Part shown: in pieces, positions 1 to 64,000 of the stretch
How the letters are laid out: each line of letters opens with the position of its first letter
Numbering within the stretch: the first letter of the stretch is position 1
DNA from: Alphaproteobacteria bacterium UBA3635
Lineage (GTDB): Bacteria; Pseudomonadota; Alphaproteobacteria; Rs-D84
NCBI GenBank assembly: GCA_002373935.1
Contig: DFKW01000012.1
Location: 4,814 to 68,813, forward strand
Direction: 5' to 3'
Length of the DNA stretch: 64,000 bases
Program-made: the position numbers and the translations under genes
The notes under the pieces: generated by a model
Seen by the model: only the letters and a program-made list of their open reading frames with translations
The model's database searches: none
Told to the model about the DNA's origin: nothing

Positions 1-1063
1 CACATACAAACAAACTGTGCTTGCCATTTTTGCAACATTGTTCTGCTTGCTCGGTTGCGCCCAACATAATGGCATTTTGAATATCAATTCTGTCACGGTT
101 CATCTGATCCAATTTTTCCGCCAGCGCACGCGCCACCAAAGGATTATCGGTCAACAACAATTCCAACGCAGGCACCGCCGAATCCAATCGTCCCGCCGCA
201 TTCAGCCGCGGTCCCAACACAAACCCCGCAACATACACAGATGCATGCCGCGCACCCGCAACATCCATCAACACACGCACGCCAATATTTTTTCGCGCAT
301 CCAATACCTTTAACCCGGTTGCAACAAACGCACGATTTAACCCCACCAACGGCATCGTGTCACAAACCGTCCCCAGTGCGACCAAATCCAAATAATCCAT
401 TAAATTTATTTTTGATAATAATTCATGTCGCGCATCATTTTTTAACCTGTCGCGCAATTCACGATTTAACGCAACCAGTGTTAAAAACGCAACCCCGACA
501 CCCGCCAAATAATTCAACCCCGATGTATCATCCACGCGTTTTGGATTCACAATCGCCGCCGCCGCAGTGGGCAAAACCTCATCCGGTGAATGGTGGTCGG
601 TCACAACAACGCGCAATCCACGCGCCACCGCATGTTCGATTTCATTGACACAACTGATACCACAATCAACCGTCACCAAAACATCGGCACCATTATTTGC
701 AATATCATCAACCGCCGCAATGTTTAATCCATAACCTTCACCCTCACGCGTGGGGACATGCCAAATAACATCCATACCCAACGCCCGCAGATATTTTACA
801 AAAACGGCCGTTGATGTAATTCCATCGACATCATAATCGCCGTAAACCGCAATTTTTTTACGCGCCACAACCGCATCGGCGATAACACGCGCCGCCACAT
901 CCATATCACATAAAACACTTGGGTCTGGCATATATTCACGAATAGTTGGCGCCAAAAATTTTTCAATATCATCGCGCGCAGAAAACCCTCGGGCAACCAA
1001 GATATTACGAACCAAATCTTCGCCGAAATCTGATTTTGCCCCAAAATCTATACTATCCATCAT
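1..1063 (-). CDS. recJ: Single-stranded-DNA-specific exonuclease RecJ, N-terminal part. The gene continues past the left edge. It is absent from the ORF track because no stop codon lies inside the window.
   Basis: My own minus-strand translation from the ATG at 1063/1060 reads MDSIDFGAKSDFGEDLVRNILVARGF...KKIAVYGDYDVDGITS...VTVDCGIS...RVVVTDHHSP. The DHH-family motifs are in canonical order. Confidence 0.85.
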   Translation of the reverse strand, partial: MMDSIDFGAKSDFGEDLVRNILVARGFSARDDIEKFLAPTIREYMPDPSVLCDMDVAARVIADAVVARKKIAVYGDYDVDGITSTAVFVKYLRALGMDVIWHVPTREGEGYGLNIAAVDDIANNGADVLVTVDCGISCVNEIEHAVARGLRVVVTDHHSPDEVLPTAAAAIVNPKRVDDTSGLNYLAGVGVAFLTLVALNRELRDRLKNDARHELLSKINLMDYLDLVALGTVCDTMPLVGLNRAFVATGLKVLDARKNIGVRVLMDVAGARHASVYVAGFVLGPRLNAAGRLDSAVPALELLLTDNPLVARALAEKLDQMNRDRIDIQNAIMLGATEQAEQCCKNGKHSLFVC

Positions 1064-1147
1064 CACCCATGCCTGGCCCAGCACGGATTTATCAACTAAC
1101 TTTTTCAATTTATACTCTTTTCTTATCGAGTATATTATAACTGAAAT

Positions 1148-2767
1148 TTATTCAAATAGCAATGGCAGTATTCCATCCAATATTTTTCCGGCCGTCGGCA
1201 CAGAATTTTGTGACGCGGTTCGCCACCCACCGGTTTCCGCCAAACCTTGGGGTTCATCCAACACAACCATAATAATATATTGTGGTGCCTCGGCGGGGAA
1301 TATACCTACAAAAGTTGTCATATTACGATGTTTATCAATCGTGCCATTTACACGTTTTTCCGCCGTTCCGGTTTTTCCACCGATATTTATCCCACTGATA
1401 CGCGTCAATTTACCACTGGTTTCTTCGACAACGCGCACCATATTATGACGCAGACGCGCCGATATATCGTCATTTAACACGCGTGCGCCACGGACACGAC
1501 CAACATCACGCCTTTGAATTGTCGGATACATATAAATTCCACCATTTGTCACGGCATTTACGCCCAACAACAAATGCATTGGGGTCACGGCCACCGTATG
1601 CCCAAAAGATGCGGTTGCAACATCGGTAATACGCCATTTTTTTGGGAATATTGGATGTTCGGTTTTACCAAAATCCAAATCCAACTTTTCATCCAAATGC
1701 AACCGATGGAAAAATTCAGATTGCGCACCGTCCGGGAATTGCAGTGCGATTTGCACACTGCCCACATTACAAGAATGAACCATGACATCATCAACATCCA
1801 TCCAATCTTGCTTAAATTTTGCAACATCATGAAAAGTCGTCACATATCGCCCACTTTTCGTCCGCAACACATACGGTTTTGCGACATAATATTTACCGCC
1901 AATATTGTTTTCATACGCAATCGCCGTATTAAATATTTTAAACACAGACCCCATTTCCAACACATCGCGCATTGGTTTGAAACGTCGATTTTCAATCGGG
2001 AAATTTGCGACATGTTCCGGGTCAAAATCCGGCAAAGACACCATTGCCAACATTTCACCCGTGCGCGAATTCATCAACAATCCCATTGCACCTTTGGCAT
2101 GATATTTTTGAACGGCCTCGGACAAACGGGTGTGAAATTGTTCTTGGATTCGTGCATCCAGCGACAATCGCAACGGGTCATTATTTTCACGCAAATACGA
2201 ATCGAATATGCGTTCGGCACCCTCTAACCCTTCGCCTTCTTTGCCAACAAAACCAACCACATGCGCAAACAGATTATGTTTTGGATAACGGCGCATTTGT
2301 TTAACTTCGACCTCTAACCCTTCTAGTTTTGCATCTTTGATTTGTTTGCGTTCTGCATCGGTTGCATATTGCTTCAAATACATGAACTTTTTATTTTTCA
2401 AAATATCATACGCCGCCTCCAAAGAATATTTATATGGGAAAACCTCGTGAATTTTTTGTGCAACCGCATCCATATCGCGCACCGCACCGGGCCGCACCAT
2501 AACATGCCCCGACACGACATTTTTCGCCAATTTCACACCATTTCTATCCTCGATATCGGCACGAGTAATCGTCCAATCGGTTCCTAATTTTGCCTTGCCG
2601 GATGTATCCGTCCCAATACATCCGTAATATAATGTTTTGGCAAAGAACACCACAAATAACGCACAAATCCAACCATGCACAATGTTCAACCGGATGCGTT
2701 CAATATCGCGCCGTTTTGCGATGCGTCCCCCGAATCTGAAAACATCCTTTCCTATCTCGAACATCAA
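1148..2767 (-). CDS. ftsI: Peptidoglycan D,D-transpeptidase FtsI / class B PBP
   Basis: 539 aa with an N-terminal TM helix. It has the SxxK (SVFK), SxN (HSCN) and KTG (GKTGTAEK) motifs and lies directly downstream of an FtsL-like gene. Confidence 0.85.
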   Translation of the reverse strand: MMFEIGKDVFRFGGRIAKRRDIERIRLNIVHGWICALFVVFFAKTLYYGCIGTDTSGKAKLGTDWTITRADIEDRNGVKLAKNVVSGHVMVRPGAVRDMDAVAQKIHEVFPYKYSLEAAYDILKNKKFMYLKQYATDAERKQIKDAKLEGLEVEVKQMRRYPKHNLFAHVVGFVGKEGEGLEGAERIFDSYLRENNDPLRLSLDARIQEQFHTRLSEAVQKYHAKGAMGLLMNSRTGEMLAMVSLPDFDPEHVANFPIENRRFKPMRDVLEMGSVFKIFNTAIAYENNIGGKYYVAKPYVLRTKSGRYVTTFHDVAKFKQDWMDVDDVMVHSCNVGSVQIALQFPDGAQSEFFHRLHLDEKLDLDFGKTEHPIFPKKWRITDVATASFGHTVAVTPMHLLLGVNAVTNGGIYMYPTIQRRDVGRVRGARVLNDDISARLRHNMVRVVEETSGKLTRISGINIGGKTGTAEKRVNGTIDKHRNMTTFVGIFPAEAPQYIIMVVLDEPQGLAETGGWRTASQNSVPTAGKILDGILPLLFE

Positions 2768-2768
2768 A

Positions 2769-3065
2769 CTATTTCCTTAGCGGCAAATCATCAATTTCTA
2801 CATATTTTCTGAACCCGATAATTTCAACATGCGGATTGACCGCCGTCAACATACCCAACAAATATTCAGAATTCGTCATCGATTCGAATTTGGCTTGGGC
2901 CACGGCGATTTGTTGTTGGGTTTTAACCGTTTCATCGTATGTAAATTTCAAAGATTTATGTTGTGTGCGATAACACACTTGCAACCCAACAATTAAAAAT
3001 ATAACCCCGACCAGTGAGCAAACACCAATCTTGAACATTTTTTCTTCTTCATTCATATCCGTCAT
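2769..3065 (-). CDS. ftsL: FtsL-like small bitopic cell-division protein
   Basis: 98 aa with a single TM helix (VCSLVGVIFLIVGLQV). It sits 1 nt upstream of ftsI. The call rests on position and topology only. Confidence 0.45.
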   Translation of the reverse strand: MTDMNEEEKMFKIGVCSLVGVIFLIVGLQVCYRTQHKSLKFTYDETVKTQQQIAVAQAKFESMTNSEYLLGMLTAVNPHVEIIGFRKYVEIDDLPLRK

Positions 3066-3084
3066 CCATTATGGATATATTCTA

Positions 3085-3462
3085 TCATAAATTTTGTAAA
3101 AAACTAATCATAGAATTCAAACCGTTGATTCTTGCCGCACCCAAATTCAAATTCAACGCAGAAAATTCACCCCATAAATCCATTTTTTTTATCTGGGCCG
3201 GCGTTTTTCCATCAACCATTGCAATTAAAATCGCAACAATGCCACGAACCAAACCTGAATCTGCCGTTCCATAAAAATTATTTCCAACACGACAAATTTC
3301 AACATGCGATGAACACCCCGCAATTTCATGACATAACGCGCCATCAGGTGGCGACATCATATGTGCACCAAAATCCATCACTGCATCCAATTTGTCCACC
3401 GGATTTTCCAACATTTCTAATAAATTTTTCATTTGAATATATGTCATAAAATCACCATCCAT
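3085..3462 (-). CDS. sufE: SufE-family sulfur acceptor
   Basis: 125 aa. It has a conserved GC-S motif (EIAGCSSHV), DSGLVRGI and a C-terminal ARINGL segment typical of SufE/CsdE. It follows sufS-sufT. Confidence 0.7.
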   Translation of the reverse strand: MDGDFMTYIQMKNLLEMLENPVDKLDAVMDFGAHMMSPPDGALCHEIAGCSSHVEICRVGNNFYGTADSGLVRGIVAILIAMVDGKTPAQIKKMDLWGEFSALNLNLGAARINGLNSMISFLQNL

Positions 3463-3766
3463 GCGATGTTAAGTCCAATTCAACACGGGCGGCATCCGAC
3501 ATACGCGACAAATCCCACGCCGGTTCCCACACCAAATTTACATCAACCTTTTCCACGCCCGCAACACGCAATACCGCATTTTTAACCTGGCCCATCAATT
3601 CATCCATCATGGGACATGTGGGACTGGTCAATGTCATTGTAATTGTGATATTTTTCCCATCAATTTTAATATCATATACCAAACCCATATCCCAAATATT
3701 TACCGGTATTTCCGGGTCAAACACGGTTTTCAATGCACCGATAATATCATCTTTTTCTATTGCCAT
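3452..3766 (-). CDS. sufT: SUF Fe-S assembly protein SufT (DUF59/MIP18)
   Basis: 104 aa with DPEIPVNIWDMGLVY...LTSPTCPM, the DUF59 signature. It lies between sufS and sufE. Confidence 0.75.
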   Translation of the reverse strand: MAIEKDDIIGALKTVFDPEIPVNIWDMGLVYDIKIDGKNITITMTLTSPTCPMMDELMGQVKNAVLRVAGVEKVDVNLVWEPAWDLSRMSDAARVELDLTSHGW

Positions 3767-3767
3767 T

Positions 3768-4880
3768 TTATTTCACCGTTTTTTGAACCACGGATAAAAA
3801 TTCATCTGCGTCCTGGCGCGTATTCCACGGTCCAACCGACACGCGTATCGACCCATCAACACCTAAACACCGATGAACCCAAGACGCACACATATTTCCA
3901 ACCCGCACACATATATTATTTGCGCCCATATACGCACCAAAATCCAACGGATGCATACCATCAATCACAAAAGTCAAAATGGCCGCATCACGCGACGATA
4001 AAATTTTTATACGCGGATTTTTTTGCAACCCATCATACATATATTTAATCAAATCTAAATCAGGACGATGCGATTCCAATTCATCAATCGCAAACGGCAT
4101 CCCACAAATTTGTGTCAATGGTAATGTACCGGCCTCGAACCGATGGGGTGGATTATTCCAAACCACATCCGCTTCATCGACACGCAACACCATACCACCA
4201 CCAAATTTATCCGGCATATATTTTTGCGAATCGCGGATATACAAAATACCAACCCCGGTATCGGCACCGATTTTATGTCCCGACGCAACCAAGAAATCGC
4301 AATCCCACGCGCGCACATCTATTTTTTTATGCACAATATATTGCGTTGCATCAACCACGGTAATTACATTTGGGTTTTTACGCCGCGCCGCGCGAATAAT
4401 TTCCGCGACATCTTGGGCAATCCCCAACACATTAGACATTGCCGTTATAACCAACACATCAGATTTCGGCACAGAATCGATTTTAATATTAAAATTTTCA
4501 TCCAATTCGCATTTTTCAATTTTACGAATTTTTCCCCGCTTCAACATTTCCACCCACGGCAACCGCGCCGAGTGATGATCCAAATCAGACACCGCAACCG
4601 AAAACCCAGAAATATCAAATTGATGTTCAATAATATGAACAATTCTGTTTAACCCATCGGTTGCATTTGCCGTCCAAACAATTTGGGCGGCATCTGCATT
4701 TATAAAATCTGCAACACGACGACGCGAACGTGCAACCATATCATCGACGGCACCTGCGCGCGCGCAAACCCCCCGCCCGGCATTTGCATAGTGGCGACGC
4801 AAAAAATCCATTTCCGCCACAATCACAGATTCCGGCTTTAGAAAACTGGCGGCGGCATCAAAATATACGATATCTTTCAT
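3768..4880 (-). CDS. sufS: Cysteine desulfurase (class V aminotransferase, SufS-like)
   Basis: The real start is MKDIVYFDAAASF at 4880. It has the PLP-lysine motif SGHK and an active-site Cys in VRVGNMCAS. The longer track ORF (to 5420) overlaps trxA and is rejected. Confidence 0.8.
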   Translation of the reverse strand: MKDIVYFDAAASFLKPESVIVAEMDFLRRHYANAGRGVCARAGAVDDMVARSRRRVADFINADAAQIVWTANATDGLNRIVHIIEHQFDISGFSVAVSDLDHHSARLPWVEMLKRGKIRKIEKCELDENFNIKIDSVPKSDVLVITAMSNVLGIAQDVAEIIRAARRKNPNVITVVDATQYIVHKKIDVRAWDCDFLVASGHKIGADTGVGILYIRDSQKYMPDKFGGGMVLRVDEADVVWNNPPHRFEAGTLPLTQICGMPFAIDELESHRPDLDLIKYMYDGLQKNPRIKILSSRDAAILTFVIDGMHPLDFGAYMGANNICVRVGNMCASWVHRCLGVDGSIRVSVGPWNTRQDADEFLSVVQKTVK

Positions 4881-4959
4881 ATTACGAAAAACCTTGCATT
4901 TCCCCAATATTATAATACACTCAAACCGAATATCAACTATTCTATAAAGGAGAAAAAAG

Positions 4960-5283
4960 ATGGCATTACAACATGCAAATGACGCAAATTTTAACGATAC
5001 GATTTCAAATGGCTTGACTTTGGTGGATTTTTGGGCAACATGGTGTGGTCCATGCCGTATGTTTGGGCCGATTTTTGAATCTGTATCGAACAAAGTTTCC
5101 GATGTCAATTTTGTAAAATTTGAAATCGACGAAACAAACCGTACAACCCCAACAAAATTCGGCATACGCAGCATCCCCAGTGTCCTGGCATTCCGCAACG
5201 GCGAATTGATTGAGGCACGCACGGGTCTGATGGACGAAGAAACGGTTATCGCGTGGATACACGAATTACAATCCGCGGCATAA
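4960..5283 (+). CDS. trxA: Thioredoxin
   Basis: 107 aa with the WCGPC active site (FWATWCGPCRM). Confidence 0.92.
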   Translation: MALQHANDANFNDTISNGLTLVDFWATWCGPCRMFGPIFESVSNKVSDVNFVKFEIDETNRTTPTKFGIRSIPSVLAFRNGELIEARTGLMDEETVIAWIHELQSAA

Positions 5284-5318
5284 CAATTTATACCACACAA
5301 TCCCCAAGGGAGAAAAAC

Positions 5319-5747
5319 ATGGCAAAACAAGATTACAAAACACTGGAACTGCCGGCAAAATATACGCCAAAAAAATCCGAAGAATATATGTGCTTGGAAC
5401 AACGCGCGTATTTTTATCAAATTTTAATGGCACAAAAACAGGAAATCACCGACGGCAATTCTGATGTGTTAAACGTCGTTCGTAACGGCGACAATGGTGA
5501 CACGGCGGGTGTTGGCGATGATGCCGACAACGCATCCGCATCCCAGGCATTAACCATGAACCTGCGTATGTCGGAACGCGATAATAATTTATTAAAGAAA
5601 ATAGACGCGGCGTTGGAACGTTTGGAAAACGGCAAATTCGGATTCAGTGTTATATCCGGCGACCCAATTGGGATTCCACGCCTGTTGGCACGTCCGTTGG
5701 CAACAATGACGGTTGAAGAACAAGAAGAATACGAGGCCAACAAATAA
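5319..5747 (+). CDS. dksA: DksA/TraR-family RNA-polymerase-binding factor, Cys-less variant
   Basis: Start MAKQDYK is preceded by aagggaga. The coiled-coil tip DDADNAS fits D-x-x-D-x-A. The C-terminal segment ...GIPRLLARPLATMTVEEQ aligns to the DksA zinc-finger region, but all four Cys are replaced. Confidence 0.75.
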   Translation: MAKQDYKTLELPAKYTPKKSEEYMCLEQRAYFYQILMAQKQEITDGNSDVLNVVRNGDNGDTAGVGDDADNASASQALTMNLRMSERDNNLLKKIDAALERLENGKFGFSVISGDPIGIPRLLARPLATMTVEEQEEYEANK

Positions 5748-5777
5748 TAAAAAACGCATCGTATACAAACAAATCAC

Positions 5778-5803
5778 ACCGGGGGAACAAACCCGGTTTT
5801 TTT
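5778..5803 (+). terminator. Rho-independent terminator after dksA
   Basis: Stem accggg / cccggt with an 8-nt loop, followed by a T-run. Confidence 0.6.
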
Positions 5804-5841
5804 ATATAAAAAACAAAAACAGAACGCCCAAGGACGCGGAT

Positions 5842-6162
5842 TTATTCAATCCACATATCGACCAGTGTAGTGCCATTTTGGCCTGACCGAACCTTGGACG
5901 TTCTGTTTGCATCTGTCCATCCAACGGTTGCCACCTCTTTAGACGAGGTATTCACAGTCGCGGATGTTTGGGGATTTTGAGACAGAGTTACAGGAGAACC
6001 AGCAGTATTTTTTATTTCGACCGAACCGGCACCATCGCGTTTAATTGATGCATCAATATACGCAACAGAAGCCAGCTTCGTTTCTGCAAACGCAACACTA
6101 GAAACGCCACAGAACACGCAAGAAAACAACAAAAATTTGAGAATTGTTGCTCTCAGTCTCAT
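5842..6162 (-). CDS. Small secreted protein of unknown function
   Basis: 106 aa with a signal peptide (LLFSCVFCGVSSVAFA/ET) and a Thr/Ser/Asn-rich mature part. No recognisable domain. Confidence 0.5.
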   Translation of the reverse strand: MRLRATILKFLLFSCVFCGVSSVAFAETKLASVAYIDASIKRDGAGSVEIKNTAGSPVTLSQNPQTSATVNTSSKEVATVGWTDANRTSKVRSGQNGTTLVDMWIE

Positions 6163-6236
6163 AATCTACTTTTTCCCCTTATTACAAGGGTAGTAAAAAT
6201 TACGAAACTGAATCAAGCATAAAAAAGTAATTTTTG

Positions 6237-6464
6237 CTATTTATTCTTGACTTTTTTATAACTTTTTGATTTTACTGATTTTTTTGATGTGCTTTTCTTG
6301 ACCGCTGCATCATCTTTTTTATCGGTATTTTTCAATTCTTTTTTAAAGACATTTATCCCATCAGCGACATTTTTCATCATACTTGGAATTGCCCGATGGC
6401 CGAATAAAATAACCAACAAAATGACAATAACCAGTATTTCCATCCAACCCAATCTTCCAAACAT
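6237..6464 (-). CDS. tatA: Twin-arginine translocase subunit TatA/E
   Basis: Start MFGRLGWMEILVIVILLVILFGHRAIPSMMKNVADGI matches the TatA TM plus amphipathic helix, followed by a Lys-rich tail. The RBS is aaaggag. No tatB or tatC is adjacent. Confidence 0.8.
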   Translation of the reverse strand: MFGRLGWMEILVIVILLVILFGHRAIPSMMKNVADGINVFKKELKNTDKKDDAAVKKSTSKKSVKSKSYKKVKNK

Positions 6465-6475
6465 CTTATACTCCT

Positions 6476-7300
6476 TTATTTCGCCACATAGCAATCCAAA
6501 CCATCCGATTTGGCATTACGACAAAATCCATTTGCGTCATTTGCGTTATTAAATGCGACACGCAACCGATATGTTGTGCGACCATCTTTTAACACTGATG
6601 CCAAAACCACAAATTGTTTACCGGCAAATAAACTGGCATGTGCGGCACGGATTTTTGCACCCGCGGCATTTGCCGCATCCCGCGTTGCATACGATCCAAA
6701 TTGCACATACCACGCGGCCGCGCCAGACGATTTTTCAACCTTTTTAGGTTGTGATTTCGCCACATTTTTTTGCACCGGCTTTGCGACCGTCTTCGCGACC
6801 GGTTTAGCCGCCACCGGTTTTACATCCGCCGACACTTTATTAGGATTAAACACAACCTCGCGCCGATCTTCGATAACACGCACATTTGCATCCGTATCCG
6901 CGACCGGTTTTACATCAACCTTTTGCGGTTGTGGTTGCGGTTGTTGTGCCGCCGGCTCTGGCATCGGTTTTTGTGGCTGCACCACAACGGGTTGTGGTTG
7001 TGCCGCCGGCATCGCAGCCGGCACCGGCAACGGTTGCGGATTTACATCCACGACCGGCGCATCCCCACCATCAACAACAACGGACGGTTCACCATCTAAA
7101 TCAATTTCAACCGATGACGACGAAGTCCCACCAACGGTGCGCACAATCACATATGTTGCCAACGCAATCACAACCAACCCAACCCCCAACAGCAACCACG
7201 GCTTTCTGGGGCGCGGTGTTGCAAACGCAACCTCGGGCAATGCATCAGAATTGTCACCATCTAAATCTAATAAATCCAAATTTGTGTTTTCGTCGTTCAT
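6476..7300 (-). CDS. SPOR-domain peptidoglycan-binding protein
   Basis: 274 aa with one TM helix, a Pro/Gln/Val-rich linker and a C-terminal SPOR-like domain (AAWYVQFGSYATRDAANAAGAKI...YRLRV). Confidence 0.75.
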   Translation of the reverse strand: MNDENTNLDLLDLDGDNSDALPEVAFATPRPRKPWLLLGVGLVVIALATYVIVRTVGGTSSSSVEIDLDGEPSVVVDGGDAPVVDVNPQPLPVPAAMPAAQPQPVVVQPQKPMPEPAAQQPQPQPQKVDVKPVADTDANVRVIEDRREVVFNPNKVSADVKPVAAKPVAKTVAKPVQKNVAKSQPKKVEKSSGAAAWYVQFGSYATRDAANAAGAKIRAAHASLFAGKQFVVLASVLKDGRTTYRLRVAFNNANDANGFCRNAKSDGLDCYVAK

Positions 7301-7332
7301 AAAAAACTCCCTTGTAAATTGCTTACAGGGGA
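7301..7332 (-). terminator. Rho-independent terminator after the thrS-lipoprotein unit
   Basis: On the minus strand, tcccctgtaa gcaat ttacaaggga forms a hairpin followed by tttttt. Confidence 0.5.
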
Positions 7333-7377
7333 TATTATATCACAAAAAAAACATTATTCCAAATCGCAACCTTAATT

Positions 7378-7518
7378 TTATTTTGGCATATTTCCAAAAT
7401 TTGGTGGCACAATCAATTTGTGATTTTGTTCAACGATTGGTTCAACCTCGCAATTACAGCACCCGGCCAGCGCACCAACCGTCACCACACACAATGTCCA
7501 CATTAAAATTTTTTTCAT
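7378..7518 (-). CDS. Small lipoprotein
   Basis: MKKILMWTLCVVTVGALAGC carries a lipobox (LAGC). RBS ggagaaag. 46 aa. The longer track ORF would overlap thrS. Confidence 0.4.
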   Translation of the reverse strand: MKKILMWTLCVVTVGALAGCCNCEVEPIVEQNHKLIVPPNFGNMPK

Positions 7519-7555
7519 ATCTTTCTCCATTATTTTTTTAATTTGGGCAACAATT

Positions 7556-9283
7556 TTATAAAGGCATTTTGATTGCATCAACCATTTGTGCAACAAACGC
7601 ATCCAACGGCATTACATCTTGGGATTCCACCCCCAACCGACGCAAAGTGACCGATTTATCCGTTTGTTCTTTTTCACCGACAACGGCGATAATTGGTGTT
7701 TTTGCCATTGACAGTTCGCGAATCTTATAATTGACCTTTTCGTCCCTTAAATCGGCACGTGCATAAACACCCGCGCCGCGCAAATCGGCAACAACCTTTT
7801 CTGCATATTCGCGATATTTTTCGGACACAGGCACCACAACGACCGGTTCCGGCGACAACCACAACGGCAAATTACCCGCATGATTTTCCAACAATATACC
7901 CATAAACCGTTCAATTGAACCAAACAATGCGCGATGCAACATCACGGGGCGATGTTTTTCACCATCTTCGCCGATATAAGAAATATCGAATCTTTCCGGT
8001 AAATTCATATCGACCTGGATAGTTCCACATTGCCACTCGCGCCCAATTGCATCACGCAAAATAAATTCCAATTTTGGTCCATAAAACGCGCCCTCGCCCG
8101 GATTTATTTCAAACGCGTATCCATGTGCCGTCAACGCATTTGCCAACGATTTTTCACACAAATCCCAAATTTCATCCGACCCAATGCGTTTTTCCGGCCG
8201 CGTGGACAGATAAATTTTAACATCCGTAAATCCAAATGTTTTATAAATATCCAAAATCAGTTTTAATGTATCGATACATTCTGCCTCCATCTGTTCCGGG
8301 GCACAAAAAATATGCGCATCGTCCTGGGTAAATTCACGCACACGCATCAATCCCATCAATGAACCTGATGCCTCATAACGATTGACCTTGCCAAATTCGG
8401 CCATACGCAACGGCAAATCGCGATAAGAACGCAATTCATTACGATAAATCAACACGCCGCCCGGACAATTCATCGGTTTAATACAGAACATACGTCCATC
8501 TTCGGTTTTGCCCGAATAATTATGCGCGCCATATTTTTCCCAATGTCCGGATGTTTCCCACAAAGACCGGTCCATAACACCGGGGGTGCAAACCTCGACA
8601 TAACCGGCGCGTTCCTGACGGGCACGCATATACTCAATCAAGCGACGATAAATTTTATAACCCTTGTCATGCCAGAATACCGCACCCGGCGCAAATTCCG
8701 GTTCAAAATGGAACAAATCCATCTCGCGCCCCAATTTACGATTATCGCGTTTTGCGGCCTCTTCCTGCATTTTCAAGAAACTATCCAATTCATCTTTGCT
8801 GGCAAATGCATCAACATAAATTCTTTGCAGCATTTTATTTTTAGAATCGCCCTTCCAATATGCACCGGCAACCGCGCGAATTTTGAAACCGTCGCGTGGC
8901 AAATCTTTGGAACTTTCCACATGCGGCCCACGGCACAAATCCGTAAAGTCACGGAAAGTATAAATCGACAACGCCTCACCTGCGGCATCATATTCATTTA
9001 ACCATTCCATTTTATATGGTTGGTCATGAAATAATTTCTTGGCCTCGTCTAAACTCACAATTCTTTGTTCGAATCGACCGTTTGATTTAATCAGTTCCCG
9101 CATTTCCCGTTCGATTTTTTCAAAATCTTCCTCGGAAAATCTGTAATCTGTATCAAAATCGTAATAGAACCCATTTTCAATAGCCGGTCCCCCCGCAAAT
9201 TTAATTTCCGGATGCAATTTTTTCACCGCCGCCGCCATAACGTGTGCCAACGAATGACGAACCGTTTCAATTGGATAAGACAT
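7556..9283 (-). CDS. thrS: Threonine--tRNA ligase lacking the N-terminal TGS domain
   Basis: 575 aa. It begins directly at the editing-domain HxxxH motif (VRHSLAHV), followed by the class II catalytic core and an anticodon-binding domain. Confidence 0.9.
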   Translation of the reverse strand: MSYPIETVRHSLAHVMAAAVKKLHPEIKFAGGPAIENGFYYDFDTDYRFSEEDFEKIEREMRELIKSNGRFEQRIVSLDEAKKLFHDQPYKMEWLNEYDAAGEALSIYTFRDFTDLCRGPHVESSKDLPRDGFKIRAVAGAYWKGDSKNKMLQRIYVDAFASKDELDSFLKMQEEAAKRDNRKLGREMDLFHFEPEFAPGAVFWHDKGYKIYRRLIEYMRARQERAGYVEVCTPGVMDRSLWETSGHWEKYGAHNYSGKTEDGRMFCIKPMNCPGGVLIYRNELRSYRDLPLRMAEFGKVNRYEASGSLMGLMRVREFTQDDAHIFCAPEQMEAECIDTLKLILDIYKTFGFTDVKIYLSTRPEKRIGSDEIWDLCEKSLANALTAHGYAFEINPGEGAFYGPKLEFILRDAIGREWQCGTIQVDMNLPERFDISYIGEDGEKHRPVMLHRALFGSIERFMGILLENHAGNLPLWLSPEPVVVVPVSEKYREYAEKVVADLRGAGVYARADLRDEKVNYKIRELSMAKTPIIAVVGEKEQTDKSVTLRRLGVESQDVMPLDAFVAQMVDAIKMPL

Positions 9284-9489
9284 AACAACTAACCTTTTTT
9301 ATCTGTATTTTTGTTTTTTAATTTGAAATTGATTTAGATTATAATACGCACAAAACATATGTGCAAATAAAATTACCGCACCCCCTTGGGGGTTGTGGTT
9401 GTCGTGGTTGTAAAAATGAACTTTTCAAAAATCATACATTTATAATAAAACAAAAACCGCCAAAAGTCAATAATCTTAAAGTTTGAATT

Positions 9490-9517
9490 TTGAAACAACA
9501 CAAAAATATGATAAAAT
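9490..9517 (+). promoter_or_regulatory. Candidate sigma70-type promoter for the 9545 gene
   Basis: ttgaaa, 16-nt spacer, taaaat. It lies about 27 nt upstream of the ATG. Confidence 0.25.
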
Positions 9518-9544
9518 ATACCCAAAAGCCCCAGGGAGAGATTT

Positions 9545-10504
9545 ATGAGAAAATTATTATTTATTATTCCAATTATATTCGGCACATTTTGTATCAACCA
9601 ATCATTTGCCGACGAGGTTGGCGACGCATTATTGGGTGCCGACACCGGTGGTGATTCTTGCACAAGAACGGAAAATATGGAAATATGCTATTATCAAAAG
9701 CCCGGCGGAACATCAGGCAATTCAACCGCATGCAACGACAAATCCGACGGCGACAATTGCACCAGCACAGGAACCCAAACCGCCAAATGTCAATATAATG
9801 GTGGCGACACATTACGATGCACTGCAAAAACATGCAAAGACGGATACCATTTATGGGTCACATCGGCACGTTCAAAAAAACCTGTAAAATCTTATGAAGA
9901 TTACCAATCAAACGGTGTTTGTGTTCCCGACAATTGGTGCGAAATCCAGGGATGCCCCGATTGCAAATTACATATATTCCAGTCGCATAAAAAATCCGCC
10001 ACCGATAAGGTTTGTTATAAAATAACCGCAACAAATACACAATCGGACAAAGAAACAAACCAATCAACCTTATCGGATACACCCGGTGATGAATCCGCAC
10101 AACAACAGATAACTACCCCAACAATTTCAACTGATGGTACTGAACCCGACAACAAAAAAACCGATACCAATCAATCGAACACGGGTGGCATAACCGCCGA
10201 GGGCTACTGCACAAAAAAAAGCGGCTGTGCCACAACAACCATATTTGACCAGATTGACGATAAAATAAAATACCTGAACGACACAAAACTATCCGTGTGG
10301 CGCGATGCCGACGGCAATTTCAACACGGCACGCCTGGCATCTGATTCAATCGCGGGCGTGGTATTGGGCACCGCCGGTGGCGTCATCACCAGTAAAATTG
10401 TTAAAAAGAATCAAATTAAAAATGGATTTGAAGACCTGAAATGTACCATCGGTGGCCAGGTTGTCGCAACATACGGCGACGAATTCACCGTCGGTGTAAA
10501 ATAA
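9545..10504 (+). CDS. Cys-rich secreted/surface protein with a C-terminal glycine-zipper-like hydrophobic segment
   Basis: 319 aa with a signal peptide (IIFGTFCINQSFA/DE), many paired Cys in the N-terminal half, a Thr/Gln-rich linker and IAGVVLGTAGGVITSKIV near the C-terminus. Confidence 0.55.
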   Translation: MRKLLFIIPIIFGTFCINQSFADEVGDALLGADTGGDSCTRTENMEICYYQKPGGTSGNSTACNDKSDGDNCTSTGTQTAKCQYNGGDTLRCTAKTCKDGYHLWVTSARSKKPVKSYEDYQSNGVCVPDNWCEIQGCPDCKLHIFQSHKKSATDKVCYKITATNTQSDKETNQSTLSDTPGDESAQQQITTPTISTDGTEPDNKKTDTNQSNTGGITAEGYCTKKSGCATTTIFDQIDDKIKYLNDTKLSVWRDADGNFNTARLASDSIAGVVLGTAGGVITSKIVKKNQIKNGFEDLKCTIGGQVVATYGDEFTVGVK

Positions 10505-10510
10505 ATACTG

Positions 10511-10583
10511 CCACAACTGAACTTTGCACTTCCGTTACCGCGGCGCGGTACCGCGACGGGCTGAAAACTGAACACTGTTAAAA
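10511..10583. repeat. Heptad-repeat composite element, copy E1
   Basis: ccacaactgaactttgcact, then a GC-rich palindrome (taccgcg g cgcggta), then ctgaaaactgaacactgt. The left 20-mer matches 23943-23962 at 19 of 20 nt. Confidence 0.55.
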
Positions 10584-10604
10584 ATGGGCCGTTGGCCCAT
10601 TTTT
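10580..10604. terminator. Bidirectional terminator between convergent genes
   Basis: atgggcc gtt ggcccat flanked by an A-run and a T-run. It touches the stop codon of the hlyIII-family gene. Confidence 0.6.
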
Positions 10605-11376
10605 AACATATCGGTTTTGGAAAATCGATAATACTGCCATATAACACCGCAAAGAAAAAACACACCGTTCCACCAATCACAAACAAATGCCACAACGCGT
10701 GCGAAAACCGCATTTTCCGCCACAGGTAAAATATCACACCAATCGAATACGACAAACCACCCGCCAAAATAAACCACATACCACGCGCAGATATCGTTTC
10801 AATCATGGCCGGCAAAATCCAAATCAACGCCCATCCCATAATTAAATACAACGCAACCATCCATTTTGGTTGTCTTTTTGGACTTTTAATTTTCATAATC
10901 GCACCGAAAATAACAATCGCCCATAACACACCAAACATGGACCATCCCAACCCCATGTGATGACACCGATTTAAATTCACCAATAAAAACGGAGTATATG
11001 TTCCGGCAATCAATGCATAAATTGCGATACTGTCCCAAACCTCGAAAAAACACTCGCTGCGTTCACCAATCATCGCGTGGCACATCGTTGAACCAAAATA
11101 CAATGTGAACATCGTCAACCCAAAAATTGAACACGACACAATTGCCCACACATTATGATACAGAACCGCATACGCCACCAACATTGCCAATCCCGCAATC
11201 GCCAATCCAATACCAATTCCATGTGTCAAAATATTAAAAAATTCTTCCGTGTGTGTCGATGGGCGCTCCCACCGGAACAAACCCGTAGATTGCAAGAAAC
11301 GCAGCATCCGCGACGCTTCCTGGTTTTTTTTGACGGCCTTTAATTTTGTTCTGACCTCGTGTCTTGATTTTTTCAT
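10603..11376 (-). CDS. Hemolysin III / PAQR-family membrane protein
   Basis: 7-TM protein with the family motifs NILTHGIG, IAGTYTPF and HALWHLFVIGG. Confidence 0.8.
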   Translation of the reverse strand: MKKSRHEVRTKLKAVKKNQEASRMLRFLQSTGLFRWERPSTHTEEFFNILTHGIGIGLAIAGLAMLVAYAVLYHNVWAIVSCSIFGLTMFTLYFGSTMCHAMIGERSECFFEVWDSIAIYALIAGTYTPFLLVNLNRCHHMGLGWSMFGVLWAIVIFGAIMKIKSPKRQPKWMVALYLIMGWALIWILPAMIETISARGMWFILAGGLSYSIGVIFYLWRKMRFSHALWHLFVIGGTVCFFFAVLYGSIIDFPKPIC

Positions 11377-11377
11377 A

Positions 11378-12955
11378 TTATTTTAATGCCCCCTGCACTC
11401 TTGATAAAACTCTTTTCTCTCCCATAACCTGCATAATTGAATATAAATCTGGCGTATTTGTGCGACCGGTTATTGCCACACGCAAATTCATTGCCACATC
11501 ACCATTTTTAACACCCGCCGTATTTGCAATCGCAACAATCTTATTCCACCAAGTATCTTTATCATCATTGATATTAAATGTTGATAAAAACTCATTTAAC
11601 AAATCGCGATTAAATTCAAAGTCACGGTTTGGTGTAAAAAATTCATCCCAAAAATATGCGACCTCGGAAAGTGTCTGACGCCATGTAATAAAATCTTTGC
11701 GTATGCGTTTTGGATTATCGCGCTCAATCGATAAAACACGTGTCAAATAATCAACATCTTTGACTTGCGCTATATGCATGGATTCTCCGTATTTTTGCGC
11801 CCAGGCAACAACATTATTTACCAAATCCGAAACAGACATCGTTGCGATATTTTCCTTGGCCCACCACTCTAATTTTTTCATATCGAACAACGCACCCGAC
11901 ATTGGAATTTTCTTTGGGCGAAATTCATATTCCCATATATTTTTCACCGCACCCTTTAATTTTGCCTCTTCATATCCAGACGCAATAATATTAAACAAAT
12001 ATTCCAACACCGCCGCAACCGGCCATCCGGACGCCAACAAATTTGCAACATTTGCCTCGGGGTCATGCCGCTTGGATAATTTGCGTTGTTTGCCGGTATC
12101 CGCATCAATCGTATCCAATGTTGATGTATGAATATATTGTGGCGGCGTCCACCCCATCATGCGAAACAACTGATAATGCAACGGCAATGACGACAACCAC
12201 TCGGCCCCGCGAACAACATGCGTCGTTCGCATAAAATGATCATCGCACAGGTGTGCAAAATGATATGTCGGTAACCCATCATTTGATTTAATCAAAACCA
12301 AATCTTCATTATTTTCCGGAAAAGAAATTGACCCACGCACCGCATCCTTGCAAAAAATGCGTTGATTGGGATTGCCGGTTGAATACAAACGAATCGATGG
12401 AATCTCGCCTTTATCCAAATGCGCAATAATTTCATCATCGGTCAAATCCCTGTCGCGTGCAAATTCGCCATATATACCGGTTGGGAAACCCGCCGCCGAT
12501 TGTTTTGCGCGAATTTCTTCCATATCAGCGGCCGTTAAAAAACAAGGATACGCCAATCCCCGCGCCAATAAATCCGCCGCCACCGAATGATAAATATCGC
12601 GGCGTTGCGATTGATAATACGGCCCATATTTTTCATCATTGTTATATTGCAAACCAAATTGCGCCAAAGAATCAACGATAATTCGAACCGCATCTTTAAC
12701 CTCGCGCTTGGTATCTGTATCTTCGATACGCAACATAAAAACACCATGCGATTGTTGTGCCAATTTAGAATTGATTAAAACCTGGTACAAACCACCAATA
12801 TGCATAAACCCGGTTGGGCTGGGTGCGAATCGGGTGACAAATGCCCCATCCGGCAAATCGCGTGGCGGAAATTTTTCCTCTAATTCCGATAAAGTATATT
12901 TGGGTTTTCCACCCAAAACGCGTTCAATTAAATCAGGTTTCAATCCGTTTCGCAT
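11378..12955 (-). CDS. gltX: Glutamate--tRNA ligase
   Basis: RFAPSPTGFMHIGG (HIGH motif), KLSKR (KMSKS motif), class I GluRS architecture. Confidence 0.9.
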   Translation of the reverse strand: MRNGLKPDLIERVLGGKPKYTLSELEEKFPPRDLPDGAFVTRFAPSPTGFMHIGGLYQVLINSKLAQQSHGVFMLRIEDTDTKREVKDAVRIIVDSLAQFGLQYNNDEKYGPYYQSQRRDIYHSVAADLLARGLAYPCFLTAADMEEIRAKQSAAGFPTGIYGEFARDRDLTDDEIIAHLDKGEIPSIRLYSTGNPNQRIFCKDAVRGSISFPENNEDLVLIKSNDGLPTYHFAHLCDDHFMRTTHVVRGAEWLSSLPLHYQLFRMMGWTPPQYIHTSTLDTIDADTGKQRKLSKRHDPEANVANLLASGWPVAAVLEYLFNIIASGYEEAKLKGAVKNIWEYEFRPKKIPMSGALFDMKKLEWWAKENIATMSVSDLVNNVVAWAQKYGESMHIAQVKDVDYLTRVLSIERDNPKRIRKDFITWRQTLSEVAYFWDEFFTPNRDFEFNRDLLNEFLSTFNINDDKDTWWNKIVAIANTAGVKNGDVAMNLRVAITGRTNTPDLYSIMQVMGEKRVLSRVQGALK

Positions 12956-13001
12956 TTTCGTTTTCCTTGTGTTTATAACAAACCGATTCTATACTAATTA
13001 T

Positions 13002-13640
13002 ATGGAAAAACAAGAAATAAGAACATTTGGTCGCCGACATGGCAAAAAATTATCGCCACGAAAATTATCGTTATTGGCGAATATTTTGCCGGCCATTTTG
13101 CCAAAAAACATCGAAAATGCCGGGAATTTAATTTTGGAAATTGGATTTGGCAATGGCGAACACGTGCGCGATTTGGCGATTCGAAATCCTGAATCTATTA
13201 TTATTGGTGCCGAACCGTTTATGAACGGTGTTGCGGCATTATTATCGGCAATAACAACCGAATCGGACAACCAAATTATGGATGAATATAAACGCATCCG
13301 CATTTGGCCGGACGATGTGCGAAAAATATTACACGATACAAATTTGCGCTTTAACGAAATTTGGGTTTTGCACCCTGACCCCTGGCCCAAGGCCAAACAT
13401 GAAAAACGCCGTTTATTAAACGCGGATTTCTTGAATTTATTGGGAACAAAACTGGCACCACACGGACAAATCATCATCGGCACCGACCATTGGGAATATT
13501 TCGATTGGATATCACAACAGGTTAAAAAAACCGCGCTATGTGCATCGTTTCCGCCAAAATCTAAAATTCATACACGATATGCGGAAAAAAATATGGCGGG
13601 AACAACCGAACCAAAATATATGATTTTAACAAATCAGTAA
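13002..13640 (+). CDS. trmB: tRNA (guanine-N7)-methyltransferase
   Basis: Start MEKQEIRTFGRRHGKKL. It has EIGFGNGEH (SAM motif) and HPDPWPKAKHEKRR. The upstream part of the track ORF is antisense to gltX. Confidence 0.85.
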   Translation: MEKQEIRTFGRRHGKKLSPRKLSLLANILPAILPKNIENAGNLILEIGFGNGEHVRDLAIRNPESIIIGAEPFMNGVAALLSAITTESDNQIMDEYKRIRIWPDDVRKILHDTNLRFNEIWVLHPDPWPKAKHEKRRLLNADFLNLLGTKLAPHGQIIIGTDHWEYFDWISQQVKKTALCASFPPKSKIHTRYAEKNMAGTTEPKYMILTNQ

Positions 13641-14308
13641 TTCACCCAAAAATATAATTTATCTAATAAATCGGGTCGCATTTTTGCAACCAAACGATAC
13701 ACTTGTTCGGCGCGCGAAAAACTGACCCCTAACATAATATGCAATTCCATATCTGGCGACGCATCCCACGCATCCAACGCGGCATAAACCCGCCCCATAA
13801 AATCAGATTTATCCCCCGTGTCCGTTGTCAACACCAACAACAGCGATGTCGCACGCAATTTTTTCAAATTTACAAAAACATTTTCCCAATCCAACGGCCA
13901 AATTTCAAACACATCCAACCCCACAGACAATTGTTTGTTAAAAAACAAATCGTCCCGCACCGGCAACATTAAATCGGCGAATCGATCCAAATCAGTTAGT
14001 TTAACAATCACATGTGCGCCATCTGCGCCCTGTTTAAAAGATGATTTTATATCAACAGACATCGCCGCAACCGCATCCGCCCCGGACGACATCAAATAAA
14101 ATCGTGGTATAATTTTTATATTAAACTTTTCCACCCACGGCCACAAAACCGACACATCACGTGACACAACCGACAACGCCGGCACATGCACATCAACGGC
14201 ATTTTCCGCCGCACCCGCCAATTCGGCCGCATCGACATTATCACCCAGCCACCAAGACACTTTATCGGCGACATCTTTATTTTCAAAAATATCTGTTATG
14301 TTTATCAT
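13634..14308 (-). CDS. Hypothetical cytoplasmic protein, no recognisable domain
   Basis: 224-aa ORF with no TM helix or signal peptide. It is divergent from the 14351 operon with a 42-bp gap. Confidence 0.5.
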   Translation of the reverse strand: MINITDIFENKDVADKVSWWLGDNVDAAELAGAAENAVDVHVPALSVVSRDVSVLWPWVEKFNIKIIPRFYLMSSGADAVAAMSVDIKSSFKQGADGAHVIVKLTDLDRFADLMLPVRDDLFFNKQLSVGLDVFEIWPLDWENVFVNLKKLRATSLLLVLTTDTGDKSDFMGRVYAALDAWDASPDMELHIMLGVSFSRAEQVYRLVAKMRPDLLDKLYFWVNY

Positions 14309-14350
14309 TGTCCTTTTTACTTTATCACAAATATGATATAATTAAAACAA

Positions 14351-15238
14351 ATGAAATTACACGAACGCATAAATTATATTTTACTGGGAACACTATGGTG
14401 CATGGCCATGGTGCTGGGGTTGGATTTTTGGTTAAACACGGTATATAATTTTAATATGTTTTCATCCGCCCATTGGGCATACATCGCCACCGCCCAGGCC
14501 GCCGGCCAACAAATCGCCACCGGATTTTACATTGCGATTACATTTGCAATCGTATTGGGTATATTCGGGCTATATATGTTATTCCGTCCGCGTTTCCGGA
14601 AAATAATATTACCAAAACCGGAACCTGCGCCATTGCCAGCCCATGATATTAACCCATCTACGGATAACATTGTCACACCAACAGAACAGGCGCCCGTTGA
14701 AAAAATGCCGACTATCGAACGACCGCCACACCTGCATATACAAATGAAAAATTCACCACGCGTGATGCCACAACAAACAAACACAACACAAAACACTTTA
14801 CCACAAAAAACCGAACCACAAAAACCGCGCTATATGCATGAAATCCGGGAAATTTTTGAAAAAAATAATTATATTGTTTTAGGTCCAAAAAAAATATCCA
14901 ACACCGACATTTCATTGATTGCATTGGGGGCGGACGAAACATTATGGTTGGGTGCATGTGACATATCACACGAACAAATGGCGGATGTAATTTTGGCTTT
15001 TCAATCTGTATTCAGTGAAACATTACAAGACATTGAAATCGACATAAACGCATTTATAATAAACCCAACGGATAATGATACGGTGGAATCTATTTTGGAT
15101 TTTGCATCATTGGATGAATTATCAAATACAATAAATGACAATCCAAACAGCGAACCCGACAATGACGAAGATTCCGATAATATGGACGCATTTCGCGGGT
15201 ATATTGAAACGGTAATAACATACCTGGGGAACAAATAA
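14351..15238 (+). CDS. Membrane protein: two TM helices, a Pro/Thr/Gln linker and a C-terminal globular domain with an acidic tail
   Basis: 295 aa. The C-terminal domain NNYIVLGPKKISNTDISLIALGADETLWLGACD loosely resembles a YraN / PD-(D/E)xK-like core without the E-x-K motif. This is weak pattern recognition. Confidence 0.55.
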   Translation: MKLHERINYILLGTLWCMAMVLGLDFWLNTVYNFNMFSSAHWAYIATAQAAGQQIATGFYIAITFAIVLGIFGLYMLFRPRFRKIILPKPEPAPLPAHDINPSTDNIVTPTEQAPVEKMPTIERPPHLHIQMKNSPRVMPQQTNTTQNTLPQKTEPQKPRYMHEIREIFEKNNYIVLGPKKISNTDISLIALGADETLWLGACDISHEQMADVILAFQSVFSETLQDIEIDINAFIINPTDNDTVESILDFASLDELSNTINDNPNSEPDNDEDSDNMDAFRGYIETVITYLGNK

Positions 15239-15744
15239 TGAAAATATCTGAAACGGCGGCAATTGCAAGAATATCAGAACTGGGGATGGATGACATGCCA
15301 CTGGTTGAATACACGCCGCGCGCAACACAATTACCACCCGATTGGTTTCATAAATATCACGAATTGGCACATCAATTTATGGAAACATTGACTGATTGTG
15401 CAAGTGAATTGGCATTTATGAATTTATCACAAAACGAATTTATGGCATTGGTTACGGGACGCGCATTACCACGCAACACATCAATCCGGTGGCGCATACC
15501 AATCACAATCGGCGGTAAATTATCCATCGACAATATGTTTTTATGCCGAACATTTCCACACTCGCACAGATTGGACAGATTTTTAATCGAACAATCTGGC
15601 AATGAAACAATATGGTTGCCGAACCCGGCACACGCCATATACATCACAACACACACCGCGAGTGGCGGTGCGGGCGGCAACGCAACATCGGACCGATTGG
15701 CCCAAATGGCCTCACAAATAGCCAACGACAATTCTTTGGGGTAA
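15238..15744 (+). CDS. Hypothetical protein with a degenerate HNH (beta-beta-alpha-metal)-like motif
   Basis: 168 aa. IRWRIPITIGGKLSIDNMFLCRTFPHSH fits the spacing of HH-x(13-15)-N-x(8)-H, but the leading His pair reads W-R. The start overlaps the previous stop (TAATG). Confidence 0.5.
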   Translation: MKISETAAIARISELGMDDMPLVEYTPRATQLPPDWFHKYHELAHQFMETLTDCASELAFMNLSQNEFMALVTGRALPRNTSIRWRIPITIGGKLSIDNMFLCRTFPHSHRLDRFLIEQSGNETIWLPNPAHAIYITTHTASGGAGGNATSDRLAQMASQIANDNSLG

Positions 15745-15750
15745 CATAAC

Positions 15751-16185
15751 ATGAATATGGACGAATTTTTATCCAACATAAAAACCAAAGGCGCACTTAT
15801 ATGGGGTCCATCAAACGCCCGCGCCATTGAATTTGCAAATTCAAATCTGCAGCAAAGAAAATGCGCAATGTTACCCAATCAAATCATCAGTTTATATATG
15901 AAAACCGCCGGAATAAATATGGGAACCGGTTATATGTTTGGGCCATCAGAATTACAAAATGGCGCAAATTTTCCAATACCATCAATCGTAGAAATCAACG
16001 AAGAATTGCGCAACATCCCGGCATTAAAAAACAAAACTTTATTTGCACGAAATGATTTGTTTTGGTTTGCATTTGATGCATTCGGCACATATTACATGTT
16101 AAACAATTTGAACGGCAACATTTTGCGCCAATATGATGATGTATACCGTGCATTATATGATTGTATGATGGGGGGAAAATTATAA
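15751..16185 (+). CDS. SUKH/SMI1-KNR4-like (immunity-protein-like) protein
   Basis: 144 aa. The pattern AIEFANSNL...LPNQIISLYMKTAGINMGTGYMFGP...FWFAFDAFGTYYML matches the general SMI1_KNR4 layout. Called by eye only. Confidence 0.5.
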   Translation: MNMDEFLSNIKTKGALIWGPSNARAIEFANSNLQQRKCAMLPNQIISLYMKTAGINMGTGYMFGPSELQNGANFPIPSIVEINEELRNIPALKNKTLFARNDLFWFAFDAFGTYYMLNNLNGNILRQYDDVYRALYDCMMGGKL

Positions 16186-16389
16186 ATGAAAAAACTATCT
16201 GTATCATTGTCGGGACATCAAACCAGTGTATCATTAGAACCCGAATTTATCGCGGAATTGATGCACCTAGCACGAATTCAAAATAAATCTATTGCATCGA
16301 TAATATCCGAACTGGACCAAACGCGTGCACCCAACACAAACCTGTCATCGGCAATCCGCGTTTGGATATTAAAAAACGTTCACAAATAA
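16186..16389 (+). CDS. Ribbon-helix-helix DNA-binding protein (RHH_4 / COG4321-like)
   Basis: 67 aa. SVSLSGHQTSVSLEPEFIAEL...NLSSAIRVWIL resembles the alphaproteobacterial RHH_4 family. The start immediately follows the previous stop. Confidence 0.7.
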   Translation: MKKLSVSLSGHQTSVSLEPEFIAELMHLARIQNKSIASIISELDQTRAPNTNLSSAIRVWILKNVHK

Positions 16390-16392
16390 ATT

Positions 16393-18327
16393 TTACTTAT
16401 CTTTATCGGCCCTATATGCAATAAATCCGGCAAAAAACGCAACCAAGAATATTATAAACATCCACGCATCACGTCCCAACATACGATACAATGTCATATG
16501 CGAACCATGTACAACACCATCCAACACACCGATTTCACCGACCGGTAATTGTGATATAATCGAACCATCGGCACCGACAAAAGCACTGACCCCGGAATAA
16601 TTTGCGCGAATAACCGGCACACCCGATTCAATGGCCGCCCGACGCACCATATCCAGGTGTTGATACGTTCCCGGTGTCTTTCCAAACCAAGTATCATTTG
16701 TAATATTTATTATTGCATCAACACCCGATTGTTTAACCACCGCATCAGAAAAAATAATTTCATAACACACCGCCGGAGCAAATGCAAAATTTCGTCCCGA
16801 TTTACCATCCACAGACATAACCTTTGCACCATCACCCGCAGTTAAATTCGCCGGTGCCGGCACAAATTTAATTGGCCCATATTCACCAAACGGCACCAAA
16901 TGCGATTTATGATACACATCCAACATTGCACCATCCGCACCAGCCACAACCAAAGAATTATACACGCGCCCGTCATCAAATACCGTTGCGCCAACCGCCA
17001 CCGGCTTTTGCAACGCACTTGCAATCGGCATAACATCGTCACGCAACAACACGAACGGATACGATGTTTCCGGATACACAACAAAATCAACACTTGATAC
17101 ATCACCCGCCAATTTTATTAAATCAGAAACTCTATTTTTTGCCTGATTCAATGCATCCACACGCGACAGAGAAATCTTTTTTTGTTGTGTTGTCGCGGGC
17201 TGAACAATTCGCACCACAATCGAATCATCACCCAAACCCGACAATTTAATATTATTATGCGCACCGATAATTCCACCAGCCAACAACAACACAAAAAACA
17301 CAATCACCCATCGCAACACGCGATTTCGCCGTTCAGATAAAAATTGCGCAATACTGGCAGTCAAACCAATAATAACAAAAGTCAACCCCAACGCCCCAAA
17401 CACCGACATAGAATTAGCAACAATCGGATACGGCAACATAATATTCGCAATTGGATTCCATGGAAAACCGGTCAACAACCACTCGCGCAACCACAAAACA
17501 GATGTCCACGCACCGGCAAACAAAATCGGTTTTGCCCCAGATTTTATGTATATACACGACGTCAATACAAACGGAATTGTAAATATAACCGCGCCAACAA
17601 TACCGATACCTATTAAACCCGGCACCGTCCATATTGCAAACTGACGAGCCAATTCCGGTACAACATAAATCGAATGCAGAGTCCACCAAAACATCGATAT
17701 CGCATACATTGCACCAAACGGCACCGCACGCCACCACGCACGCCAAAAACCAATCCGCCCCACCCCGGAACACAACAGCCAATACGCAACACCGATTGAT
17801 AATACCGTCAACCACCACAAATTAAATGGTGCAAACCCAAATGCCGCAATTATACCCAATACCGTCAAAGCCACATATTTCCACCATGGAAACACAACCT
17901 CGTCTGCATAGGGATTTTTTATCCCCAGTTTTTTCAAAACCTTTATTTCTTTACCTTCCATCACGCGCGCCTGGGCATCGGTCAAATGATCATATCCCAA
18001 TAAATGAAACATACCATGCACAACCATATGCGTCGTATGCGCCTCCACAGAAATATTTGCATCTGCCGCCTGGGCCATAACAGTATCTAGTGATATATAA
18101 ATATCACCCAGTAAAATATCATCCCCCAATTCAAACGATAAAACATTGGTTGGTTTATCAATATTGCGATACATTTTATTCAGCGCATGAATTTCGTCGT
18201 CATTGGTCAAAGTAATTGAAACCTCGGCATCGCTGTATTTTTTACCAACGACCATATTCGCGATTTTTTCAAAATCGATATTATATTTTTTCCACCGTTT
18301 ATCGTTATAATTCACACAGACCTTCAT
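16393..18327 (-). CDS. Fusion of endoribonuclease YbeY (N-terminal, about 143 aa) and apolipoprotein N-acyltransferase Lnt (C-terminal, about 500 aa)
   Basis: The YbeY metal motif HGMFHLLGYDH is followed by ...KLGIKNPYADE. This runs with no stop or Met into VVFPWWKYVALTVLGIIAAFGFAPF..., a multi-TM Lnt N-domain, then a CN-hydrolase domain with the catalytic Cys in VCYEIIF. Confidence 0.8.
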   Translation of the reverse strand: MKVCVNYNDKRWKKYNIDFEKIANMVVGKKYSDAEVSITLTNDDEIHALNKMYRNIDKPTNVLSFELGDDILLGDIYISLDTVMAQAADANISVEAHTTHMVVHGMFHLLGYDHLTDAQARVMEGKEIKVLKKLGIKNPYADEVVFPWWKYVALTVLGIIAAFGFAPFNLWWLTVLSIGVAYWLLCSGVGRIGFWRAWWRAVPFGAMYAISMFWWTLHSIYVVPELARQFAIWTVPGLIGIGIVGAVIFTIPFVLTSCIYIKSGAKPILFAGAWTSVLWLREWLLTGFPWNPIANIMLPYPIVANSMSVFGALGLTFVIIGLTASIAQFLSERRNRVLRWVIVFFVLLLAGGIIGAHNNIKLSGLGDDSIVVRIVQPATTQQKKISLSRVDALNQAKNRVSDLIKLAGDVSSVDFVVYPETSYPFVLLRDDVMPIASALQKPVAVGATVFDDGRVYNSLVVAGADGAMLDVYHKSHLVPFGEYGPIKFVPAPANLTAGDGAKVMSVDGKSGRNFAFAPAVCYEIIFSDAVVKQSGVDAIINITNDTWFGKTPGTYQHLDMVRRAAIESGVPVIRANYSGVSAFVGADGSIISQLPVGEIGVLDGVVHGSHMTLYRMLGRDAWMFIIFLVAFFAGFIAYRADKDK

Positions 18328-18345
18328 TTTTCATAACCCCAAATT

Positions 18346-20136
18346 TTAATCTTTATTTCGTCCAAATAAACTTTTAGCAAACCCAGATGTTTTCACAGTT
18401 TTTTGTTGAACCATTTTTGTTGCGTTTTGTAATTTTTTCCGACCACTATTATTCAAATTATCTAATCTTGATTGCGCCACAGTATTTCCCATTTGGGCGG
18501 CTTTTTTATAACTCTTTTTTGCCTTGGCAAACTTACCCATATTTTCATACGCCAACCCCATATTAAAACAAGACGCCGACATCGTTTCATTATCACCGAT
18601 TTCCATCGCCCGCTCAGACATCTCAACAGATTTTTCATAATCGCCACAATGAATATATGTAATTGCCAAATCATTAAACAAATTCGGACTAACACCTTCT
18701 AATTCTATAACCTTGTTAAATCCAATCAGTGCCGAATCCCATTTTTCTTGCCTGTAATCTGCCAATGCGGCCTCGTAAATATGTTGACGACGATTGGCAC
18801 CATACAAAAACAAATCCACATCCGCACAATACGCAAACACGTCATCACGATATTTATCAGATTTTTGAACAACCTGGCACACGGTCATACCATTTGCCAC
18901 AACACCATTACAAATAACACTTTTTGCACGCTTCAATGTAGATTTTGAAAAATCATGTTTTAATTTATCAAAATAGTTATTTGCATACGACACCGCCCCA
19001 GACCGTCTGCAATCAATTTGAACACCAAACATATCGCTACAATAATTATCAACATCCAATAACAACAATATTTCATGCACACGGCGCGATTTTAGTCCCG
19101 GGAAATTTTCCAACCGTTTTACATCGACCGCATCATCAACATTTAATAAATATTTTGCCCATGCCGTTCTGTCACCCGGATGCGCAACAATATATTCACA
19201 AAAATTCTTGCAACACTGTGGCGAATTAAATAACACAGACGCAATCACCGTTAAATCACGTGGGGTCAATTCTATATTTGTTCCCGCCAAAATATCACAC
19301 ATATATTTATTAAACGCGCGACCACCATCCATATAAAAAAACCAACCGGCAATTCCATCATAAACCTCGTTATCGGTCAACGGACGCGGCGCGCCTGATT
19401 TTGTTTTTGGATATTTTTTATACATCGCGGATGCCTTGGCCCACGATGTTGATGTAAAATCATACGGATGTTCGGCATCCGGCACATAATATAAACCCAC
19501 CGCCAAAGTATTTTTATCACCATTTATATAATCACAAAACCAATCTGTTCTGTAATTTTCGGTTGAAAACAAAACCGCCTGGGTGTATGCGAAATTATCC
19601 ATCACCGCCCGTTTTACAGATTGCCTGTCGGTCATTTTTATTTTTTTACCCAATTTATCTTTGATTTGTTTTCTTTTATCCACAACATCAAAAGACACGG
19701 TATTTGCATCTGTTGCCGGACATGATTTTACCTTTGCTTCTTGTTGCCGACCGGTTGATATAATATCTTTATCTGATTTTTTACCCAGGCCATTTACCCC
19801 ACCAATCAGCATCCCCAACATTGCCCACCAAATTGCCAATGCCGATAAATTTGGATTTTGTTTAACAAACGATTGAAATCTTTTTTCATTTCCGTCTTTG
19901 TCATGTCCAACCCGGATTTCAGACAATTTTTTTTCTAATCGACGCATTACTTTATTATCCAGCGCAACGACGCGTCCAATTTGCATCATAAATTCAACCA
20001 ATCCCATACCGACCAACGCCGAACCTTTGATAATTTTTTTTGTTTTAGTTGGCGTATCAATATCAGCGACATGTTTTATTTTTTTACGCACAAACTTAAT
20101 TGGCTTTGCAACCGCGTTGCGATATTTTTCGGTCAT
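18346..20136 (-). CDS. Membrane-anchored protein with a possible GH24 lysozyme-like central region and C-terminal TPR/Sel1-like repeats
   Basis: 596 aa. TM segment LSALAIWWAMLGMLIGGV. STENYRTDWFCDYINGDKNTLAVG has E / D(+9) / T(+17) spacing close to the T4-lysozyme triad, and ...SVLFNSP is also present. The C-terminus has TPR-like repeats (AITYIHCGDYEKSVEM..., GLAYENMGKFAKAKKSY). Confidence 0.6.
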   Translation of the reverse strand: MTEKYRNAVAKPIKFVRKKIKHVADIDTPTKTKKIIKGSALVGMGLVEFMMQIGRVVALDNKVMRRLEKKLSEIRVGHDKDGNEKRFQSFVKQNPNLSALAIWWAMLGMLIGGVNGLGKKSDKDIISTGRQQEAKVKSCPATDANTVSFDVVDKRKQIKDKLGKKIKMTDRQSVKRAVMDNFAYTQAVLFSTENYRTDWFCDYINGDKNTLAVGLYYVPDAEHPYDFTSTSWAKASAMYKKYPKTKSGAPRPLTDNEVYDGIAGWFFYMDGGRAFNKYMCDILAGTNIELTPRDLTVIASVLFNSPQCCKNFCEYIVAHPGDRTAWAKYLLNVDDAVDVKRLENFPGLKSRRVHEILLLLDVDNYCSDMFGVQIDCRRSGAVSYANNYFDKLKHDFSKSTLKRAKSVICNGVVANGMTVCQVVQKSDKYRDDVFAYCADVDLFLYGANRRQHIYEAALADYRQEKWDSALIGFNKVIELEGVSPNLFNDLAITYIHCGDYEKSVEMSERAMEIGDNETMSASCFNMGLAYENMGKFAKAKKSYKKAAQMGNTVAQSRLDNLNNSGRKKLQNATKMVQQKTVKTSGFAKSLFGRNKD

Positions 20137-20153
20137 AGTTTCCCCCCCATAAA

Positions 20154-20519
20154 TTATTTATGTCCCAACCCAGATTTTTTTGCGATTTTCGACCGCACAC
20201 GTGCATAGTTCGGTGCAACAAACGGATAATCATCCGGCAAATCCCATTTTGCACGATATTGCGCCGGCGTCATATTAAAACGCCGTTTTATATACCGTCG
20301 CAACATCACATGCCACGTGCCATCTTCCAAACATTGTATTTTATCAGGCCGCACAGAATCCGCAATTTGCTGGGGCGAAACAGATGCCCCACGCAGTGTT
20401 GCCCGCGCGGCATTTACCGCGTCAACCATCGATAATTTTGGATTATTCGCCATCGCCGCCGCCGCCAAATTGGCAACCGCCAGTGTCCACTCGTTATTAT
20501 TTTTTATACTATTTACCAT
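20154..20519 (-). CDS. Ros/MucR-family transcriptional regulator with a degenerate zinc-finger ligand set
   Basis: 121 aa. IQCLEDGTWHVMLRRYIKRRFNMTPAQYRAKWDLPDDYPFVAPNYARVRSKIAKKSGLG aligns with the Ros/MucR core. Only the first Cys of the C-x2-C...H...H ligand set is kept. Confidence 0.8.
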   Translation of the reverse strand: MVNSIKNNNEWTLAVANLAAAAMANNPKLSMVDAVNAARATLRGASVSPQQIADSVRPDKIQCLEDGTWHVMLRRYIKRRFNMTPAQYRAKWDLPDDYPFVAPNYARVRSKIAKKSGLGHK

Positions 20520-20592
20520 TTGCCAAAAAACCTTTTATTTACTACAATTATACCACAAATAAACAACAAGTAAAATTAAAGTAAAACAAAAT

Positions 20593-21870
20593 ATGAAAAA
20601 CGAAACACGCCCTTTGGCCGACCAAATGCGTCCTGAAACAATCGATGAAATTGTTGGGCAATCCAATTTATTGGGCGAAAATGGATTGATTCGTCGCATG
20701 GTTGATAATCAAAAACTATCAAACATTATTCTGTGGGGACCGCCGGGATGCGGCAAAACAACAATCGCCCGCGCATTGGCGCATACCGTTGACATGGACT
20801 TTGTTCCAATGTCCGCCGTATTTTCCGGTTCGGCGGATATTAAACGCGCGATGGATGCCGCCCGCATGAATCGCGATATCGGCCGTAGCACACTGTTATT
20901 CATCGACGAAATTCATCGATTTAACAAAACCCAACAAGATACATTATTGCCATATTTGGAAGACGGCACGGTTGTGTTCATCGGCGCAACCACCGAAAAC
21001 CCCAGTTTTAATTTAAACAACGCGTTGCTGTCGCGTTGCCATATTGGGGTATTGACGGCATTGGGCACCGACGATTTAATGGTTTTAATCGAACGCGCCG
21101 AAAAATTTTTGGGCAAAAAATTACCACTGACCCGTGATGCAAAAATCCACCTGGCACAAATGGCGGACGGCGACGCACGATTTTTATTAAATACCATTGA
21201 ATACATCAGCAACGCAAATTTCAAACACGACCTGGACAATGATGCGTTAGACAACGCAATACAAAAACGTCCACCATTGTCGGACAAAACCGGTGACGAA
21301 CATTATAATTTAATATCTGCGGTGCATAAATCATTGCGCGCATCCGACACCGACGCGGCGTTATATTGGGTTGCCCGTATGATGACATCGGGCCAGGACG
21401 CAAAATACATTTTCCGTCGCCTTACCCGATTCGCAATGGAAGATGTGGGCTTGGCGGACCCGAACGCATTATCTGTTGCAATCGCCGCATGGAACGCATA
21501 CGAAAGGTTGGGCAGTCCCGAAGGCGATATCGCATTGACCGAGTTAGTTGTGTATTTGGGCACCGCCCCAAAAAGCAACGCATGCGACCGCGCAATTCAC
21601 GCATCATATAAATCTGCGCATGACACGGGCAGTTTGCCCCCACCCAAAAACATATTAAACGCACCAACAAAAATGATGAAAAATATGGGATACGGTGCGG
21701 GATACATATACGAACCGGACACCGCATTGGGTTTTTCGGGTCAAAATTGTTTTCCCGAAAAAATGCAACGCACACGTTTTTATACGCCCGTCGAACGCGG
21801 ATTTGAACGCGAAATAAAAAAGCGTATTGATTACTGGGACGGTTTGCGCGAAAAATTAAACAAAAAATAA
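20593..21870 (+). CDS. rarA: Replication-associated recombination protein A (AAA+ ATPase)
   Basis: 425 aa with Walker A GPPGCGKTT, LFIDEIHRFNK and the MgsA C-terminal domain (HYNLISAVHKSLR). Confidence 0.9.
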   Translation: MKNETRPLADQMRPETIDEIVGQSNLLGENGLIRRMVDNQKLSNIILWGPPGCGKTTIARALAHTVDMDFVPMSAVFSGSADIKRAMDAARMNRDIGRSTLLFIDEIHRFNKTQQDTLLPYLEDGTVVFIGATTENPSFNLNNALLSRCHIGVLTALGTDDLMVLIERAEKFLGKKLPLTRDAKIHLAQMADGDARFLLNTIEYISNANFKHDLDNDALDNAIQKRPPLSDKTGDEHYNLISAVHKSLRASDTDAALYWVARMMTSGQDAKYIFRRLTRFAMEDVGLADPNALSVAIAAWNAYERLGSPEGDIALTELVVYLGTAPKSNACDRAIHASYKSAHDTGSLPPPKNILNAPTKMMKNMGYGAGYIYEPDTALGFSGQNCFPEKMQRTRFYTPVERGFEREIKKRIDYWDGLREKLNKK

Positions 21871-21892
21871 AAAGTGCCAAATGGCACTTTTT
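21869..21892. terminator. Bidirectional terminator between rarA and the OMP gene
   Basis: aaagtgcc aaat ggcacttt flanked by A- and T-runs. Confidence 0.6.
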
Positions 21893-21893
21893 A

Positions 21894-22619
21894 TTAAAAC
21901 AAAATATTCAAATACAACCCGACGGTTGATTCTGATTTTTCCCACTCGTACGCGTATGTTGCGCCATATTGCGTGCGACCAAATTGTTTAACCAATTTTA
22001 ATTTTAACCACTCGCGATCAAAATCGTCGTTTGTCGCAACACGCGCCGTAAATTCGGCACCCGCACGCCAACCGTCAATCATACGGAAATAAACCTCGGG
22101 GATAAAATCGATATACGACATACCACGCGTATCATCAAATACCCATGTTGATTTAACCGTTCCGGCCAAAGTCAGACCTGCCCATTGGCGTCCCACACGC
22201 AGTCCGGCAAAATAACTGGATTTTGCAAAGTCCGGTTCACGCACATGACGATTTCCGGCAAACCGCGCACCGAACAAAACATCCGTTGACACACGCGCCG
22301 AATTATCATCCGCCAATCCCGCACGATATACGCCACCCAATTCAATACTGGAAAAACCGCGTTCTTTGCGCGCACGCACAAAATCAAATTGATAATGCAC
22401 ATTTGCATTTGCCATCAACCGATTATTCAGACCATATGAAAACGATTGTCCCAAACGCAATAAATCATTTCCGTATGTCGCATCTGTTGTCGATAACAAA
22501 TGTTCGGTATCCAACATATACAATGGGTCGGATGTATCAACCGACAACATTTCACCCGCATCTGCGTACGCGGCATGACACACACATACCGCGCACAATG
22601 CACTATATAACCATTTCAT
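21894..22619 (-). CDS. Outer-membrane beta-barrel protein (unknown family)
   Basis: 241 aa with a signal peptide (ALCAVCVCHAAYA), alternating-hydrophobicity strands and a C-terminal ...YLNILF. Confidence 0.5.
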   Translation of the reverse strand: MKWLYSALCAVCVCHAAYADAGEMLSVDTSDPLYMLDTEHLLSTTDATYGNDLLRLGQSFSYGLNNRLMANANVHYQFDFVRARKERGFSSIELGGVYRAGLADDNSARVSTDVLFGARFAGNRHVREPDFAKSSYFAGLRVGRQWAGLTLAGTVKSTWVFDDTRGMSYIDFIPEVYFRMIDGWRAGAEFTARVATNDDFDREWLKLKLVKQFGRTQYGATYAYEWEKSESTVGLYLNILF

Positions 22620-22639
22620 ATTTTATTACCTTTGGCGCA

Positions 22640-23797
22640 TTAAAATTGGAATATAACCTGGGCACCCACAGACCACTCGTGCGGTTTGGATATTTCGACA
22701 TTATATGTCGTCGCCGCGTTCCAATTGTCCGCCGTCAATGGCAAATTACCCGCATACAAATCTAAAACTTTACCTTTGGCACTGTCGTAAATTGATGTTT
22801 TCGCATACAGGTTCAACGCGAACCAATCATTTGGTTGCCAACCGAACGCACCCTTGATAGACGCCTGGTTATGCCAATCATAAAAACCGTACATACCTTC
22901 GACATTTAATGTCCAATCTTCGGCGAGTACCGTCCATACACCGGCACCCAATTCACCCATGAATAATGTTTTATCTGCATCACCATATTTCAACATTCCC
23001 CACGACATTTCTTCTGGAACTTCCATATAATCGCCATAGATGTCACCCTCCATGTCAACAATCCATGCGCGTCCCAAACCATAAATTGTAGATGTTGCAA
23101 CCTTATACCCCAGCTTTAAATCACCGATAAAGTAATCAACGCCATGTTTTTGATGTTCGTAATATCCGGACAAAGTAGAAATCCATTTATCGTTATCAAC
23201 GATACGACCCTGGATACCCAAACCATACAAATTCAAATCATCGTTTTTGTATTTATCTTGGTCACCGGTAGAATTTGTCCATGTCAATTTATCCCAGTTA
23301 TATTTTGCCATACCCTGGATTGCGATACGGTCGGTCAAACCGAAACTGATATCTTCTTTGAGGGACCATTCAGTCAACTTTCTGTCCACATCGGCAAATT
23401 TATATTTACCCTGCATATATTCCAATGTTGTGACCGAACCAAATTGACCCTGTAACGGTTGATAAAACGGATTTGCCAAGAAATATTTGCGTTTCGCCGA
23501 TTTATACACATCCCCCGGCACATATGTACGTTTAGATGTCATAACCGGTGCCGTTTTGACATATCCCGATTCCATATTGTCATACATGCCCGAACGCGAC
23601 ACAGTGTGATGCGCCGCCGAACGGACGCGCGAATCCGAATAAGAATCATACGAACTGCGGTTTATTTTGATTGTATCACCATCCGCATTACGCATATCGA
23701 TACTGGAATACATAGAACTGCGTGACGAGGCCGCCGACGCATCCAACGCCGCAACGCAACCCAACACCGCACAAAAACCAAATAAATTTTTTTTCAT
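22640..23797 (-). CDS. Outer-membrane beta-barrel protein (unknown family)
   Basis: Start MKKNLFGFCAVLGCVAALDASA with RBS aaaggag. It is rich in aromatic residues and Gly and ends ...GAQVIFQF. Confidence 0.5.
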   Translation of the reverse strand: MKKNLFGFCAVLGCVAALDASAASSRSSMYSSIDMRNADGDTIKINRSSYDSYSDSRVRSAAHHTVSRSGMYDNMESGYVKTAPVMTSKRTYVPGDVYKSAKRKYFLANPFYQPLQGQFGSVTTLEYMQGKYKFADVDRKLTEWSLKEDISFGLTDRIAIQGMAKYNWDKLTWTNSTGDQDKYKNDDLNLYGLGIQGRIVDNDKWISTLSGYYEHQKHGVDYFIGDLKLGYKVATSTIYGLGRAWIVDMEGDIYGDYMEVPEEMSWGMLKYGDADKTLFMGELGAGVWTVLAEDWTLNVEGMYGFYDWHNQASIKGAFGWQPNDWFALNLYAKTSIYDSAKGKVLDLYAGNLPLTADNWNAATTYNVEISKPHEWSVGAQVIFQF

Positions 23798-23942
23798 TAA
23801 AAACTCCTTTTCTACCCGGATTATAACACAATTTAATAATCTATAAAAGCCCAAAATTACAATTTTACAAAATGATTAAAATACGCAAAACCACACAAAT
23901 TCTGTCCCAAAGATTATAACGACGAGAAATAAAATAATATTT

Positions 23943-24016
23943 CCACAACTGAACTCTGCACTCTGCAATCGCGGCTCGCCTTTTGGCGAGACGGATGAAC
24001 ACTGTAAACTGTAAAA
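23943..24016. repeat. Heptad-repeat composite element, copy E2
   Basis: ccacaactgaact ctgcact ctgcaat, then hairpin ctcgcc tttt ggcgag, then atgaaca ctgtaaa ctgtaaa. Same architecture as 10511-10583. Confidence 0.55.
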
Positions 24017-24115
24017 TAGTTATAACGGTATAGATGCGCGGTTGTTTGCGAGTGCAGTGTACAAAACGTACATAAACGAGCAAACAACAAGCAGATATGC
24101 CATTATAACTATTTT
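24013..24115. repeat. 103-nt palindromic element, copy A, abutting the ftsK stop codon
   Basis: Outer stem is 13 bp and perfect (aaaatagttataa / ttataactatttt). Inner stem is 9 bp (gttgtttgc / gcaaacaac). The apical 30-mer is shared with 50476-50579 at 27 of 30 nt. Confidence 0.7.
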
Positions 24116-26321
24116 ACAATATGTGGCGTTTGTTATTTGCGTCAGGCGCACTCACCACCCCCTCTTGTTCCATACGTTCCATAAATCCGGCGGCCTTGTT
24201 ATAACCAATGCCCAAACGCCGCTGTATGTATGAAATAGTGGGCTTTTTATCACGCAAAACAATCTCTTTGGCCTGGGTATATAAATCACCATCTTTGGCG
24301 GCTTTGGTTTCTGCGGCCGATGGCGCCCCAGATGCACCACCCTCTTCATCCGCGATATCTGTGACACCGGCGGCATATTCGGGTTCCGCCATATTACGCA
24401 AGAAATCACCAATGCGTGTCAATTCTTCGTCCGAAATAAATGCCGCATGGATACGCACAGGAACGCGGCCCGCCTCGCTGAATAACATATCACCCATTGC
24501 CAGCAATTGTTCTGCGCCCTTTTCACCCAATGTGGTCATAGAATCAATCACACTGCGCGCCTGGAACGAAACACGTGTCGGGAAATTCGCCTTGATAACA
24601 CCGGTAATTGTTGTGGCGTCCGGCCTCTGGGTTGCCATAACCAAATGGATTCCCGCCGCACGCGCCTTTTGTGCAATGCGTTGAACACACGCCTCGACCT
24701 CTTTGCGTGCCAAAGACATCAAATCTGCAACCTCGTCAATAATTATCACGATATACGGCATATCGGACAAATCAACCTCTTGGGTTTCAAACAGTAATTC
24801 ACCGGTCTCTTCGTCCGTTCCGACCGCAACCTGTTGAGTGATTTTTTCACCCGCCTCGCGCTTGGCGGCAACAATTTCATTATAACTTTCGATATTGCGT
24901 GCGTTCACAACTTGCAATTGTTTATAACGTTCCTCCATTTCACGCACCGCCCATTTCAATGCATTCACAGCCGCCGCCGGGTCTAATTTTACAATCGGCG
25001 TAATCAAATGTGGTATGTCATCCCAGAATCCAAAATCAACACCTTTTGGGTCAATAATAATCAGTTTGCATTTATCCGGTGTAAAATGATAAACAATCGA
25101 TGTGATAATCGTTTGCACGAATACAGATTTACCCGACCCCGTGCGTCCGGCAATCAACATGTGTGGCATTTTTGCCAAATCAAAATACATTGGGTTTCCA
25201 CCAATATCCACACCCAACGCCAATGGAATTTTATAACGTGAATTTACAAATATATCGTTTTCAATCAGTCCACGGAACCGCACCGTTTGGCGTTTCAAAT
25301 TCACCATTTCCACACCAATCAGTTGCGTTGACGGAATATGCGCAATACGAATATTTTCCGTCGCCATGGCACGTGTCATATCCTTTACTGTTTTTGTCAC
25401 ATCGGCGATTTTTGTTCCGTCATCTGGCATAAATTCATACAGTGTCACAATTGGTCCGGGCCGAATACCGGTGACAGTTCCATGCACATTATATTGTGCA
25501 AAATGCACCTCCATCGCTTCGGCGTTGCGTTTTAATTCCGGTGTCACAATATTTTTCCCAAATACAGATTTTTCCAAAAACGCCGGATCCGGCAATTCAT
25601 ATTCAACAACCGCATCGGCACGCGCCACACGACGCACGGTGCGTTTTTTCTTTGGCTTTTCTTCAACCTCGGGCTCGTCGGTCTCCTCTTCTGCCTCGGT
25701 CTCTTCTTCTTCATCTTCTATATCTTCACGCATGGGCAAAATATGAAACGCCGACAACACCCATCGAATTGTTCCCCACGCGATTTTTGCCACGCGCACA
25801 ACATAAGACCATTTTATATTCAGCAACACCCCCGCCATCCACAAAAAACCAACAAAAGACAAAACACCAAACGCAATTTGCCAATTACCAACCAACGCAC
25901 CAACATCCGCCGACACAATTGCGCCCAACATACCACCAAACGATGAATTTGGCACCAACATCCCCAAACCCATACATCCCATACACAGTGCGATAAACCC
26001 ACGCAAAATATTATATTCCGGGGTGGCTTCGTCATTTCGTCCACCGATAAAATATACCCCGCCACGCATCAGGCATAAAAACAAAAACATCATCGGAATA
26101 AATCCGAAAACATATCGCATAAACGCGATAAAATTACCCATTATTCCATGACTGCCAAATGTACTGGAAACGGCCCAGCCATCCAAATACGGGTTATGAA
26201 ACACCGCCGCCAAAACCGCAAACACACCAAACACAAACATACACCCGCCCAACAAACGCCAGGCCAAGTCCTTTAACGCCCCAGATAACTTTTCCGGTAA
26301 AAATCTTGATTTTTCACTCAT
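24114..26321 (-). CDS. ftsK: DNA translocase FtsK
   Basis: 735 aa with N-terminal TM helices, an acidic linker, the motor domain with Walker A GRTGSGKS and a gamma winged-helix domain (ISYIQRRLGIGYNKAAGFMERME). Confidence 0.92.
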   Translation of the reverse strand: MSEKSRFLPEKLSGALKDLAWRLLGGCMFVFGVFAVLAAVFHNPYLDGWAVSSTFGSHGIMGNFIAFMRYVFGFIPMMFLFLCLMRGGVYFIGGRNDEATPEYNILRGFIALCMGCMGLGMLVPNSSFGGMLGAIVSADVGALVGNWQIAFGVLSFVGFLWMAGVLLNIKWSYVVRVAKIAWGTIRWVLSAFHILPMREDIEDEEEETEAEEETDEPEVEEKPKKKRTVRRVARADAVVEYELPDPAFLEKSVFGKNIVTPELKRNAEAMEVHFAQYNVHGTVTGIRPGPIVTLYEFMPDDGTKIADVTKTVKDMTRAMATENIRIAHIPSTQLIGVEMVNLKRQTVRFRGLIENDIFVNSRYKIPLALGVDIGGNPMYFDLAKMPHMLIAGRTGSGKSVFVQTIITSIVYHFTPDKCKLIIIDPKGVDFGFWDDIPHLITPIVKLDPAAAVNALKWAVREMEERYKQLQVVNARNIESYNEIVAAKREAGEKITQQVAVGTDEETGELLFETQEVDLSDMPYIVIIIDEVADLMSLARKEVEACVQRIAQKARAAGIHLVMATQRPDATTITGVIKANFPTRVSFQARSVIDSMTTLGEKGAEQLLAMGDMLFSEAGRVPVRIHAAFISDEELTRIGDFLRNMAEPEYAAGVTDIADEEGGASGAPSAAETKAAKDGDLYTQAKEIVLRDKKPTISYIQRRLGIGYNKAAGFMERMEQEGVVSAPDANNKRHIL

Positions 26322-26364
26322 ACCCCGATTATACCATAAAAAATCCTAAAATTAAAGGGAGTTC

Positions 26365-26392
26365 AAAATAAAAACCGACGAAAATTCGTCGG
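26365..26392 (-). terminator. Rho-independent terminator after the PAP2 gene
   Basis: On the minus strand, ccgacgaa tt ttcgtcgg is followed by tttttatttt. Confidence 0.55.
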
Positions 26393-26398
26393 CATTAT

Positions 26399-27103
26399 TT
26401 ATTTTATCCGTCGCACAATCGACAATACAAAATCGGCGGCAACCATACCAATAAACGCACCCAACAAAACATCTGTTGGCCAATGCGCACCAATCGCCAC
26501 ACGCGACAAACCAATTAAAATTGCCAATCCCCATGTTAAAATTTTGAACCGCGGCATCAACATCCCCAACATAACCAAACCGGCAAACGATAATGCGGTA
26601 TGTCCTGACGGCATGGAATTAAATGCCCACTCAAATGTTCCGGGGAAAAACCCGACAATTCCAAATTCATCGAAAAATATAGGACGCGCACGACCAATTA
26701 TAAATTTCAATACCTCGACAACAATACCCGACAAAATCAACGAGCAAAACACCAAAAACGCATTACTGTTTTTCAATTTCGCATACGCATCCCGCGTCAG
26801 AAATTTTATATTAAACCAATGCATATGCGTTGTCGGATCATTTCGCAAATCATAAGTTTTTTTCAAATACATCACAATTGTTGCCAAACCAAAAACAATA
26901 ATCCAAACCTTGGCATCGAAAATATTTGCGAACCAACGCCACGCGACATAATTATATTGCGTCAAAAATAAATACATCGGGATATCATACCATAAAACAC
27001 CCAACACGATTGCCGCCATCACAACCAATGTCGCCACAATCAAAAGTTTCCACCGAAGAGTATTTTGTTTTGAAATAAACATCATCACCACCCTATTCTG
27101 CAA
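26399..27103 (-). CDS. PAP2-family membrane phosphatase
   Basis: KFIIGRARP, MPSGHT and SRVAIGAHWPTDV match the three acid-phosphatase motifs. Multi-TM protein. Confidence 0.75.
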   Translation of the reverse strand: MQNRVVMMFISKQNTLRWKLLIVATLVVMAAIVLGVLWYDIPMYLFLTQYNYVAWRWFANIFDAKVWIIVFGLATIVMYLKKTYDLRNDPTTHMHWFNIKFLTRDAYAKLKNSNAFLVFCSLILSGIVVEVLKFIIGRARPIFFDEFGIVGFFPGTFEWAFNSMPSGHTALSFAGLVMLGMLMPRFKILTWGLAILIGLSRVAIGAHWPTDVLLGAFIGMVAADFVLSIVRRIK

Positions 27104-28562
27104 TCAGACGATTATAAATCACTTTATCTGTTAAAATTTTTGTTGCAACCGCAGACGCCATCATATCTTCATCATCACCACTAGAAAACATTGGGCAACC
27201 GCGACGCACGGCGGCAACATCGATATTTTTATTTTTGTTAAAATCTTGAATATTAAAATCGTTATTTATTACATTTACAAAGAACGCATTTTGCTGGCGC
27301 GATGAACGAATATTCGACAAACACACAATCGGGAACACACCACGCGAATCCAATGACATCCCCGCACCCGATTTAATAGATTTATTTAACAATTCCAACG
27401 CACCACCATTTGATAAATCAATATGACTTGCAATACGCGCAGACCCGGCGGTCGGTGTTCCAACCAACACCCCGCGATTGTTTTCATAAATCGACGACGC
27501 AATCGCCTCGGGCGTGCCACGGGTCGTATTTGATATCAACACAACAACCGGTGCATCCGTCGCGGCATCACCTCCGGGCACATACTCAACATCTTCGCCG
27601 GCGGTCTGACTGACGCGCATGATGGGTTTTGCACCCAAAAACAACCCCGCCAATTTTGTCGCAGATTTCGCATCCACACCCGACGCCGCACGCAAATCTA
27701 AAATAATCCCGGTGGCGTTTTGATATTTAGACAATGCCTCGTTCACAATATTGACGGCATTATCGGTCACATCGTTCACAATAATTTCCAAAATACCACC
27801 ATTATCAATTGGACGGAAAATAATATCCGCATCGGTCAAAACAATCGTCGCGCGACGCAGAACAACACTGCGATTACCCGTTGGTGTCAGCAAATGTAAT
27901 TTTGCCGTTCCACTGTTTAACCCTTGGAATACGATGTTTAATTCTGCATCTGACATATCGCGCACATTTTTTCCATTTATCACATCAATCAAATCATATT
28001 GATTGATTCCCGCCGCATCTGCCGGCGAACCGCCGATAATTGACCCGACACGGAAATTACCGCGTTCGTCGCGCCATCCAGAAATACCAACACTGGTCAA
28101 AATGCGATTGTTATTATTTGTCATCAATTTTTGTTTTGGAATATATTTACCACTTTCATCAATACCCTGCATCAATGCATCAAACGCGCGCTCGTAAATT
28201 TCATCCGTTCCTAACGCCGCCAACGCATCATCCCGGTCGCGCATTTTATCAATCAACGCAGTTGTGATTTTACCATACCCCACCCAATCACCCGCGCGTG
28301 GTTGTGCAAAATTTCCAACAATAGAATCACGCCACACCAAAATAATACGGTCATCTGTCGCCGCCAGATGTGCATGCGGACTTAAATTTTCTAAACTTTC
28401 AATCACGACACCAATGTTTTTACCACCCCATTGCACAGAATCCAATTTTTCATAAATTTCTGCGAATGTTCCAACCGCGGCATCATCGACACCGACATCG
28501 GCGCGCGCGACACATACGGTCAATGCTATTAGCCCTGAACAAATTATTGTTGATATTTTCAT
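27093..28562 (-). CDS. S41 (C-terminal processing peptidase)-like periplasmic protein with a PDZ domain; catalytic dyad apparently substituted
   Basis: Start MKISTIICSGLIALTVCVARA with RBS aaggagg. PDZ segment GGSPADAAGINQYDLIDVINGKNV. ILDLRAASG is present. SNTTRGTPEAIA stands in place of the SASASE motif, and TPTAGSA in place of TFGKG. Confidence 0.7.
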   Translation of the reverse strand: MKISTIICSGLIALTVCVARADVGVDDAAVGTFAEIYEKLDSVQWGGKNIGVVIESLENLSPHAHLAATDDRIILVWRDSIVGNFAQPRAGDWVGYGKITTALIDKMRDRDDALAALGTDEIYERAFDALMQGIDESGKYIPKQKLMTNNNNRILTSVGISGWRDERGNFRVGSIIGGSPADAAGINQYDLIDVINGKNVRDMSDAELNIVFQGLNSGTAKLHLLTPTGNRSVVLRRATIVLTDADIIFRPIDNGGILEIIVNDVTDNAVNIVNEALSKYQNATGIILDLRAASGVDAKSATKLAGLFLGAKPIMRVSQTAGEDVEYVPGGDAATDAPVVVLISNTTRGTPEAIASSIYENNRGVLVGTPTAGSARIASHIDLSNGGALELLNKSIKSGAGMSLDSRGVFPIVCLSNIRSSRQQNAFFVNVINNDFNIQDFNKNKNIDVAAVRRGCPMFSSGDDEDMMASAVATKILTDKVIYNRLIAE

Positions 28563-28593
28563 GCGCGCCCTCCTTTGCATCGACCGCCCGTGT

Positions 28594-29457
28594 TTAATAT
28601 TTTGTTTCGCGTAAATTAAAGTGATACAAAATAACATTAGAAATATAAATCGATGTCAGTGTTCCCATCACAACCGAAAAAGTCATTGCAATTGCAAAAT
28701 CACGCAACATCAATCCACCAAACGCATATAAACCGACCATCGCCAAAATTGTTGAAATACTGGTCATCAATGTTCGGCGCATCATTTCATTGACCGACAA
28801 ATCAATTAAATCATCCATCGGCATTTTGTGATATTTATTTATATTTTCATCAATTCGGTCATAGTTCACGACCTTGTCATTAATAGAATACCCAATACCC
28901 ATCAAAATAACCGCGATTGCCGTTTGGTTAAATTCCAACCCGGTGATTGAAAAGAACCCAAACATCAACACAAAATCCAACACCAACGACACAAACGAAC
29001 CAACCGCATAACCGCCGCGATACCGAATCCAGATATAAACACTCATCAACACGAACGAAACCAACACCGCCAAAATACCACCGCGTATCAGTTCACCACC
29101 AATTTTTGGTCCAACAATTTGCACCTGGGAATAAGAAACATTGTCGCCCAAAATATTTTTAATTTGTGCCACACGTTCGTTTTGTTGTATGTCCGTCGAA
29201 CCCTTGGGCAAACCGACACGCACCAAAATTGCACCATCATCCACAGATTGCAATTCGGGTTTAAATTCCGCCAACGCGGCACGCATTTTATCAATGGTGT
29301 AATCCGCGACAATGGGTTTAACCTCCATCGATATACCACCCGAAAAGTCAATACCATAATTTAATCCACGAAATATTAAACACAAAACCGACAATACAAC
29401 CAATGCACCCGATATCCAATACGATAACTTGCGATATTTCATAAAGTGTAAATTCAT
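28594..29457 (-). CDS. secF: Protein translocase subunit SecF
   Basis: Start at MNLHFMKYRKLSYW, with an alternative ATG at 29466. It has GIDFSGG and 6 TM helices and lies downstream of secD. Confidence 0.85.
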   Translation of the reverse strand: MNLHFMKYRKLSYWISGALVVLSVLCLIFRGLNYGIDFSGGISMEVKPIVADYTIDKMRAALAEFKPELQSVDDGAILVRVGLPKGSTDIQQNERVAQIKNILGDNVSYSQVQIVGPKIGGELIRGGILAVLVSFVLMSVYIWIRYRGGYAVGSFVSLVLDFVLMFGFFSITGLEFNQTAIAVILMGIGYSINDKVVNYDRIDENINKYHKMPMDDLIDLSVNEMMRRTLMTSISTILAMVGLYAFGGLMLRDFAIAMTFSVVMGTLTSIYISNVILYHFNLRETKY

Positions 29458-29473
29458 CTGAGCCATCCTTAAA

Positions 29474-31033
29474 TTATTTATTTCTAACAAATCCAATCTT
29501 TTTATTTTTGCCATGCATGTACCAATCAATCAACACGCGCGACAACATCAGACATGTAAACAATGTTGTTATCACACCAATTGATAATGTCACGGCAAAC
29601 CCACGAATCGGACCCGCACCAAACTCAAACAAAATCAGCGAACAAATCAAATTCGTTAAATTACCATCCATAACCGTTTTGACCGAACGGTCAAATCCCA
29701 TATCAACCGCACGCAGTGTTGGCACACCGGCACGAACCTCGTCCCGGATGCGTTCATACGGCAAAATATTTGCGTCCACCGCCATACCCAATGTCAAAAC
29801 GATACCCGCAATACCCGGCAATGTCAGTGTCGCCCCAAACAATGCCGACACACCAACAATCATCGCCAAATTTACCAACAACACCACATCGGCGATAAAA
29901 CCAAATATGCCATATACCATTATCATAAACAGCACGATAAACATCACGCCAACCGCCGAACCGATTTTACCCGACGCAATCGTATCCGCGCCCAATCCCG
30001 CACCAACCGTGCGTTCTTCGATAACAACCAACGGCGCCGGCAATGCACCACTGCGCAACAGAACCGCCAAATCTTTGGCGCCTTGTAATGTAAATCCACC
30101 GGAAATTTGTCCGCGCCCACCCGGTATTGGTTCACGAATATTTGGTGCCGACAAAACCCGTCCATCCAAAACAATCGCAAACCGTTCGTTCACATGTTCG
30201 GTTGTCAATTTTGCAAACCGACGCGCACCCGACGCATCAAACACAGTTGTCACAACCGGCATATTATTTTGGTCAAAATCTGCCTGGGAATCTTTTAATG
30301 ATTCACCCGACACTTCAACCCGTGAATAAACAGGCACCATTTGCGACGGATTTTCCATATATGGCAAAAACATTGTGCCACTTGGCGCATGCCCAGACGC
30401 CAATTGTTCAGGCGACACATTTTCATTTACCAAATGAAAAGTCATCTTGGCCGTTTGTCCAATCAATTCTTTGATACGTTCCGGATTATCCACACCGGGT
30501 AATTGCACCAATATATATTTACCACCCTGGGATTGAATAGACGGTTCTTTGGTTCCCAACGCATCAATACGACGACGCACGATTTCAATACTGCGCGCCA
30601 ACGCATCGTTTATCATTTCTTGTTTTTGCTTTTCCGTATATGCGATACGCACGACATTGCCCGACGACGACACATCCACCGCCGTCCCCAGCACCGATTT
30701 CAACCGTCCCTTGGCACGGGAAACATCATCGGCATCACGGACATTTAATGTAATAACACCATCCGCATTACGCAGGTTTGAAAAACGAATAATTCCGCGC
30801 GAACGGTCAACCAAAGCCGAGCGCACCTCGTCATACAATTGAACCGATTTATCAACAAACATTTGGTCGGTATCAACCTCTAATAATAATTGTGCACCAC
30901 CCTTTAAATCCAATCCCAAATTTATTGGATGCATCCACGACGGCAAAAACCGCGTCGTTCCCGGAAACATTGTTGGCACCGCCAACAAGACACCAAATAC
31001 TGCAACAAAAACAATTGCCAGTTTTTTTAACAT
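29474..31033 (-). CDS. secD: Protein translocase subunit SecD
   Basis: ATG start MLKKLAIVFVAV, with an alternative GTG at 31048. It has GLDLKGG, a large periplasmic domain and a C-terminal 5-TM block. Confidence 0.9.
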   Translation of the reverse strand: MLKKLAIVFVAVFGVLLAVPTMFPGTTRFLPSWMHPINLGLDLKGGAQLLLEVDTDQMFVDKSVQLYDEVRSALVDRSRGIIRFSNLRNADGVITLNVRDADDVSRAKGRLKSVLGTAVDVSSSGNVVRIAYTEKQKQEMINDALARSIEIVRRRIDALGTKEPSIQSQGGKYILVQLPGVDNPERIKELIGQTAKMTFHLVNENVSPEQLASGHAPSGTMFLPYMENPSQMVPVYSRVEVSGESLKDSQADFDQNNMPVVTTVFDASGARRFAKLTTEHVNERFAIVLDGRVLSAPNIREPIPGGRGQISGGFTLQGAKDLAVLLRSGALPAPLVVIEERTVGAGLGADTIASGKIGSAVGVMFIVLFMIMVYGIFGFIADVVLLVNLAMIVGVSALFGATLTLPGIAGIVLTLGMAVDANILPYERIRDEVRAGVPTLRAVDMGFDRSVKTVMDGNLTNLICSLILFEFGAGPIRGFAVTLSIGVITTLFTCLMLSRVLIDWYMHGKNKKIGFVRNK

Positions 31034-31047
31034 AACGATACCCCACA

Positions 31048-31365
31048 CTATTTTGATTCAACACCCGCCACGGCATTTTTGTTCACTTCGACCACAACAC
31101 CATGTGCGATTTCCAATTCAATCGATTTTTCATTTATTTTTTTGATTGTTCCATAAATGCCACCCGCCAAAACGCGATTACCAACCTGCAGTGAATCAAT
31201 CATTTTTTGATATTCTGCCATGCGGCGTTTGGCCGGACGCACCATAATAAAGTAAATAATACCAAACACAACCGCGCAATACACCAACATTCCAAACCAA
31301 CCGCCGGCCTGCCCTGCGGCGGCATCACTTGTCATAACATTTGCCATATCAACTGTATTTTCCAT
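31048..31365 (-). CDS. yajC: Preprotein translocase subunit YajC
   Basis: Start MENTVDM with RBS aaaggag. It has FIMVRPAKRRMAEYQKMIDSLQVGNRVLAGGIYGTI. Confidence 0.85.
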   Translation of the reverse strand: MENTVDMANVMTSDAAAGQAGGWFGMLVYCAVVFGIIYFIMVRPAKRRMAEYQKMIDSLQVGNRVLAGGIYGTIKKINEKSIELEIAHGVVVEVNKNAVAGVESK

Positions 31366-31514
31366 CAATTTCTCCTTTTGATTATGTGTGAAACATAGAC
31401 AAAAAACCGCCCAAAGTAAAGAAAAAATTGCCAAAACCCAACATAACACAAAACAAAAAAATTCGGCACGGGGATTCCCCCATACCGAACAAAAGCAGAT
31501 AAACAAATATTTTT

Positions 31515-31982
31515 TTAATTATATGTACAATTCGTACCGTTTGCGTCACACGCCCCCTGGATTTTCAACCACACACGGTCACCTTCCGTGTTCGTATGAT
31601 TACCCGTTGTCACATAACCACATGGCACACCCGTTGTGCAATTACCACCATTTCCCGGTGTCACCAATTTATCACGTTCCAAAGCCGCGATATTTGCCGT
31701 ATTCGCCGTGATTGTCTGTGTCCCCGCCGCGGGCAAACTTCCAACCGCCACAGAACCAATATCCGGACTGGTATTTCCACGCGCGGTATTTAATTCATTT
31801 GTTTGTGGAATAACACCCTTGCGATAACTGCGTCCATCCAAATCAGTTGTCGAACCATAATTGATATTAAAAACCTGTTTGCGCACCGTGTTTGTTGTCG
31901 CCGCACGAATTGTGCTCTCCGCCGCGTTTGCACCGGCAATCATCAACATCGCACAAAAAAATCCGCCCAGAATTTTTTTCAT
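31515..31982 (-). CDS. Small secreted Thr/Asn/Gly-rich protein with C-terminal Cys pairs
   Basis: 155 aa with signal peptide AMLMIAGANA/AE. No recognisable domain. Confidence 0.5.
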   Translation of the reverse strand: MKKILGGFFCAMLMIAGANAAESTIRAATTNTVRKQVFNINYGSTTDLDGRSYRKGVIPQTNELNTARGNTSPDIGSVAVGSLPAAGTQTITANTANIAALERDKLVTPGNGGNCTTGVPCGYVTTGNHTNTEGDRVWLKIQGACDANGTNCTYN

Positions 31983-32051
31983 ATTCCCTTCCTTTGTTAT
32001 AATCTTACATGAAATGATAACATATTTTTATTTTTACCACAATGAAAAAAT

Positions 32052-33839
32052 TTAACTTCTTTCAAAAATTATATCCAGGTCAGAAATCGGTATAATTTTA
32101 TACACCGGTCGCCCATGATTGCATTGACCACCCCGCGTAGTATTTTCAATATCGCGCAACAACGCGTTCATTTGGGACATATCTAATTTTTGCCCCGCGC
32201 GTACCGAATGATGACACGCCCAATTTGCCAATTTCAAATGCAGTTTTTCGTTTAATTGCACCGAATGACCATTGACGCGCACCTCGTCTGCGATATCATG
32301 CAACAATTTTGCCCAATCTAAATCCCAACTGCTGGGCTTTTCAAATATTGCGATTGCATCATCACCAAACGCATCCAGTGTCAATCCCGACGATTTTAAT
32401 TCATCGGCCACCATCAATATTGCCGCGACATCTTCGGCGCGCAATTTCACAACAATCGGCGTCAATAACGGTTGGCGTTTAATTGCGTGTTGCCGCACGC
32501 GTTCGTATGTAATGCGTTCGTGTGCCGCATGTTGGTCAACAATAATTAAATCATTTCCCCGCGATGCCAATATATATTTATCACCAATTTGCCCAATCGC
32601 GCGCCCCAATGGCATTTCCGAAAACGCATCATCAACCGTTGATTGCATCACATCACCCGATGCCAATTTATTCACCACAAATTCAGATGTTCCACGCGGC
32701 GCAAAAAATCGCGAGTTATCAACACGCGGTGCCGACACATGCAACACCCCCGCGGGCGCGGCGACATCCGCCACACAATCACGCACAATATTATTCACCG
32801 GTATATTCATTTGTTTTGGTGCATTTTCATGCGTTGCAATATTTGCATGCGCAACATGCGAGGCCGCCGCCAATGTTTCAGATAATTTTTCACGCAATGT
32901 TTTTATTATAAACGCACGCACATGCGCCGGCTCCAAAAAATGCACCTCGGTCTTGGCGGGTGACACATTTACATCAACATGCGCCGGATTTAATTTCAAA
33001 AACAACGCACACAGCGGAAATTCCCGTGCATGCATAACATCCATATATGCCGCACGCAGTGCGCTAACCACAACCTTGTCTTTGATTGGGCGACCGTTCA
33101 CAAATAAAAATTGGTCAATCGATGACGCGCGCCGTAATGTAGGCACCGATATAAAACCGGTCAATTCCATATCACCCGATAACGATTTTGCATCAACTTC
33201 CAACATGCGCCCCGCTATATCATCACCCATGACGGACGCCATGCGTTCCATTAAACTTTGACCGCGTGGGAAAAACCATTTGTTATTCAAAACAAAACCA
33301 ACATCCCTGCGTGCCATTGCCAACCGTTTAATAATATCCAACACCGACATTGTTTCCGCCCGGTCCCCACGCAGAAACTTTAACCGTGCCGGCGTGCGTG
33401 AAAATAAATTTTTAACCCGAATACGCGTACCATTATCCCATGAACATGGGCGTATTTCACCCGTCGTTGCATCCAACGACCAACCGTTTGGCGCGCCGGC
33501 GGCAAATGTATCAATCGTCATATCGGCAACAGACGCGATTGATGGTAATGCCTCGCCCCGAAAGCCCATATATGTAATATTTGTTAAATCATCCGTCGGC
33601 AATTTTGATGTTGCATGCCGTAAAATTGCACGCCCCAAATCATCGCGCCCCATACCACGACCATTATCAACAACCGATATAGATGTCCGCCCACCATCAA
33701 CAATATCAACAACAATTTGGTCCGCCCCCGCGTCCAGCGCATTTTCCACCAATTCTTTAACCACACTGGCGGGATTTTCAACAACCTCGCCGGCGGCAAT
33801 TTGGTTTACCAAAAAATCAGGCAAAACACGAACAGACAT
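32052..33839 (-). CDS. mutL: DNA mismatch repair protein MutL
   Basis: GHKL ATPase motifs (IAAGEVVENPASVVKELVENALDAG, DNGRGM) and a C-terminal dimerisation domain with QHAAHER. Confidence 0.92.
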   Translation of the reverse strand: MSVRVLPDFLVNQIAAGEVVENPASVVKELVENALDAGADQIVVDIVDGGRTSISVVDNGRGMGRDDLGRAILRHATSKLPTDDLTNITYMGFRGEALPSIASVADMTIDTFAAGAPNGWSLDATTGEIRPCSWDNGTRIRVKNLFSRTPARLKFLRGDRAETMSVLDIIKRLAMARRDVGFVLNNKWFFPRGQSLMERMASVMGDDIAGRMLEVDAKSLSGDMELTGFISVPTLRRASSIDQFLFVNGRPIKDKVVVSALRAAYMDVMHAREFPLCALFLKLNPAHVDVNVSPAKTEVHFLEPAHVRAFIIKTLREKLSETLAAASHVAHANIATHENAPKQMNIPVNNIVRDCVADVAAPAGVLHVSAPRVDNSRFFAPRGTSEFVVNKLASGDVMQSTVDDAFSEMPLGRAIGQIGDKYILASRGNDLIIVDQHAAHERITYERVRQHAIKRQPLLTPIVVKLRAEDVAAILMVADELKSSGLTLDAFGDDAIAIFEKPSSWDLDWAKLLHDIADEVRVNGHSVQLNEKLHLKLANWACHHSVRAGQKLDMSQMNALLRDIENTTRGGQCNHGRPVYKIIPISDLDIIFERS

Positions 33840-33875
33840 CCAATCCCCTTACCCTTTTCTTTTATAAATTTGAAA

Positions 33876-34346
33876 CTAATCTTTGAATTTAACCTCGATA
33901 ATTTCAAATTCTTTTTCACCCGCCGGCAATTTTACCGTGCAACAATCACCAACGCATTTTCCAATCAACGCGCGTCCCACCGGCGAAGTGCAAGATATAA
34001 TTTGCCGACCATCCGATTCCACATCGGACAAAATCCGGCATTGCATACGATTGCCATCTTCATCTTCGGCAATAACACGCGCACCAAACACAACCCGATT
34101 TCCCGACAAAGAATCGACATCAATCACATTGGCATTTGACACAATACTTTCGATATATTGAATTCGTTTATCAATCTGACGTTGCTTTTCACGCGCCGCA
34201 CTGTAATCGGCATTTTCCGACAAATCCCCCAAAGACCGCGCCCATTGAACGACACGCAAAATTTCGGGGCGTTGGACCTCTTTTAAATCTTTTAATTCTT
34301 TTAACAGTGCCTCGAACCCGGCACGCGAAATTGGTTTCTTTTCCAT
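33876..34346 (-). CDS. greA: Transcription elongation factor GreA
   Basis: 156 aa with the coiled-coil tip GDLSENADYSAARE and a C-terminal FKBP-like domain. Confidence 0.92.
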   Translation of the reverse strand: MEKKPISRAGFEALLKELKDLKEVQRPEILRVVQWARSLGDLSENADYSAAREKQRQIDKRIQYIESIVSNANVIDVDSLSGNRVVFGARVIAEDEDGNRMQCRILSDVESDGRQIISCTSPVGRALIGKCVGDCCTVKLPAGEKEFEIIEVKFKD

Positions 34347-34441
34347 TTATATCATCCCATGTTTATTAAATACAATGCGAAATTATACAACTTCATTTTA
34401 ATTTTGCAATTATCAAATATTCAGGTTATAATTCAGAAATA

Positions 34442-35503
34442 ATGCACATAGAATCAAATATTTTATTCAGATTTTTATTACGCCGATTTTTCGGCGGCAC
34501 GGGTTTAATATTACTGATTGTGTGTGGTATAATTTATGCAATCACATTTGTTGAACGCTTGCCGGCGAACCCGGATACAATGACCGCAATTATGGACGCA
34601 TGGGTACGATTGTTGGAATATATCCCAATGTTTTTACCATTGGCGGTATTTATGGGAACACTGTTGGCGATGTATAATATGACAAAATCATCCGAATTGA
34701 TTATTATATCCAGTTCGGGCATGTCACCATATCAAACAGCAAAACCATTTTTGGTTGGTGCGGCATTGATTGGGGTGTTTGCAACCGCGGTTATAAACCC
34801 ATATTTCGTAAGCATCAGCGCGAAAAACCTGACCAATCATGAATTGCAATTGGTTGATAATATGATTTGGTTGCGCGAGGATGGAACCGACCATTTTTTA
34901 ACGATGTCGGCGCGTGACATGAAAAAACAAAATTCTGATTTAATATTTATCGACACAAAAATATTTGTCCAAGATGAAAATTTCAAATTACAAAACCGTA
35001 TTGAATCACAACACGTCACATTGTCCAATGCCGGCATGTTATCAAATGATGCCACCATTTGGGACGCACGCGGAAATGTGACACACGGCAAATGGGAAAT
35101 TGCGACAAAAACAACACCACAAACGGTTTTGGACCGGTATTTACAACCGAACCAGATATCATTTTGGAATCTGCCATCGTTTATTAAAAAAATGTCATCA
35201 ATCGGCGCACCGGTCCGTGGACACCTTGTTCAATTTTGGACATTACTGTTTTTGCCATTAACGATGATTGCTATGACAACAATGGGTATCGCGTTTTCTC
35301 AAACCCGTCAGCGTCGAAACTTTAATTTCGGATTGAAATTCAGTGCCGCAATCGTCACATGCTTTTTAATGTATTTTTTAATCAATACTTTCAACGCATT
35401 GGGGGCGACGGGCGCACTGCCGCCAATATTGGCAATTATTGCACCACCAATTATAATCATCGCAATATCCGGCGCATTTATTGAACATTTTGACACGATA
35501 TAA
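34442..35503 (+). CDS. LPS export ABC permease, LptF/LptG (YjgP/YjgQ) family
   Basis: 353 aa with the pattern of 3 TM helices, a periplasmic beta-jellyroll and 3 TM helices. The N-terminus ILFRFLLRRFFGGTG is typical of the family. Confidence 0.75.
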   Translation: MHIESNILFRFLLRRFFGGTGLILLIVCGIIYAITFVERLPANPDTMTAIMDAWVRLLEYIPMFLPLAVFMGTLLAMYNMTKSSELIIISSSGMSPYQTAKPFLVGAALIGVFATAVINPYFVSISAKNLTNHELQLVDNMIWLREDGTDHFLTMSARDMKKQNSDLIFIDTKIFVQDENFKLQNRIESQHVTLSNAGMLSNDATIWDARGNVTHGKWEIATKTTPQTVLDRYLQPNQISFWNLPSFIKKMSSIGAPVRGHLVQFWTLLFLPLTMIAMTTMGIAFSQTRQRRNFNFGLKFSAAIVTCFLMYFLINTFNALGATGALPPILAIIAPPIIIIAISGAFIEHFDTI

Positions 35504-35520
35504 TATATGGGGAAAATACG

Positions 35521-35649
35521 ATGCCACTAAAAAAGAAAACCAACACGAAAAAATTTTTAATTTGGGCAATCATCATCATATTGATTGTGTTTATGGTTAT
35601 GTATTTTGCGCCCACCCAAACAACGATTGAATTGGAACTGTATCCATGA
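35521..35649 (+). CDS. Candidate 42-aa single-TM small protein (below the ORF-track cutoff)
   Basis: MPLKKKTNTKKFLIWAIIIILIVFMVMYFAPTQTTIELELYP. RBS gggga lies 7 nt upstream. Its stop overlaps the xerD ATG (ATGA). Confidence 0.3.
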   Translation: MPLKKKTNTKKFLIWAIIIILIVFMVMYFAPTQTTIELELYP

Positions 35650-36518
35650 ATTATATTGATATTTTCTTAGAGGCATTGGTTGCGGAACGCGGGCGCAGTG
35701 AAAAAACAATCGCAAGTTATGCATCTGACCTGAATCATGCAAACGATGCATTACCACACGGATTAATGGATGCGACCGCGGACGAAATACAAAACTATTT
35801 ATCCTCGCTTTCCGACCGCGCGTCATCTATTGCCCGCAAGGCAAGCGCTCTGCGTGGATTTTATAAATTTTTAATGCTGGAAAAAATAATCACAACCAAC
35901 CCGACAAAAAATATCGAATTACCAAAGCGCGCACGTCCATTACCAAAATTATTATCGGTTGAAGAAATCGAATTATTGATATCATCGGCGGGGGACACAA
36001 AAAATTCCACCCGTTTGCGCGCGATGTTGGAATTGGTATATGCATCGGGATTGCGCGTATCTGAATTATGTGAATTACCCATGACATCAATCTTGGGCGA
36101 CCATTTATTGGTTCATGGCAAGGGCGCCAAAGAACGCATGGTTCCAATGCACGCGGGCGCAATTGATGCATTAAACAAATGGTTGGCATTGCGCGGGGAC
36201 ACCGATTCGAAATATGTATTTCCCGGTTCTGGCAAAACCGGCCACATAACACGCGACGGATTTTTCAAAATATTAAAAAAATGTGCGATATTGGCGGGCA
36301 TTGACCCGAACCATGTATCACCGCATGTCCTGCGTCACTCGTTCGCGTCACACTTGTTATCACACGGTGCGAATTTGCGTGCGATACAAACTATGTTGGG
36401 ACACGAAGATATTTCAACAACTCAAATCTATACACATGTTTTACCGGAACAATTACGCGAAACGGTTGAAACATATCATCCATTATCAAATAACAAGCCC
36501 AAGGTTAAAGAACAATGA
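35646..36518 (+). CDS. xerD: Tyrosine recombinase XerD/XerC
   Basis: 290 aa with the R..HxxR..Y catalytic set (SGLRVSEL, HVLRHSFASHLL, GHEDISTTQIYTHV). Confidence 0.85.
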   Translation: MNYIDIFLEALVAERGRSEKTIASYASDLNHANDALPHGLMDATADEIQNYLSSLSDRASSIARKASALRGFYKFLMLEKIITTNPTKNIELPKRARPLPKLLSVEEIELLISSAGDTKNSTRLRAMLELVYASGLRVSELCELPMTSILGDHLLVHGKGAKERMVPMHAGAIDALNKWLALRGDTDSKYVFPGSGKTGHITRDGFFKILKKCAILAGIDPNHVSPHVLRHSFASHLLSHGANLRAIQTMLGHEDISTTQIYTHVLPEQLRETVETYHPLSNNKPKVKEQ

Positions 36519-37015
36519 TAACGAAATGCGACCATCCCGGATGTACCAAGGCCGGCACATGCCGCGCGCCAAAAAATCGCAATTTGAACGATTATTGGCA
36601 CTTTTGCACTGCGCACGCGGCCGAATATAATAAAAATTGGAATTATTACGCCGACATGACCCCCGAAGAGATCGAGGCCGATTGGGAACGCGAAACATTT
36701 GGCGCACCATTAAAAGAAAAAAACAAGGCTAACGCTGACGAGGCAGATTACATAAAATTTCTGAACGACTTTTTATCGGGCCGCGGCACATTTGATAACA
36801 TGCCACCAAAAAGCAAACTGCCCACCGGGGTCAGTGGCGCATTAAAAACATTGGGATTACCACCGACCGCTACATGGCGTGATGTTGGTGCAAAATATCG
36901 GGCGTTGGCAAAAAAATATCATCCCGACACCGCCGCCGACAAATCGTCCGCCACGGCCGAATTTACAAAAATAACCACGGCATATAACACATTAAAAAAA
37001 CATTTTAATAAATAA
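36515..37015 (+). CDS. J-domain protein with an N-terminal Cys/His cluster
   Basis: The C-terminal J domain has KYHPD. The N-terminus has CDHPGC...C...HFC..H. ATGA overlap with xerD. Confidence 0.75.
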   Translation: MITKCDHPGCTKAGTCRAPKNRNLNDYWHFCTAHAAEYNKNWNYYADMTPEEIEADWERETFGAPLKEKNKANADEADYIKFLNDFLSGRGTFDNMPPKSKLPTGVSGALKTLGLPPTATWRDVGAKYRALAKKYHPDTAADKSSATAEFTKITTAYNTLKKHFNK

Positions 37016-37023
37016 TGTGTTTA

Positions 37024-37941
37024 TTAAAACTTATACTTGGCGGTACACCGCAAATAAGAATCTTTTAATGCCGACGACATAAGCAACGCGCGTTCGCGGG
37101 CCTGGCCCGAACGTTTGGCGGCGCGTTTATTTGAAATTGCGTTATAAAATTCTTCCAGTGTATGTGTTTCCAAATATTGATTCACGGCATTCGCCACACA
37201 ATCCGTCATAACCGATGTCGCACCACAATTTGCACCAACTGTTTCACGCAACTCGGCGGCGGCAATACCAATCCCACCCACAGAAAGCTGCATAACCGCG
37301 GCCAGAACCTGGGGTGGCAAATTATAATATTTATATTTGTAATAATGCCGTGTCCAATAAAATAATTTCGCATCCGCAACAGTCATCTTTCTAATACATT
37401 CAACCGACAACCCCGATGCACATGTGGTAATTCCATATTTTGTTGCGCCCAACAAATAATCACCATTTTTATCCTTTATCGGTTTACCATCCGGTCCACA
37501 TATACGATTTCCCGGGTCAGATGGCGTTTGCTGAAAACCTTTTTCGTATATCAATGCATAATCTATGGCATCATCAAAAATACATTTTTGAATTTTTTGT
37601 TCTTCTGTTTGCGGGTTGGTGTATAAAATTTTTCCGGCTTTATATGCATACACACATTTTGATGCAACATTTTTCACAAACGCGTCACATTTTTCGGCAC
37701 CGTCCGCGGTTGCGACATCCATCCCACCAACATAACACACATTACTCATCCCCGCCGCGTCTATTTCACCGGTTGTTGGATTCATTTGCGCCATATATTC
37801 ATTTGCAACATCAGACCACATATTTGATGGAAATGTTTCTTGGATTGCATCCGTCAACGCATCGGCATAAAAATACGCCGCCCACACATTTGAAGTGTTT
37901 GCAAAAAACACAGAACAAAAAATCAAAATCAATTTTTTCAT
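37024..37941 (-). CDS. Secreted GH108-like N-acetylmuramidase-family protein
   Basis: Signal peptide SVFFANTSNVWA/A. LIYEKGFQQTPSDPGN...GATKYGIT...MTVADAKLFYW...LPPQVLAAVMQLSVGGIGIAAAELRETVG follows the GH108 pattern (EGGY..DPGG.T.YGIT..lT..eA..iY) with an insertion. Confidence 0.55.
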   Translation of the reverse strand: MKKLILIFCSVFFANTSNVWAAYFYADALTDAIQETFPSNMWSDVANEYMAQMNPTTGEIDAAGMSNVCYVGGMDVATADGAEKCDAFVKNVASKCVYAYKAGKILYTNPQTEEQKIQKCIFDDAIDYALIYEKGFQQTPSDPGNRICGPDGKPIKDKNGDYLLGATKYGITTCASGLSVECIRKMTVADAKLFYWTRHYYKYKYYNLPPQVLAAVMQLSVGGIGIAAAELRETVGANCGATSVMTDCVANAVNQYLETHTLEEFYNAISNKRAAKRSGQARERALLMSSALKDSYLRCTAKYKF

Positions 37942-38792
37942 TTCAAAACTTTTTCACAATTTTGTGCCACATCGGCAACCTTTTTAATTGCCGATATTTG
38001 CGTTGCATTAAATACCGTTGCCGCCCCCGATAACGCCGTTGCGCCACCCGCCAAAACATTTGCCGCCGTATCTATTTTTTCGGCATTATTTGATACAGAA
38101 TTATTGGCAATCTGACTGGAAACAATACCCGCACCACCAACAACACCGCCCGCAATAGACGACACTTGTGCCCCACGCGCGCGCTTTTTTATTTTCGACA
38201 AATCGACATATTTATACCCAGAACACGCATTGTAAATCTCGTTGGCCTCGGTCACATCAACACCATTTGCACGCACCTGGATTATAATACCCTGTAAATC
38301 GTTTACCGCCGATATACAATTCCCAATTCGCGTATTTAATTCATCATCCGACGATGTGTTTTTCGTTGCCAAAATCGCGCCCGCCACATTTGCCGCGGTA
38401 TTTGCCGCCAACAACCCAGTGCGCCAATTTCCCAAATTTTTTGATTTTTTCGATTTTAGATTCGGTTTGAAATTCGATTGTTGCGTAATTTCCAATGACG
38501 CCCCAGATGCCGAAAAATTTTCATCATCTTCGATTTTTCTTAAATCACCAAACAATTCATTGTGATTTTTAATTCCGACAACAACCGCACCTGCGCCCGC
38601 CACCGTTCCAACACCGGTGACACCGGTATTTATCCCGGCGATTTTTTTCATGTCCCCCAACAAATCATCAATTCCTACACATGCCATATATGTTTTTTGC
38701 AACCCAGAATTCAACATCGCCACACCATCTGCATGCGCCGCCACAGGTAAAAACAATGCAACAAAAATCAAAAAGCGATAAATCATACACAA
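37938..38792 (-). CDS. Secreted Gly/Ala-rich protein with repeated glycine-zipper-like segments
   Basis: 284 aa with signal peptide ALFLPVAAHA/DG. Four GxxxG-rich hydrophobic stretches (TGVGTVAGAGAVVVG, AANVAGAILA, IAGGVVGGAGIV, LAGGATALSGAA). ATGA overlap with the downstream GH108-like gene. Confidence 0.5.
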   Translation of the reverse strand: MCMIYRFLIFVALFLPVAAHADGVAMLNSGLQKTYMACVGIDDLLGDMKKIAGINTGVTGVGTVAGAGAVVVGIKNHNELFGDLRKIEDDENFSASGASLEITQQSNFKPNLKSKKSKNLGNWRTGLLAANTAANVAGAILATKNTSSDDELNTRIGNCISAVNDLQGIIIQVRANGVDVTEANEIYNACSGYKYVDLSKIKKRARGAQVSSIAGGVVGGAGIVSSQIANNSVSNNAEKIDTAANVLAGGATALSGAATVFNATQISAIKKVADVAQNCEKVLK

Positions 38793-38836
38793 ATTATATC
38801 ACAAAAGGCGCAACAAAACAAACCGAAATAAATAAA

Positions 38837-38865
38837 TTGACCCTCGGGGGGCGGTATGCTATGCT
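38837..38865 (+). promoter_or_regulatory. Candidate sigma70-type promoter for trxB-serS
   Basis: ttgacc, 17-nt spacer, tatgct. It lies about 30 nt upstream of the trxB ATG. Confidence 0.3.
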
Positions 38866-38894
38866 GAATGCGCGAATAAATATAGGAATAAAAA

Positions 38895-39800
38895 ATGTAT
38901 GACATAATAATATTGGGTTCGGGTCCGGCGGGCCTGACCGCCGCAATTTATGCGGCACGCGCAAATAAAAAGACATTGATAATCGCGGGTGACACTATTG
39001 GCGGTCAAACATCGGAAATTGCAAACCTGGAAAACTTTCCTGGATACATGGGTTCCGGCATGGATTGGATACAATCGACATTAAAGCAAGCCACCGGTTT
39101 CGGTGCCAAAATTGCCTATGCATCCGCAACCGACATTAAATGGGACGGCAATTTTACATATACAATTCAATGCGATAACGGCAAAACATATACTTGCCCT
39201 GCGGTAATTATGGCAACGGGCGCACGCGCGCGGCGATTGGAAATCGACGGCGCACGCGAATTGATGGGCAACGGCGTTTCATATTGCGCAACATGCGATG
39301 GGTTTTTCTATTCCGGAAAACGCGTATTGGTTATCGGTGGCGGAAACAGTGCATTAAACGACGCGCTGTATTTGGCGGATTTGGCAAAAAGTGTCCAAAT
39401 CATTTATCGCAAATCTGCATTCACCCGGGCCGAGGCAATTGTTCGTGACCGTGTTGCGGCACGCGAAAACATTGAACCTGTATTTAACACCGAATTAAAA
39501 TCAATTCGTAAAAAATCTGATTCGGAATCTGGCGAATTGATTGCAACAACGACGGATGGCCGTGAAATTGTTTGCGACGGAATTTTTGTTGCCATTGGCC
39601 ACGAGGCCAATACGGATTATTTAACCGAGGAAATTAAACGCGACGACATGGGCCGCGTGATGGCGGACGACCTGCCCCGTGGGATGTTTGTTGCCGGCGA
39701 CGAAAAAAGTGGTATCAAGATGCAGGTTGCAACCGCCGTTGGTACCGGATGCAGTGCCGCCATGGACGCAATTGCATACCTGAACACAAAGGATAATTAA
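38895..39800 (+). CDS. trxB: Thioredoxin-disulfide reductase
   Basis: GSGPAGLTAAIYAARA (FAD motif), redox-active CATCDG, GGGNSA (NADPH motif). Confidence 0.92.
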   Translation: MYDIIILGSGPAGLTAAIYAARANKKTLIIAGDTIGGQTSEIANLENFPGYMGSGMDWIQSTLKQATGFGAKIAYASATDIKWDGNFTYTIQCDNGKTYTCPAVIMATGARARRLEIDGARELMGNGVSYCATCDGFFYSGKRVLVIGGGNSALNDALYLADLAKSVQIIYRKSAFTRAEAIVRDRVAARENIEPVFNTELKSIRKKSDSESGELIATTTDGREIVCDGIFVAIGHEANTDYLTEEIKRDDMGRVMADDLPRGMFVAGDEKSGIKMQVATAVGTGCSAAMDAIAYLNTKDN

Positions 39801-39801
39801 A

Positions 39802-41082
39802 ATGTTGGATATAAAATTTATTCGTGAAAATCCGGACATCGTTCGCAACGCATGCCGTGTTAAAAATTTTCCCGATGTGGTTGACGAATTGTTAATGACG
39901 GACGCGCGTGTGCGTGAATTAAAAACAATTACACAAACCATGACCGCGGAAAAAAATAAAATTTCACGCGAAATTCCATCTGCCACCGACAAGGCACCAT
40001 TGATTCAACGCAGTAAAGAAATCAGCGATGAAATCGCCAACGATATGGCGGAATTAGCCACGGCGGAAGAAAAATTAAACGATTTAATGCATCGCGTGCC
40101 ACAAATACCGGCCGCATCCGCCCCCATTGGTGCGGACGATACGGCAAACACGGTTGTCAAAACCGTTGGGACCCCACGCAAATTTGATTTTACCCCGCGT
40201 CCCCAGTGGGATTTATTGGATATGAATAATTGGTGGATGCCGGAAAAAATCGCAAACACATGCGGCACGCGCGTATATGCATTATGCGGCGAATTGGCGG
40301 AATTGGAATTGGCGGTTCAAACATATGTAATTCAAAAATTGATTGGCAAAGGTTTCAAATACATCGATTGCCCATCAATTACAAAGCCCCAGACAATATT
40401 CAACGCCGGACATTTTATCGGTTCCGACATGTCGGTCATGAACAACGATGTGTTCATGCTGACAGATACCGACCGTTGCCTGGCGGGCACATCTGAAATC
40501 ATAATGAATTCTTTATTTGCGGGTGAAATTTTACCGGAATCCGAATTACCATTAAAATTCGCCGGATTTTCACCATGCTTTCGACGCGAGGCCGGCGCCG
40601 CCGGTCGCGACACAAGGGGCCTGGTTCGCGTTCATCAATTCAAAAAGGTTGAACAGTTTATATTCTGTCGCCCCGAAGATTCCGACGAAATGCACGAATT
40701 GCTGTTAAATAACCTGTGCGAAATTATGGTGGACCTTGAATTACCATACCGAGTCATTGCAAACTCAACCGGCGATATGGGATTCAACAAGGTTAAAATG
40801 AACGATGTCGAGGCATGGATTCCGTCCGAGGGAACATACCGCGAATTGGGTTCTTGTTCGTCAATCGGCACTTTCCAGGCACGCCGCACAAACACCCGTT
40901 TCCGCGAAAATGGCACGAACGAGGTTAAATTTGTTGCGACATTAAATAATACCGGAATCGCCCTGCCTCGCGCATTGGTGCCAATTATCGAAAATCACCA
41001 AAACCCGGATGGTTCGGTGAATATTCCAAAATGCCTGCAACCATTAATGGGTGGCAGAACAAAGATTGGTGGTTCCCATTAA
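39802..41082 (+). CDS. serS: Serine--tRNA ligase
   Basis: 426 aa with an N-terminal coiled-coil arm and class II motifs (FRREAGAAGRDTRGLVRVHQF, GSCSS...ARR). Confidence 0.92.
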   Translation: MLDIKFIRENPDIVRNACRVKNFPDVVDELLMTDARVRELKTITQTMTAEKNKISREIPSATDKAPLIQRSKEISDEIANDMAELATAEEKLNDLMHRVPQIPAASAPIGADDTANTVVKTVGTPRKFDFTPRPQWDLLDMNNWWMPEKIANTCGTRVYALCGELAELELAVQTYVIQKLIGKGFKYIDCPSITKPQTIFNAGHFIGSDMSVMNNDVFMLTDTDRCLAGTSEIIMNSLFAGEILPESELPLKFAGFSPCFRREAGAAGRDTRGLVRVHQFKKVEQFIFCRPEDSDEMHELLLNNLCEIMVDLELPYRVIANSTGDMGFNKVKMNDVEAWIPSEGTYRELGSCSSIGTFQARRTNTRFRENGTNEVKFVATLNNTGIALPRALVPIIENHQNPDGSVNIPKCLQPLMGGRTKIGGSH

Positions 41083-41096
41083 ACTTTATCCACCCA

Positions 41097-41158
41097 ATCG
41101 CGCCGTAGCATTGTTCATAATTACAAAACAAACTTTACAATTATCGGCGAAGGCGGAT
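41097..41158. repeat. Short intergenic repeat core, copy 1, inside a 110-nt insertion at the serS 3' end
   Basis: atcgcgccgtagcattgttc ... ta(t/c)cggcgaaggcggat. The same end blocks (20 of 20 and 16 of 17 nt) flank a different centre at 59815-59878. Confidence 0.6.
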
Positions 41159-41192
41159 GGGTGGCCGCACCAAGATTGGTGGCAAACACTAA
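41157..41192 (+). other. Displaced second copy of the last 12 serS codons
   Basis: atgggtggccgcaccaagattggtggcaaacactaa (MGGRTKIGGKH*) versus 41047-41082 atgggtggcagaacaaagattggtggttcccattaa (MGGRTKIGGSH*). 28 of 36 nt are identical, and five of the eight differences are synonymous. Confidence 0.65.
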
Positions 41193-41198
41193 ATAAAA

Positions 41199-41222
41199 AT
41201 GCCCAAACGGGCATTTTTTTTG
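41199..41222 (+). terminator. Rho-independent terminator following the distal serS-end copy
   Basis: atgccc aaac gggcat followed by a 9-nt T-run. Confidence 0.65.
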
Positions 41223-41226
41223 TTTA

Positions 41227-41255
41227 TTGTTGAAATTTGAAAAATATAGTATAAT
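41227..41255 (+). promoter_or_regulatory. Candidate sigma70-type promoter for typA
   Basis: ttgttg, 17-nt spacer, tataat. It lies about 37 nt upstream of the ATG. Confidence 0.35.
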
Positions 41256-41291
41256 CTATACACTTATTACGAAAAAAATGGGGATAAACAG

Positions 41292-43139
41292 ATGAAAATT
41301 CGCAACATTGCAATTATTGCACACGTGGACCATGGGAAAACAACCCTGGTTGACAATATGTTGAAACAGGCGGGAACTTTCCGCGAAAACGAACGGGTCG
41401 AAGACCGCGTCATGGACAGCGGCGACATCGAACGCGAACGCGGTATTACCATTTCTGCAAAGCCGACATCTATCCAATGGGGCGAATATAAAATTAATAT
41501 CGTTGACACCCCGGGCCACGCCGATTTCGGTGGCGAGGTTGAACGTATTTTATCCATGGTTGACGGCGTGGTGTTATTGGTTGACAGTGCCGAAGGCCCA
41601 CTGCCCCAAACAAAATTTGTGTTATCCAAGGCATTAAAACTGGGGCTGCGCCCGATTGTATGTATCAACAAGGTTGACCGCGCCGACGCCCGTCCCGAAG
41701 AAGTTTTAACCGAAACATTTGATTTGTTTGATAAATTGGGCGCGGATGACGCACAACTGGATTTCCCATATCTGTACGCGGTTGGCCGCGACGGTTGGGC
41801 GGTTCGCGATTTAAGTGAAATAAACAACCCAAACAAAGATTTGAAACCATTGTTCCAATTGATTGTGGACCATGTGCCGGCACCTGATTGCAACGGCACG
41901 CGTTGCCAACTGGACGCACCATTTAAAATGTTGGCCACAACATTAGAGGCCGACCCCTATGTCGGACGCATTTTAACCGGTAAAATCGAATCCGGAACCG
42001 TCCGCGTTGGTCAAACGGTCAAGGCAATCAATATGGCCGGCGAATTGGTTGAAACGGCAAAAATCACAAAAATCATCGAACACGCGGGTGTGCAAAAAGT
42101 ATCGCGTGATTCTGCATCGGCGGGTGACATCGTGGTTGTCGCCGGATTCAGTAAAGCAACCGTGGCGGACACATTGTGTGACCCATCTGTCACCGAACCT
42201 ATTCCGGCATTACCAATTGACCCACCAACCCTGACGATGACATTTTTTGTGAACACATCCCCTCTGGCGGGAAAATCCGGCAAAAAATTGACATCACGCA
42301 TGATTGGCGAACGGTTATTTCGCGAGGCCGAAACCAACATCGCCCTGCGCGTCACACAAAGTGCCAACAACGAATCTTTCGAGGTTTCCGGTCGTGGCGA
42401 ATTACAATTGGGTATTTTAATCGAAACAATGCGCCGCGAAGGTTTTGAATTGTCTGTGTCGCGCCCACGCGTTATCATGCACCAAAACGAAAACGGCGAA
42501 AAAATGGAACCAATCGAAGAAGTCGTTATCGATGTGGACGACGAATTCAGTGGTGTTGTTATTGAAAAAATGACCAAGCGCAAGGCAACCATTACAGACA
42601 TGAAACCATCCGGCATCGGCAAAACCCGCATTGTATTTTCGGCACCTTCACGCGGATTGATTGGATATTTATCTGAATTCCGCACCGACACACGCGGCAC
42701 CGGAATTATGAACCGTGTATTTGATAAATACGATTTATATCGCGGTCCAATCACACAATATCGCCCCGGTGTGTTGGTATCAATGGAGGCAGGACAAACA
42801 ACAACATACGCCCTGCACAATTTGGAACCACGTGGTGTTTTATTCGTTGGCCCACAAACCGAGGTTTATTCCGGTATGATTGTCGGTGAACACAGCAAAG
42901 AAAACGATATCGAGGTCAATCCTGTCAAAGGCAAACAATTAACCAATGTGCGCTCTGTGACCGCTGATGAAAAATTATTCTTGGCGCCACCGCGCAAAAT
43001 TTCATTGGAAGAGGCCCTGTCATACATCCAAGACGACGAATTGGTAGAGGTCACCCCTGCAACAATTCGCCTGCGCAAAAAAGAATTGGACAGCGGCAAA
43101 CGCAAAAAAGCATATCGTTTCGCGGAATCCGCAGATTAA
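41292..43139 (+). CDS. typA: Translational GTPase TypA/BipA
   Basis: IRNIAIIAHVDHGKTTL, DTPGHADF and NKVD match G1-G4. EF-G-like domains are followed by the BipA-specific C-terminus. Confidence 0.92.
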   Translation: MKIRNIAIIAHVDHGKTTLVDNMLKQAGTFRENERVEDRVMDSGDIERERGITISAKPTSIQWGEYKINIVDTPGHADFGGEVERILSMVDGVVLLVDSAEGPLPQTKFVLSKALKLGLRPIVCINKVDRADARPEEVLTETFDLFDKLGADDAQLDFPYLYAVGRDGWAVRDLSEINNPNKDLKPLFQLIVDHVPAPDCNGTRCQLDAPFKMLATTLEADPYVGRILTGKIESGTVRVGQTVKAINMAGELVETAKITKIIEHAGVQKVSRDSASAGDIVVVAGFSKATVADTLCDPSVTEPIPALPIDPPTLTMTFFVNTSPLAGKSGKKLTSRMIGERLFREAETNIALRVTQSANNESFEVSGRGELQLGILIETMRREGFELSVSRPRVIMHQNENGEKMEPIEEVVIDVDDEFSGVVIEKMTKRKATITDMKPSGIGKTRIVFSAPSRGLIGYLSEFRTDTRGTGIMNRVFDKYDLYRGPITQYRPGVLVSMEAGQTTTYALHNLEPRGVLFVGPQTEVYSGMIVGEHSKENDIEVNPVKGKQLTNVRSVTADEKLFLAPPRKISLEEALSYIQDDELVEVTPATIRLRKKELDSGKRKKAYRFAESAD

Positions 43140-43173
43140 AATTTTCCGCTGAAACAATGCACTTAGCACAAAA

Positions 43174-43203
43174 AACGCCAGATAAAAATCCGGCGTTTTT
43201 TTT
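43174..43203. terminator. Terminator between typA and the convergent glycosyltransferase gene
   Basis: acgcc ... ggcgt stem followed by a T-run. An A-run precedes it. Confidence 0.5.
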
Positions 43204-43205
43204 AA

Positions 43206-44408
43206 CTAACCCTCGTAATTTAATTTTCGTTTTAACCATCGACGGAAATTTCCGCGTCTTTCGCGCCCCGGCACAAAACAAGATGACCAATGAATAATAA
43301 AATGTTTGATATTATTTAATCCAACACCACCATATTTTTTATTATATTCCGCCAACGCCGCATCATATTCCGCCAAATCTTTTTTATTCGGCACCACATC
43401 ACGCGCCGTATATTTGAAACCAAATGCATCAAAGAAATCACGCATATGTTGATTTACACCAATAATTTGCGGCACAGATGAACAATGGTCTGTGGGCTTA
43501 TTCTCGACCGACCCCGATATAAACACACCATTTAACCCCTTGGTATCATTGATTAAATTTTGAATATCCGCATTACATTTGGCCTGACGATTGCGTTTAA
43601 TTTGCACAACCACGCCACCCGATTTCATAAACAACGCCAAATGCAACGCCGTCCCCGCGCATCCCGCCAACACACGCGCATTTTTAACCAACGCAATTTG
43701 CTGGCTCAGTGGCAGTTTTTCCGGCCAAATAATTTTATAGCCATTTTTTTCAAATATTTTTTGCACCACCCCTTCGCCGTATGTGCGCCGTGTTTGCATG
43801 GCGGTACGTGACACATAAATTTTTTCATATTTTTCGCGCAGTGGTTTTACATTTTTCGCAATCGCGTCATACATTTTTCCAAACGCATCCGATGAATACA
43901 CCGGAATATTAAATCCCTGGTCCGGAACATAAACACGGCGAAATTGTGTTGTTTCGTTCAAAATCAAAATATTTTCGCGTTTCACCCCCAACAGTTCCAA
44001 CAATTCAAACATATAATTTGGCACGGGATTCACATCTTTGTTATTTACCAATACGAATTTTGCGCGTTTGTATTTTTTATCCAACGCCACATAAGCCCGG
44101 TTCATGTGTTCCAATAAAAAATGACCAAACTGCGGAAACACATTTCCCACGAACACCGCGTCCACATCCATATAGGCGATATTTTTATGATTAAATTTTG
44201 GTATAAATTGCCCATTGTTTTTTCGCATCTGACGCGAAGATTTCACAAACCGGAAATTTTTATCAAACACACCAAAACCGTGCCGATGTTCATTTACAAT
44301 AATACCATTTTCAAATTCTTGGACATGCACATCACGCATATATTGACGCGAGATTGATTTTTCAAAATATTTTTCAAAGTCGCTATCGGCAAATAATTTA
44401 TACCACAT
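43206..44408 (-). CDS. DUF563 / GT61-like glycosyltransferase
   Basis: 400 aa. KIYVSRT...RRTYGEGVVQKIFEKNGYKIIWPEKLPLSQQIALVKNARVLAGCAGTALHLALFM follows the DUF563 C-terminal pattern. Confidence 0.55.
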   Translation of the reverse strand: MWYKLFADSDFEKYFEKSISRQYMRDVHVQEFENGIIVNEHRHGFGVFDKNFRFVKSSRQMRKNNGQFIPKFNHKNIAYMDVDAVFVGNVFPQFGHFLLEHMNRAYVALDKKYKRAKFVLVNNKDVNPVPNYMFELLELLGVKRENILILNETTQFRRVYVPDQGFNIPVYSSDAFGKMYDAIAKNVKPLREKYEKIYVSRTAMQTRRTYGEGVVQKIFEKNGYKIIWPEKLPLSQQIALVKNARVLAGCAGTALHLALFMKSGGVVVQIKRNRQAKCNADIQNLINDTKGLNGVFISGSVENKPTDHCSSVPQIIGVNQHMRDFFDAFGFKYTARDVVPNKKDLAEYDAALAEYNKKYGGVGLNNIKHFIIHWSSCFVPGRERRGNFRRWLKRKLNYEG

Positions 44409-44471
44409 AAAAAATCCTTATGGTTGCAAAATTGCTATAAAACATGTATATTATAACCATATGGTAAAAAT

Positions 44472-45314
44472 ATGTCCAACAATAAACGACTTTTTTTATT
44501 TGCCGCATACGATGCAAATGGCATAATTGACGACGCATTGATGTTTTATATAAAAAAATTATCCCAATGCGGCGACATAATTTTCTGCATGGATGCCGAT
44601 TGCAAGGGCACTGAATTAAACCGCATAAAAAAATATACCATTGCGCGTATGGGTTGCCGTCACGGCGAATACGATTTTGGGTCATATAAACGCGCATACG
44701 AATATGCCAAGAAAAATAAATTATTAAAAAAATATGATTTTGTGTACATGGTCAACGATTCTGTATTTGGACCACTGCATGATTTAGAACCCGTATTAAA
44801 ACAAATGGAATCAAAAAACACCGACGCATTTGGCTTGGTGGAAAGTCGCCACACCCATTACCGTCACATCCAATCGTGGTTTATCGGCATGCGCCGCGGT
44901 GTTTTTATGCATAAATGGTTTGATAAATTTATAATGTCTGTCAAACAACAACCACATAAATATTTAATCACCGTTTTATACGAAAATAAATTTACCGATA
45001 TTTTAGAAGAACATGGTGGCACATGGTATTGCCCATTTATCTGTCGCGGACGCAGTGTTTATAACAACCCAGCCCGTTTATTCAAATTGGGATGCCCATT
45101 TATTAAAAAAATGTCGTTCACGCGCCATAATGGCGCAATCGGGCACGCGTTGTATTATATATTAAACAAATGCACACCGGACGCACGCGATGCGGTGCTA
45201 TCTGGCGCAAATCATGCATATACGCAAAAATACATATCGTGGTTATTGACACCAAATCCATTTGCATACATTACGCGCGGCGCAAAATATGCATTAAAAA
45301 AACTAAAAGGTTAA
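44472..45314 (+). CDS. Polysaccharide biosynthesis protein, possibly RgpF-like
   Basis: 280 aa. LFLFAAYDANGIIDDALMFYIKKL and YDFVYMVNDSVFGP resemble rhamnan-synthesis-F-like proteins. Weak call. Confidence 0.4.
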   Translation: MSNNKRLFLFAAYDANGIIDDALMFYIKKLSQCGDIIFCMDADCKGTELNRIKKYTIARMGCRHGEYDFGSYKRAYEYAKKNKLLKKYDFVYMVNDSVFGPLHDLEPVLKQMESKNTDAFGLVESRHTHYRHIQSWFIGMRRGVFMHKWFDKFIMSVKQQPHKYLITVLYENKFTDILEEHGGTWYCPFICRGRSVYNNPARLFKLGCPFIKKMSFTRHNGAIGHALYYILNKCTPDARDAVLSGANHAYTQKYISWLLTPNPFAYITRGAKYALKKLKG

Positions 45315-45320
45315 ATAAAC

Positions 45321-46157
45321 ATGAAAAAAACAAAAAAGATTGCCGCAATAACAATGGCACGTGACGATGAATTTTTCTTGTCCCGTTGGATTGCGTATTA
45401 CGGTAAACAATTTGGCACGGAAAATTTATATATTATATTGGACGGCACCGACCAAAAAACACCAAAAAATGCGGGCAACGCACATATAACAAAATTGGAA
45501 CACGAACCGATGTCGCGCGCCGCGGGCGACAAATATCGCATTGGAAAATTATCAGAATTGGCAACCGAATTATTAAAATCGTATGACATCGTTATCGGTT
45601 GCGACAGTGATGAATTTTTAATTGTTGATCCAAATACAAAAATGAACCTGGCCGAATATTTATCCAACAAGAAAATTAAAACCACGCTTTCCGGATTGGG
45701 TTTGGATGTTGGTCAAAATCTAAAATCCGAGGGCGAATTGGATACCCAGGCACCATTTTTGGAACAGCGGCAATTTGCCCTGCTGTCCACGCGTTATACA
45801 AAACCGGTTGTCAAAACCATCACCGCCCCCTGGGGCAGTGGTTTTCACAGTATTCGTCATCACAATTTCCACATTGATAAAAATTTATACTTACTGCACT
45901 TTGGCGCAATTGATTTGAAAATGTTGGAACGCAAAGCCGCCGCCCGTGGCACCGATTGGTTAAACCACCTGCGCCGGCGTGGAAACGGCACAATCAACGC
46001 GGTCACAAATTCGAAAATTTATGGTGAAAAATGGTTGCGCATCGCACGCATTTTACAAACATACATGCGCCCAATTTATGCATTACGCAAACCTGCAATG
46101 TTGGGATTAAAACCGGTTGTTAAAATACCCGCACGATTCAAGAAATCAGGGATTTAA
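45321..46157 (+). CDS. GT2-like glycosyltransferase (Glyco_tranf_2_4 type)
   Basis: AAITMARDDEFFLSRWIAYYGKQFG...YIILDG and the DxD-like motif CDSDEF. Confidence 0.5.
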   Translation: MKKTKKIAAITMARDDEFFLSRWIAYYGKQFGTENLYIILDGTDQKTPKNAGNAHITKLEHEPMSRAAGDKYRIGKLSELATELLKSYDIVIGCDSDEFLIVDPNTKMNLAEYLSNKKIKTTLSGLGLDVGQNLKSEGELDTQAPFLEQRQFALLSTRYTKPVVKTITAPWGSGFHSIRHHNFHIDKNLYLLHFGAIDLKMLERKAAARGTDWLNHLRRRGNGTINAVTNSKIYGEKWLRIARILQTYMRPIYALRKPAMLGLKPVVKIPARFKKSGI

Positions 46158-47265
46158 TTTGTTTCATAACCGCGTCGGGCGCGAATCGTTTTAATCCGCG
46201 CGTGGATGCATTTATCATCTTACGCACATCCACAGCATTTTCATACACATCCACCATCGCTTCTGCCAATGCATGCGTATCACCCGGCGCGAACAAAACA
46301 CCCGCCGCACCATCCATTAAAATTTCACGCGGTCCGTATTTACAGTTCGATGCAATATTTAACACATCCAACACCGCCGCCTCTATCAATACCGTGGGCA
46401 GCCCCTCGCCACGACTGGATAATATATGTGCAACGGCACCCGCGACATACGGATACGGATTTTTTTGTGTGCCCGTAAATATAATATTTTTGCGCGACAT
46501 CAAACCATCCGCATACTTTTCAAACACATCGCGTTTATCACCACCACCAACCAAAACCAATTTAACCGACCTGTGCGTTTTCCAAAATAAATCAAACGCA
46601 TCCAACAATGTCCAAATATCTTTGTCATAACTCATCCGTGCCACAGAACAAAAATATTTCCCCCGCACATTGCATTTTTCACGAGCCCGCGCCCGCACAG
46701 ATTCAATATCAATCGGATTATAAATTCTGATAAATTTATTTGCATACGCCGGACACAAATTTTTCATATCATTTGCACAATCATCCGTCAAAACAACAAC
46801 ATTGTCGTATATGCACAGTTTCTGGGAAAATTTGCGTTTTTGAAACACGCGCAACGACGAATGAAACCATGCAATTTTTTTTGCATTTTTTATATTTTTT
46901 AACTCATGCGAAAAACCAAAATCATGATAGTCAACAAACACATCAAACCCAGATAACAATTTTTTTACAACGCGCACCCTGCGCCAAAAACGATACACAT
47001 CGCGCGCAAAATGTTTCACAACCCGCCACAAGAAAAATCGTGGCATACGTGTTCCCAACACGCGCGATGGATACAACACAACGCGTTTAACATTTTTATG
47101 TTTATCGAACCAATCGACCCACACCGGCTCGGTCACATCAACAAAAGTCACAACCGTTATATCAAATTTTTTATCCGTGCTTAAATATTCCAATGTGCGA
47201 ATCAATACAGATTCCACACCACCCAACTGCATATCACGCAAACAAAATGCAACGCGCTTTTTCAT
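46138..47265 (-). CDS. GT4-family (GT-B, retaining) glycosyltransferase
   Basis: 375 aa. The C-terminal motif SSRGEGLPTVLIEAA matches E-x7-E. Confidence 0.7.
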   Translation of the reverse strand: MKKRVAFCLRDMQLGGVESVLIRTLEYLSTDKKFDITVVTFVDVTEPVWVDWFDKHKNVKRVVLYPSRVLGTRMPRFFLWRVVKHFARDVYRFWRRVRVVKKLLSGFDVFVDYHDFGFSHELKNIKNAKKIAWFHSSLRVFQKRKFSQKLCIYDNVVVLTDDCANDMKNLCPAYANKFIRIYNPIDIESVRARAREKCNVRGKYFCSVARMSYDKDIWTLLDAFDLFWKTHRSVKLVLVGGGDKRDVFEKYADGLMSRKNIIFTGTQKNPYPYVAGAVAHILSSRGEGLPTVLIEAAVLDVLNIASNCKYGPREILMDGAAGVLFAPGDTHALAEAMVDVYENAVDVRKMINASTRGLKRFAPDAVMKQIKSLIS

Positions 47266-47268
47266 CGG

Positions 47269-48294
47269 TTATTTTCCAATAAAGTTCAAAATTTTTATTG
47301 CCAATTTACGACGATTTTTTGGAACCCGTTCAAACACGCCCAAATTGTATAAATCGGTAAATTCTTGGCGGGCAATTGCCAACTCTTCATCGGTTTTCAA
47401 ATATTTAATTTTGCGAAACGCCCAATTTACAAAAAACCATAAAAAGTTTTCGCCCCATAATTGCATTTGATGCGCGGATGCCTGGTCACGATATAAAACA
47501 AACGCGTCTTTGATACCCGTGATTAAACTTTGCATAATACGCAACTGTTTCGCACTCAATACAATTCCACCAAAGTTTGGAATATAATAATATAACGGCA
47601 ACGGCGCAATCGTGACACGCGGATTGCGTAGCATTACGCGCGACCACCACGGAAAATCTTCGAACAAAATACCCTTGATAAATGGGATATCTGCGATTAA
47701 ATCACGACGATACATATTTTTCCAAACCTGGCAATGTTTAATCAGCCATTTGCGATTTTTGCGGAACGCATTATGCGCACTGTCGGTTGCATATTCATAC
47801 ACATCGGACACGGTCTTGGATTTAATTTTATGGATATTATACCGTTTTTTAATACCGCATGGCACGACATTATCTGTATTCAATCCCAATTTATAATACA
47901 CCATCAGTTGCGGCCGATAAAACCTATCGTATGTGAACGACACAATATCAGAATTATTTTCTTGCGCCAACGAATACGCAATTTCCATCGTTTGCGGATG
48001 AATAAAATCATCACTGTCCAGATACATAATGTATTCACCCGTGGCATACGGCATTCCCGCATTTCGTGCATCCGACAGACCGCCATTTTCTTTATGCACA
48101 ACAACGAATCGTTTATCACGTGCGGCGTAAGATTCCGCAATCTCGCCCGATTTATCGGGTGACCCGTCATCAACTAAAACGGCCTGCCAATCGGTAAAAG
48201 TTTGTGCAAGCACCGAATCCAAACACCGTGGCAAATACTTTTCCACGCCATACATTGGAATAATGACAGAAATCTTTGGTTTTTTATTTGGCAT
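47269..48294 (-). CDS. GT2-family glycosyltransferase
   Basis: ISVIIPMYGVEKYLPRCLDSVLAQTF...VLVDDGSPD and LDSDD. Confidence 0.8.
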   Translation of the reverse strand: MPNKKPKISVIIPMYGVEKYLPRCLDSVLAQTFTDWQAVLVDDGSPDKSGEIAESYAARDKRFVVVHKENGGLSDARNAGMPYATGEYIMYLDSDDFIHPQTMEIAYSLAQENNSDIVSFTYDRFYRPQLMVYYKLGLNTDNVVPCGIKKRYNIHKIKSKTVSDVYEYATDSAHNAFRKNRKWLIKHCQVWKNMYRRDLIADIPFIKGILFEDFPWWSRVMLRNPRVTIAPLPLYYYIPNFGGIVLSAKQLRIMQSLITGIKDAFVLYRDQASAHQMQLWGENFLWFFVNWAFRKIKYLKTDEELAIARQEFTDLYNLGVFERVPKNRRKLAIKILNFIGK

Positions 48295-48303
48295 AAAAAT
48301 CTC

Positions 48304-49212
48304 CTACATTTTATTTATCATCACATCCGCAAAAGACCCCGGCACCGGATTTTCCGACCCACGATATGTCGTTTTTTGGAAAAATGCACCCGATGTCAAT
48401 TCATCAAATTTTTTCTTATCAAACGGTTTGTCATTATACGCCCACCACAAAACATGGGTTGGATCTTGGGCGACATGAGGCATTTTTTCAAAATATTTTT
48501 TTGCGCGTGCGTCATTTTCCACCAATGTTTTGAATAACAATTGATGCATAAAATAATCAAAGGTGTGATTTTCGTGCATCCAATAATCCAAAATCATCGC
48601 CCGCCATGCCGCCAGTAAAAATGCACCTTTGCGCGCACGAATAAAACAGTTTTGGCAAAAACTATACGGACTGCCCCCGATATTATAATTGTCACCCGTT
48701 AAATACATAAAATAATCTTGTTTTTCAATCCAATCTGGGATTGGTGCGGTCACAAACCCGGTTGAATCCAACCAATACCCACCATACCGATATAACAATT
48801 CCACACGGCAAATATCGGCAAAGTGCGCATGCCCAATTTTACCATCCCGATATTTTTGCACTATTTCCTCTGGCAAAGATATATAATCAAAAACCGTTTT
48901 TGCATCCAATACAACCAATTCTTGTTTGCAATGCCGACGCACACTGCGGAAACACGCACGCACTAACGCGGGCGCGTTTTCTTCACCCTGCAACCACAAA
49001 GTCCAAATTTTATCATGCGCATCATCATGCACAACATCCACCTCTGGCACAGATACCACTGCCGGCAAATATCGTTTGAAATAATTAGACACAATTTTCG
49101 CCGTTGCATCCGTCCGCACACGCCGCCGCGCGACACGGTCAAAAAAATGCCAGTTCAAAATATGCCCAACCAAAACCAATTTAGATGTTGCGATAAACCT
49201 TGCGAAATTCAT
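48304..49212 (-). CDS. Capsular-polysaccharide-synthesis (Caps_synth / GT32-like) protein
   Basis: IWTLWLQGEENAP and HFADICRVELLYRYGGYWLDSTGF. Confidence 0.6.
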   Translation of the reverse strand: MNFARFIATSKLVLVGHILNWHFFDRVARRRVRTDATAKIVSNYFKRYLPAVVSVPEVDVVHDDAHDKIWTLWLQGEENAPALVRACFRSVRRHCKQELVVLDAKTVFDYISLPEEIVQKYRDGKIGHAHFADICRVELLYRYGGYWLDSTGFVTAPIPDWIEKQDYFMYLTGDNYNIGGSPYSFCQNCFIRARKGAFLLAAWRAMILDYWMHENHTFDYFMHQLLFKTLVENDARAKKYFEKMPHVAQDPTHVLWWAYNDKPFDKKKFDELTSGAFFQKTTYRGSENPVPGSFADVMINKM

Positions 49213-49269
49213 AAAGTATCCTTTTATTATTAAATTTCGGGCGACACAAATTTGCGCCGCCCTGACATT

Positions 49270-50349
49270 TTATTCATCTACACCCACGGATGTATTTTCA
49301 TCATCATCCGCAGGACCCGTTGTCATTTCCTCTGCGATACCATTGGCCTGGGCCATAATCTTATCCAACAATTCTTGCTGAATATCCGGATGGTCTTTAA
49401 TCCATTGACGGGCATTCGCCTCGCCCTGGCCCATGCGTTCATTATTGTAAGAATAAAACGAACCCGCCTTTTCAATGATGTTGTATTTCACACCCATATC
49501 CAAGATTTCAGATATACGGGAAATACCCTCGCCATACATAATTTTGAAATCGACGGTCCGGAACGGTGGCGCGACCTTGTTTTTCACAATTTTAACACGC
49601 GTTTCATTACCGATAACATTTTCTTTATCCTTGATTGCACCGGTCCGACGAATATCCAACCGCACAGACGCATAGAATTTCAATGCATTACCACCCGATG
49701 TTGTTTCCGGATTTCCAAACATCACACCAATTTTCATACGAATTTGGTTGATGAAAATCAATAATGTATTACTGCGCGACACAGACCCCGCCAATTTTTT
49801 CAGCGATTGCGACATCAAACGCGCGGTTGTTCCAACAAAAGAATCCCCGATATTACCCTCTAATTCGGCCTTGGGTACCAATGCCGCAACCGAATCGATA
49901 ACAACGACATCAACCGCCCCCGATTTAATCAATGTATCGGCGATTTCCAATGCCTGTTCCCCGGAATCCGGTTGAGAAATAATCAATTCCGAAACATTAC
50001 AACCCAATTTTTTGGCATAACTCGGGTCCAGTGCATTTTCCGCATCAATATACGCACACGTGCCACCTTTCTTTTGTGCCTCGGCCACGGCATGCAGTGC
50101 AAGTGTTGTTTTACCCGAGCTTTCAGGTCCATAAATTTCAACGATACGACCACGCGGATACCCCCCGATACCCAACGCGATATCCAACCCCAAAGACCCG
50201 GATGAAATCGCCTCGATATTTTGTTGGCTGCCATCCCCCATTTTCATAATGGCTTCTTTACCGAATTGTTTTTGAATTTGTGCCAACGCAGATTCCAACG
50301 CCGGATTTTTAGCAGGCGTCGCGGCCACATCTTTTTCTTTCTTTGCCAT
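49270..50349 (-). CDS. recA: Recombinase RecA
   Basis: [16 protein letters not shown] (Walker A), the [37 protein letters not shown] loop region and an acidic C-tail. Confidence 0.96.
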
Positions 50350-50378
50350 AAATATTCCCCTTTTTTAATTCTAACTAA

Positions 50379-50407
50379 ATGATACTAGGAAAAATCTACA
50401 TTTGCAA
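50379..50407 (-). promoter_or_regulatory. Candidate sigma70-type recA promoter
   Basis: On the minus strand: ttgcaa, 17-nt spacer, tatcat. The -10 hexamer lies about 30 nt upstream of the ATG, with RBS aaagggg. Confidence 0.4.
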
Positions 50408-50475
50408 GTATGATAAAAAATAAAAAAAACAAACACCCCCGCAAATCAAATATCGATAGACACCCACAAATTCAG

Positions 50476-50579
50476 CTATGGAAATATAACGAGGTGGATA
50501 CGCCGTTGTTTATGAGTGCAGTGTACAAATGCTACATAAACGAATAAACAACAAGTAGACGCCCGTTATATTTTCATAG
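50476..50579. repeat. 104-nt palindromic element, copy B, abutting the MFS-gene stop codon
   Basis: Outer stem is 16 bp (ctatggaaatataacg / cgttatattttcatag, one G-T pair). Inner stem is 9 bp (gttgtttat / ataaacaac). The apex gagtgcagtgtacaaatgctacataaacga is shared with copy A. Confidence 0.7.
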
Positions 50580-51812
50580 TTATTTGCGGGACAACATCAA
50601 CAAAGTAAACGCACACACTGCAATCGAAACCACCCAAACCGCGGATGTCACGCCGGTTACGGCAATGCACGCGGCACCCAAAATCGGGGCGATAACCTTG
50701 GGCAGGTAAGATGTCGTTTTGAACACACCATAAAAACGCGATTGTTCGCTTTTTTGGGTATTATCAAAGAAAAACAAATCATGTACCGGTTCCATAAACG
50801 CCCCGGATATCTGCCACAGAATAAACACCGCCAACAACGAATAACCACTTAAAAACATTGCCAATGTTGCAAACACCGCAAACGACGCCATACCAATCGT
50901 CATCAAAACACGCGGTCCAACCCGCCGCACCAGGTTTCCAATAAACAAATCAAAAATAATATACGGCAAAATACCCAATGTCAAAACCCAACCCAAAACA
51001 CCGGCAGAAAACCCCTGCTCTATCACAACAATAGGCACATACAAAACACGCATCGCCGACAACGCATAAAATCCGAAATTCACCGCATACGCACGCGGCA
51101 TGCCTTGCCGACGGAAAAACAGTAAAGTATTCACCCATAATGATTTCATCGTGCGACGCGGATTTACATTTTTAATTTCTTTATCCATTTGCACAATACC
51201 GAACCGTTTGAAAAACAGCAACCCACCCGCATAAATCATCGCCGATGCCAAAAACGGAATACGATAATTATCAAACCATGCCGCCATATTTAACGCGAAC
51301 AGTGGCGCAATCAACGCACCAATATTCACCCACAAATAATACCGTGCATTTAATTTAGCCATCCCGATATTTTTTGAAAAATCCGCCATAAACAATGGAA
51401 TTAAAATACCAACAATTGTTGACCCAATACCCGACACCCAATCCAAAGTCATAAATGTTATTGGTTTGACCGAAAAACTCATCATTGCATAGCATACAAC
51501 CACCAACAAAAATGCGGCATATAATAAACGTGCCTTGGAAAACCAACGCAATAATTCTTTGGAAAACACACCAACAATCATACAAAACACAGAATACATC
51601 GCGACATAAATACCAACCACCGACGACGCCAGATTTTCATTTCCCAAAATACCTGTAAAAATTCCCAATATAACCAAAGAATAAACCGCATTATACACCC
51701 CCGACGCAAACCCCGTGAACAACCCCAGGTTTGCAAACGAATACCCATCAACATTTTCATTTATCGCGATGTATTTTTCTTTTGCCAAAATTCTCTCTCC
51801 ATTATTTGCCAA
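50580..51812 (-). CDS. MFS-type transporter
   Basis: 410 aa with about 12 predicted TM helices in a 6+6 arrangement. Substrate unknown. Confidence 0.65.
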   Translation of the reverse strand: MANNGERILAKEKYIAINENVDGYSFANLGLFTGFASGVYNAVYSLVILGIFTGILGNENLASSVVGIYVAMYSVFCMIVGVFSKELLRWFSKARLLYAAFLLVVVCYAMMSFSVKPITFMTLDWVSGIGSTIVGILIPLFMADFSKNIGMAKLNARYYLWVNIGALIAPLFALNMAAWFDNYRIPFLASAMIYAGGLLFFKRFGIVQMDKEIKNVNPRRTMKSLWVNTLLFFRRQGMPRAYAVNFGFYALSAMRVLYVPIVVIEQGFSAGVLGWVLTLGILPYIIFDLFIGNLVRRVGPRVLMTIGMASFAVFATLAMFLSGYSLLAVFILWQISGAFMEPVHDLFFFDNTQKSEQSRFYGVFKTTSYLPKVIAPILGAACIAVTGVTSAVWVVSIAVCAFTLLMLSRK

Positions 51813-51851
51813 AATATTATATCACAGTTTTACCGATAACACAAACCGCAC

Positions 51852-51882
51852 AAAAAAATTTATCCCCCATAAAATGGGGGAT
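51852..51882 (-). terminator. Rho-independent terminator after secB
   Basis: On the minus strand, atcccccat ttt atgggggat is followed by aaattttttt. Confidence 0.6.
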
Positions 51883-51930
51883 GGGAACTACTAACTCCAA
51901 TAATAAAAATCTCCAACCGAAAAAAATTTT

Positions 51931-52383
51931 TTATTGATTGGCTGGCTTATTTTGTTGGGCGGCGTTTTTTCTCTGCTCGTATAACGCTTCGAAATCAACG
52001 GGTTGCATAACAAATGCCGGGAACCCGGATTCCGCCGTCAAACGCGTGACCAATGCGCGAACCGATGGGAACAACATGTGTGGCACATCAATCAGTAATG
52101 TGCGGCGTTTGACCTCTTCATCTTTTTCTTCTTCCATTTGAACCAAACCCGAATATGTTGTTTCAATCAAGAATATGGATTTATTATCTTTATCCAATTT
52201 AGAATGAACCTTGGTCAACAAATCAACCATAAACACATTATTTTCCGCACCCTTGATTTGAATATCGATATTGATTTCGATTTTTGCCTGGCCGTTATCC
52301 TGGTTAAAGAACAATTCCGGGACATTTGGGCTTTCAAAAGAAATGTCTTTCAAGAACTGCGAAATAATTTTGAACTGTGACAT
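51931..52383 (-). CDS. secB: Protein-export chaperone SecB
   Basis: 150 aa. The N-terminus FKIISQFLKDISFESPNVPELF and ...LLIDVPHMLFPSVRALV match SecB. Confidence 0.85.
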   Translation of the reverse strand: MSQFKIISQFLKDISFESPNVPELFFNQDNGQAKIEINIDIQIKGAENNVFMVDLLTKVHSKLDKDNKSIFLIETTYSGLVQMEEEKDEEVKRRTLLIDVPHMLFPSVRALVTRLTAESGFPAFVMQPVDFEALYEQRKNAAQQNKPANQ

Positions 52384-52464
52384 GCGATTGCTCCTTTTTT
52401 TTTAGTCGCTTTTATGATAATATAACAAATGAAAAATATTTTACAAGTGCGGGGGAATAAAAAA

Positions 52465-53562
52465 ATGATTATTTTCAAATCGTCAAAAATTTTCGGTATT
52501 TTCAGTGCGATATGTTTATCTTTCGTCCTGGCATCGTGCGACATGTCCACACCAACACGCACCGATAATGATGCGGTTGTGCCAACATCGAACCTGCACG
52601 CGGTGTCTTACTCATCACTGCCGGGGTGGGAAAACGACGATGTCAGATATGCACTCCAGGCGTTTCGTAATTCATGCAACGCGAAACTGCAATACACCGG
52701 TCGTGTAATTCCCGACGCGGCATTGGTGCGTGAAAAATGTAATATGTTGCCATCTGCGAACGCCAGTACCGCAACCGTCCGCAAATGGTTTGAATCACAT
52801 TTTCAACCCTATCGCGTATATGACGATGCGGGTCGCAAAACCGGCACATACACCGGATATTATTCGCCAACAATTCCGGCGTGTCGCAAAAAAACCGCCC
52901 AATGCAATGAACCATTGATGGCAATTCCCACCGATGGCAAACAATATAAAAATGTTTCCAAAAAGAAAATCGTTGAAAACAAGATTGGTCGTGTTTTGTA
53001 TTGGGCAAACATCGTCGATGTTCAAAACATCCAAATCCAGGGCAGCGGCCTGTTAAAACTGGAAGACGGGGAATTGGTAAAATTAAACTTTGCGGCAACG
53101 AACGATATGCAATTCAAATCTATTGGTGAACAATTACGCAACCGCGGCATAAAACCCGATGGCGGATACAGTGCCGATGCCGTTTGGAAATATTTGAAAA
53201 AGCACCCCACCCTTGCACGCGAAGTAATTTACAACAATCCGCGTTATGTTTATTTCAAAGAGGCCCAATCTAAAAAAGTTATCGGCAAATTGGGCACACC
53301 ATTATCTAAAATACGCAGTATCGCCGTCGATGATTCTATTTACACCGTTGGTATGCCGGTATATATAAACACCAACTTATCAGACGGCCGCAAATTCCAA
53401 CGTTTAATGATTGCCCAAGACACCGGCAGTGCTATTCGTGGTTGGATACGCGCAGACATATTCTTTGGTTCGGGGGACGCGGCATATAAATATGCCCACG
53501 GCCAACACAGCACCGGCGAAATGTATATTTTATTACCACGGGTTTACACAAATGCAAAATAA
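52465..53562 (+). CDS. mltA: Membrane-bound lytic murein transglycosylase A
   Basis: Lipobox FVLASC. MltA domain plus 3D domain (IAVDDSIYTVGMPVYI, IAQDTGSAIRG..RADIFFG). Confidence 0.8.
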   Translation: MIIFKSSKIFGIFSAICLSFVLASCDMSTPTRTDNDAVVPTSNLHAVSYSSLPGWENDDVRYALQAFRNSCNAKLQYTGRVIPDAALVREKCNMLPSANASTATVRKWFESHFQPYRVYDDAGRKTGTYTGYYSPTIPACRKKTAQCNEPLMAIPTDGKQYKNVSKKKIVENKIGRVLYWANIVDVQNIQIQGSGLLKLEDGELVKLNFAATNDMQFKSIGEQLRNRGIKPDGGYSADAVWKYLKKHPTLAREVIYNNPRYVYFKEAQSKKVIGKLGTPLSKIRSIAVDDSIYTVGMPVYINTNLSDGRKFQRLMIAQDTGSAIRGWIRADIFFGSGDAAYKYAHGQHSTGEMYILLPRVYTNAK

Positions 53563-53887
53563 TAAATATGATAAAAAACTAGATGTCCGTATCACACGCC
53601 CAACATTTATATCGGGCGTGTTTGGTAATTTATTTCAAACATTTCATCGGCCCGCATCCATTGATGATTTAACCGCACGATGGGACGAAATTATGGGACC
53701 CGACATTGCACCAATTGCAAAATTGGTTGCGATAAAAAAAACACGCGATAACAAATTCAGTGTTGTAATAAAACCCGCCAACACCGCATTGGCATTACAG
53801 TTATCATATGCGAACGACGAAATATTGCGCCGCATAAATAAATATTTTGGCTATCCCGCCATTTCCAAAATCACATACCGAAAATAG
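53552..53887 (+). CDS. DUF721 (DciA-like) protein
   Basis: Start MQNNKYDKKL. It has WDEIMGPDIAPIAKLVAI...FSVVIKPANTALALQLSYANDEILRRINKYFG. The start overlaps the mltA stop. Confidence 0.65.
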   Translation: MQNNKYDKKLDVRITRPTFISGVFGNLFQTFHRPASIDDLTARWDEIMGPDIAPIAKLVAIKKTRDNKFSVVIKPANTALALQLSYANDEILRRINKYFGYPAISKITYRK

Positions 53888-53970
53888 TTCTCCTCCTCCG
53901 GATATTCCCCGTCTTTTCTACCCGCAGGGTAAAAAGAAGGGGGGGACCGGCGCCAGCCGGTGGGGCAGTT
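53888..53970 (+). other. Structured GC-rich intergenic segment: CT-rich motif plus two hairpins
   Basis: ctcctcctcc (53890-53899). A roughly 15-bp hairpin spans 53907-53943 (ccccgtcttttctaccc gca gggtaaaaagaagggg). Hairpin ccggc gcca gccgg spans 53947-53960. Confidence 0.3.
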
Positions 53971-53987
53971 ATATTTAATAATTCATC

Positions 53988-54017
53988 AACTGAACTTTGA
54001 ACTTTGAACTTTGAAAA
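53988..54017. repeat. Heptad tandem repeat, copy E3
   Basis: aac tgaactt tgaactt tgaactt tgaaaaa. Three exact 7-nt units. Confidence 0.6.
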
Positions 54018-54076
54018 ATTTGTCCTTTTATTTAATCCCATTTTATGATAAAATTGTATGACGAGAGAGATTTACA

Positions 54077-56482
54077 TTGAGAACGTTCATTAAAATTTTT
54101 TCGACTTTATTTTTATGCGCACCATTTGCGGTTGCGGCGGCACCTGTTTCACAACCCGCGGGCAGCAACCTGACCCAATACAACGGTTCAATGGGGTCCA
54201 TCGTTGGCAATCAATGGAACAACGCATTAAACCCGCGCAATAACGCCGCAACACCAAAGGCCACGGCCGATTTTGGAAATTGTAATTCATTGATTTTGCG
54301 TTGTGCATCGCCCAAATGTTCTGGTGGCGGTTGTGCAAATATGGATATTGCAAAACCGATTGTTGCGGGATGTGTAAATTCAAATGCAAATTGTAAAAAA
54401 CACGGTGACGATTTAATAAACGCAATCGCGGCACAATTGGTGTCTGATTCAATCGCGGCACAAAATGCGGCGGCGGCGAACGCGGCGGCGGCGCAATCTG
54501 CGGCGGAACAAAATAATACGGCGTTGCAACAACAATTACAATCGATGCAGCAACAAATGGCATCCATGCAACAACAAAACAGTGAACAAATAAATTCACT
54601 GCAACAACAGTTGGCGGAATCACAACGCGAAACACAAAACGCGGTTGCATCTGTTGCGGAAAGCGCATCGCGTGCGGCAACGGCACAAAACCCCGACACG
54701 GGTCTAACCCCGGTGCAAGAGGCGGCGGCAAAATCGGGCGTATCGGATGATGTGATTGCGCGTGCAACAATAACGGGACAAATTTTAACCAGTATGGAAG
54801 GCGTCGACAAAAGTTTGAACAATTTGAAAACAACAATGCGTGACGCGTTCCGCTATGCGAAATGTAACGAGGTCAACGGAAATAATTGCAGTGCCCCAAA
54901 GCGCGTTGCGAAATTCCGCGAATTGGCAAACAAATTTATGGAACCATACGACGCATTGGCGGACAACCTGGACGATGCATTATTCACCGCACAATCGGTC
55001 GGTGTTGACCTGGGCAATATTTATATGTTTTTCAGTGGCTCTTGCAACCGTTGGGCGGAATACGTCTGCCGTGGGAATTATAGCGGCGGTTTGCCAGTGT
55101 ATTCAACCGTATCACGAACCGTTGCATATGTTCCAACTCTTATGGAATCCGTACAAAATGCTAAGAATTTAAAAATAGAAGTACCAACATCCACTGGTTT
55201 GGGCACATCTAATGGCGGATTAAATAATTATCATTTTGATGTCAACAGCCCATTATTAAATGACGCCGGCAGTTTTATGCGTAAACTATCGTTTATATCA
55301 GAGGCAGTTGCAGATAATATAATTTATGCCAGTTGTGGTTCAGATGGAAAATCTATAAAAAGTGGTGTTGTTCGTGGTGGACATCCCTGTGCGGACGGCA
55401 TGGTTATTCCACCCGAAGATTTAGTTGCATGCACCGTAAACAGAATTTTAGATGCAAATGAACCCGCGATACAGGAAAAAATCCTGAATCCCGACCAAAC
55501 ATCCACGGGTTCGGTGCGTATCGGTTGTGCCAGTGACGGTATAAATTCCGGCCTGATAAAACGTCGCCGCAGCAGCAGTAAAAACAAATCCGGCATTGAC
55601 ATCGATTTGTTGGAAATTATGTTGAACCAGGATGAATCAAGTTCAAAATTTTCTAGTAAATTTCAAAAGTGTGATAGTGACACAACATCCGCATGTTATT
55701 GTGGTCTGGGCATGAAAAATGCCGATAGTAAAGACAAAGCAATCACCCAGTTAAAGACCGCAACCGTATCAAAAACTTTGGGCAAAAATGCATGCATTGA
55801 ATCATTTGGATCTGATTCAACAAATTCAAAAACTGTTGATTGCTATGATTTAGACCAAGATGTCTCTTATGTTGATCCGGTATTTGCACTGTGTGATACA
55901 CACGTATGGAACGCGGGACTGAAATCAAATGACGACATCAATGGTTCCGGCAAATCCGAAGATCGCGAAAAAATGAACGAAATAATCGCATTGAAAACAA
56001 CCGTGATTGCACAACAAATGTATAAACAATACGCAACACTGGAACAAATGATTAAACAATTAAAGGTCATGTTGGAAAAAGAAGTATTAAAGGCATCTGT
56101 CCAGGTTGCCGGCGGCACATCGTCCGACACCGACACAACAGACAAGGTAGAATTTTCATCTTGTTCCGCATTTGACGATGAAGAAGCATTAAGTTGCTTG
56201 CGCGACAATTACGCAAAATTACAACCGATTGTTGAAAAAGGCAGATTAAATAACAATTACAGAGACCAACTGAGCAAAGATTGCGCAGTATTAGAAGCAC
56301 TTAGTTTAGTCGGCAGTGATAACAAGAAATTTTCTTGTAAATCCAAGTGTTCAAATATCAACAGCAAACAAAACATGCAAAATTGCTTGGAACAAATTGC
56401 TGGTGGTATAAATGCGTTAAACAGACGCATAAAAGACGATAAAGCAAAAAACAACAGTATCAGATACCAATTGATTCAATAA
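54077..56482 (+). CDS. Large secreted Cys-rich / coiled-coil protein of unknown function (TTG start)
   Basis: 801 aa with signal peptide LFLCAPFAVAAA/P and RBS gagagag. It has an N-terminal Cys cluster, an Ala/Gln-rich coiled coil (QQQLQSMQQQMASMQQQ) and many further Cys residues. Confidence 0.6.
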   Translation: MRTFIKIFSTLFLCAPFAVAAAPVSQPAGSNLTQYNGSMGSIVGNQWNNALNPRNNAATPKATADFGNCNSLILRCASPKCSGGGCANMDIAKPIVAGCVNSNANCKKHGDDLINAIAAQLVSDSIAAQNAAAANAAAAQSAAEQNNTALQQQLQSMQQQMASMQQQNSEQINSLQQQLAESQRETQNAVASVAESASRAATAQNPDTGLTPVQEAAAKSGVSDDVIARATITGQILTSMEGVDKSLNNLKTTMRDAFRYAKCNEVNGNNCSAPKRVAKFRELANKFMEPYDALADNLDDALFTAQSVGVDLGNIYMFFSGSCNRWAEYVCRGNYSGGLPVYSTVSRTVAYVPTLMESVQNAKNLKIEVPTSTGLGTSNGGLNNYHFDVNSPLLNDAGSFMRKLSFISEAVADNIIYASCGSDGKSIKSGVVRGGHPCADGMVIPPEDLVACTVNRILDANEPAIQEKILNPDQTSTGSVRIGCASDGINSGLIKRRRSSSKNKSGIDIDLLEIMLNQDESSSKFSSKFQKCDSDTTSACYCGLGMKNADSKDKAITQLKTATVSKTLGKNACIESFGSDSTNSKTVDCYDLDQDVSYVDPVFALCDTHVWNAGLKSNDDINGSGKSEDREKMNEIIALKTTVIAQQMYKQYATLEQMIKQLKVMLEKEVLKASVQVAGGTSSDTDTTDKVEFSSCSAFDDEEALSCLRDNYAKLQPIVEKGRLNNNYRDQLSKDCAVLEALSLVGSDNKKFSCKSKCSNINSKQNMQNCLEQIAGGINALNRRIKDDKAKNNSIRYQLIQ

Positions 56483-56488
56483 AAAACT

Positions 56489-56514
56489 ATCTGGGTTTTC
56501 ACCCAGATTTTTTT
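56489..56514. terminator. Terminator between the 801-aa gene and convergent ruvC
   Basis: atctgggt tttc acccagat followed by ttttttt, preceded by an A-run. Confidence 0.65.
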
Positions 56515-56524
56515 AACCGCCACA

Positions 56525-57004
56525 TCATCGTATCATAACCGAACTCATATTCGCGTGGGTCATGGCGATTGCAATTGCATCACTTTCATCCGCCGTTTTT
56601 GGTTTTGCCGCCGGCAATAAAATTTTCAGCATTTTATAAATCTGTTCTTTGTCCGCGTGCCCTGCCCCGGTCAATGCCTTTTTAATAATATTTGGTTCGT
56701 ATTCAAATACGGGAATATCAAAATTTCCCACCGCCACAATCGACGCCGCACGCGCCTGGCCCAGGGCCAACGTCGTTTTTGGATTTTGATTCACAAAAAT
56801 AATCTCGATACTGCATACATCGGGTTTGAATTTTTCACACAAATCCGCAACCCCACGAAAAATCAGTTTTAACCGTTCCGGCGTCGCCAGTTTAACCGGT
56901 GGCAAAATCACGCCACTGGCGATATATGTCCGCGACGACCCGGCGACATCAATTATCGCCCAACCTGTATGCAATAAACCCGGATCAATTCCAATAATTC
57001 TCAT
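56525..57004 (-). CDS. ruvC: Holliday junction resolvase RuvC
   Basis: Start MRIIGIDPGL. Catalytic acidic residues appear in IDPG, ...SIEIIFV... and DESDAIAIA. Confidence 0.9.
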   Translation of the reverse strand: MRIIGIDPGLLHTGWAIIDVAGSSRTYIASGVILPPVKLATPERLKLIFRGVADLCEKFKPDVCSIEIIFVNQNPKTTLALGQARAASIVAVGNFDIPVFEYEPNIIKKALTGAGHADKEQIYKMLKILLPAAKPKTADESDAIAIAMTHANMSSVMIR

Positions 57005-57035
57005 GATTTGATTATAACATTTGTTCAATAAAAAA

Positions 57036-57066
57036 ATAATAAAAAAGTGGTCGGTCTATGACCGAC
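57036..57066 (-). terminator. Second terminator-like hairpin between yebC and ruvC
   Basis: On the minus strand, gtcggtc ata gaccgac is followed by cacttttttatt. Confidence 0.4.
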
Positions 57067-57071
57067 ACATT

Positions 57072-57103
57072 AACTGAACTTTGAACTCTGCACTCTGAAC
57101 ACT
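57072..57103. repeat. Heptad-repeat element, copy E4
   Basis: aa ctgaact ttgaact ctgcact ctgaaca ct. It shares the 15-mer gaactctgcactctg with E2. Confidence 0.6.
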
Positions 57104-57129
57104 AAAAAAAGCCCATCAGGGCTTTTTTT
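57104..57129 (-). terminator. Rho-independent terminator after yebC
   Basis: aagccc atca gggctt flanked by A7 and T7 runs. It overlaps the yebC stop codon. Confidence 0.65.
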
Positions 57130-57844
57130 AAAGTGCAGCCGTAAATACCTTCTGCACATCATCATTTGCATCCAGCGCATCCACCAATTTTTCTAATTTT
57201 GCATACGCCTCGTCATCTAAATCAACCGGCATATTCGGGACCCATGTCAATTCCGCACTTTCCGGTTCACCCAATTTATCAGACAAAAATTTCTGCACGG
57301 TGATAAAATCATCGGGTTTTGTTGTGATGATAAACCCTTCCTCTGACGATTCCATATTTTCGACCGCGGTTTCCATAATGATTTCCATCATTTCATCCTC
57401 GGTTTTACCAATGGACGCCGGATACATAATTTGACCCGCGTGCGTGAACATAAACACAACCGAGCCCTCTTCCCCCATATTACCACCATTTTTGGCAAAA
57501 ATATTACGGATTTCCGGCACAGTCCGACGCGGATTATCGGTCAATGCCTCGACAATAACGGGAACCGCGTTTGGACCATATCCCTCGTACCGGACGGCAA
57601 CAAAGTTTTCCGTATTTGCGCCCGATGCCTTGTCGATTGCGCGTTTGATATTATCGTTCGGCATAGAATTCTTGCGTGCCTGCAAAATTGCCAAACGCAA
57701 CCGTGGGTTGTTATCCGGGTTTTTATCACCCATTTTGGCCGCCATTGTTATTTCACGCGCCAACTTGGTAAACAGTCCGCTGCGTGCCGCATCAACCAAA
57801 CCTTTTTTGTGTTGGATGTTGTGCCATTTACTGTGTCCACTCAT
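57128..57844 (-). CDS. yebC: YebC/PmpR-family DNA-binding regulator
   Basis: MSGHSKWHNIQHKKG...ARKNSMPNDNIKRAIDKA. Confidence 0.92.
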   Translation of the reverse strand: MSGHSKWHNIQHKKGLVDAARSGLFTKLAREITMAAKMGDKNPDNNPRLRLAILQARKNSMPNDNIKRAIDKASGANTENFVAVRYEGYGPNAVPVIVEALTDNPRRTVPEIRNIFAKNGGNMGEEGSVVFMFTHAGQIMYPASIGKTEDEMMEIIMETAVENMESSEEGFIITTKPDDFITVQKFLSDKLGEPESAELTWVPNMPVDLDDEAYAKLEKLVDALDANDDVQKVFTAAL

Positions 57845-57894
57845 ATTTGACCTTTTGATTTAATTGTTATAAAATACTTTCAAAAGGATAACAA

Positions 57895-58467
57895 ATGATT
57901 GGCAAATTGCAAGGAATTGTTGATTATATCGGTGATGGTTTTGTAATTTTAATGGCGGGTCCGGTTGGGTATAAAGTTTACACCCCAAACTACCTTAGTC
58001 CAAAATCTACGGTGGCACTTTGGATTGAAACCATCGTCCGCGAGGATTCAATCCGTCTGTTTGGTTTTTTATCATTAAACGAACAAAACCTGTTTAACAA
58101 CCTGACATCTGTATCGGGCGTCGGGCCCAAGGTTGCACTGGGCATAATGTCATCAATTAAAACAGACAACCTGATGTCGGCGATTGCCACAGGCGACGCA
58201 AAAACAATCGCAACCGCCCCCGGGGTTGGTAAAAAGGTTGCCGAAAAAATCATTGTTGAATTAAAAAATAAAATGGGTGGTGGCGACCTGTTCACGCCCG
58301 ACATTGGTGATTCACGCCTGCCCGACTTGTTGTCCGCATTGGAAAGTTTGGGCTATCGCCGTATGGACATTATTGATATGGCGCAAAAATTGGTGACAAA
58401 AAATCCGGACTCCGACATAACAAAACTGGTACCGATGGCATTAAAAGAAATATCTGGTGGAAAATAA
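57895..58467 (+). CDS. ruvA: Holliday junction branch-migration protein RuvA
   Basis: MIGKLQGIV..., two HhH motifs (LTSVSGVGPKVALGIM, IATAPGVGKKVAEKI) and a short domain III. Confidence 0.9.
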   Translation: MIGKLQGIVDYIGDGFVILMAGPVGYKVYTPNYLSPKSTVALWIETIVREDSIRLFGFLSLNEQNLFNNLTSVSGVGPKVALGIMSSIKTDNLMSAIATGDAKTIATAPGVGKKVAEKIIVELKNKMGGGDLFTPDIGDSRLPDLLSALESLGYRRMDIIDMAQKLVTKNPDSDITKLVPMALKEISGGK

Positions 58468-58470
58468 AAA

Positions 58471-59766
58471 ATGAACAACGATACGATATTTGCACTTTCC
58501 AGTGGTTTTGGAAAATCTGGTGTTGCGGTCATCCGCATATCTGGCGATAATTTACAAGAATTTTTCAGCACAATATCCGGTCGCAAAAATCCCGGCGCAC
58601 GCACCGCATATTTTTGTAATCTGCGCGATGATGCGGGCGATTTAATTGACCAATGCATTGTAATTTATTTTGCCGCACCCGCGTCATTCACCGGGCAAGA
58701 CATTATTGAAATACACAGCCACGGCGCCACGGCGGTAATAAATAAAATATTTGATTTTTTATCCCGGCACAATATGCGCATGGCCACACCCGGCGAATTT
58801 TCCCGTCGCGCATTTATGAACGGCAAAATGGATTTGGCGGACATCGACGGACTGGCGGCATTATTGGATGCACAAACCGAGCGCCAACGCCAATTTGCAT
58901 TAAAATCTATGCTGGGTGGTGACGGTAAAATTTATGCCGCGTGGCGCGAACAAATGATTGAAATCGCCGCATACGCCGCCGCAATTTTGGACTATGATGA
59001 AAATGATTTACCAAGCAATATCGATAAAAAAATCCTGGCCCAGACACGCGAATTACATAATGAAATCAAAACAACACTTTCGCATTACAACATATCACGC
59101 GCAATCACACACGGATTTAATATCGCGTTATGCGGCGAAACAAATGTCGGCAAATCATCATTGTTTAATAAATTGGTTGGCACAAATCGCGCCATCGTAT
59201 CAGATATTGCCGGCACAACCCGGGATGTGATATCTGCACAAATCGATTTAGATGGTTTTTTGGTAAACTTATCTGATACCGCCGGCATACGCGACACGGG
59301 CGACAAAATTGAAAAAATGGGAATCGATAAAACAAAATCGGAAATCAATTCCGCAGATTTGATTTTGCATGTATTCGCAGATGACAATGTCGCAACACCA
59401 ACGGACAAAGAAATTGTCGTCATAAATAAATCTGACAAAATCAAAACACGCAATAATAAAAATGCAATTTATACATCAACAAAAACAGGCGATGGAATTG
59501 ATGAACTATTAAACACAATCCGCAAAAAAATGCACAGTATATTGGACGGCGCCGAAAACAATTTAGTTATAAACGCACGCACACATAAATTATTGTCGGA
59601 CACAGAACACGAATTAAATTCAGCCCTGACAACATTTGACGGCAATTATGATATATTCGCCGAACATGTGCGCCGCGCCGCCGACAACATTGGAAAAATA
59701 TTGGGCACTATCACGGCAACGGACGTCATGGACGCAACATTTTCACAACTGTGTTTGGGGAAATGA
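58471..59766 (+). CDS. mnmE: tRNA modification GTPase MnmE
   Basis: DTIFALSSG..., G-domain (GETNVGKSSL, DTAGIR, NKSD) and the C-terminal CLGK motif. Confidence 0.92.
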   Translation: MNNDTIFALSSGFGKSGVAVIRISGDNLQEFFSTISGRKNPGARTAYFCNLRDDAGDLIDQCIVIYFAAPASFTGQDIIEIHSHGATAVINKIFDFLSRHNMRMATPGEFSRRAFMNGKMDLADIDGLAALLDAQTERQRQFALKSMLGGDGKIYAAWREQMIEIAAYAAAILDYDENDLPSNIDKKILAQTRELHNEIKTTLSHYNISRAITHGFNIALCGETNVGKSSLFNKLVGTNRAIVSDIAGTTRDVISAQIDLDGFLVNLSDTAGIRDTGDKIEKMGIDKTKSEINSADLILHVFADDNVATPTDKEIVVINKSDKIKTRNNKNAIYTSTKTGDGIDELLNTIRKKMHSILDGAENNLVINARTHKLLSDTEHELNSALTTFDGNYDIFAEHVRRAADNIGKILGTITATDVMDATFSQLCLGK

Positions 59767-59814
59767 CGATTTTCGTTATTGCGCGTTGAAAACGCACAAT
59801 TAAGAAAATCGATC

Positions 59815-59878
59815 ATCGCGCCGTAGCATTGTTCGTTATCTTGAACCCAACACCCCGTCCTTACCGGCGAAGGCGGAT
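59815..59878. repeat. Short intergenic repeat core, copy 2
   Basis: atcgcgccgtagcattgttc ... taccggcgaaggcggat. Same ends as 41097-41158. Confidence 0.6.
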
Positions 59879-59903
59879 AAAAAACCGCCGTTTCGGCGGT
59901 TTT
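59877..59903. terminator. Bidirectional terminator between mnmE and the first acyl-CoA ligase gene
   Basis: accgccg ttt cggcggt flanked by A- and T-runs. Confidence 0.6.
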
Positions 59904-59912
59904 AATAACAAA

Positions 59913-61487
59913 TTACACTTCTGTATACTTACTGTCTATCAAATTTTGTTTAACGACATGATGTTTAATTTTCTGCGTACTGGTCATCGGCAAATCGTCC
60001 GTCGTCATCGCAAAATGGGTCACCCATTTATATTTGGCAACGCGTTTATTTGCATCCGCCACGGCGCGTGATAATTTTTCCGCCGTCATATTTTCATCAA
60101 CCTGGAACACACCATAGGCAACGGTTTTACCACCGACAACATGTTCGAAAACCGCAACATTTTTAACACCGGGGATGTCTAAAAACAATGCCTCTAATTC
60201 ATCCGGATAGACATTTTTACCACTGTCCAAAACGATGACTTGTTTTTTACGTCCGGCAAAATGCAATTCGCCGTTTTTGTCCTGGTACACCAAATCCCCG
60301 GTTTTGAAAAATCCGCGTTCATCAAAAGATTCTGCATTGGCGGCATCATTATTCAAATACCCACCAAAAACTTGGTGTCCACGCACCCACAGCATGCCAA
60401 TTCCATTTTCATCTTTGTCACGAATTTCACACTCGTTCGTCCCCAGTGGCGCGCCAAACGCATACGGGATACGCTTTTTCACCGGGCGCGACCCACAAAA
60501 TGGTCCAACCGTTTCGGTCATGCCATAGCCCTGGATAAACGCGATACCCAAACTGTTATAGAAATTTTCAACCTCGGGCTTGGTGGCGGCACCGCCGGCA
60601 ATCATCAACTGCACGCGTCCACCAAATACTTGCTTGATTTGGTTTTGCACTTTGTCCACCAATATTCCCAAACCGATTTTGCGTAACCATTTTTGATTTT
60701 TCAAAACGAAAGATACAATCCACCATTTTTTCTGGGATTTGATTTCTTCGATAATTTTCTTGCGGAACAATTCCCACATTTTTGGAACCGACGGAATAAC
60801 ATGCGGGCGAAATTCTTTGAAATCTGCCAATATCAATTTTGGATTGATTGACGGTTGCAACAAAATTCCCATTTGGAAATGTAATGGAGCCAAAAAACCG
60901 GCGGCAAAACCAAATATGTGATACAACGGCAAAAACCCATACAGCACCCCACCCGGCTGGAACCAATCATTAAAATCATCAAAAGAATTTGCACACTCAA
61001 TCAAATTAAAATGTGTCAGTGGCACAATTTTCGGTGTCCCCGTTGACCCAGATGTGAACGACAAAGTCGCAATATCATTTGCATTTAACGGGTATGGTTG
61101 CAAATCCGCATCCACATCATCATCCACCGTTTGAATATCAAAAAATTTGAATCCCTTGGCGTCATAGAAAAAAGATTTTTCCGCCGCAACCAATTTACAT
61201 TGCGTCAACGCCGTCATATTGTCATATTCCGTCGTGGTTAAATTTGTATCCAACAACAACACACGCGCACCACGATACCATGCGGCAAACATTGTTATAA
61301 TAAATTCCGGAATATTATGCGCCAACACGCCCAGTGTATCACCAAATTCAACACCGATTTTTTTCAGTGTTGTTGCACGCGCCCGCACCAGTTTTGGAAA
61401 ATCTTCGAATTTAATTTTTTCACGCACCAGGAAAAGTGTCTGGGGACACTTTTCCATTGTTTGTTCAAAAAATTGATACATATTCAT
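59913..61487 (-). CDS. AMP-dependent synthetase/ligase (long-chain acyl-CoA-synthetase-like), paralogue 1
   Basis: 524 aa with FTSGSTGTPK, GYGMTE, TGD...GRKKQVIVLDSGKNVYPDELE. Confidence 0.8.
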   Translation of the reverse strand: MNMYQFFEQTMEKCPQTLFLVREKIKFEDFPKLVRARATTLKKIGVEFGDTLGVLAHNIPEFIITMFAAWYRGARVLLLDTNLTTTEYDNMTALTQCKLVAAEKSFFYDAKGFKFFDIQTVDDDVDADLQPYPLNANDIATLSFTSGSTGTPKIVPLTHFNLIECANSFDDFNDWFQPGGVLYGFLPLYHIFGFAAGFLAPLHFQMGILLQPSINPKLILADFKEFRPHVIPSVPKMWELFRKKIIEEIKSQKKWWIVSFVLKNQKWLRKIGLGILVDKVQNQIKQVFGGRVQLMIAGGAATKPEVENFYNSLGIAFIQGYGMTETVGPFCGSRPVKKRIPYAFGAPLGTNECEIRDKDENGIGMLWVRGHQVFGGYLNNDAANAESFDERGFFKTGDLVYQDKNGELHFAGRKKQVIVLDSGKNVYPDELEALFLDIPGVKNVAVFEHVVGGKTVAYGVFQVDENMTAEKLSRAVADANKRVAKYKWVTHFAMTTDDLPMTSTQKIKHHVVKQNLIDSKYTEV

Positions 61488-61489
61488 AA

Positions 61490-63067
61490 TTACGCACCCT
61501 TTTCTTGATATTTTCCATCAATCAGGTATTGACGCACAACATGATGTTTAACCTTTTGCGTTGATGTCACCGGCAAATCGTCCGTTGTCATTGCAAAATG
61601 GGTCACCCATTTATAGGACGCAACTTTTTTGTTCTTTTCGGCAATACCCGCGGCCAGACGTTCCATCGTCATATCTTCGTCAACGCTGAACACGCCATAC
61701 GCGACGGTTTTACCTTTGACCTCGTGCTCGAACACGGCAACATTACGGACACCCGGAATTTCGATAAACAGACCTTCTAACTCATCCGGATAAACATTTT
61801 TACCACTATCCAAAACAATCACTTGTTTTTTACGGCCGGCAAAATGGAATTCGCCATTTTTATCCATCGACACCAAATCACCGGTACAGAAAAATCCGCG
61901 TTTATCAAAGCACTCTTTGTTCGCGGCATCATTGTTCAAATATCCGCCGAACACTTGGTCACCTTTGACCCACAGCATTCCAATACCGTTTTCATCCGGA
62001 TTACGAATTTCACAACAATTTGACCCCAGTGGCGCACCAAACGCATACGGCACGCGTTTTTTCACCGGCTTCGAACAACAGATTGGTCCAACCGTTTCGG
62101 TCATACCATAACCTTGGACAAACGCCATTCCCAAATTGTTATAGAAATTTTCAACCTCGGGTTTCGTGGCGGCACCACCGGCAACCAAACAACGCACGCG
62201 TCCACCAAATACGGCACGAATTTGATTCAACACTTTATCAACCAATTTGCCCAAACCAATTGCGCGCAAAGTTTTTTGATGACGCATAACGAACGACACC
62301 AAACCCCATTTCTTTTTTGCCTTGATATTATCGATAATTTTCTTGCGGAAAATTTCGAACAATTTTGGCACCGCCGGAATAACATGCGGTTTGTATGTTG
62401 CGAAATCTTGCATAATTGCATTTGGATTGATTGTCGATTGCAACAGAACACTCATCCCGAAATGCAGTGGCGCCAAAAATCCAACGGCAAAACCAAACAC
62501 ATGGTACAACGGCAAAAATCCATACATCACCTCGCCATGACGCAAGAATATATTTAATGTTTCCAAATTTTCCGAACAAGAAACCAAATTTTTATGTGTC
62601 AGTGGCACAATTTTTGGTGTCCCCGTTGACCCGGATGTGAACGACAATGTTGCAATATCATCTTCTTTTAATTTATGTTGTTTAACCTTGGCATCGGGGT
62701 TATCCACCGATTCAATATCGAAAAATTTGAACTTTTTCGCTTTATAGAAAAAAGATTTTTCCGCAACAACCAATTTGCAATTTGTGCGTTCGGTCATATT
62801 GTCATATTCTTCTGGTGTTAAATTTGTATCTAACAACAAAACCGTCCCACCCAAATACCAAATTGCAAACAAAGTGTACATAAATTGTGGCAAATTATGC
62901 GACAACAATCCAACCACATCACCGGGTTTAACACCCGCCGCCGCCAATGCCGCCGCACGCGGTTCGATGTATTTTGGCAAATCTTCATAATTTACCTGTT
63001 CGCGCACCAAGAACGGCAATTTACCATTTTTCTTGATGTTTTCATTTAACAAATCATACATAGTCAT
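61490..63067 (-). CDS. AMP-dependent synthetase/ligase, paralogue 2
   Basis: 525 aa, colinear with paralogue 1 along its full length and carrying the same motifs. Confidence 0.8.
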   Translation of the reverse strand: MTMYDLLNENIKKNGKLPFLVREQVNYEDLPKYIEPRAAALAAAGVKPGDVVGLLSHNLPQFMYTLFAIWYLGGTVLLLDTNLTPEEYDNMTERTNCKLVVAEKSFFYKAKKFKFFDIESVDNPDAKVKQHKLKEDDIATLSFTSGSTGTPKIVPLTHKNLVSCSENLETLNIFLRHGEVMYGFLPLYHVFGFAVGFLAPLHFGMSVLLQSTINPNAIMQDFATYKPHVIPAVPKLFEIFRKKIIDNIKAKKKWGLVSFVMRHQKTLRAIGLGKLVDKVLNQIRAVFGGRVRCLVAGGAATKPEVENFYNNLGMAFVQGYGMTETVGPICCSKPVKKRVPYAFGAPLGSNCCEIRNPDENGIGMLWVKGDQVFGGYLNNDAANKECFDKRGFFCTGDLVSMDKNGEFHFAGRKKQVIVLDSGKNVYPDELEGLFIEIPGVRNVAVFEHEVKGKTVAYGVFSVDEDMTMERLAAGIAEKNKKVASYKWVTHFAMTTDDLPVTSTQKVKHHVVRQYLIDGKYQEKGA

Positions 63068-63105
63068 TTTTTTGTCCCTTTATATAAAAACAATTTATAA
63101 ATAAA

Positions 63106-64000
63106 TTATTCGTGTCTTATCGGATATTTACCATCAATCAGATTTTGACGCACAACATGGTGTTTAACCTTTTGCGTTGATGTCATTGGCAAATCGTCCG
63201 TTGTCATTGCGAAATGGGTCACCCATTTATACGACGCAACCTTTTTATTCGCATCCGCCACCGCGGCCGCCAAACGTTCCATTGTCATGTCGGCATCAAC
63301 ACTGAACACAGCATACGCAACGGTTTTATCTTTGACCCGATGCTCAAACACCGCAACATTTTTAACACCCGGAATATCCAAGAACATCGCTTCCAATTCA
63401 TCAGGATAGACATTTTTACCACTATCCAAAACGATGACCTGTTTTTTACGACCGGCAAAATGTAATTCGCCATTTTTGTCCATATATACCATGTCACCCG
63501 TGTTAAAGAATCCGCGTTCATCAAACACTTCTTTATTCACCGCATCGTTATTCAGATATCCACCAAACACCTGGTGCCCACGCAACCACAAAACACCGAC
63601 GCCATTTTCGTCTTTGTCACGAATTTCGCATTCGTTGTTTGTCGTTGGTGCACCCACAGAAAACGCCATACGTTTTTTATTTGGTTTTGATATACAAATT
63701 GGCCCCACCGTTTCGGTTAAACCATAACCTTGGATAAATGCCAGCCCCAAGTTTTCATAAAAAGTTTCAACCTCGGGCTTGGTGGCGGCACCACCCGCAA
63801 TCAGCAACCGGACGCGTCCACCAAAAATATCCAAAATTGGTTCTTGAACCTTGCGCACAAAGAAACCCAATCCCATATCATTGATACGTTCACGGTTGCG
63901 CAAAATAAAATCAACAATGCGCCATTTCTTTTGTGCCTTTAATGTGTCCATAATTTTTGCACGGAACATTTCCCACAAACGCGGCACCGCCGGAATAACA
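63106..64000 (-). CDS. AMP-dependent synthetase/ligase, paralogue 3 (C-terminal part; the gene continues past the right edge)
   Basis: The reading frame stays open upstream of the track start. ...VIPAVPRLWEMF aligns with VIPAVPKLFEIF and VIPSVPKMWELF at mid-protein in paralogues 2 and 1. Confidence 0.8.
   Translation of the reverse strand, partial: VIPAVPRLWEMFRAKIMDTLKAQKKWRIVDFILRNRERINDMGLGFFVRKVQEPILDIFGGRVRLLIAGGAATKPEVETFYENLGLAFIQGYGLTETVGPICISKPNKKRMAFSVGAPTTNNECEIRDKDENGVGVLWLRGHQVFGGYLNNDAVNKEVFDERGFFNTGDMVYMDKNGELHFAGRKKQVIVLDSGKNVYPDELEAMFLDIPGVKNVAVFEHRVKDKTVAYAVFSVDADMTMERLAAAVADANKKVASYKWVTHFAMTTDDLPMTSTQKVKHHVVRQNLIDGKYPIRHE

What the first reader, a model, noticed from the sequence alone, without database searches (positions are those of the whole stretch)
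24013..24115. 103-nt palindromic element with a conserved apex and covarying stems, fused to the ftsK stop codon
What the sequence shows:
- Outer stem: aaaatagttataa (24013-24025) pairs perfectly with ttataactatttt (24103-24115).
- Inner stem: gttgtttgc (24041-24049) pairs with gcaaacaac (24080-24088).
- Apex: the roughly 30-nt apex is gagtgcagtgtacaaaacgtacataaacga, and it contains a small tgtac/gtaca hairpin.

Comparison with the second copy at 50476-50579:
- The apex is kept at 27 of 30 nt.
- Both stems have different sequences that still pair. The inner stem becomes gttgtttat/ataaacaac and the outer stem becomes ctatggaaatataacg/cgttatattttcatag.

In both copies the right arm touches the stop codon of a minus-strand gene, in the same orientation. 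A conserved loop with compensatory stem changes indicates selection on a fold. Candidate explanations are a structured 3'-UTR or terminator RNA, a protein-binding hairpin, or an RPE/REP-like miniature mobile element. I do not recognise it as a known family.
Basis: seen in the sequence. Interest (0 to 1): 0.65.

Follow-up and report, generated by a model that had tools for sequence, protein, structure and literature searches.

The report
Replication-oriented hairpin repeat on stop codons
The 103-base palindrome after ftsK is one copy of a hairpin-forming DNA repeat that small-genome gut bacteria place on gene stop codons, always pointing the same way relative to DNA replication; what it does is still inferred.

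Summary
In detail: both copies exist at the stated coordinates and fold far better than shuffles.

They belong to a family:
- 10 copies in this 858-kb genome.
- Matches in 84 of 101 genomes of the genus.
- No Rfam family.

This scan has already reported the same family several times on other genomes, which earlier notes call Candidatus Enterousia.

On 91 copies from 38 genomes I found:
- Covariation in 37 of 39 pairs.
- All 91 copies have the same strand on the C-rich strand, which is the leading-strand template.
- 76 of 91 sit on the stop codon of a leading-strand gene. The stop is TAA in 70 of the 72 typed.
- At the ftsK stop, relatives carry this element (8 of 29) or an ordinary hairpin plus T-run terminator (13 of 29).

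The strand that folds best is the C-rich one, antisense to the abutting gene. It carries the wobble pairs and conserved tandem G.A pairs, and is more stable in 75-80 of 86 copies.

No Y1/RAYT, reverse transcriptase or integron integrase accounts for the family. The 22-nt tip recurs in other alphaproteobacterial families.

Function and mode of spread are inferred only.

The parts
24010..24118 (+). Copy A, whole hairpin. The folded (model-sense) strand is +, the C-rich strand here.
   Evidence: Fold; covariance model R1 scores 126.6 bits.
24054..24075 (+). Copy A, 22-nt tip: GCAGTGTA, a 7-nt loop region, then TACATAA. This is the most conserved module of the family.
   Evidence: Alignment A3. 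The same tip pattern occurs in other alphaproteobacterial families.
24032..24035 (+). Copy A, left AGAT of the symmetric AGAT/AGAT internal motif. It forms tandem G.A pairs with 24093-24096, next to the 3-bp helix TGC (24035-24037) / GCA (24091-24093).
   Evidence: Column counts: A31 in 90 of 91, G112 in 84 of 91, A113 in 85 of 91.
24093..24096 (+). Copy A, right AGAT of the tandem G.A motif.
24041..24088 (+). Copy A, variable 9-bp stem (24041-24049 with 24080-24088) enclosing the apex.
   Evidence: All 9 pairs of this helix change on both sides across the family.
24114..24116 (-). TAA stop codon of ftsK, paired inside the base of the hairpin.
50474..50581 (+). Copy B, whole hairpin as folded.
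   Evidence: Fold; R1 scores 127.3 bits.
50518..50539 (+). Copy B, 22-nt tip.
50580..50582 (-). TAA stop codon of the 410-aa MFS transporter gene, directly next to the right arm of copy B.

Best explanation
The element is one member of a dispersed family of imperfect palindromic repeats, about 105-120 nt long, in this genus of small-genome gut Alphaproteobacteria.

Anatomy, in order from the outside in:
- an AT-rich outer stem that usually contains or touches a TAA stop codon;
- a conserved symmetric AGAT/AGAT internal motif (tandem G.A pairs);
- a freely varying 9-bp stem;
- a nearly invariant 22-nt tip.

Copies are locked to the direction of replication. The strand that forms the better hairpin is always the C-rich strand, that is, the leading-strand template.

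My reading is that this is a DNA-level repeat of the REP type. It is kept or placed by a replication-coupled, single-strand process that uses an unidentified host factor, and that factor recognises the tip and the G.A motifs. Because the element occupies the slot where relatives have ordinary intrinsic terminators, and has an A-rich 5' arm and a T-rich 3' arm on both strands, it most likely also serves as the transcript-end hairpin of the flanking genes (a terminator, a 3'-end protector, or both).

Shown: family membership, covariation, strand polarity, stop-codon placement, and alternation with terminators at the ftsK site.

Inferred: termination, the host factor, and the way copies arise.
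For: Family:
- 10 copies in the genome.
- 84 of 101 genus genomes have a match at E <= 0.001.

Structure:
- 93.4% of 3449 cells are paired, against 69.9% in shuffles and 33-47% with slid partners.
- 37 of 39 pairs change on both sides.

Polarity:
- 91 of 91 copies from 38 genomes have the model-sense strand on the locally C-rich strand; 20-kb skew is -0.055 to -0.26.
- The skew is of the replication type. Minority-strand genes have negative GC3 skew and non-coding DNA follows the contig.

Folded strand:
- 170 G.U against 55 A.C cells.
- At the three pairs that switch between A-U and G-C, there are 54 G.U intermediates against 7 A.C. This is opposite to what C-to-T bias on the G-rich strand would produce.
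- The conserved AGAT/AGAT motif gives tandem G.A on this strand and pyrimidine mismatches on the other.
- This strand is the more stable in 75 of 86 copies with RNA parameters and 80 of 86 with DNA parameters.

Placement:
- 72 of 91 copies have a leading-strand ORF of at least 90 aa ending in the arm, and 4 more have a 75-aa ORF doing so.
- Stops are 70 TAA, 2 TAG and 0 TGA, against 585 TAA of 740 background leading-strand ORFs.

Terminator slot:
- Of 29 relatives' ftsK ends, 8 carry the family, 13 carry a hairpin plus T-run directly after the stop, and 8 carry neither (my reading of the printed sequences; the model detects 7 of the 8).
- No other terminator-like site is called between ftsK or the MFS gene and the next gene.

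Enzymes:
- Y1_Tnp is in 1 of 101 genomes.
- RVT_1 is in 34 of 101 and not in this genome.
- Integron integrase is over cut-off in 0 of 101.
Against: - There is no expression or 3'-end evidence. The two metatranscriptome runs gave contigs only on the downstream 404-aa gene (22336-23767) and none on the element, and contigs cannot show ends.
- The hairpin lacks the GC-rich stem directly followed by a T-run that defines an intrinsic terminator, and the simple scan does not call it one.
- I found no terminal inverted repeats shared between copies, no target duplication and no mobilising enzyme, so mobility is inferred. The inference rests on presence or absence at orthologous sites, tandem and truncated copies and near-identical copies at different loci.
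- Template switching within a palindrome could create compensatory changes without any selection on a fold.
- The 60 regions examined came from the best-scoring 150 of about 500 matches, and related genomes are not independent.
Confidence: 0.55

Rival explanations
1. It is a purely cis-acting RNA structure of the upstream gene, a structured 3'-UTR or unusual intrinsic terminator, and the covariation reflects selection on that mRNA hairpin.
For: The element sits on the stop codon and alternates with ordinary terminators at the ftsK site. The mRNA-sense strand still folds strongly, mean -39.7 kcal/mol. The 3' arm is U-rich.
Against: - The mRNA-sense strand is the worse-folding one in 75 of 86 copies.
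- That strand carries A.C and pyrimidine-pyrimidine mismatches where the other strand has G.U and G.A.
- Copies lying only among lagging-strand genes keep the replication polarity, not the gene polarity. There are five such copies at three loci: the 474/199-aa locus in two genomes, L052, and L049:12022 with L071:9950. L079:14013 also lies between two lagging-strand ORFs but is 87 nt beyond a start and 350 nt short of a stop, so it does not test the rule.
- A bare terminator has no reason to keep an invariant tip.
Confidence: 0.15
2. It is a small RNA gene or antisense RNA transcribed from the C-rich strand, the strand that carries the wobble and G.A features, and acts on the 3' end of the convergent gene or in trans.
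For: The structural signals lie on that strand. The tip is conserved across alphaproteobacterial families, as an RNA recognised by a conserved protein would be.
Against: - The scans call no + strand promoter-like site upstream of either hairpin; the only + strand call, in copy B, lies inside the element's 3' half, and the totals are no higher than in shuffles.
- Flanks upstream of the sense strand are not conserved.
- No RNA contig covers the element.
- 91 of 91 polarity relative to replication is not expected of an sRNA gene.
- Tandem and truncated copies look like repeat DNA.
Confidence: 0.1
3. It is a selfish non-autonomous mobile element (a MITE or REPIN-like element) with no host function. 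It merely survives best just after stop codons, in the orientation that is least harmful to replication.
For: - Presence or absence at orthologous sites.
- Tandem arrays, truncated copies and a nested mosaic at C1:4238-4530.
- Two about 90% identical copies at unrelated loci.
- In another alphaproteobacterial genus, G162 and G333, a 145-nt family of near-identical copies with shared ends carries the same tip in either orientation.
Against: - No shared terminal repeats and no direct target duplication at the two window copies.
- No Y1 transposase.
- Copies in one genome are mostly old and divergent, yet keep pairing and loops.
- The same gene ends are occupied in many species; for example 189-, 238-, 125- and 532-aa ORFs recur.
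Confidence: 0.15
4. It is an attC-like single-strand recombination site for a tyrosine recombinase, kept on the leading-strand template to stay quiet, as in sedentary chromosomal integrons.
For: The structure is conserved while the stems vary, and the element lies directly after ORFs. [quoted passage not shown]
Against: - Integron integrase is over its curated cut-off in 0 of 101 genomes; only Xer-like recombinases are present.
- The conserved parts are the centre and internal loops, not terminal core sites.
- The flanking genes are syntenic housekeeping genes (ftsK, recA), not cassettes.
Confidence: 0.05

Closest known systems
REP / BIME / REPIN elements with RAYT (Y1 HUH) transposases
   Same: Both are dispersed extragenic imperfect palindromes at gene ends, often in tandem mosaics. 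Pairing is kept while sequence drifts. The tip reads G-T/C/A-A-G directly before a small hairpin, which resembles the GTAG plus hairpin of REPs (that REP feature is recalled, not tested).
   Different: - No RAYT: Y1_Tnp is in 1 of 101 genus genomes and not in this one.
- About 10 copies per genome, not hundreds.
- The unit is a single 105-120 nt multi-helix hairpin with a conserved centre.
- Polarity relative to replication is absolute, with the better-folding strand on the leading-strand template. IS200/IS605 relatives have their active strand on the lagging-strand template (PMC5027513, passages read).
Integron attC sites (for example Vibrio VCRs)
   Same: Both are imperfect palindromes of about 60-130 nt right after ORFs. 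Structure is conserved more than sequence, and one strand folds better. In sedentary integrons the folding strand lies on the leading-strand template (PMC5371416).
   Different: No integron integrase, no cassette array, a conserved centre in place of conserved ends, and syntenic housekeeping genes as neighbours.
Rho-independent (bidirectional) transcription terminators
   Same: It occupies the same slot directly after the stop codon and alternates with terminators at the ftsK site. Both strands have an A-rich 5' arm and a T-rich 3' arm.
   Different: The hairpin is about 100 nt with internal loops and an AT-rich base. There is no GC-rich stem abutting a free T-run, and the terminator scan does not call it. 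The tip sequence is conserved and the element has replication polarity.
Rickettsia palindromic elements (RPE) and other alphaproteobacterial palindromic repeats (recalled from knowledge; no sequence compared here)
   Same: They are 100-150 nt palindromic repeats without a transposase in reduced alphaproteobacterial genomes.
   Different: RPEs are known for in-frame insertion into genes, and I recall no strand polarity. Here 76 of 91 copies lie at stop codons and all 91 are polar. No sequence comparison with RPEs was made.

Membership tests
REP/REPIN with RAYT | A RAYT (Y1_Tnp, PF01797) gene in the genomes that carry the repeat | tested here: not met
   1 of 101 genus genomes, none in this genome. 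The search does find the family in 6 of 14 control genomes.
REP/REPIN with RAYT | A short palindrome preceded by a conserved GTAG (feature recalled) | tested here: inconclusive
   the tip begins GTAG in 38, GCAG in 26 and GAAG in 17 of the 91 rows. It lies at the centre of a larger hairpin, not at the 5' end of a repeat unit.
MITE (transposase-derived) | Terminal inverted repeats shared by copies, and a direct target-site duplication | tested here: not met
   Outer arms differ between copies. The flanks of A read TAA...TTA, an inverted pair, and B has no direct repeat.
Integron attC | An integron integrase (TIGR02249) in the genome | tested here: not met
   0 of 101 genomes over the curated cut-off of 265 bits; the best score is about 80 bits, at Xer-like level.
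Integron attC | Conserved core sites at the two ends of the hairpin (RYYYAAC ... GTTRRRY; motif recalled) | tested here: not met
   I read copies A and B. The arms hold TTATAAC/GTTATAA-like words that do not fit the pattern, and conservation lies in the centre.
Intrinsic terminator | A GC-rich stem followed at once by a T-run | tested here: not met
   call no terminator-like site at either copy. The T-rich run is part of the paired AT-rich outer arm.
Intrinsic terminator | RNA 3' ends at the element | not testable with these tools
   Only contigs of RNA runs were on hand, and none covers the element.
Any Rfam family | A score at or above a family's gathering threshold | tested here: not met
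   0 matches in the window; the best match is a generic miRNA-precursor hairpin at 32 bits against a threshold of 101; none in six loci of other lineages.
Enterousia gene-end hairpin repeat (family named only in this scan's earlier notes) | About 105-120 nt hairpin, invariant tip, covarying stems, on stop codons, one polarity relative to GC skew | tested here: met

The most novel reading that the evidence does not exclude
The element works as single-stranded DNA, not as RNA. It would be a hairpin of the leading-strand-template or nascent-lagging-strand sequence, stabilised by tandem G.A and G.T pairs, and read by a factor conserved across Alphaproteobacteria.

On this reading it is either a polar structural signal for a replication-linked process (a structural counterpart of short polar words such as Chi or KOPS), or a repeat that copies itself when a stable hairpin single strand anneals at the fork like an Okazaki fragment. 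The second option would explain three things at once: the absolute polarity, the lack of any transposase, and the exchange of whole cores between copies.
Probability: 0.12. Interest if true: 0.85.

Novelty: new variant of a known kind. Interest (0 to 1): 0.6.

Why it matters
Interspersed palindromic repeats are common, but their origin and role are usually unclear.

This family combines three features that are unusual together:
- Absolute orientation relative to replication: 91 of 91 copies, and 8 of 8 in a second alphaproteobacterial family that carries the same tip.
- Structural constraint on the strand that is not the mRNA of the neighbouring gene.
- No recognisable mobilising enzyme.

The genomes are under 1 Mb, where useless DNA is normally lost. 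The family also stands in for ordinary terminators at conserved housekeeping genes.

If the polarity reflects a mechanism, it points to a replication-coupled way of making or keeping hairpin repeats that differs from the Y1-transposase route. If it reflects function, it points to a host factor, shared by many Alphaproteobacteria, that reads a 22-nt hairpin tip.

Tried and rejected
1. RNA evidence. One search listed two metatranscriptome runs and one doubtful RNA run with small shares. Laid on window 21000-29000, X19 and X20 (the two runs on record as RNA) give contigs that cover mainly the 404-aa gene (22336-23767) and none touches the element; the run labelled probably DNA covers other parts, and has a piece with a loose end at 24109 beside the element. 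Contigs cannot show ends or strand, so nothing follows. The DNA run X2 only shows contig breaks and a rearranged copy at the repeat.

2. Known RNA families. None found.

3. Y1/RAYT, reverse transcriptase and integron integrase as mobilisers. All rejected. RVT_1 is absent from this genome and from many carriers.

4. A promoter inside the element. The arm holds TATAAT-like words, but the scans give no more promoter-like sites than shuffles. I did not pursue it.

5. A link between the apex word GAGTGCAG and the (RAGTKCA)n heptad arrays nearby. The arrays are a separate family: 41 arrays, not polar. Most copies of the hairpin family do not have that word. I treat the link as coincidence.

6. How far coding bases are paired into the stem. 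My automatic estimate was unreliable. It breaks at the tandem G.A motif and at local palindromes, so I use only the three ftsK cases read by eye.

7. Chromosome-wide distribution. One search shows one orientation per contig in five contiguous genomes. No contig spans an origin or terminus with copies on both sides, so the expected flip was not observed.

8. Literature. The search 'Enterousia' gave 16 papers. In PMC12306168 the words repeat, palindrom, terminator and hairpin do not occur (find mode only). A six-term search on palindromic repeats, stop codon, leading strand and Alphaproteobacteria gave nothing relevant in the listing. I therefore found no description in print, and I searched only this library. 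Supplementary files were not consulted.

9. The name Candidatus Enterousia / order Rs-D84 comes from earlier notes of this scan, not from a test of mine.

Full report
**Observation.**
- The two apices differ at 3 of 30 positions, all in the terminal loop.
- The + strand pieces fold at -52.9 and -46.9 kcal/mol, with z -10.3 and -8.2. None of 200 shuffles does as well.
- The right arm of copy A overlaps the TAA of a 735-aa ORF that Pfam identifies as FtsK.
- Copy B abuts the TAA of a 410-aa MFS transporter gene, and recA follows.

**A family, not a pair.** A covariance model built from six copies finds 10 copies in the 858-kb assembly. Their places are two on C10, six on C1 and two on C13.
- The model matches 84 of 101 sampled genomes of the genus, about 500 matches in all.
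- Rfam has nothing at gathering level for the window. A permissive scan gives only generic miRNA-precursor hairpins far below threshold.
- Earlier notes of this scan describe the same family on other genomes and name the genus Candidatus Enterousia. I treated those notes as leads and re-tested their main claims.

**Structure.** I fetched 60 regions of up to 20 kb from 37 relatives. They were chosen from the 150 best of about 500 matches. With the window and two regions of contig C1 they gave 91 copies plus one reverse-strand self-hit.
- On this alignment 93.4% of cells pair, against 69.9% in shuffles and 33-47% with slid partners.
- 37 of 39 pairs show changes on both sides. The alignment was fitted to the model, which favours it somewhat.
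- The conserved unpaired parts are the tip (G-Y/A-AGTGTA, loop, TACAT-R-A) and a symmetric AGAT/AGAT motif next to a 3-bp helix. A second AGAT/AGAT occurs in the outer stem of one subtype.

**Which strand folds.** Four observations agree that the constraint lies on the strand I call sense, which is the + strand in the window.
- It carries 170 G.U cells against 55 A.C. Without the invariant tip pair the count is 90 against 55.
- At the three pairs that alternate between A-U and G-C, the intermediates are G.U 54 times and A.C 7 times.
- The AGAT/AGAT motif gives tandem G.A pairs on this strand and pyrimidine mismatches on the other.
- This strand is the more stable in 75 of 86 copies with RNA parameters and 80 of 86 with DNA parameters. 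The mean differences are 7.6 and 3.5 kcal/mol.

This is the C-rich strand, so deamination bias would have produced the opposite pattern.

**Polarity.** In all 91 copies the sense strand is the locally C-rich strand. The skew is replication-type: genes on the minority strand have negative GC3 skew, and non-coding DNA follows the contig. The better-folding strand is therefore the leading-strand template, and it is antisense to the abutting gene.

**Placement.**
- 72 of 91 copies have a leading-strand ORF of at least 90 aa ending in the 3' arm.
- Four more have a 75-aa ORF there.
- Seven are inner members of tandem arrays.
- Eight lie elsewhere.
- Five of those eight lie only among lagging-strand genes, at three loci, and all keep the replication polarity. 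One of these loci is C1:38847 in this genome with its orthologue L036 in G042.
- L079:14013 also lies between two lagging-strand ORFs. It is 87 nt beyond a start and 350 nt short of a stop, so it does not test the rule.
- Orientation therefore follows the chromosome strand, not the gene. This rests on few independent loci.
- Stop codons are 70 TAA, 2 TAG and 0 TGA. Background leading-strand ORFs have 585 TAA of 740.

**The ftsK site across the genus.** This is my reading of the sequences printed, for 29 relatives.
- Eight carry the family directly on a TAA stop. The model itself detects seven of them.
- 13 have an ordinary hairpin plus T-run there.
- Eight have neither.
- In three genomes the distal arm pairs with the last coding bases of ftsK: 2 nt here, about 5 in G018 and 9 in G042. 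The non-coding arm therefore matches native coding sequence.
- No other terminator-like site is called between the upstream and downstream genes at either window copy.

**Mobility and enzymes.**
- Copies come and go at orthologous sites and form tandem or truncated arrays.
- At C1:4238-4530 they form a nested mosaic in which half of one copy is duplicated.
- Copies A and B have no shared terminal repeats and no direct target duplication.
- Y1_Tnp is in 1 of 101 genomes.
- RVT_1 is in 34 of 101 and not in this genome.
- Integron integrase is over cut-off in 0 of 101.

**Beyond the genus.** I searched the tip pattern in a sample of 400 other genomes of the class.
- It occurs in 17 of them, and in two or more copies in 11. 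The reversed control never exceeds one.
- One of these genomes, G140, is unpublished and contributes only its count.
- In G320, from another family with a 1.4-Mb genome, 8 of 8 copies have the tip-sense strand on the C-rich strand, and 7 of 8 fold better on that strand.
- In G162 the tip crowns near-identical 145-nt copies with shared ends. Orientation there is mixed and there is no fold asymmetry.
- Polarity and strand asymmetry go together in these three lineages. The tip is a module shared by different repeat families.

**Comparison with known systems.**
- IS200/IS605 elements, whose sub-terminal hairpins REPs resemble (abstract of PMC3333891 in the listing), have their active strand on the lagging-strand template (PMC5027513, passages). 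That is the opposite of what is seen here.
- attC sites of sedentary integrons have their folding strand on the leading-strand template (PMC5371416, passages), as here. The integrase and the conserved end sites are missing.
- The element is best filed as a new variant of the interspersed palindromic repeat kind.

**Limits.**
- There is no transcript evidence.
- No closed genome shows the expected flip at the origin or terminus.
- Related genomes are not independent samples.
- ORFs were called by a simple longest-ORF script, not by a gene finder.

Noticed in passing
window 23950-23963, 57075-57095, 53991-54011, 10518-10531; 41 arrays genome-wide: Tandem heptad arrays (RAGTKCA)n form a second repeat family: 41 arrays of two or more units against 0 for the reversed control. 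They are mostly intergenic, often between a small hairpin and the next gene's promoter region. They are not polar: 25 lie on the G-rich strand and 15 on the C-rich strand. They share an 8-mer with the apex of copies A and B, probably by chance.
   Followed up: partly
window 23975-23990: A small 6-bp hairpin (ctcgcc tttt ggcgag) without a T-run lies between copy A and the heptads. Similar hairpin-plus-heptad modules precede other genes, for example on contigs C5 and C4.
   Followed up: no
G000 contig C1:4238-4530 (locus L001): A mosaic cluster behind a 273-aa gene holds a full copy, a second copy lacking its own distal arm, and a duplicated half of the first copy. The duplicated half breaks off just after the GAGTGCAG word of the apex. 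Orthologous loci in G042, G018 and G087 also hold arrays.
   Followed up: partly
loci L113-L119 (G162) and L101 (G333): Another alphaproteobacterial genus (2.5-Mb genomes) has 9-12 near-identical 145-nt palindromic elements with shared ends and the same 22-nt tip, in either orientation.
   Followed up: partly
loci L105-L112 (G320): A 1.4-Mb, 33% GC alphaproteobacterium of another family has at least 8 hairpin repeats of about 105 nt with long perfect stems and the same tip. All 8 have the tip-sense strand on the C-rich strand.
   Followed up: partly
window about 36237-36449 (C10:41050-41262): A 295-aa Xer-like tyrosine recombinase gene lies about 12 kb from ftsK. It keeps that distance in many relatives, for example G042, G087 and G018.
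   Followed up: no
window 22640-23854 (-): The 404-aa gene downstream of copy A has no Pfam match. It is the only part of 21000-29000 that the two metatranscriptome runs cover with contigs of several hundred bases; elsewhere they give pieces of 18-196 bases.
   Followed up: no

Follow-up and report, generated by a model that had tools for sequence, protein, structure and literature searches.

A hairpin-bearing insert supplies a synonymously diverged replacement end to the serS gene of an uncultured Enterousia gut bacterium

Among the insertion sites known for integrative elements are the 3' ends of genes for tRNAs, tmRNA and housekeeping functions; SGI1 at trmE/mnmE and GIsul2 at guaA are examples. 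Such elements depend on a defined att core and on a recombinase of their own, of the tyrosine or serine type. REP and BIME elements are high-copy extragenic palindromes with a 5' GTAG and a RAYT (Y1 transposase) partner. Homology-facilitated illegitimate recombination, which joins one homologous anchor to a microhomology junction in natural transformation, has been shown experimentally for the acquisition of foreign genes; we know of no account in which it repeatedly gives rise to duplicated gene ends at a single locus. In the mitochondria of Glomus sp. (atp6, atp9, cox2 and nad3) and in Allomyces atp6, gene hybrids were made by mobile endonuclease ORFs, and in these fungal hybrids the inserted C-terminal segment was judged foreign, acquired by horizontal transfer, with related strains lacking the insertion (PMC3630166). 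The Rickettsia palindromic elements (RPEs) are about 100 to 150 bp long and occur in many copies, and the passages of the review that treat them describe no replacement gene end (PMC10969869).

The insert described here lies in a stretch of 64 kb (the window) from Candidatus Enterousia, a gut bacterium with a small genome (Alphaproteobacteria, order Rs-D84), whose SerS is 97 to 79% identical to that of 80 Enterousia genomes. A first-pass annotation had reported that the serS end occurs twice, 110 nt apart, and our recount agrees: the two 36-nt blocks are identical at 28 of 36 positions, and five of the eight differences (two in AGA/CGC, one each in ACA/ACC, GGT/GGC and CAT/CAC, three in TCC/AAA) are synonymous, or 4.5 synonymous against 3.5 non-synonymous by the Nei-Gojobori count. 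The Ser-His tail of the first copy is found in the window and genome L001 only, with Lys-His in 70 or more relatives, and the distal copy sits just 5' of the terminator (Table 1). Because positions 41047-41055 and 41157-41165 are the same, the insert boundaries are uncertain by 9 nt. No other gene-end duplication was found in the 64-kb window.

Table 1. Positions of the serS end, its insert and related features in the window
Feature	Position	Strand	Description
serS (seryl-tRNA synthetase)	39802-41082	+	426 aa; Pfam Seryl_tRNA_N and tRNA-synt_2b; frame closes in the first copy
First copy (c1), translated replacement gene end	41047-41082	+	ATGGGTGGCAGAACAAAGATTGGTGGTTCCCATTAA; MGGRTKIGGSH, 11 codons and stop
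Inserted block (first copy, linker, 5' stem arm and hairpin core)	41047-41156	+	110 nt, missing from the empty allele
Linker ACTTTAT	41083-41089	+	Between serS stop codon and stem arm
Outer-stem 5' arm CCACCCA	41090-41096	+	Complementary to 41158-41164; inverted repeat and RNAfold
Hairpin core, type A	41098-41157	+	TC-G-CGCC / GTAGCA … loop … GGCGAA / GGCG-GA
Distal copy (c2), displaced original gene end	41157-41192	+	ATGGGTGGCCGCACCAAGATTGGTGGCAAACACTAA; MGGRTKIGGKH and stop; out of serS frame
Outer-stem 3' arm	41158-41164	+	First bases of the distal copy
Intrinsic (bidirectional) serS terminator	41195-41221	+	41195-41218, then a T run
typA/bipA	41292-43139	+	Neighbour downstream of serS; promoter region 3' of the terminator
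Second family member, mnmE 3' UTR	59767-59905	+	Upstream hairpin 59767-59812, core 59816-59877, terminator 59881-59905

As in the mitochondrial hybrids, the C-terminus has been replaced by a foreign, synonymously diverged one and the native end is retained downstream. The mitochondrial mobile ORFs, however, are about 1 kb long and encode a LAGLIDADG or GIY-YIG endonuclease, whereas the serS insert is a 60-nt ORF-less hairpin in a bacterial host, with only 74 non-coding nt between the two ends; the spacers of the relatives are likewise free of endonuclease ORFs, except that the two spacer ORFs tested in L013 are a restriction-modification pair. The insert also resembles integrative elements in that incoming DNA restores the 3' end and leaves the old one as a direct repeat, the 36-nt repeats including the gene end, but it has neither a recombinase of its own nor an att core, and the position of its repeat boundary follows from a likeness to a terminator arm, as argued below.

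Chimerism or collapse of the assembly, a concern raised with the first-pass annotation, is ruled out by an independently assembled contig from run X1 (481 nt, depth 33), which equals positions 40789-41269 with 0 differences, and the junctions are also spanned in runs X2, X4, X5 and X23. The two-copy arrangement is real and the assembly sound. Empty and occupied sites, which had been sought in related genomes, both exist: in the empty allele the serS body is joined straight to the distal copy, and this allele was found in near-identical strains in runs X8 and X24, with flanks 98 to 99% identical to the window. The X24 contig, from a library of ambiguous type (RNA or DNA), shows an exact skip of 110 nt with the joint from 41046 to 41157, while the X8 contig (2149 nt, its DNA label being the guess of the tool) runs to 41030, continues with 16 nt and resumes at 41157, with flank differences of 3/181 and 2/194, and its divergent patch of 16 nt hints at a recombination breakpoint near the end of serS. 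Both empty alleles could have arisen secondarily, by deletion between the two copies of the 9-nt repeat. One insert is present in the window and in X1, X5 and X23, and two inserts, hence three ends, in L001, X13 and X30, so the serS end is polymorphic among strains.

The first and distal copies differ at 22% of sites, against only 1 to 2% for the flanks of occupied and empty alleles, and this divergence is excessive for a fresh duplication. Over 14 comparisons of first and distal copies in 11 genomes, which are not fully independent, we counted 61.5 synonymous and 17.5 non-synonymous changes, where in-situ duplication and drift would give a synonymous share of 37% (p ~1e-13). Synonymous sites are near saturation between copies, at about 0.58 changes per site, and the proportion of differing synonymous sites (pS) between Enterousia species is 0.54 to 0.65. 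The copies have thus diverged as coding sequence and one of the ends must be foreign, which, together with the absence of the first copy from empty alleles, bears out the idea that the last 12 codons came in with the insertion, in a version that had diverged synonymously. The distal copy had been taken for the original end, rightly so, as it is still attached to the native terminator and is the one joined to the serS body in empty alleles. Direct repeats 110 nt apart around a stable hairpin could also arise by replication slippage, as an in-situ tandem duplication that later diverged, or as an assembly artefact, and local duplication does occur in relatives (in L134 the first two copies are the same, and L156 has two identical cores); yet the contrast between copies and flanks, the synonymous excess, the copies of L017, which have nine differences and leave the distal peptide unchanged, and the concordance of independent assemblies from at least six samples make this origin scarcely conceivable. 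The donor of the first copy was sought with the 36-nt block, which is too short to be informative, and similarity in the serS 3' region among carriers was not raised beyond the general conservation of that region. Differences at non-adenine positions (including C/A, C/T and T/C) and the lack of a reverse transcriptase among the window ORFs led us to reject a diversity-generating retroelement.

We found the same layout of end, hairpin and end in a further 12 or more genomes or contigs of Enterousia (L001, L004, L014, L015, L017, L018, L034, L035, L106, L134, L150 and L156), with up to three ends. Their hairpins belong to two subtypes, type A (about 60 nt) and type B (33 nt), and the junction always falls between …GA and TGG. 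In three of four cases type B leaves the serS frame open. A second insertion site, between ATTGG and TGGAAA, is used in L134 and L150, and in L150 a 30-nt unit lies in frame in the SerS C-terminus (…KIG[LSRRSETKAD]GKH and stop), leaving an intact ORF of 436 aa. A 45-aa protein query for SerS with in-frame inserts yielded just six candidates, too few to be informative. Most Enterousia species are without the block, and four more distant relatives (L019, L030, L044 and L067) have neither a hairpin unit nor genes between serS and typA.

Damage is found in the copies that adjoin the terminator (Gly to Cys in L014, Gly to Arg in L035, stop lost in L106, Thr-Tyr in the third copy of L150, and a wrecked copy in L018), and middle copies of arrays are intact. 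Translation of the distal copy by read-through, frameshift or bypass was rejected, because copy spacings of 69, 71, 79, 110, 112 and 113 nt leave it no consistent frame. It is also unlikely to be a separate mini-ORF, its ATG and the sole Shine-Dalgarno-like bases being buried in the stem, and a reverse-strand ORF over it (41086-41214, 42 aa) is unsupported and a by-product of the repeat.

The first-pass annotation had likened the pattern to an integrative element that carries its own version of the target gene end, or to the decayed scar of one. Such an element would have entered the serS 3' end with a tyrosine recombinase and an attP containing the gene end, and the 74 nt would be its remnant. 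A replacement end beside a displaced native end is indeed how attL and attR classically look; in most relatives the serS-typA spacer forms a variable islet of 95 to 2635 nt, and 4.5 kb upstream there is a gene for a tyrosine recombinase. However, this gene (35646-36518), the only member of the Phage_integrase family in the window, scores as housekeeping XerD/XerC, and of the 80 loci, occupied or empty, at least 70 have a XerD-like gene next to serS. No integrase, transposase or homing endonuclease was found in any of the 80 related serS-typA spacers, so that the longer, integrase-bearing versions that had been envisaged did not appear; none of the 103 spacer ORFs is an integrase, and representatives of the eight largest clusters (72 of the 103) had no Pfam match. 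The islet genes form compact reverse-strand operons free of att-like repeats, and their small ORFs, packed with gaps of 10 to 30 nt and no hairpin sites between them, likewise led us to reject an integron-like cassette array. Moreover, the 74 nt are structured and conserved, which does not fit a decayed scar: they are free of variants in all runs examined, are 74/74 identical between the window and L001 at a serS dS of 0.36, and belong to a family that also exists without a gene-end repeat, while the repeat boundary coincides with terminator-arm microhomology. There is no recombinase gene at the insert, and we consider an integrative origin highly improbable. The earlier reading as a whole is partly supported.

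The hairpin core belongs to a family of the form …CGCC-GTAGCA…GGCGAAGGCGGA, present in the serS spacer, 3' of mnmE and in many metagenomes, in agreement with the earlier remark that the core has other copies. The 20-mer ATCGCGCCGTAGCATTGTTC has an exact second match at 59815-59834, where 0.01 matches are expected by chance, and CGGCGAAGGCGGAT recurs at 59865-59878, downstream of mnmE (58471-59766). The mnmE copy has no gene-end duplication; its core is 64/64 identical in six metagenome contigs, and in the four of them that allowed a comparison the final 400 nt of mnmE match the window at no more than 80 to 88%. The basal pair of the core covaries in the consensus structure (G-C 17, A-T 14, G.T 7, A.C 2), the region folds at -61 kcal/mol (z -4.3), and G.U pairs favour folding of the + strand. 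High-GC metagenome hits inside long ORFs (L082, L085, L088, L090, L107, L116, L121, L128, L141, L149 and L152) are probably chance matches and were excluded. No Rfam family matched at gathering score anywhere in the window, sub-threshold hits around both copies being driven by terminators; no tRNA or tmRNA was found, and a T-box, a retron and an integron attC were rejected for lack of their defining features or of an Rfam match. An octamer resembling a DnaA box had also been pointed out; TTATCCAC is indeed present at 41087-41094, but it consists of linker and stem arm and reads ATTATACCCGCCC, TAATCCGTTCCACCC and others at the same position in relatives, so we take it for a coincidence.

The hairpin is strongly constrained, as the conservation and covariation show, and probably acts as an RNA in the 3' UTR. 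It could further be supposed that first copy, hairpin and distal copy together form a selected RNA device, serving for example serS mRNA stability or processing, of which the distal copy is kept as a part. Besides the fold and its strand preference, such a device would account for linker, core and distal copy being 109/110 identical between the window and L001, for the lack of polymorphism in 41083-41156, and for a low-depth metatranscriptome contig that spans 40982-41193. On the other hand, the distal copy is wrecked, truncated or replaced in L018, L015, L023 and L106 with the core unchanged, the conserved stem includes just its first 8 nt, and the block is missing from most Enterousia species. 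The polymorphisms of the distal copy in runs, at 41162 and 41180, are both GGT to GGC and obey codon logic rather than pairing logic, the T to C change at 41162 disrupting the outer stem without a compensating change. A selected device of this kind is accordingly improbable.

The hairpin shares with RPEs, small palindromic repeats and MITEs its short, ORF-less, hairpin-forming nature, a reduced alphaproteobacterial genome and a location mostly in 3' UTRs, a likeness of features. RPE-like insertion in frame in an essential gene is seen once, in the SerS of L150, and the unit in the window is untranslated. Unlike RPEs, the serS hairpin family is low in copy number and very strongly conserved at orthologous sites. 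It does not behave as a MITE, with a flanking repeat of 36 nt at 78% identity and with copies at other loci that have no flanking repeat; the stem might pass as inverted ends. The family also recalls what we take to be the motif of Pseudomonas REPs (GTAGGAGC…GCGAAG), and it is REP-like in lying between stop codon and terminator, in its invariant GTAG and in the tandem arrays of some genomes; in contrast to REPs, the GTAG lies within an internal loop instead of preceding the palindrome, there are few copies, and no RAYT was found among the 50 window ORFs scanned.

From these features one might propose a site-specific, ORF-less mobile hairpin (in A, B and minimal forms), moved in trans by an enzyme and homing 5' of TGGGYGG or TGGAAA, with the replacement end as part of the unit. 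Different subtypes do occur at the same junction (between …GA and TGGG) and, in L134 and L150, at the second site; the unit of L150 is clean and in frame, the 33-nt type B mostly keeps the reading frame, and in L059 a type B hairpin lies in the loop of an intact serS terminator just 5' of CGGGCG, with no duplicated end. Tandem family arrays exist elsewhere (L133, L140 and L099), and the family occurs in many environments. The proposal meets with several difficulties, however. No partner enzyme was found among the 55 window ORFs: 50 were scanned without a Y1/HUH transposase, IS, RAYT or reverse transcriptase, and the other five (ruvA, mnmE and three long-chain-fatty-acid-CoA-ligase-like genes) were judged by eye. 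Copies are few: the 64 kb contain two, and about 640 kb of flanking sequence contain none beyond the serS spacer. Those at other loci have neither a common 3' flank nor gene-end repeats, the only hits being tandem copies of the element. First copy and linker (ATTATAC, TAATCCGTT, TAGCCTGTT or ATCACGT, according to species) are very unlike among carriers of near-identical type A cores, and therefore end and hairpin do not look like one conserved unit. We regard such an element as unlikely. A wider proposition, equally tentative and doubtful, would make the GTAGCA…GGCGAAGGCGGA hairpins either ORF-less genetic elements of a new, site-seeking class or a conserved 3'-UTR RNA of a new kind. They would lodge in hairpin loops and 5' of TGGGYGG, could stand in frame in an essential gene and, at serS, would travel with a recoded gene end. 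If true, this would be a miniature bacterial counterpart of the mitochondrial mobile ORFs with inserted C-termini, mobilised either without any enzyme or by one whose gene lies elsewhere.

A different origin is suggested by the surroundings of the core, which occupies the loop of a stem like that of a terminator, CCACCC/GGGTGG. The first 7 to 8 bases of the distal copy make up the 3' arm of this stem. The outer stem covaries, reading CCGCCC/GGGCGG in L004, L034, L106, L134 and L150 and CTACCC/GGGTGG, with a G.U pair, in L156. Native serS terminators of relatives read CCGCCC-AAAT-GGGCGG-Tn (L029, L050 and L037; loop AAAC in L027, GTTT in L028 and L033) or CACCC-AAAT-GGGTG (L045), and the 5' arm in the window matches the 5' halves of both kinds, the type A arrangement being CCRCCC-AA[core]T-GGGYGG. 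The outer stem is not itself an intrinsic terminator, as the loop contains the 60-nt core and the coding-like distal copy follows in place of a T run. Since the stem matches the terminator stems of relatives but lacks their short loop and T run, we read it as a former terminator. With the genus terminators typically built in this way, the terminator loop and 3' arm resemble serS from codon -12 onward (TTA-ATG-GGY-GG); in L029 the terminator and the gene's own codon -12 region have AATGGGCGG (9 nt) in common.

Our best explanation, towards which we lean slightly, is that short-homology recombination joined a hairpin-bearing terminator arm to codon -12 of another serS allele, and that the product then spread by ordinary recombination. 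A hairpin unit could lodge in a serS terminator loop, as in L059; the 3' arm of that terminator would then join ATGGGYGG of another serS allele by short homology, with the left crossover in the serS body. The product would consist of donor gene end, linker, 5' arm, hairpin, recipient gene end and recipient terminator. Such joining would make the repeat begin exactly at the Met codon, with the stem arm covarying with it, and the two ends would differ synonymously because they come from different lineages. The event would resemble homology-facilitated illegitimate recombination, in that homologous sequence in serS would provide the crossover and 7 to 9 nt at ATGGGYGG the junction. Afterwards the block would be spread and lost through RecA-type recombination (recA, ruvA, ruvC and mutL lie within the window), and unequal crossing-over between the 36-nt repeats would produce arrays of up to three ends and also restore the empty allele. 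While the site is polymorphic, gene flow from empty alleles, in which the same sequence is the working gene end, would keep the distal copy intact; after fixation of the occupied allele, that copy would decay. This gene flow would explain why the distal copies of the window and L001 are 35/36 identical where about 10 neutral changes are expected, and direct selection on the distal copy may be an alternative cause. In this account the polymorphism of insert and empty site, its recurrence, the synonymous divergence, the conserved and structured hairpin and the lack of a recombinase gene are observed; that a terminator arm recombined, which way sequence was transferred and how the distal copy is refreshed are inferred.

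Several observations weigh against this terminator-arm model. No type A core was seen in a complete terminator with stem and T run, the sole such intermediate being the type B hairpin of L059. Type B arrays have only 3 to 5 nt from stop codon to hairpin and no recognisable terminator 5' arm, and no hairpin-free duplication was found, although microhomology exists without the hairpin. Microhomology of at least 7 nt between a genome's own terminator and its own codon -12 occurs in 3 of 67 cases against 2.5% in the control, no more often than by chance, and the model therefore needs a donor and a recipient of different lineages.

A replacement gene end beside a displaced native end is usually taken as the footprint of an integrase-borne island, and here it arises with no recombinase gene involved. 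It would take ordinary recombination, a hairpin of 60 nt and a terminator arm that happens to resemble codon -12. As near-identical strains lack the insert, the locus points to a small, recurrent remodelling of a gene end without an integrase; and because the pattern can arise without a recombinase, annotators should not conclude a lost island from such repeats alone. The hairpin family is undescribed, extremely conserved, widespread in metagenomes and missing from Rfam. Ruminant gut samples, from runs with the labels bovine, sheep or gut metagenome, contain empty, single and double alleles together, and the serS locus offers a clean, naturally occurring marker for gene flow across species of an uncultured gut symbiont with a genome below 1 Mb, in which even an essential aminoacyl-tRNA synthetase gene can have its end replaced by foreign sequence.

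As the first-pass annotation had described, the end of serS is present twice in the window: the translated proximal copy (c1) and an untranslated second copy (c2) are spaced by 110 nt and agree at 28 of 36 positions. An independent 481-nt contig from sequencing run X1 equals 40789-41269 with 0 differences, which supports the assembly, and the junctions are also spanned by contigs of runs X2, X4, X5 and X23. The hairpin core between the copies does recur 3' of mnmE, where both of its halves are matched exactly at 59815-59878 (a 20-mer of the core has a chance expectation of 0.01 matches). The DnaA-box-like octamer reported between the copies was rejected as a DnaA box, because it consists of linker plus stem arm and is not conserved.

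Coordinates of the serS end and its surroundings in the window
Feature	Coordinates	Description
serS ORF	39802-41082	426 aa
c1	41047-41082	last 36 nt of serS, …MGGRTKIGGSH*
c2	41157-41192	MGGRTKIGGKH*
Intrinsic terminator	41195-41218	bidirectional, then T run; directly after c2
typA	41292-43139	beyond serS terminator

Strains with 98-99% identity around the insert site fall into three allelic states. An unoccupied site was found in run X8 (sheep gut; run type "DNA", which is the tool's guess), whose 2149-nt contig joins the serS body directly to c2: it follows 40850-41030 with 3 differences, continues through 16 divergent nt and then follows 41157-41350 with 2 differences. In run X24 a contig likewise shows the empty form, joined exactly at 41046->41157. 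The description of this library is ambiguous; were it RNA, the joint could be mimicked by reverse transcriptase jumping between the 9-nt repeats. The X8 empty allele is independent of this library question. Runs X13 and X30 carry a three-end form like that of the related locus L001. Because empty strains (X8, X24) join the serS body to c2, c2 is the end in use in the empty allele, in agreement with the earlier view of the distal copy as the original end.

A scan at one genome per species gave 80 related loci with SerS 79-97% identical, all belonging to Candidatus Enterousia or to unnamed ruminant, horse and chicken gut Alphaproteobacteria. Enterousia belongs to order Rs-D84 and has genomes below ~1 Mb (PMC12306168). 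The serS-typA spacer of the 80 loci measures 95-2635 nt; the shortest ones (L019, L030, L044, L067) hold just the stop codon, terminator and typA promoter, while most species have one to five small reverse-strand ORFs from several unrelated orphan families, packed like an operon with no repeats between them. Across L001-L080 the spacer (locus coordinates about 5282-7900) is a hypervariable islet of 0-5 reverse-strand ORFs of ~110-290 aa, which lack Pfam matches and represent at least 10 unrelated orphan families. In L013, a restriction-modification pair (Eco57I-like methylase and Tsp45I-like restriction enzyme) takes the place of the orphan ORFs, and the window spacer has no small-ORF islet genes.

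The arrangement had been read as an integrative element carrying its own gene end. This reading was not supported, as no integrase lies in the 110 nt or in any related spacer; transposase, reverse transcriptase and homing endonuclease were likewise absent from the 110 nt, the related spacers and the 50 window ORFs searched with Pfam. The sole Phage_integrase-family gene in the window (35646-36518) scores as XerD/XerC, and a gene of this type adjoins serS in at least 70 of the 80 loci, occupied and empty alike, so it is housekeeping. The missing enzyme genes and the housekeeping XerD together make an integrase element at serS very unlikely.

Several other features of the window were recorded. 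Between a DnaJ-domain gene and trxB, 37024-38792 (- strand) holds two orphan ORFs of 305 and 284 aa with hydrophobic N-termini and no Pfam match; many relatives have no room for them, since about 1.5 kb separates the end of the XerD gene from serS, and they look like another local insertion. A single 644-aa ORF at 16393-18327 (- strand) combines a YbeY endoribonuclease domain with an apolipoprotein N-acyltransferase (LNT_N and CN_hydrolase); it represents a gene fusion or, alternatively, two genes with no stop separating them. Short internal direct repeats occur at 6640-6940 and 54531-54609, within two large ORFs with no Pfam match (6510-7541 and 54077-56482, respectively).

A second, sometimes a third, serS end is found in L001 (three copies), L004, L014, L015, L017, L034 and L035, in L018 with a decayed distal copy, and in the metagenome contigs L106, L134, L150 and L156. 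The unit between copies is either type A (~60 nt, the window form) or type B (33-35 nt, …TGTCACACGAAGCCTTGGCGAAGTGTGA); all units finish …GA, followed by TGG, and the junction (slash) is at base 2 of the 36-nt block (A/TGGGYGG) or at base 24 (ATTGG/TGGAAA; L134, L150). In L150 (reverse strand, oriented 1913-3241), a 30-nt minimal hairpin unit sits in frame within a working gene end and encodes 10 additional residues, SerS …KIG[LSRRSETKAD]GKH*, four residues (split glycine counted) ahead of the C-terminus. In L023 a type A unit is reduced to its left stub. L059 lacks a duplicated end; its serS terminator is normal apart from a type B unit in the loop (5290-5347, CGCCCG/AACTTGTCACAC…GTGTGA/CGGGCG-T8), which shows that a hairpin unit is able to occupy the loop of an intact serS terminator.

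The differences between c1 and c2, at 22% of positions, did not arise in place. In 14 comparisons of the first with the distal copy from 11 genomes, we counted 61.5 synonymous and 17.5 non-synonymous differences, a synonymous share of 78% versus the ~37% expected for a neutrally drifting fresh duplicate (binomial p ~1e-13, with comparisons that are not fully independent). The divergence of ~0.58 per synonymous site is near saturation and resembles the pS of serS between Enterousia species (0.54-0.65); in L017, the distal peptide is unchanged despite 9 differences. The synonymous excess and near saturation contradict in-place divergence and indicate that each copy diverged as a working gene end, in different lineages.

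The worst damage is seen in the terminator-nearest copies (Gly>Cys in L014, Gly>Arg in L035, stop lost in L106, Thr-Tyr in the third copy of L150, wrecked in L018), and middle copies are intact in arrays; this gradient fits the addition of new material on the gene side. In L018, L034 and L106 the distal copy is clearly dispensable, being wrecked or replaced beside a conserved core. Between the window and L001, c2 is identical at 35/36 positions, where ~10 neutral changes are expected, and its polymorphisms at 41162 and 41180 (both GGT>GGC) are synonymous in type, the former disrupting the outer stem. Rightward of the core the occupied allele is collinear with the empty one, so that c2 would keep being exchanged with the end that works in empty alleles, and we infer that this gene flow conserves it.

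The intervening DNA had alternatively been considered a possible decayed scar; it is instead a conserved structured repeat. A metagenome scan with the pattern CGCCGTAGCA-N20-50-GGCGAAGGCGGA returned 79 contigs; about a dozen high-GC matches within ORFs are probably due to chance, and the low-GC matches are one family. Its consensus is (G/A)TC-N-CGCC / GGCG-GA(C/T) with a GUA/GAA internal loop and an inner GC/GC stem, and no Rfam family matches the hairpin. The free basal pair covaries (G-C 17, A-T 14, G.T 7, A.C 2; Fisher p 4e-4), and type B carries ACAC/GTGT in place of CGCC/GGCG, that is, three compensatory pairs. The G.U pairs favour folding of the + strand, the mRNA sense. Rumen-type copies are intergenic, some directly 5' of a terminator-like hairpin, with loops of ~40 nt and conserved ends ATTGTTCGTAAT…CACTTATC. 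Copies from other environments have a common short conserved loop (GTAGCATATCTTCTATGAAGTTCT…GGCGAAGGCGGA) or tandem 30-nt minimal units; this same scaffold is present in non-rumen contigs of GC 0.38-0.48 (L081, L094, L096, L097, L103-L105, L111, L142, L144, L151) and also in L157, L113 and L084.

Linker and core are 74/74 identical between the window and L001, at a serS dS of 0.36, and no variant was reported in 41083-41156 in any run. Hairpin copy number is low, with two in the window and none outside the serS spacer across ~640 kb of related flanks. In orthologues of the mnmE copy, the hairpin is identical at 64/64 positions in six contigs and at 62/64 in a seventh (L122), while the last 400 nt of mnmE are just 80-88% identical in the four of the six that are comparable, and 78% in L122. 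This copy belongs to the mnmE 3' UTR (window 59767-59905; L092, L114, L118, L122, L132, L137, L154), beside coding sequence diverged by 12-22% where comparable. A small hairpin upstream of it has a wholly different stem in most loci (TGCGCGTT…ACGCACA versus AAAAACGGTAT…ATACCGTTTTT), enclosed by a conserved outer stem, CGATTTT/AAAATCG. Three tandem paralogues (524 aa, 525 aa and one truncated at the edge of the window) occupy 59913-63987 (- strand) and, judged by eye, look like the long-chain-fatty-acid-CoA-ligase type.

Type A cores are flanked by CCRCCC-AA…T-GGGYGG, the 3' arm being the first bases of c2. This outer stem covaries: it is CCGCCC/GGGCGG in L004, L034, L106, L134 and L150, CCACCC/GGGTGG in the window and L001, and CTACCC/GGGTGG, via a G.U pair, in L156. 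Native serS terminators of relatives read CCGCCC-AAAT-GGGCGG-Tn (L029, L050, L037), CCGCCC/GGGCGG with other loops (AAAC in L027; GTTT in L028 and L033), or CACCC-AAAT-GGGTG-Tn (L045; loop GAAT in L036). The stem match makes type A look like one of these terminators whose loop has taken in the core and in which a serS end stands where the 3' arm and T run would be. The terminator loop plus 3' arm (AATGGGCGG) equals the sequence from codon -12 onward (TTA-ATG-GGC-GG) over 7-9 nt.

We infer that the duplicated ends originated by terminator-arm recombination. At the short homology, a terminator bearing the hairpin in one allele would have recombined with the ATGGGYGG of a second allele, and an ordinary crossover would lie within the serS body, yielding the order end(donor)-linker-arm-core-end(recipient)-terminator(recipient). 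Homologous recombination of the ordinary kind can then spread the block; the window contains recA, ruvA, ruvC and mutL. Unequal exchange between the 36-nt repeats would produce arrays, mosaic copies and a return to the empty allele. The two cores of the L156 array are identical; the third L001 copy is a mosaic of c2 head and c1 tail, and X5 carries a c1 whose head has become c2-like by conversion.

The closest architecture is that of fungal mitochondrial gene hybrids, in which the native C-terminus is displaced by one that arrives with a mobile endonuclease ORF; the two differ mainly at synonymous sites, and there is evidence that the insert came in horizontally (PMC3630166). The logic is the same, but the ORF is absent at serS. 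With integrative elements at gene 3' ends, the insert has the attL/attR-like outcome in common, but not the machinery. The hairpin family resembles Rickettsia palindromic elements (PMC10969869) in that it is of similar size class and host type and can lie in frame, and it resembles REPs in its GTAG and position; its range is much wider than Enterousia.
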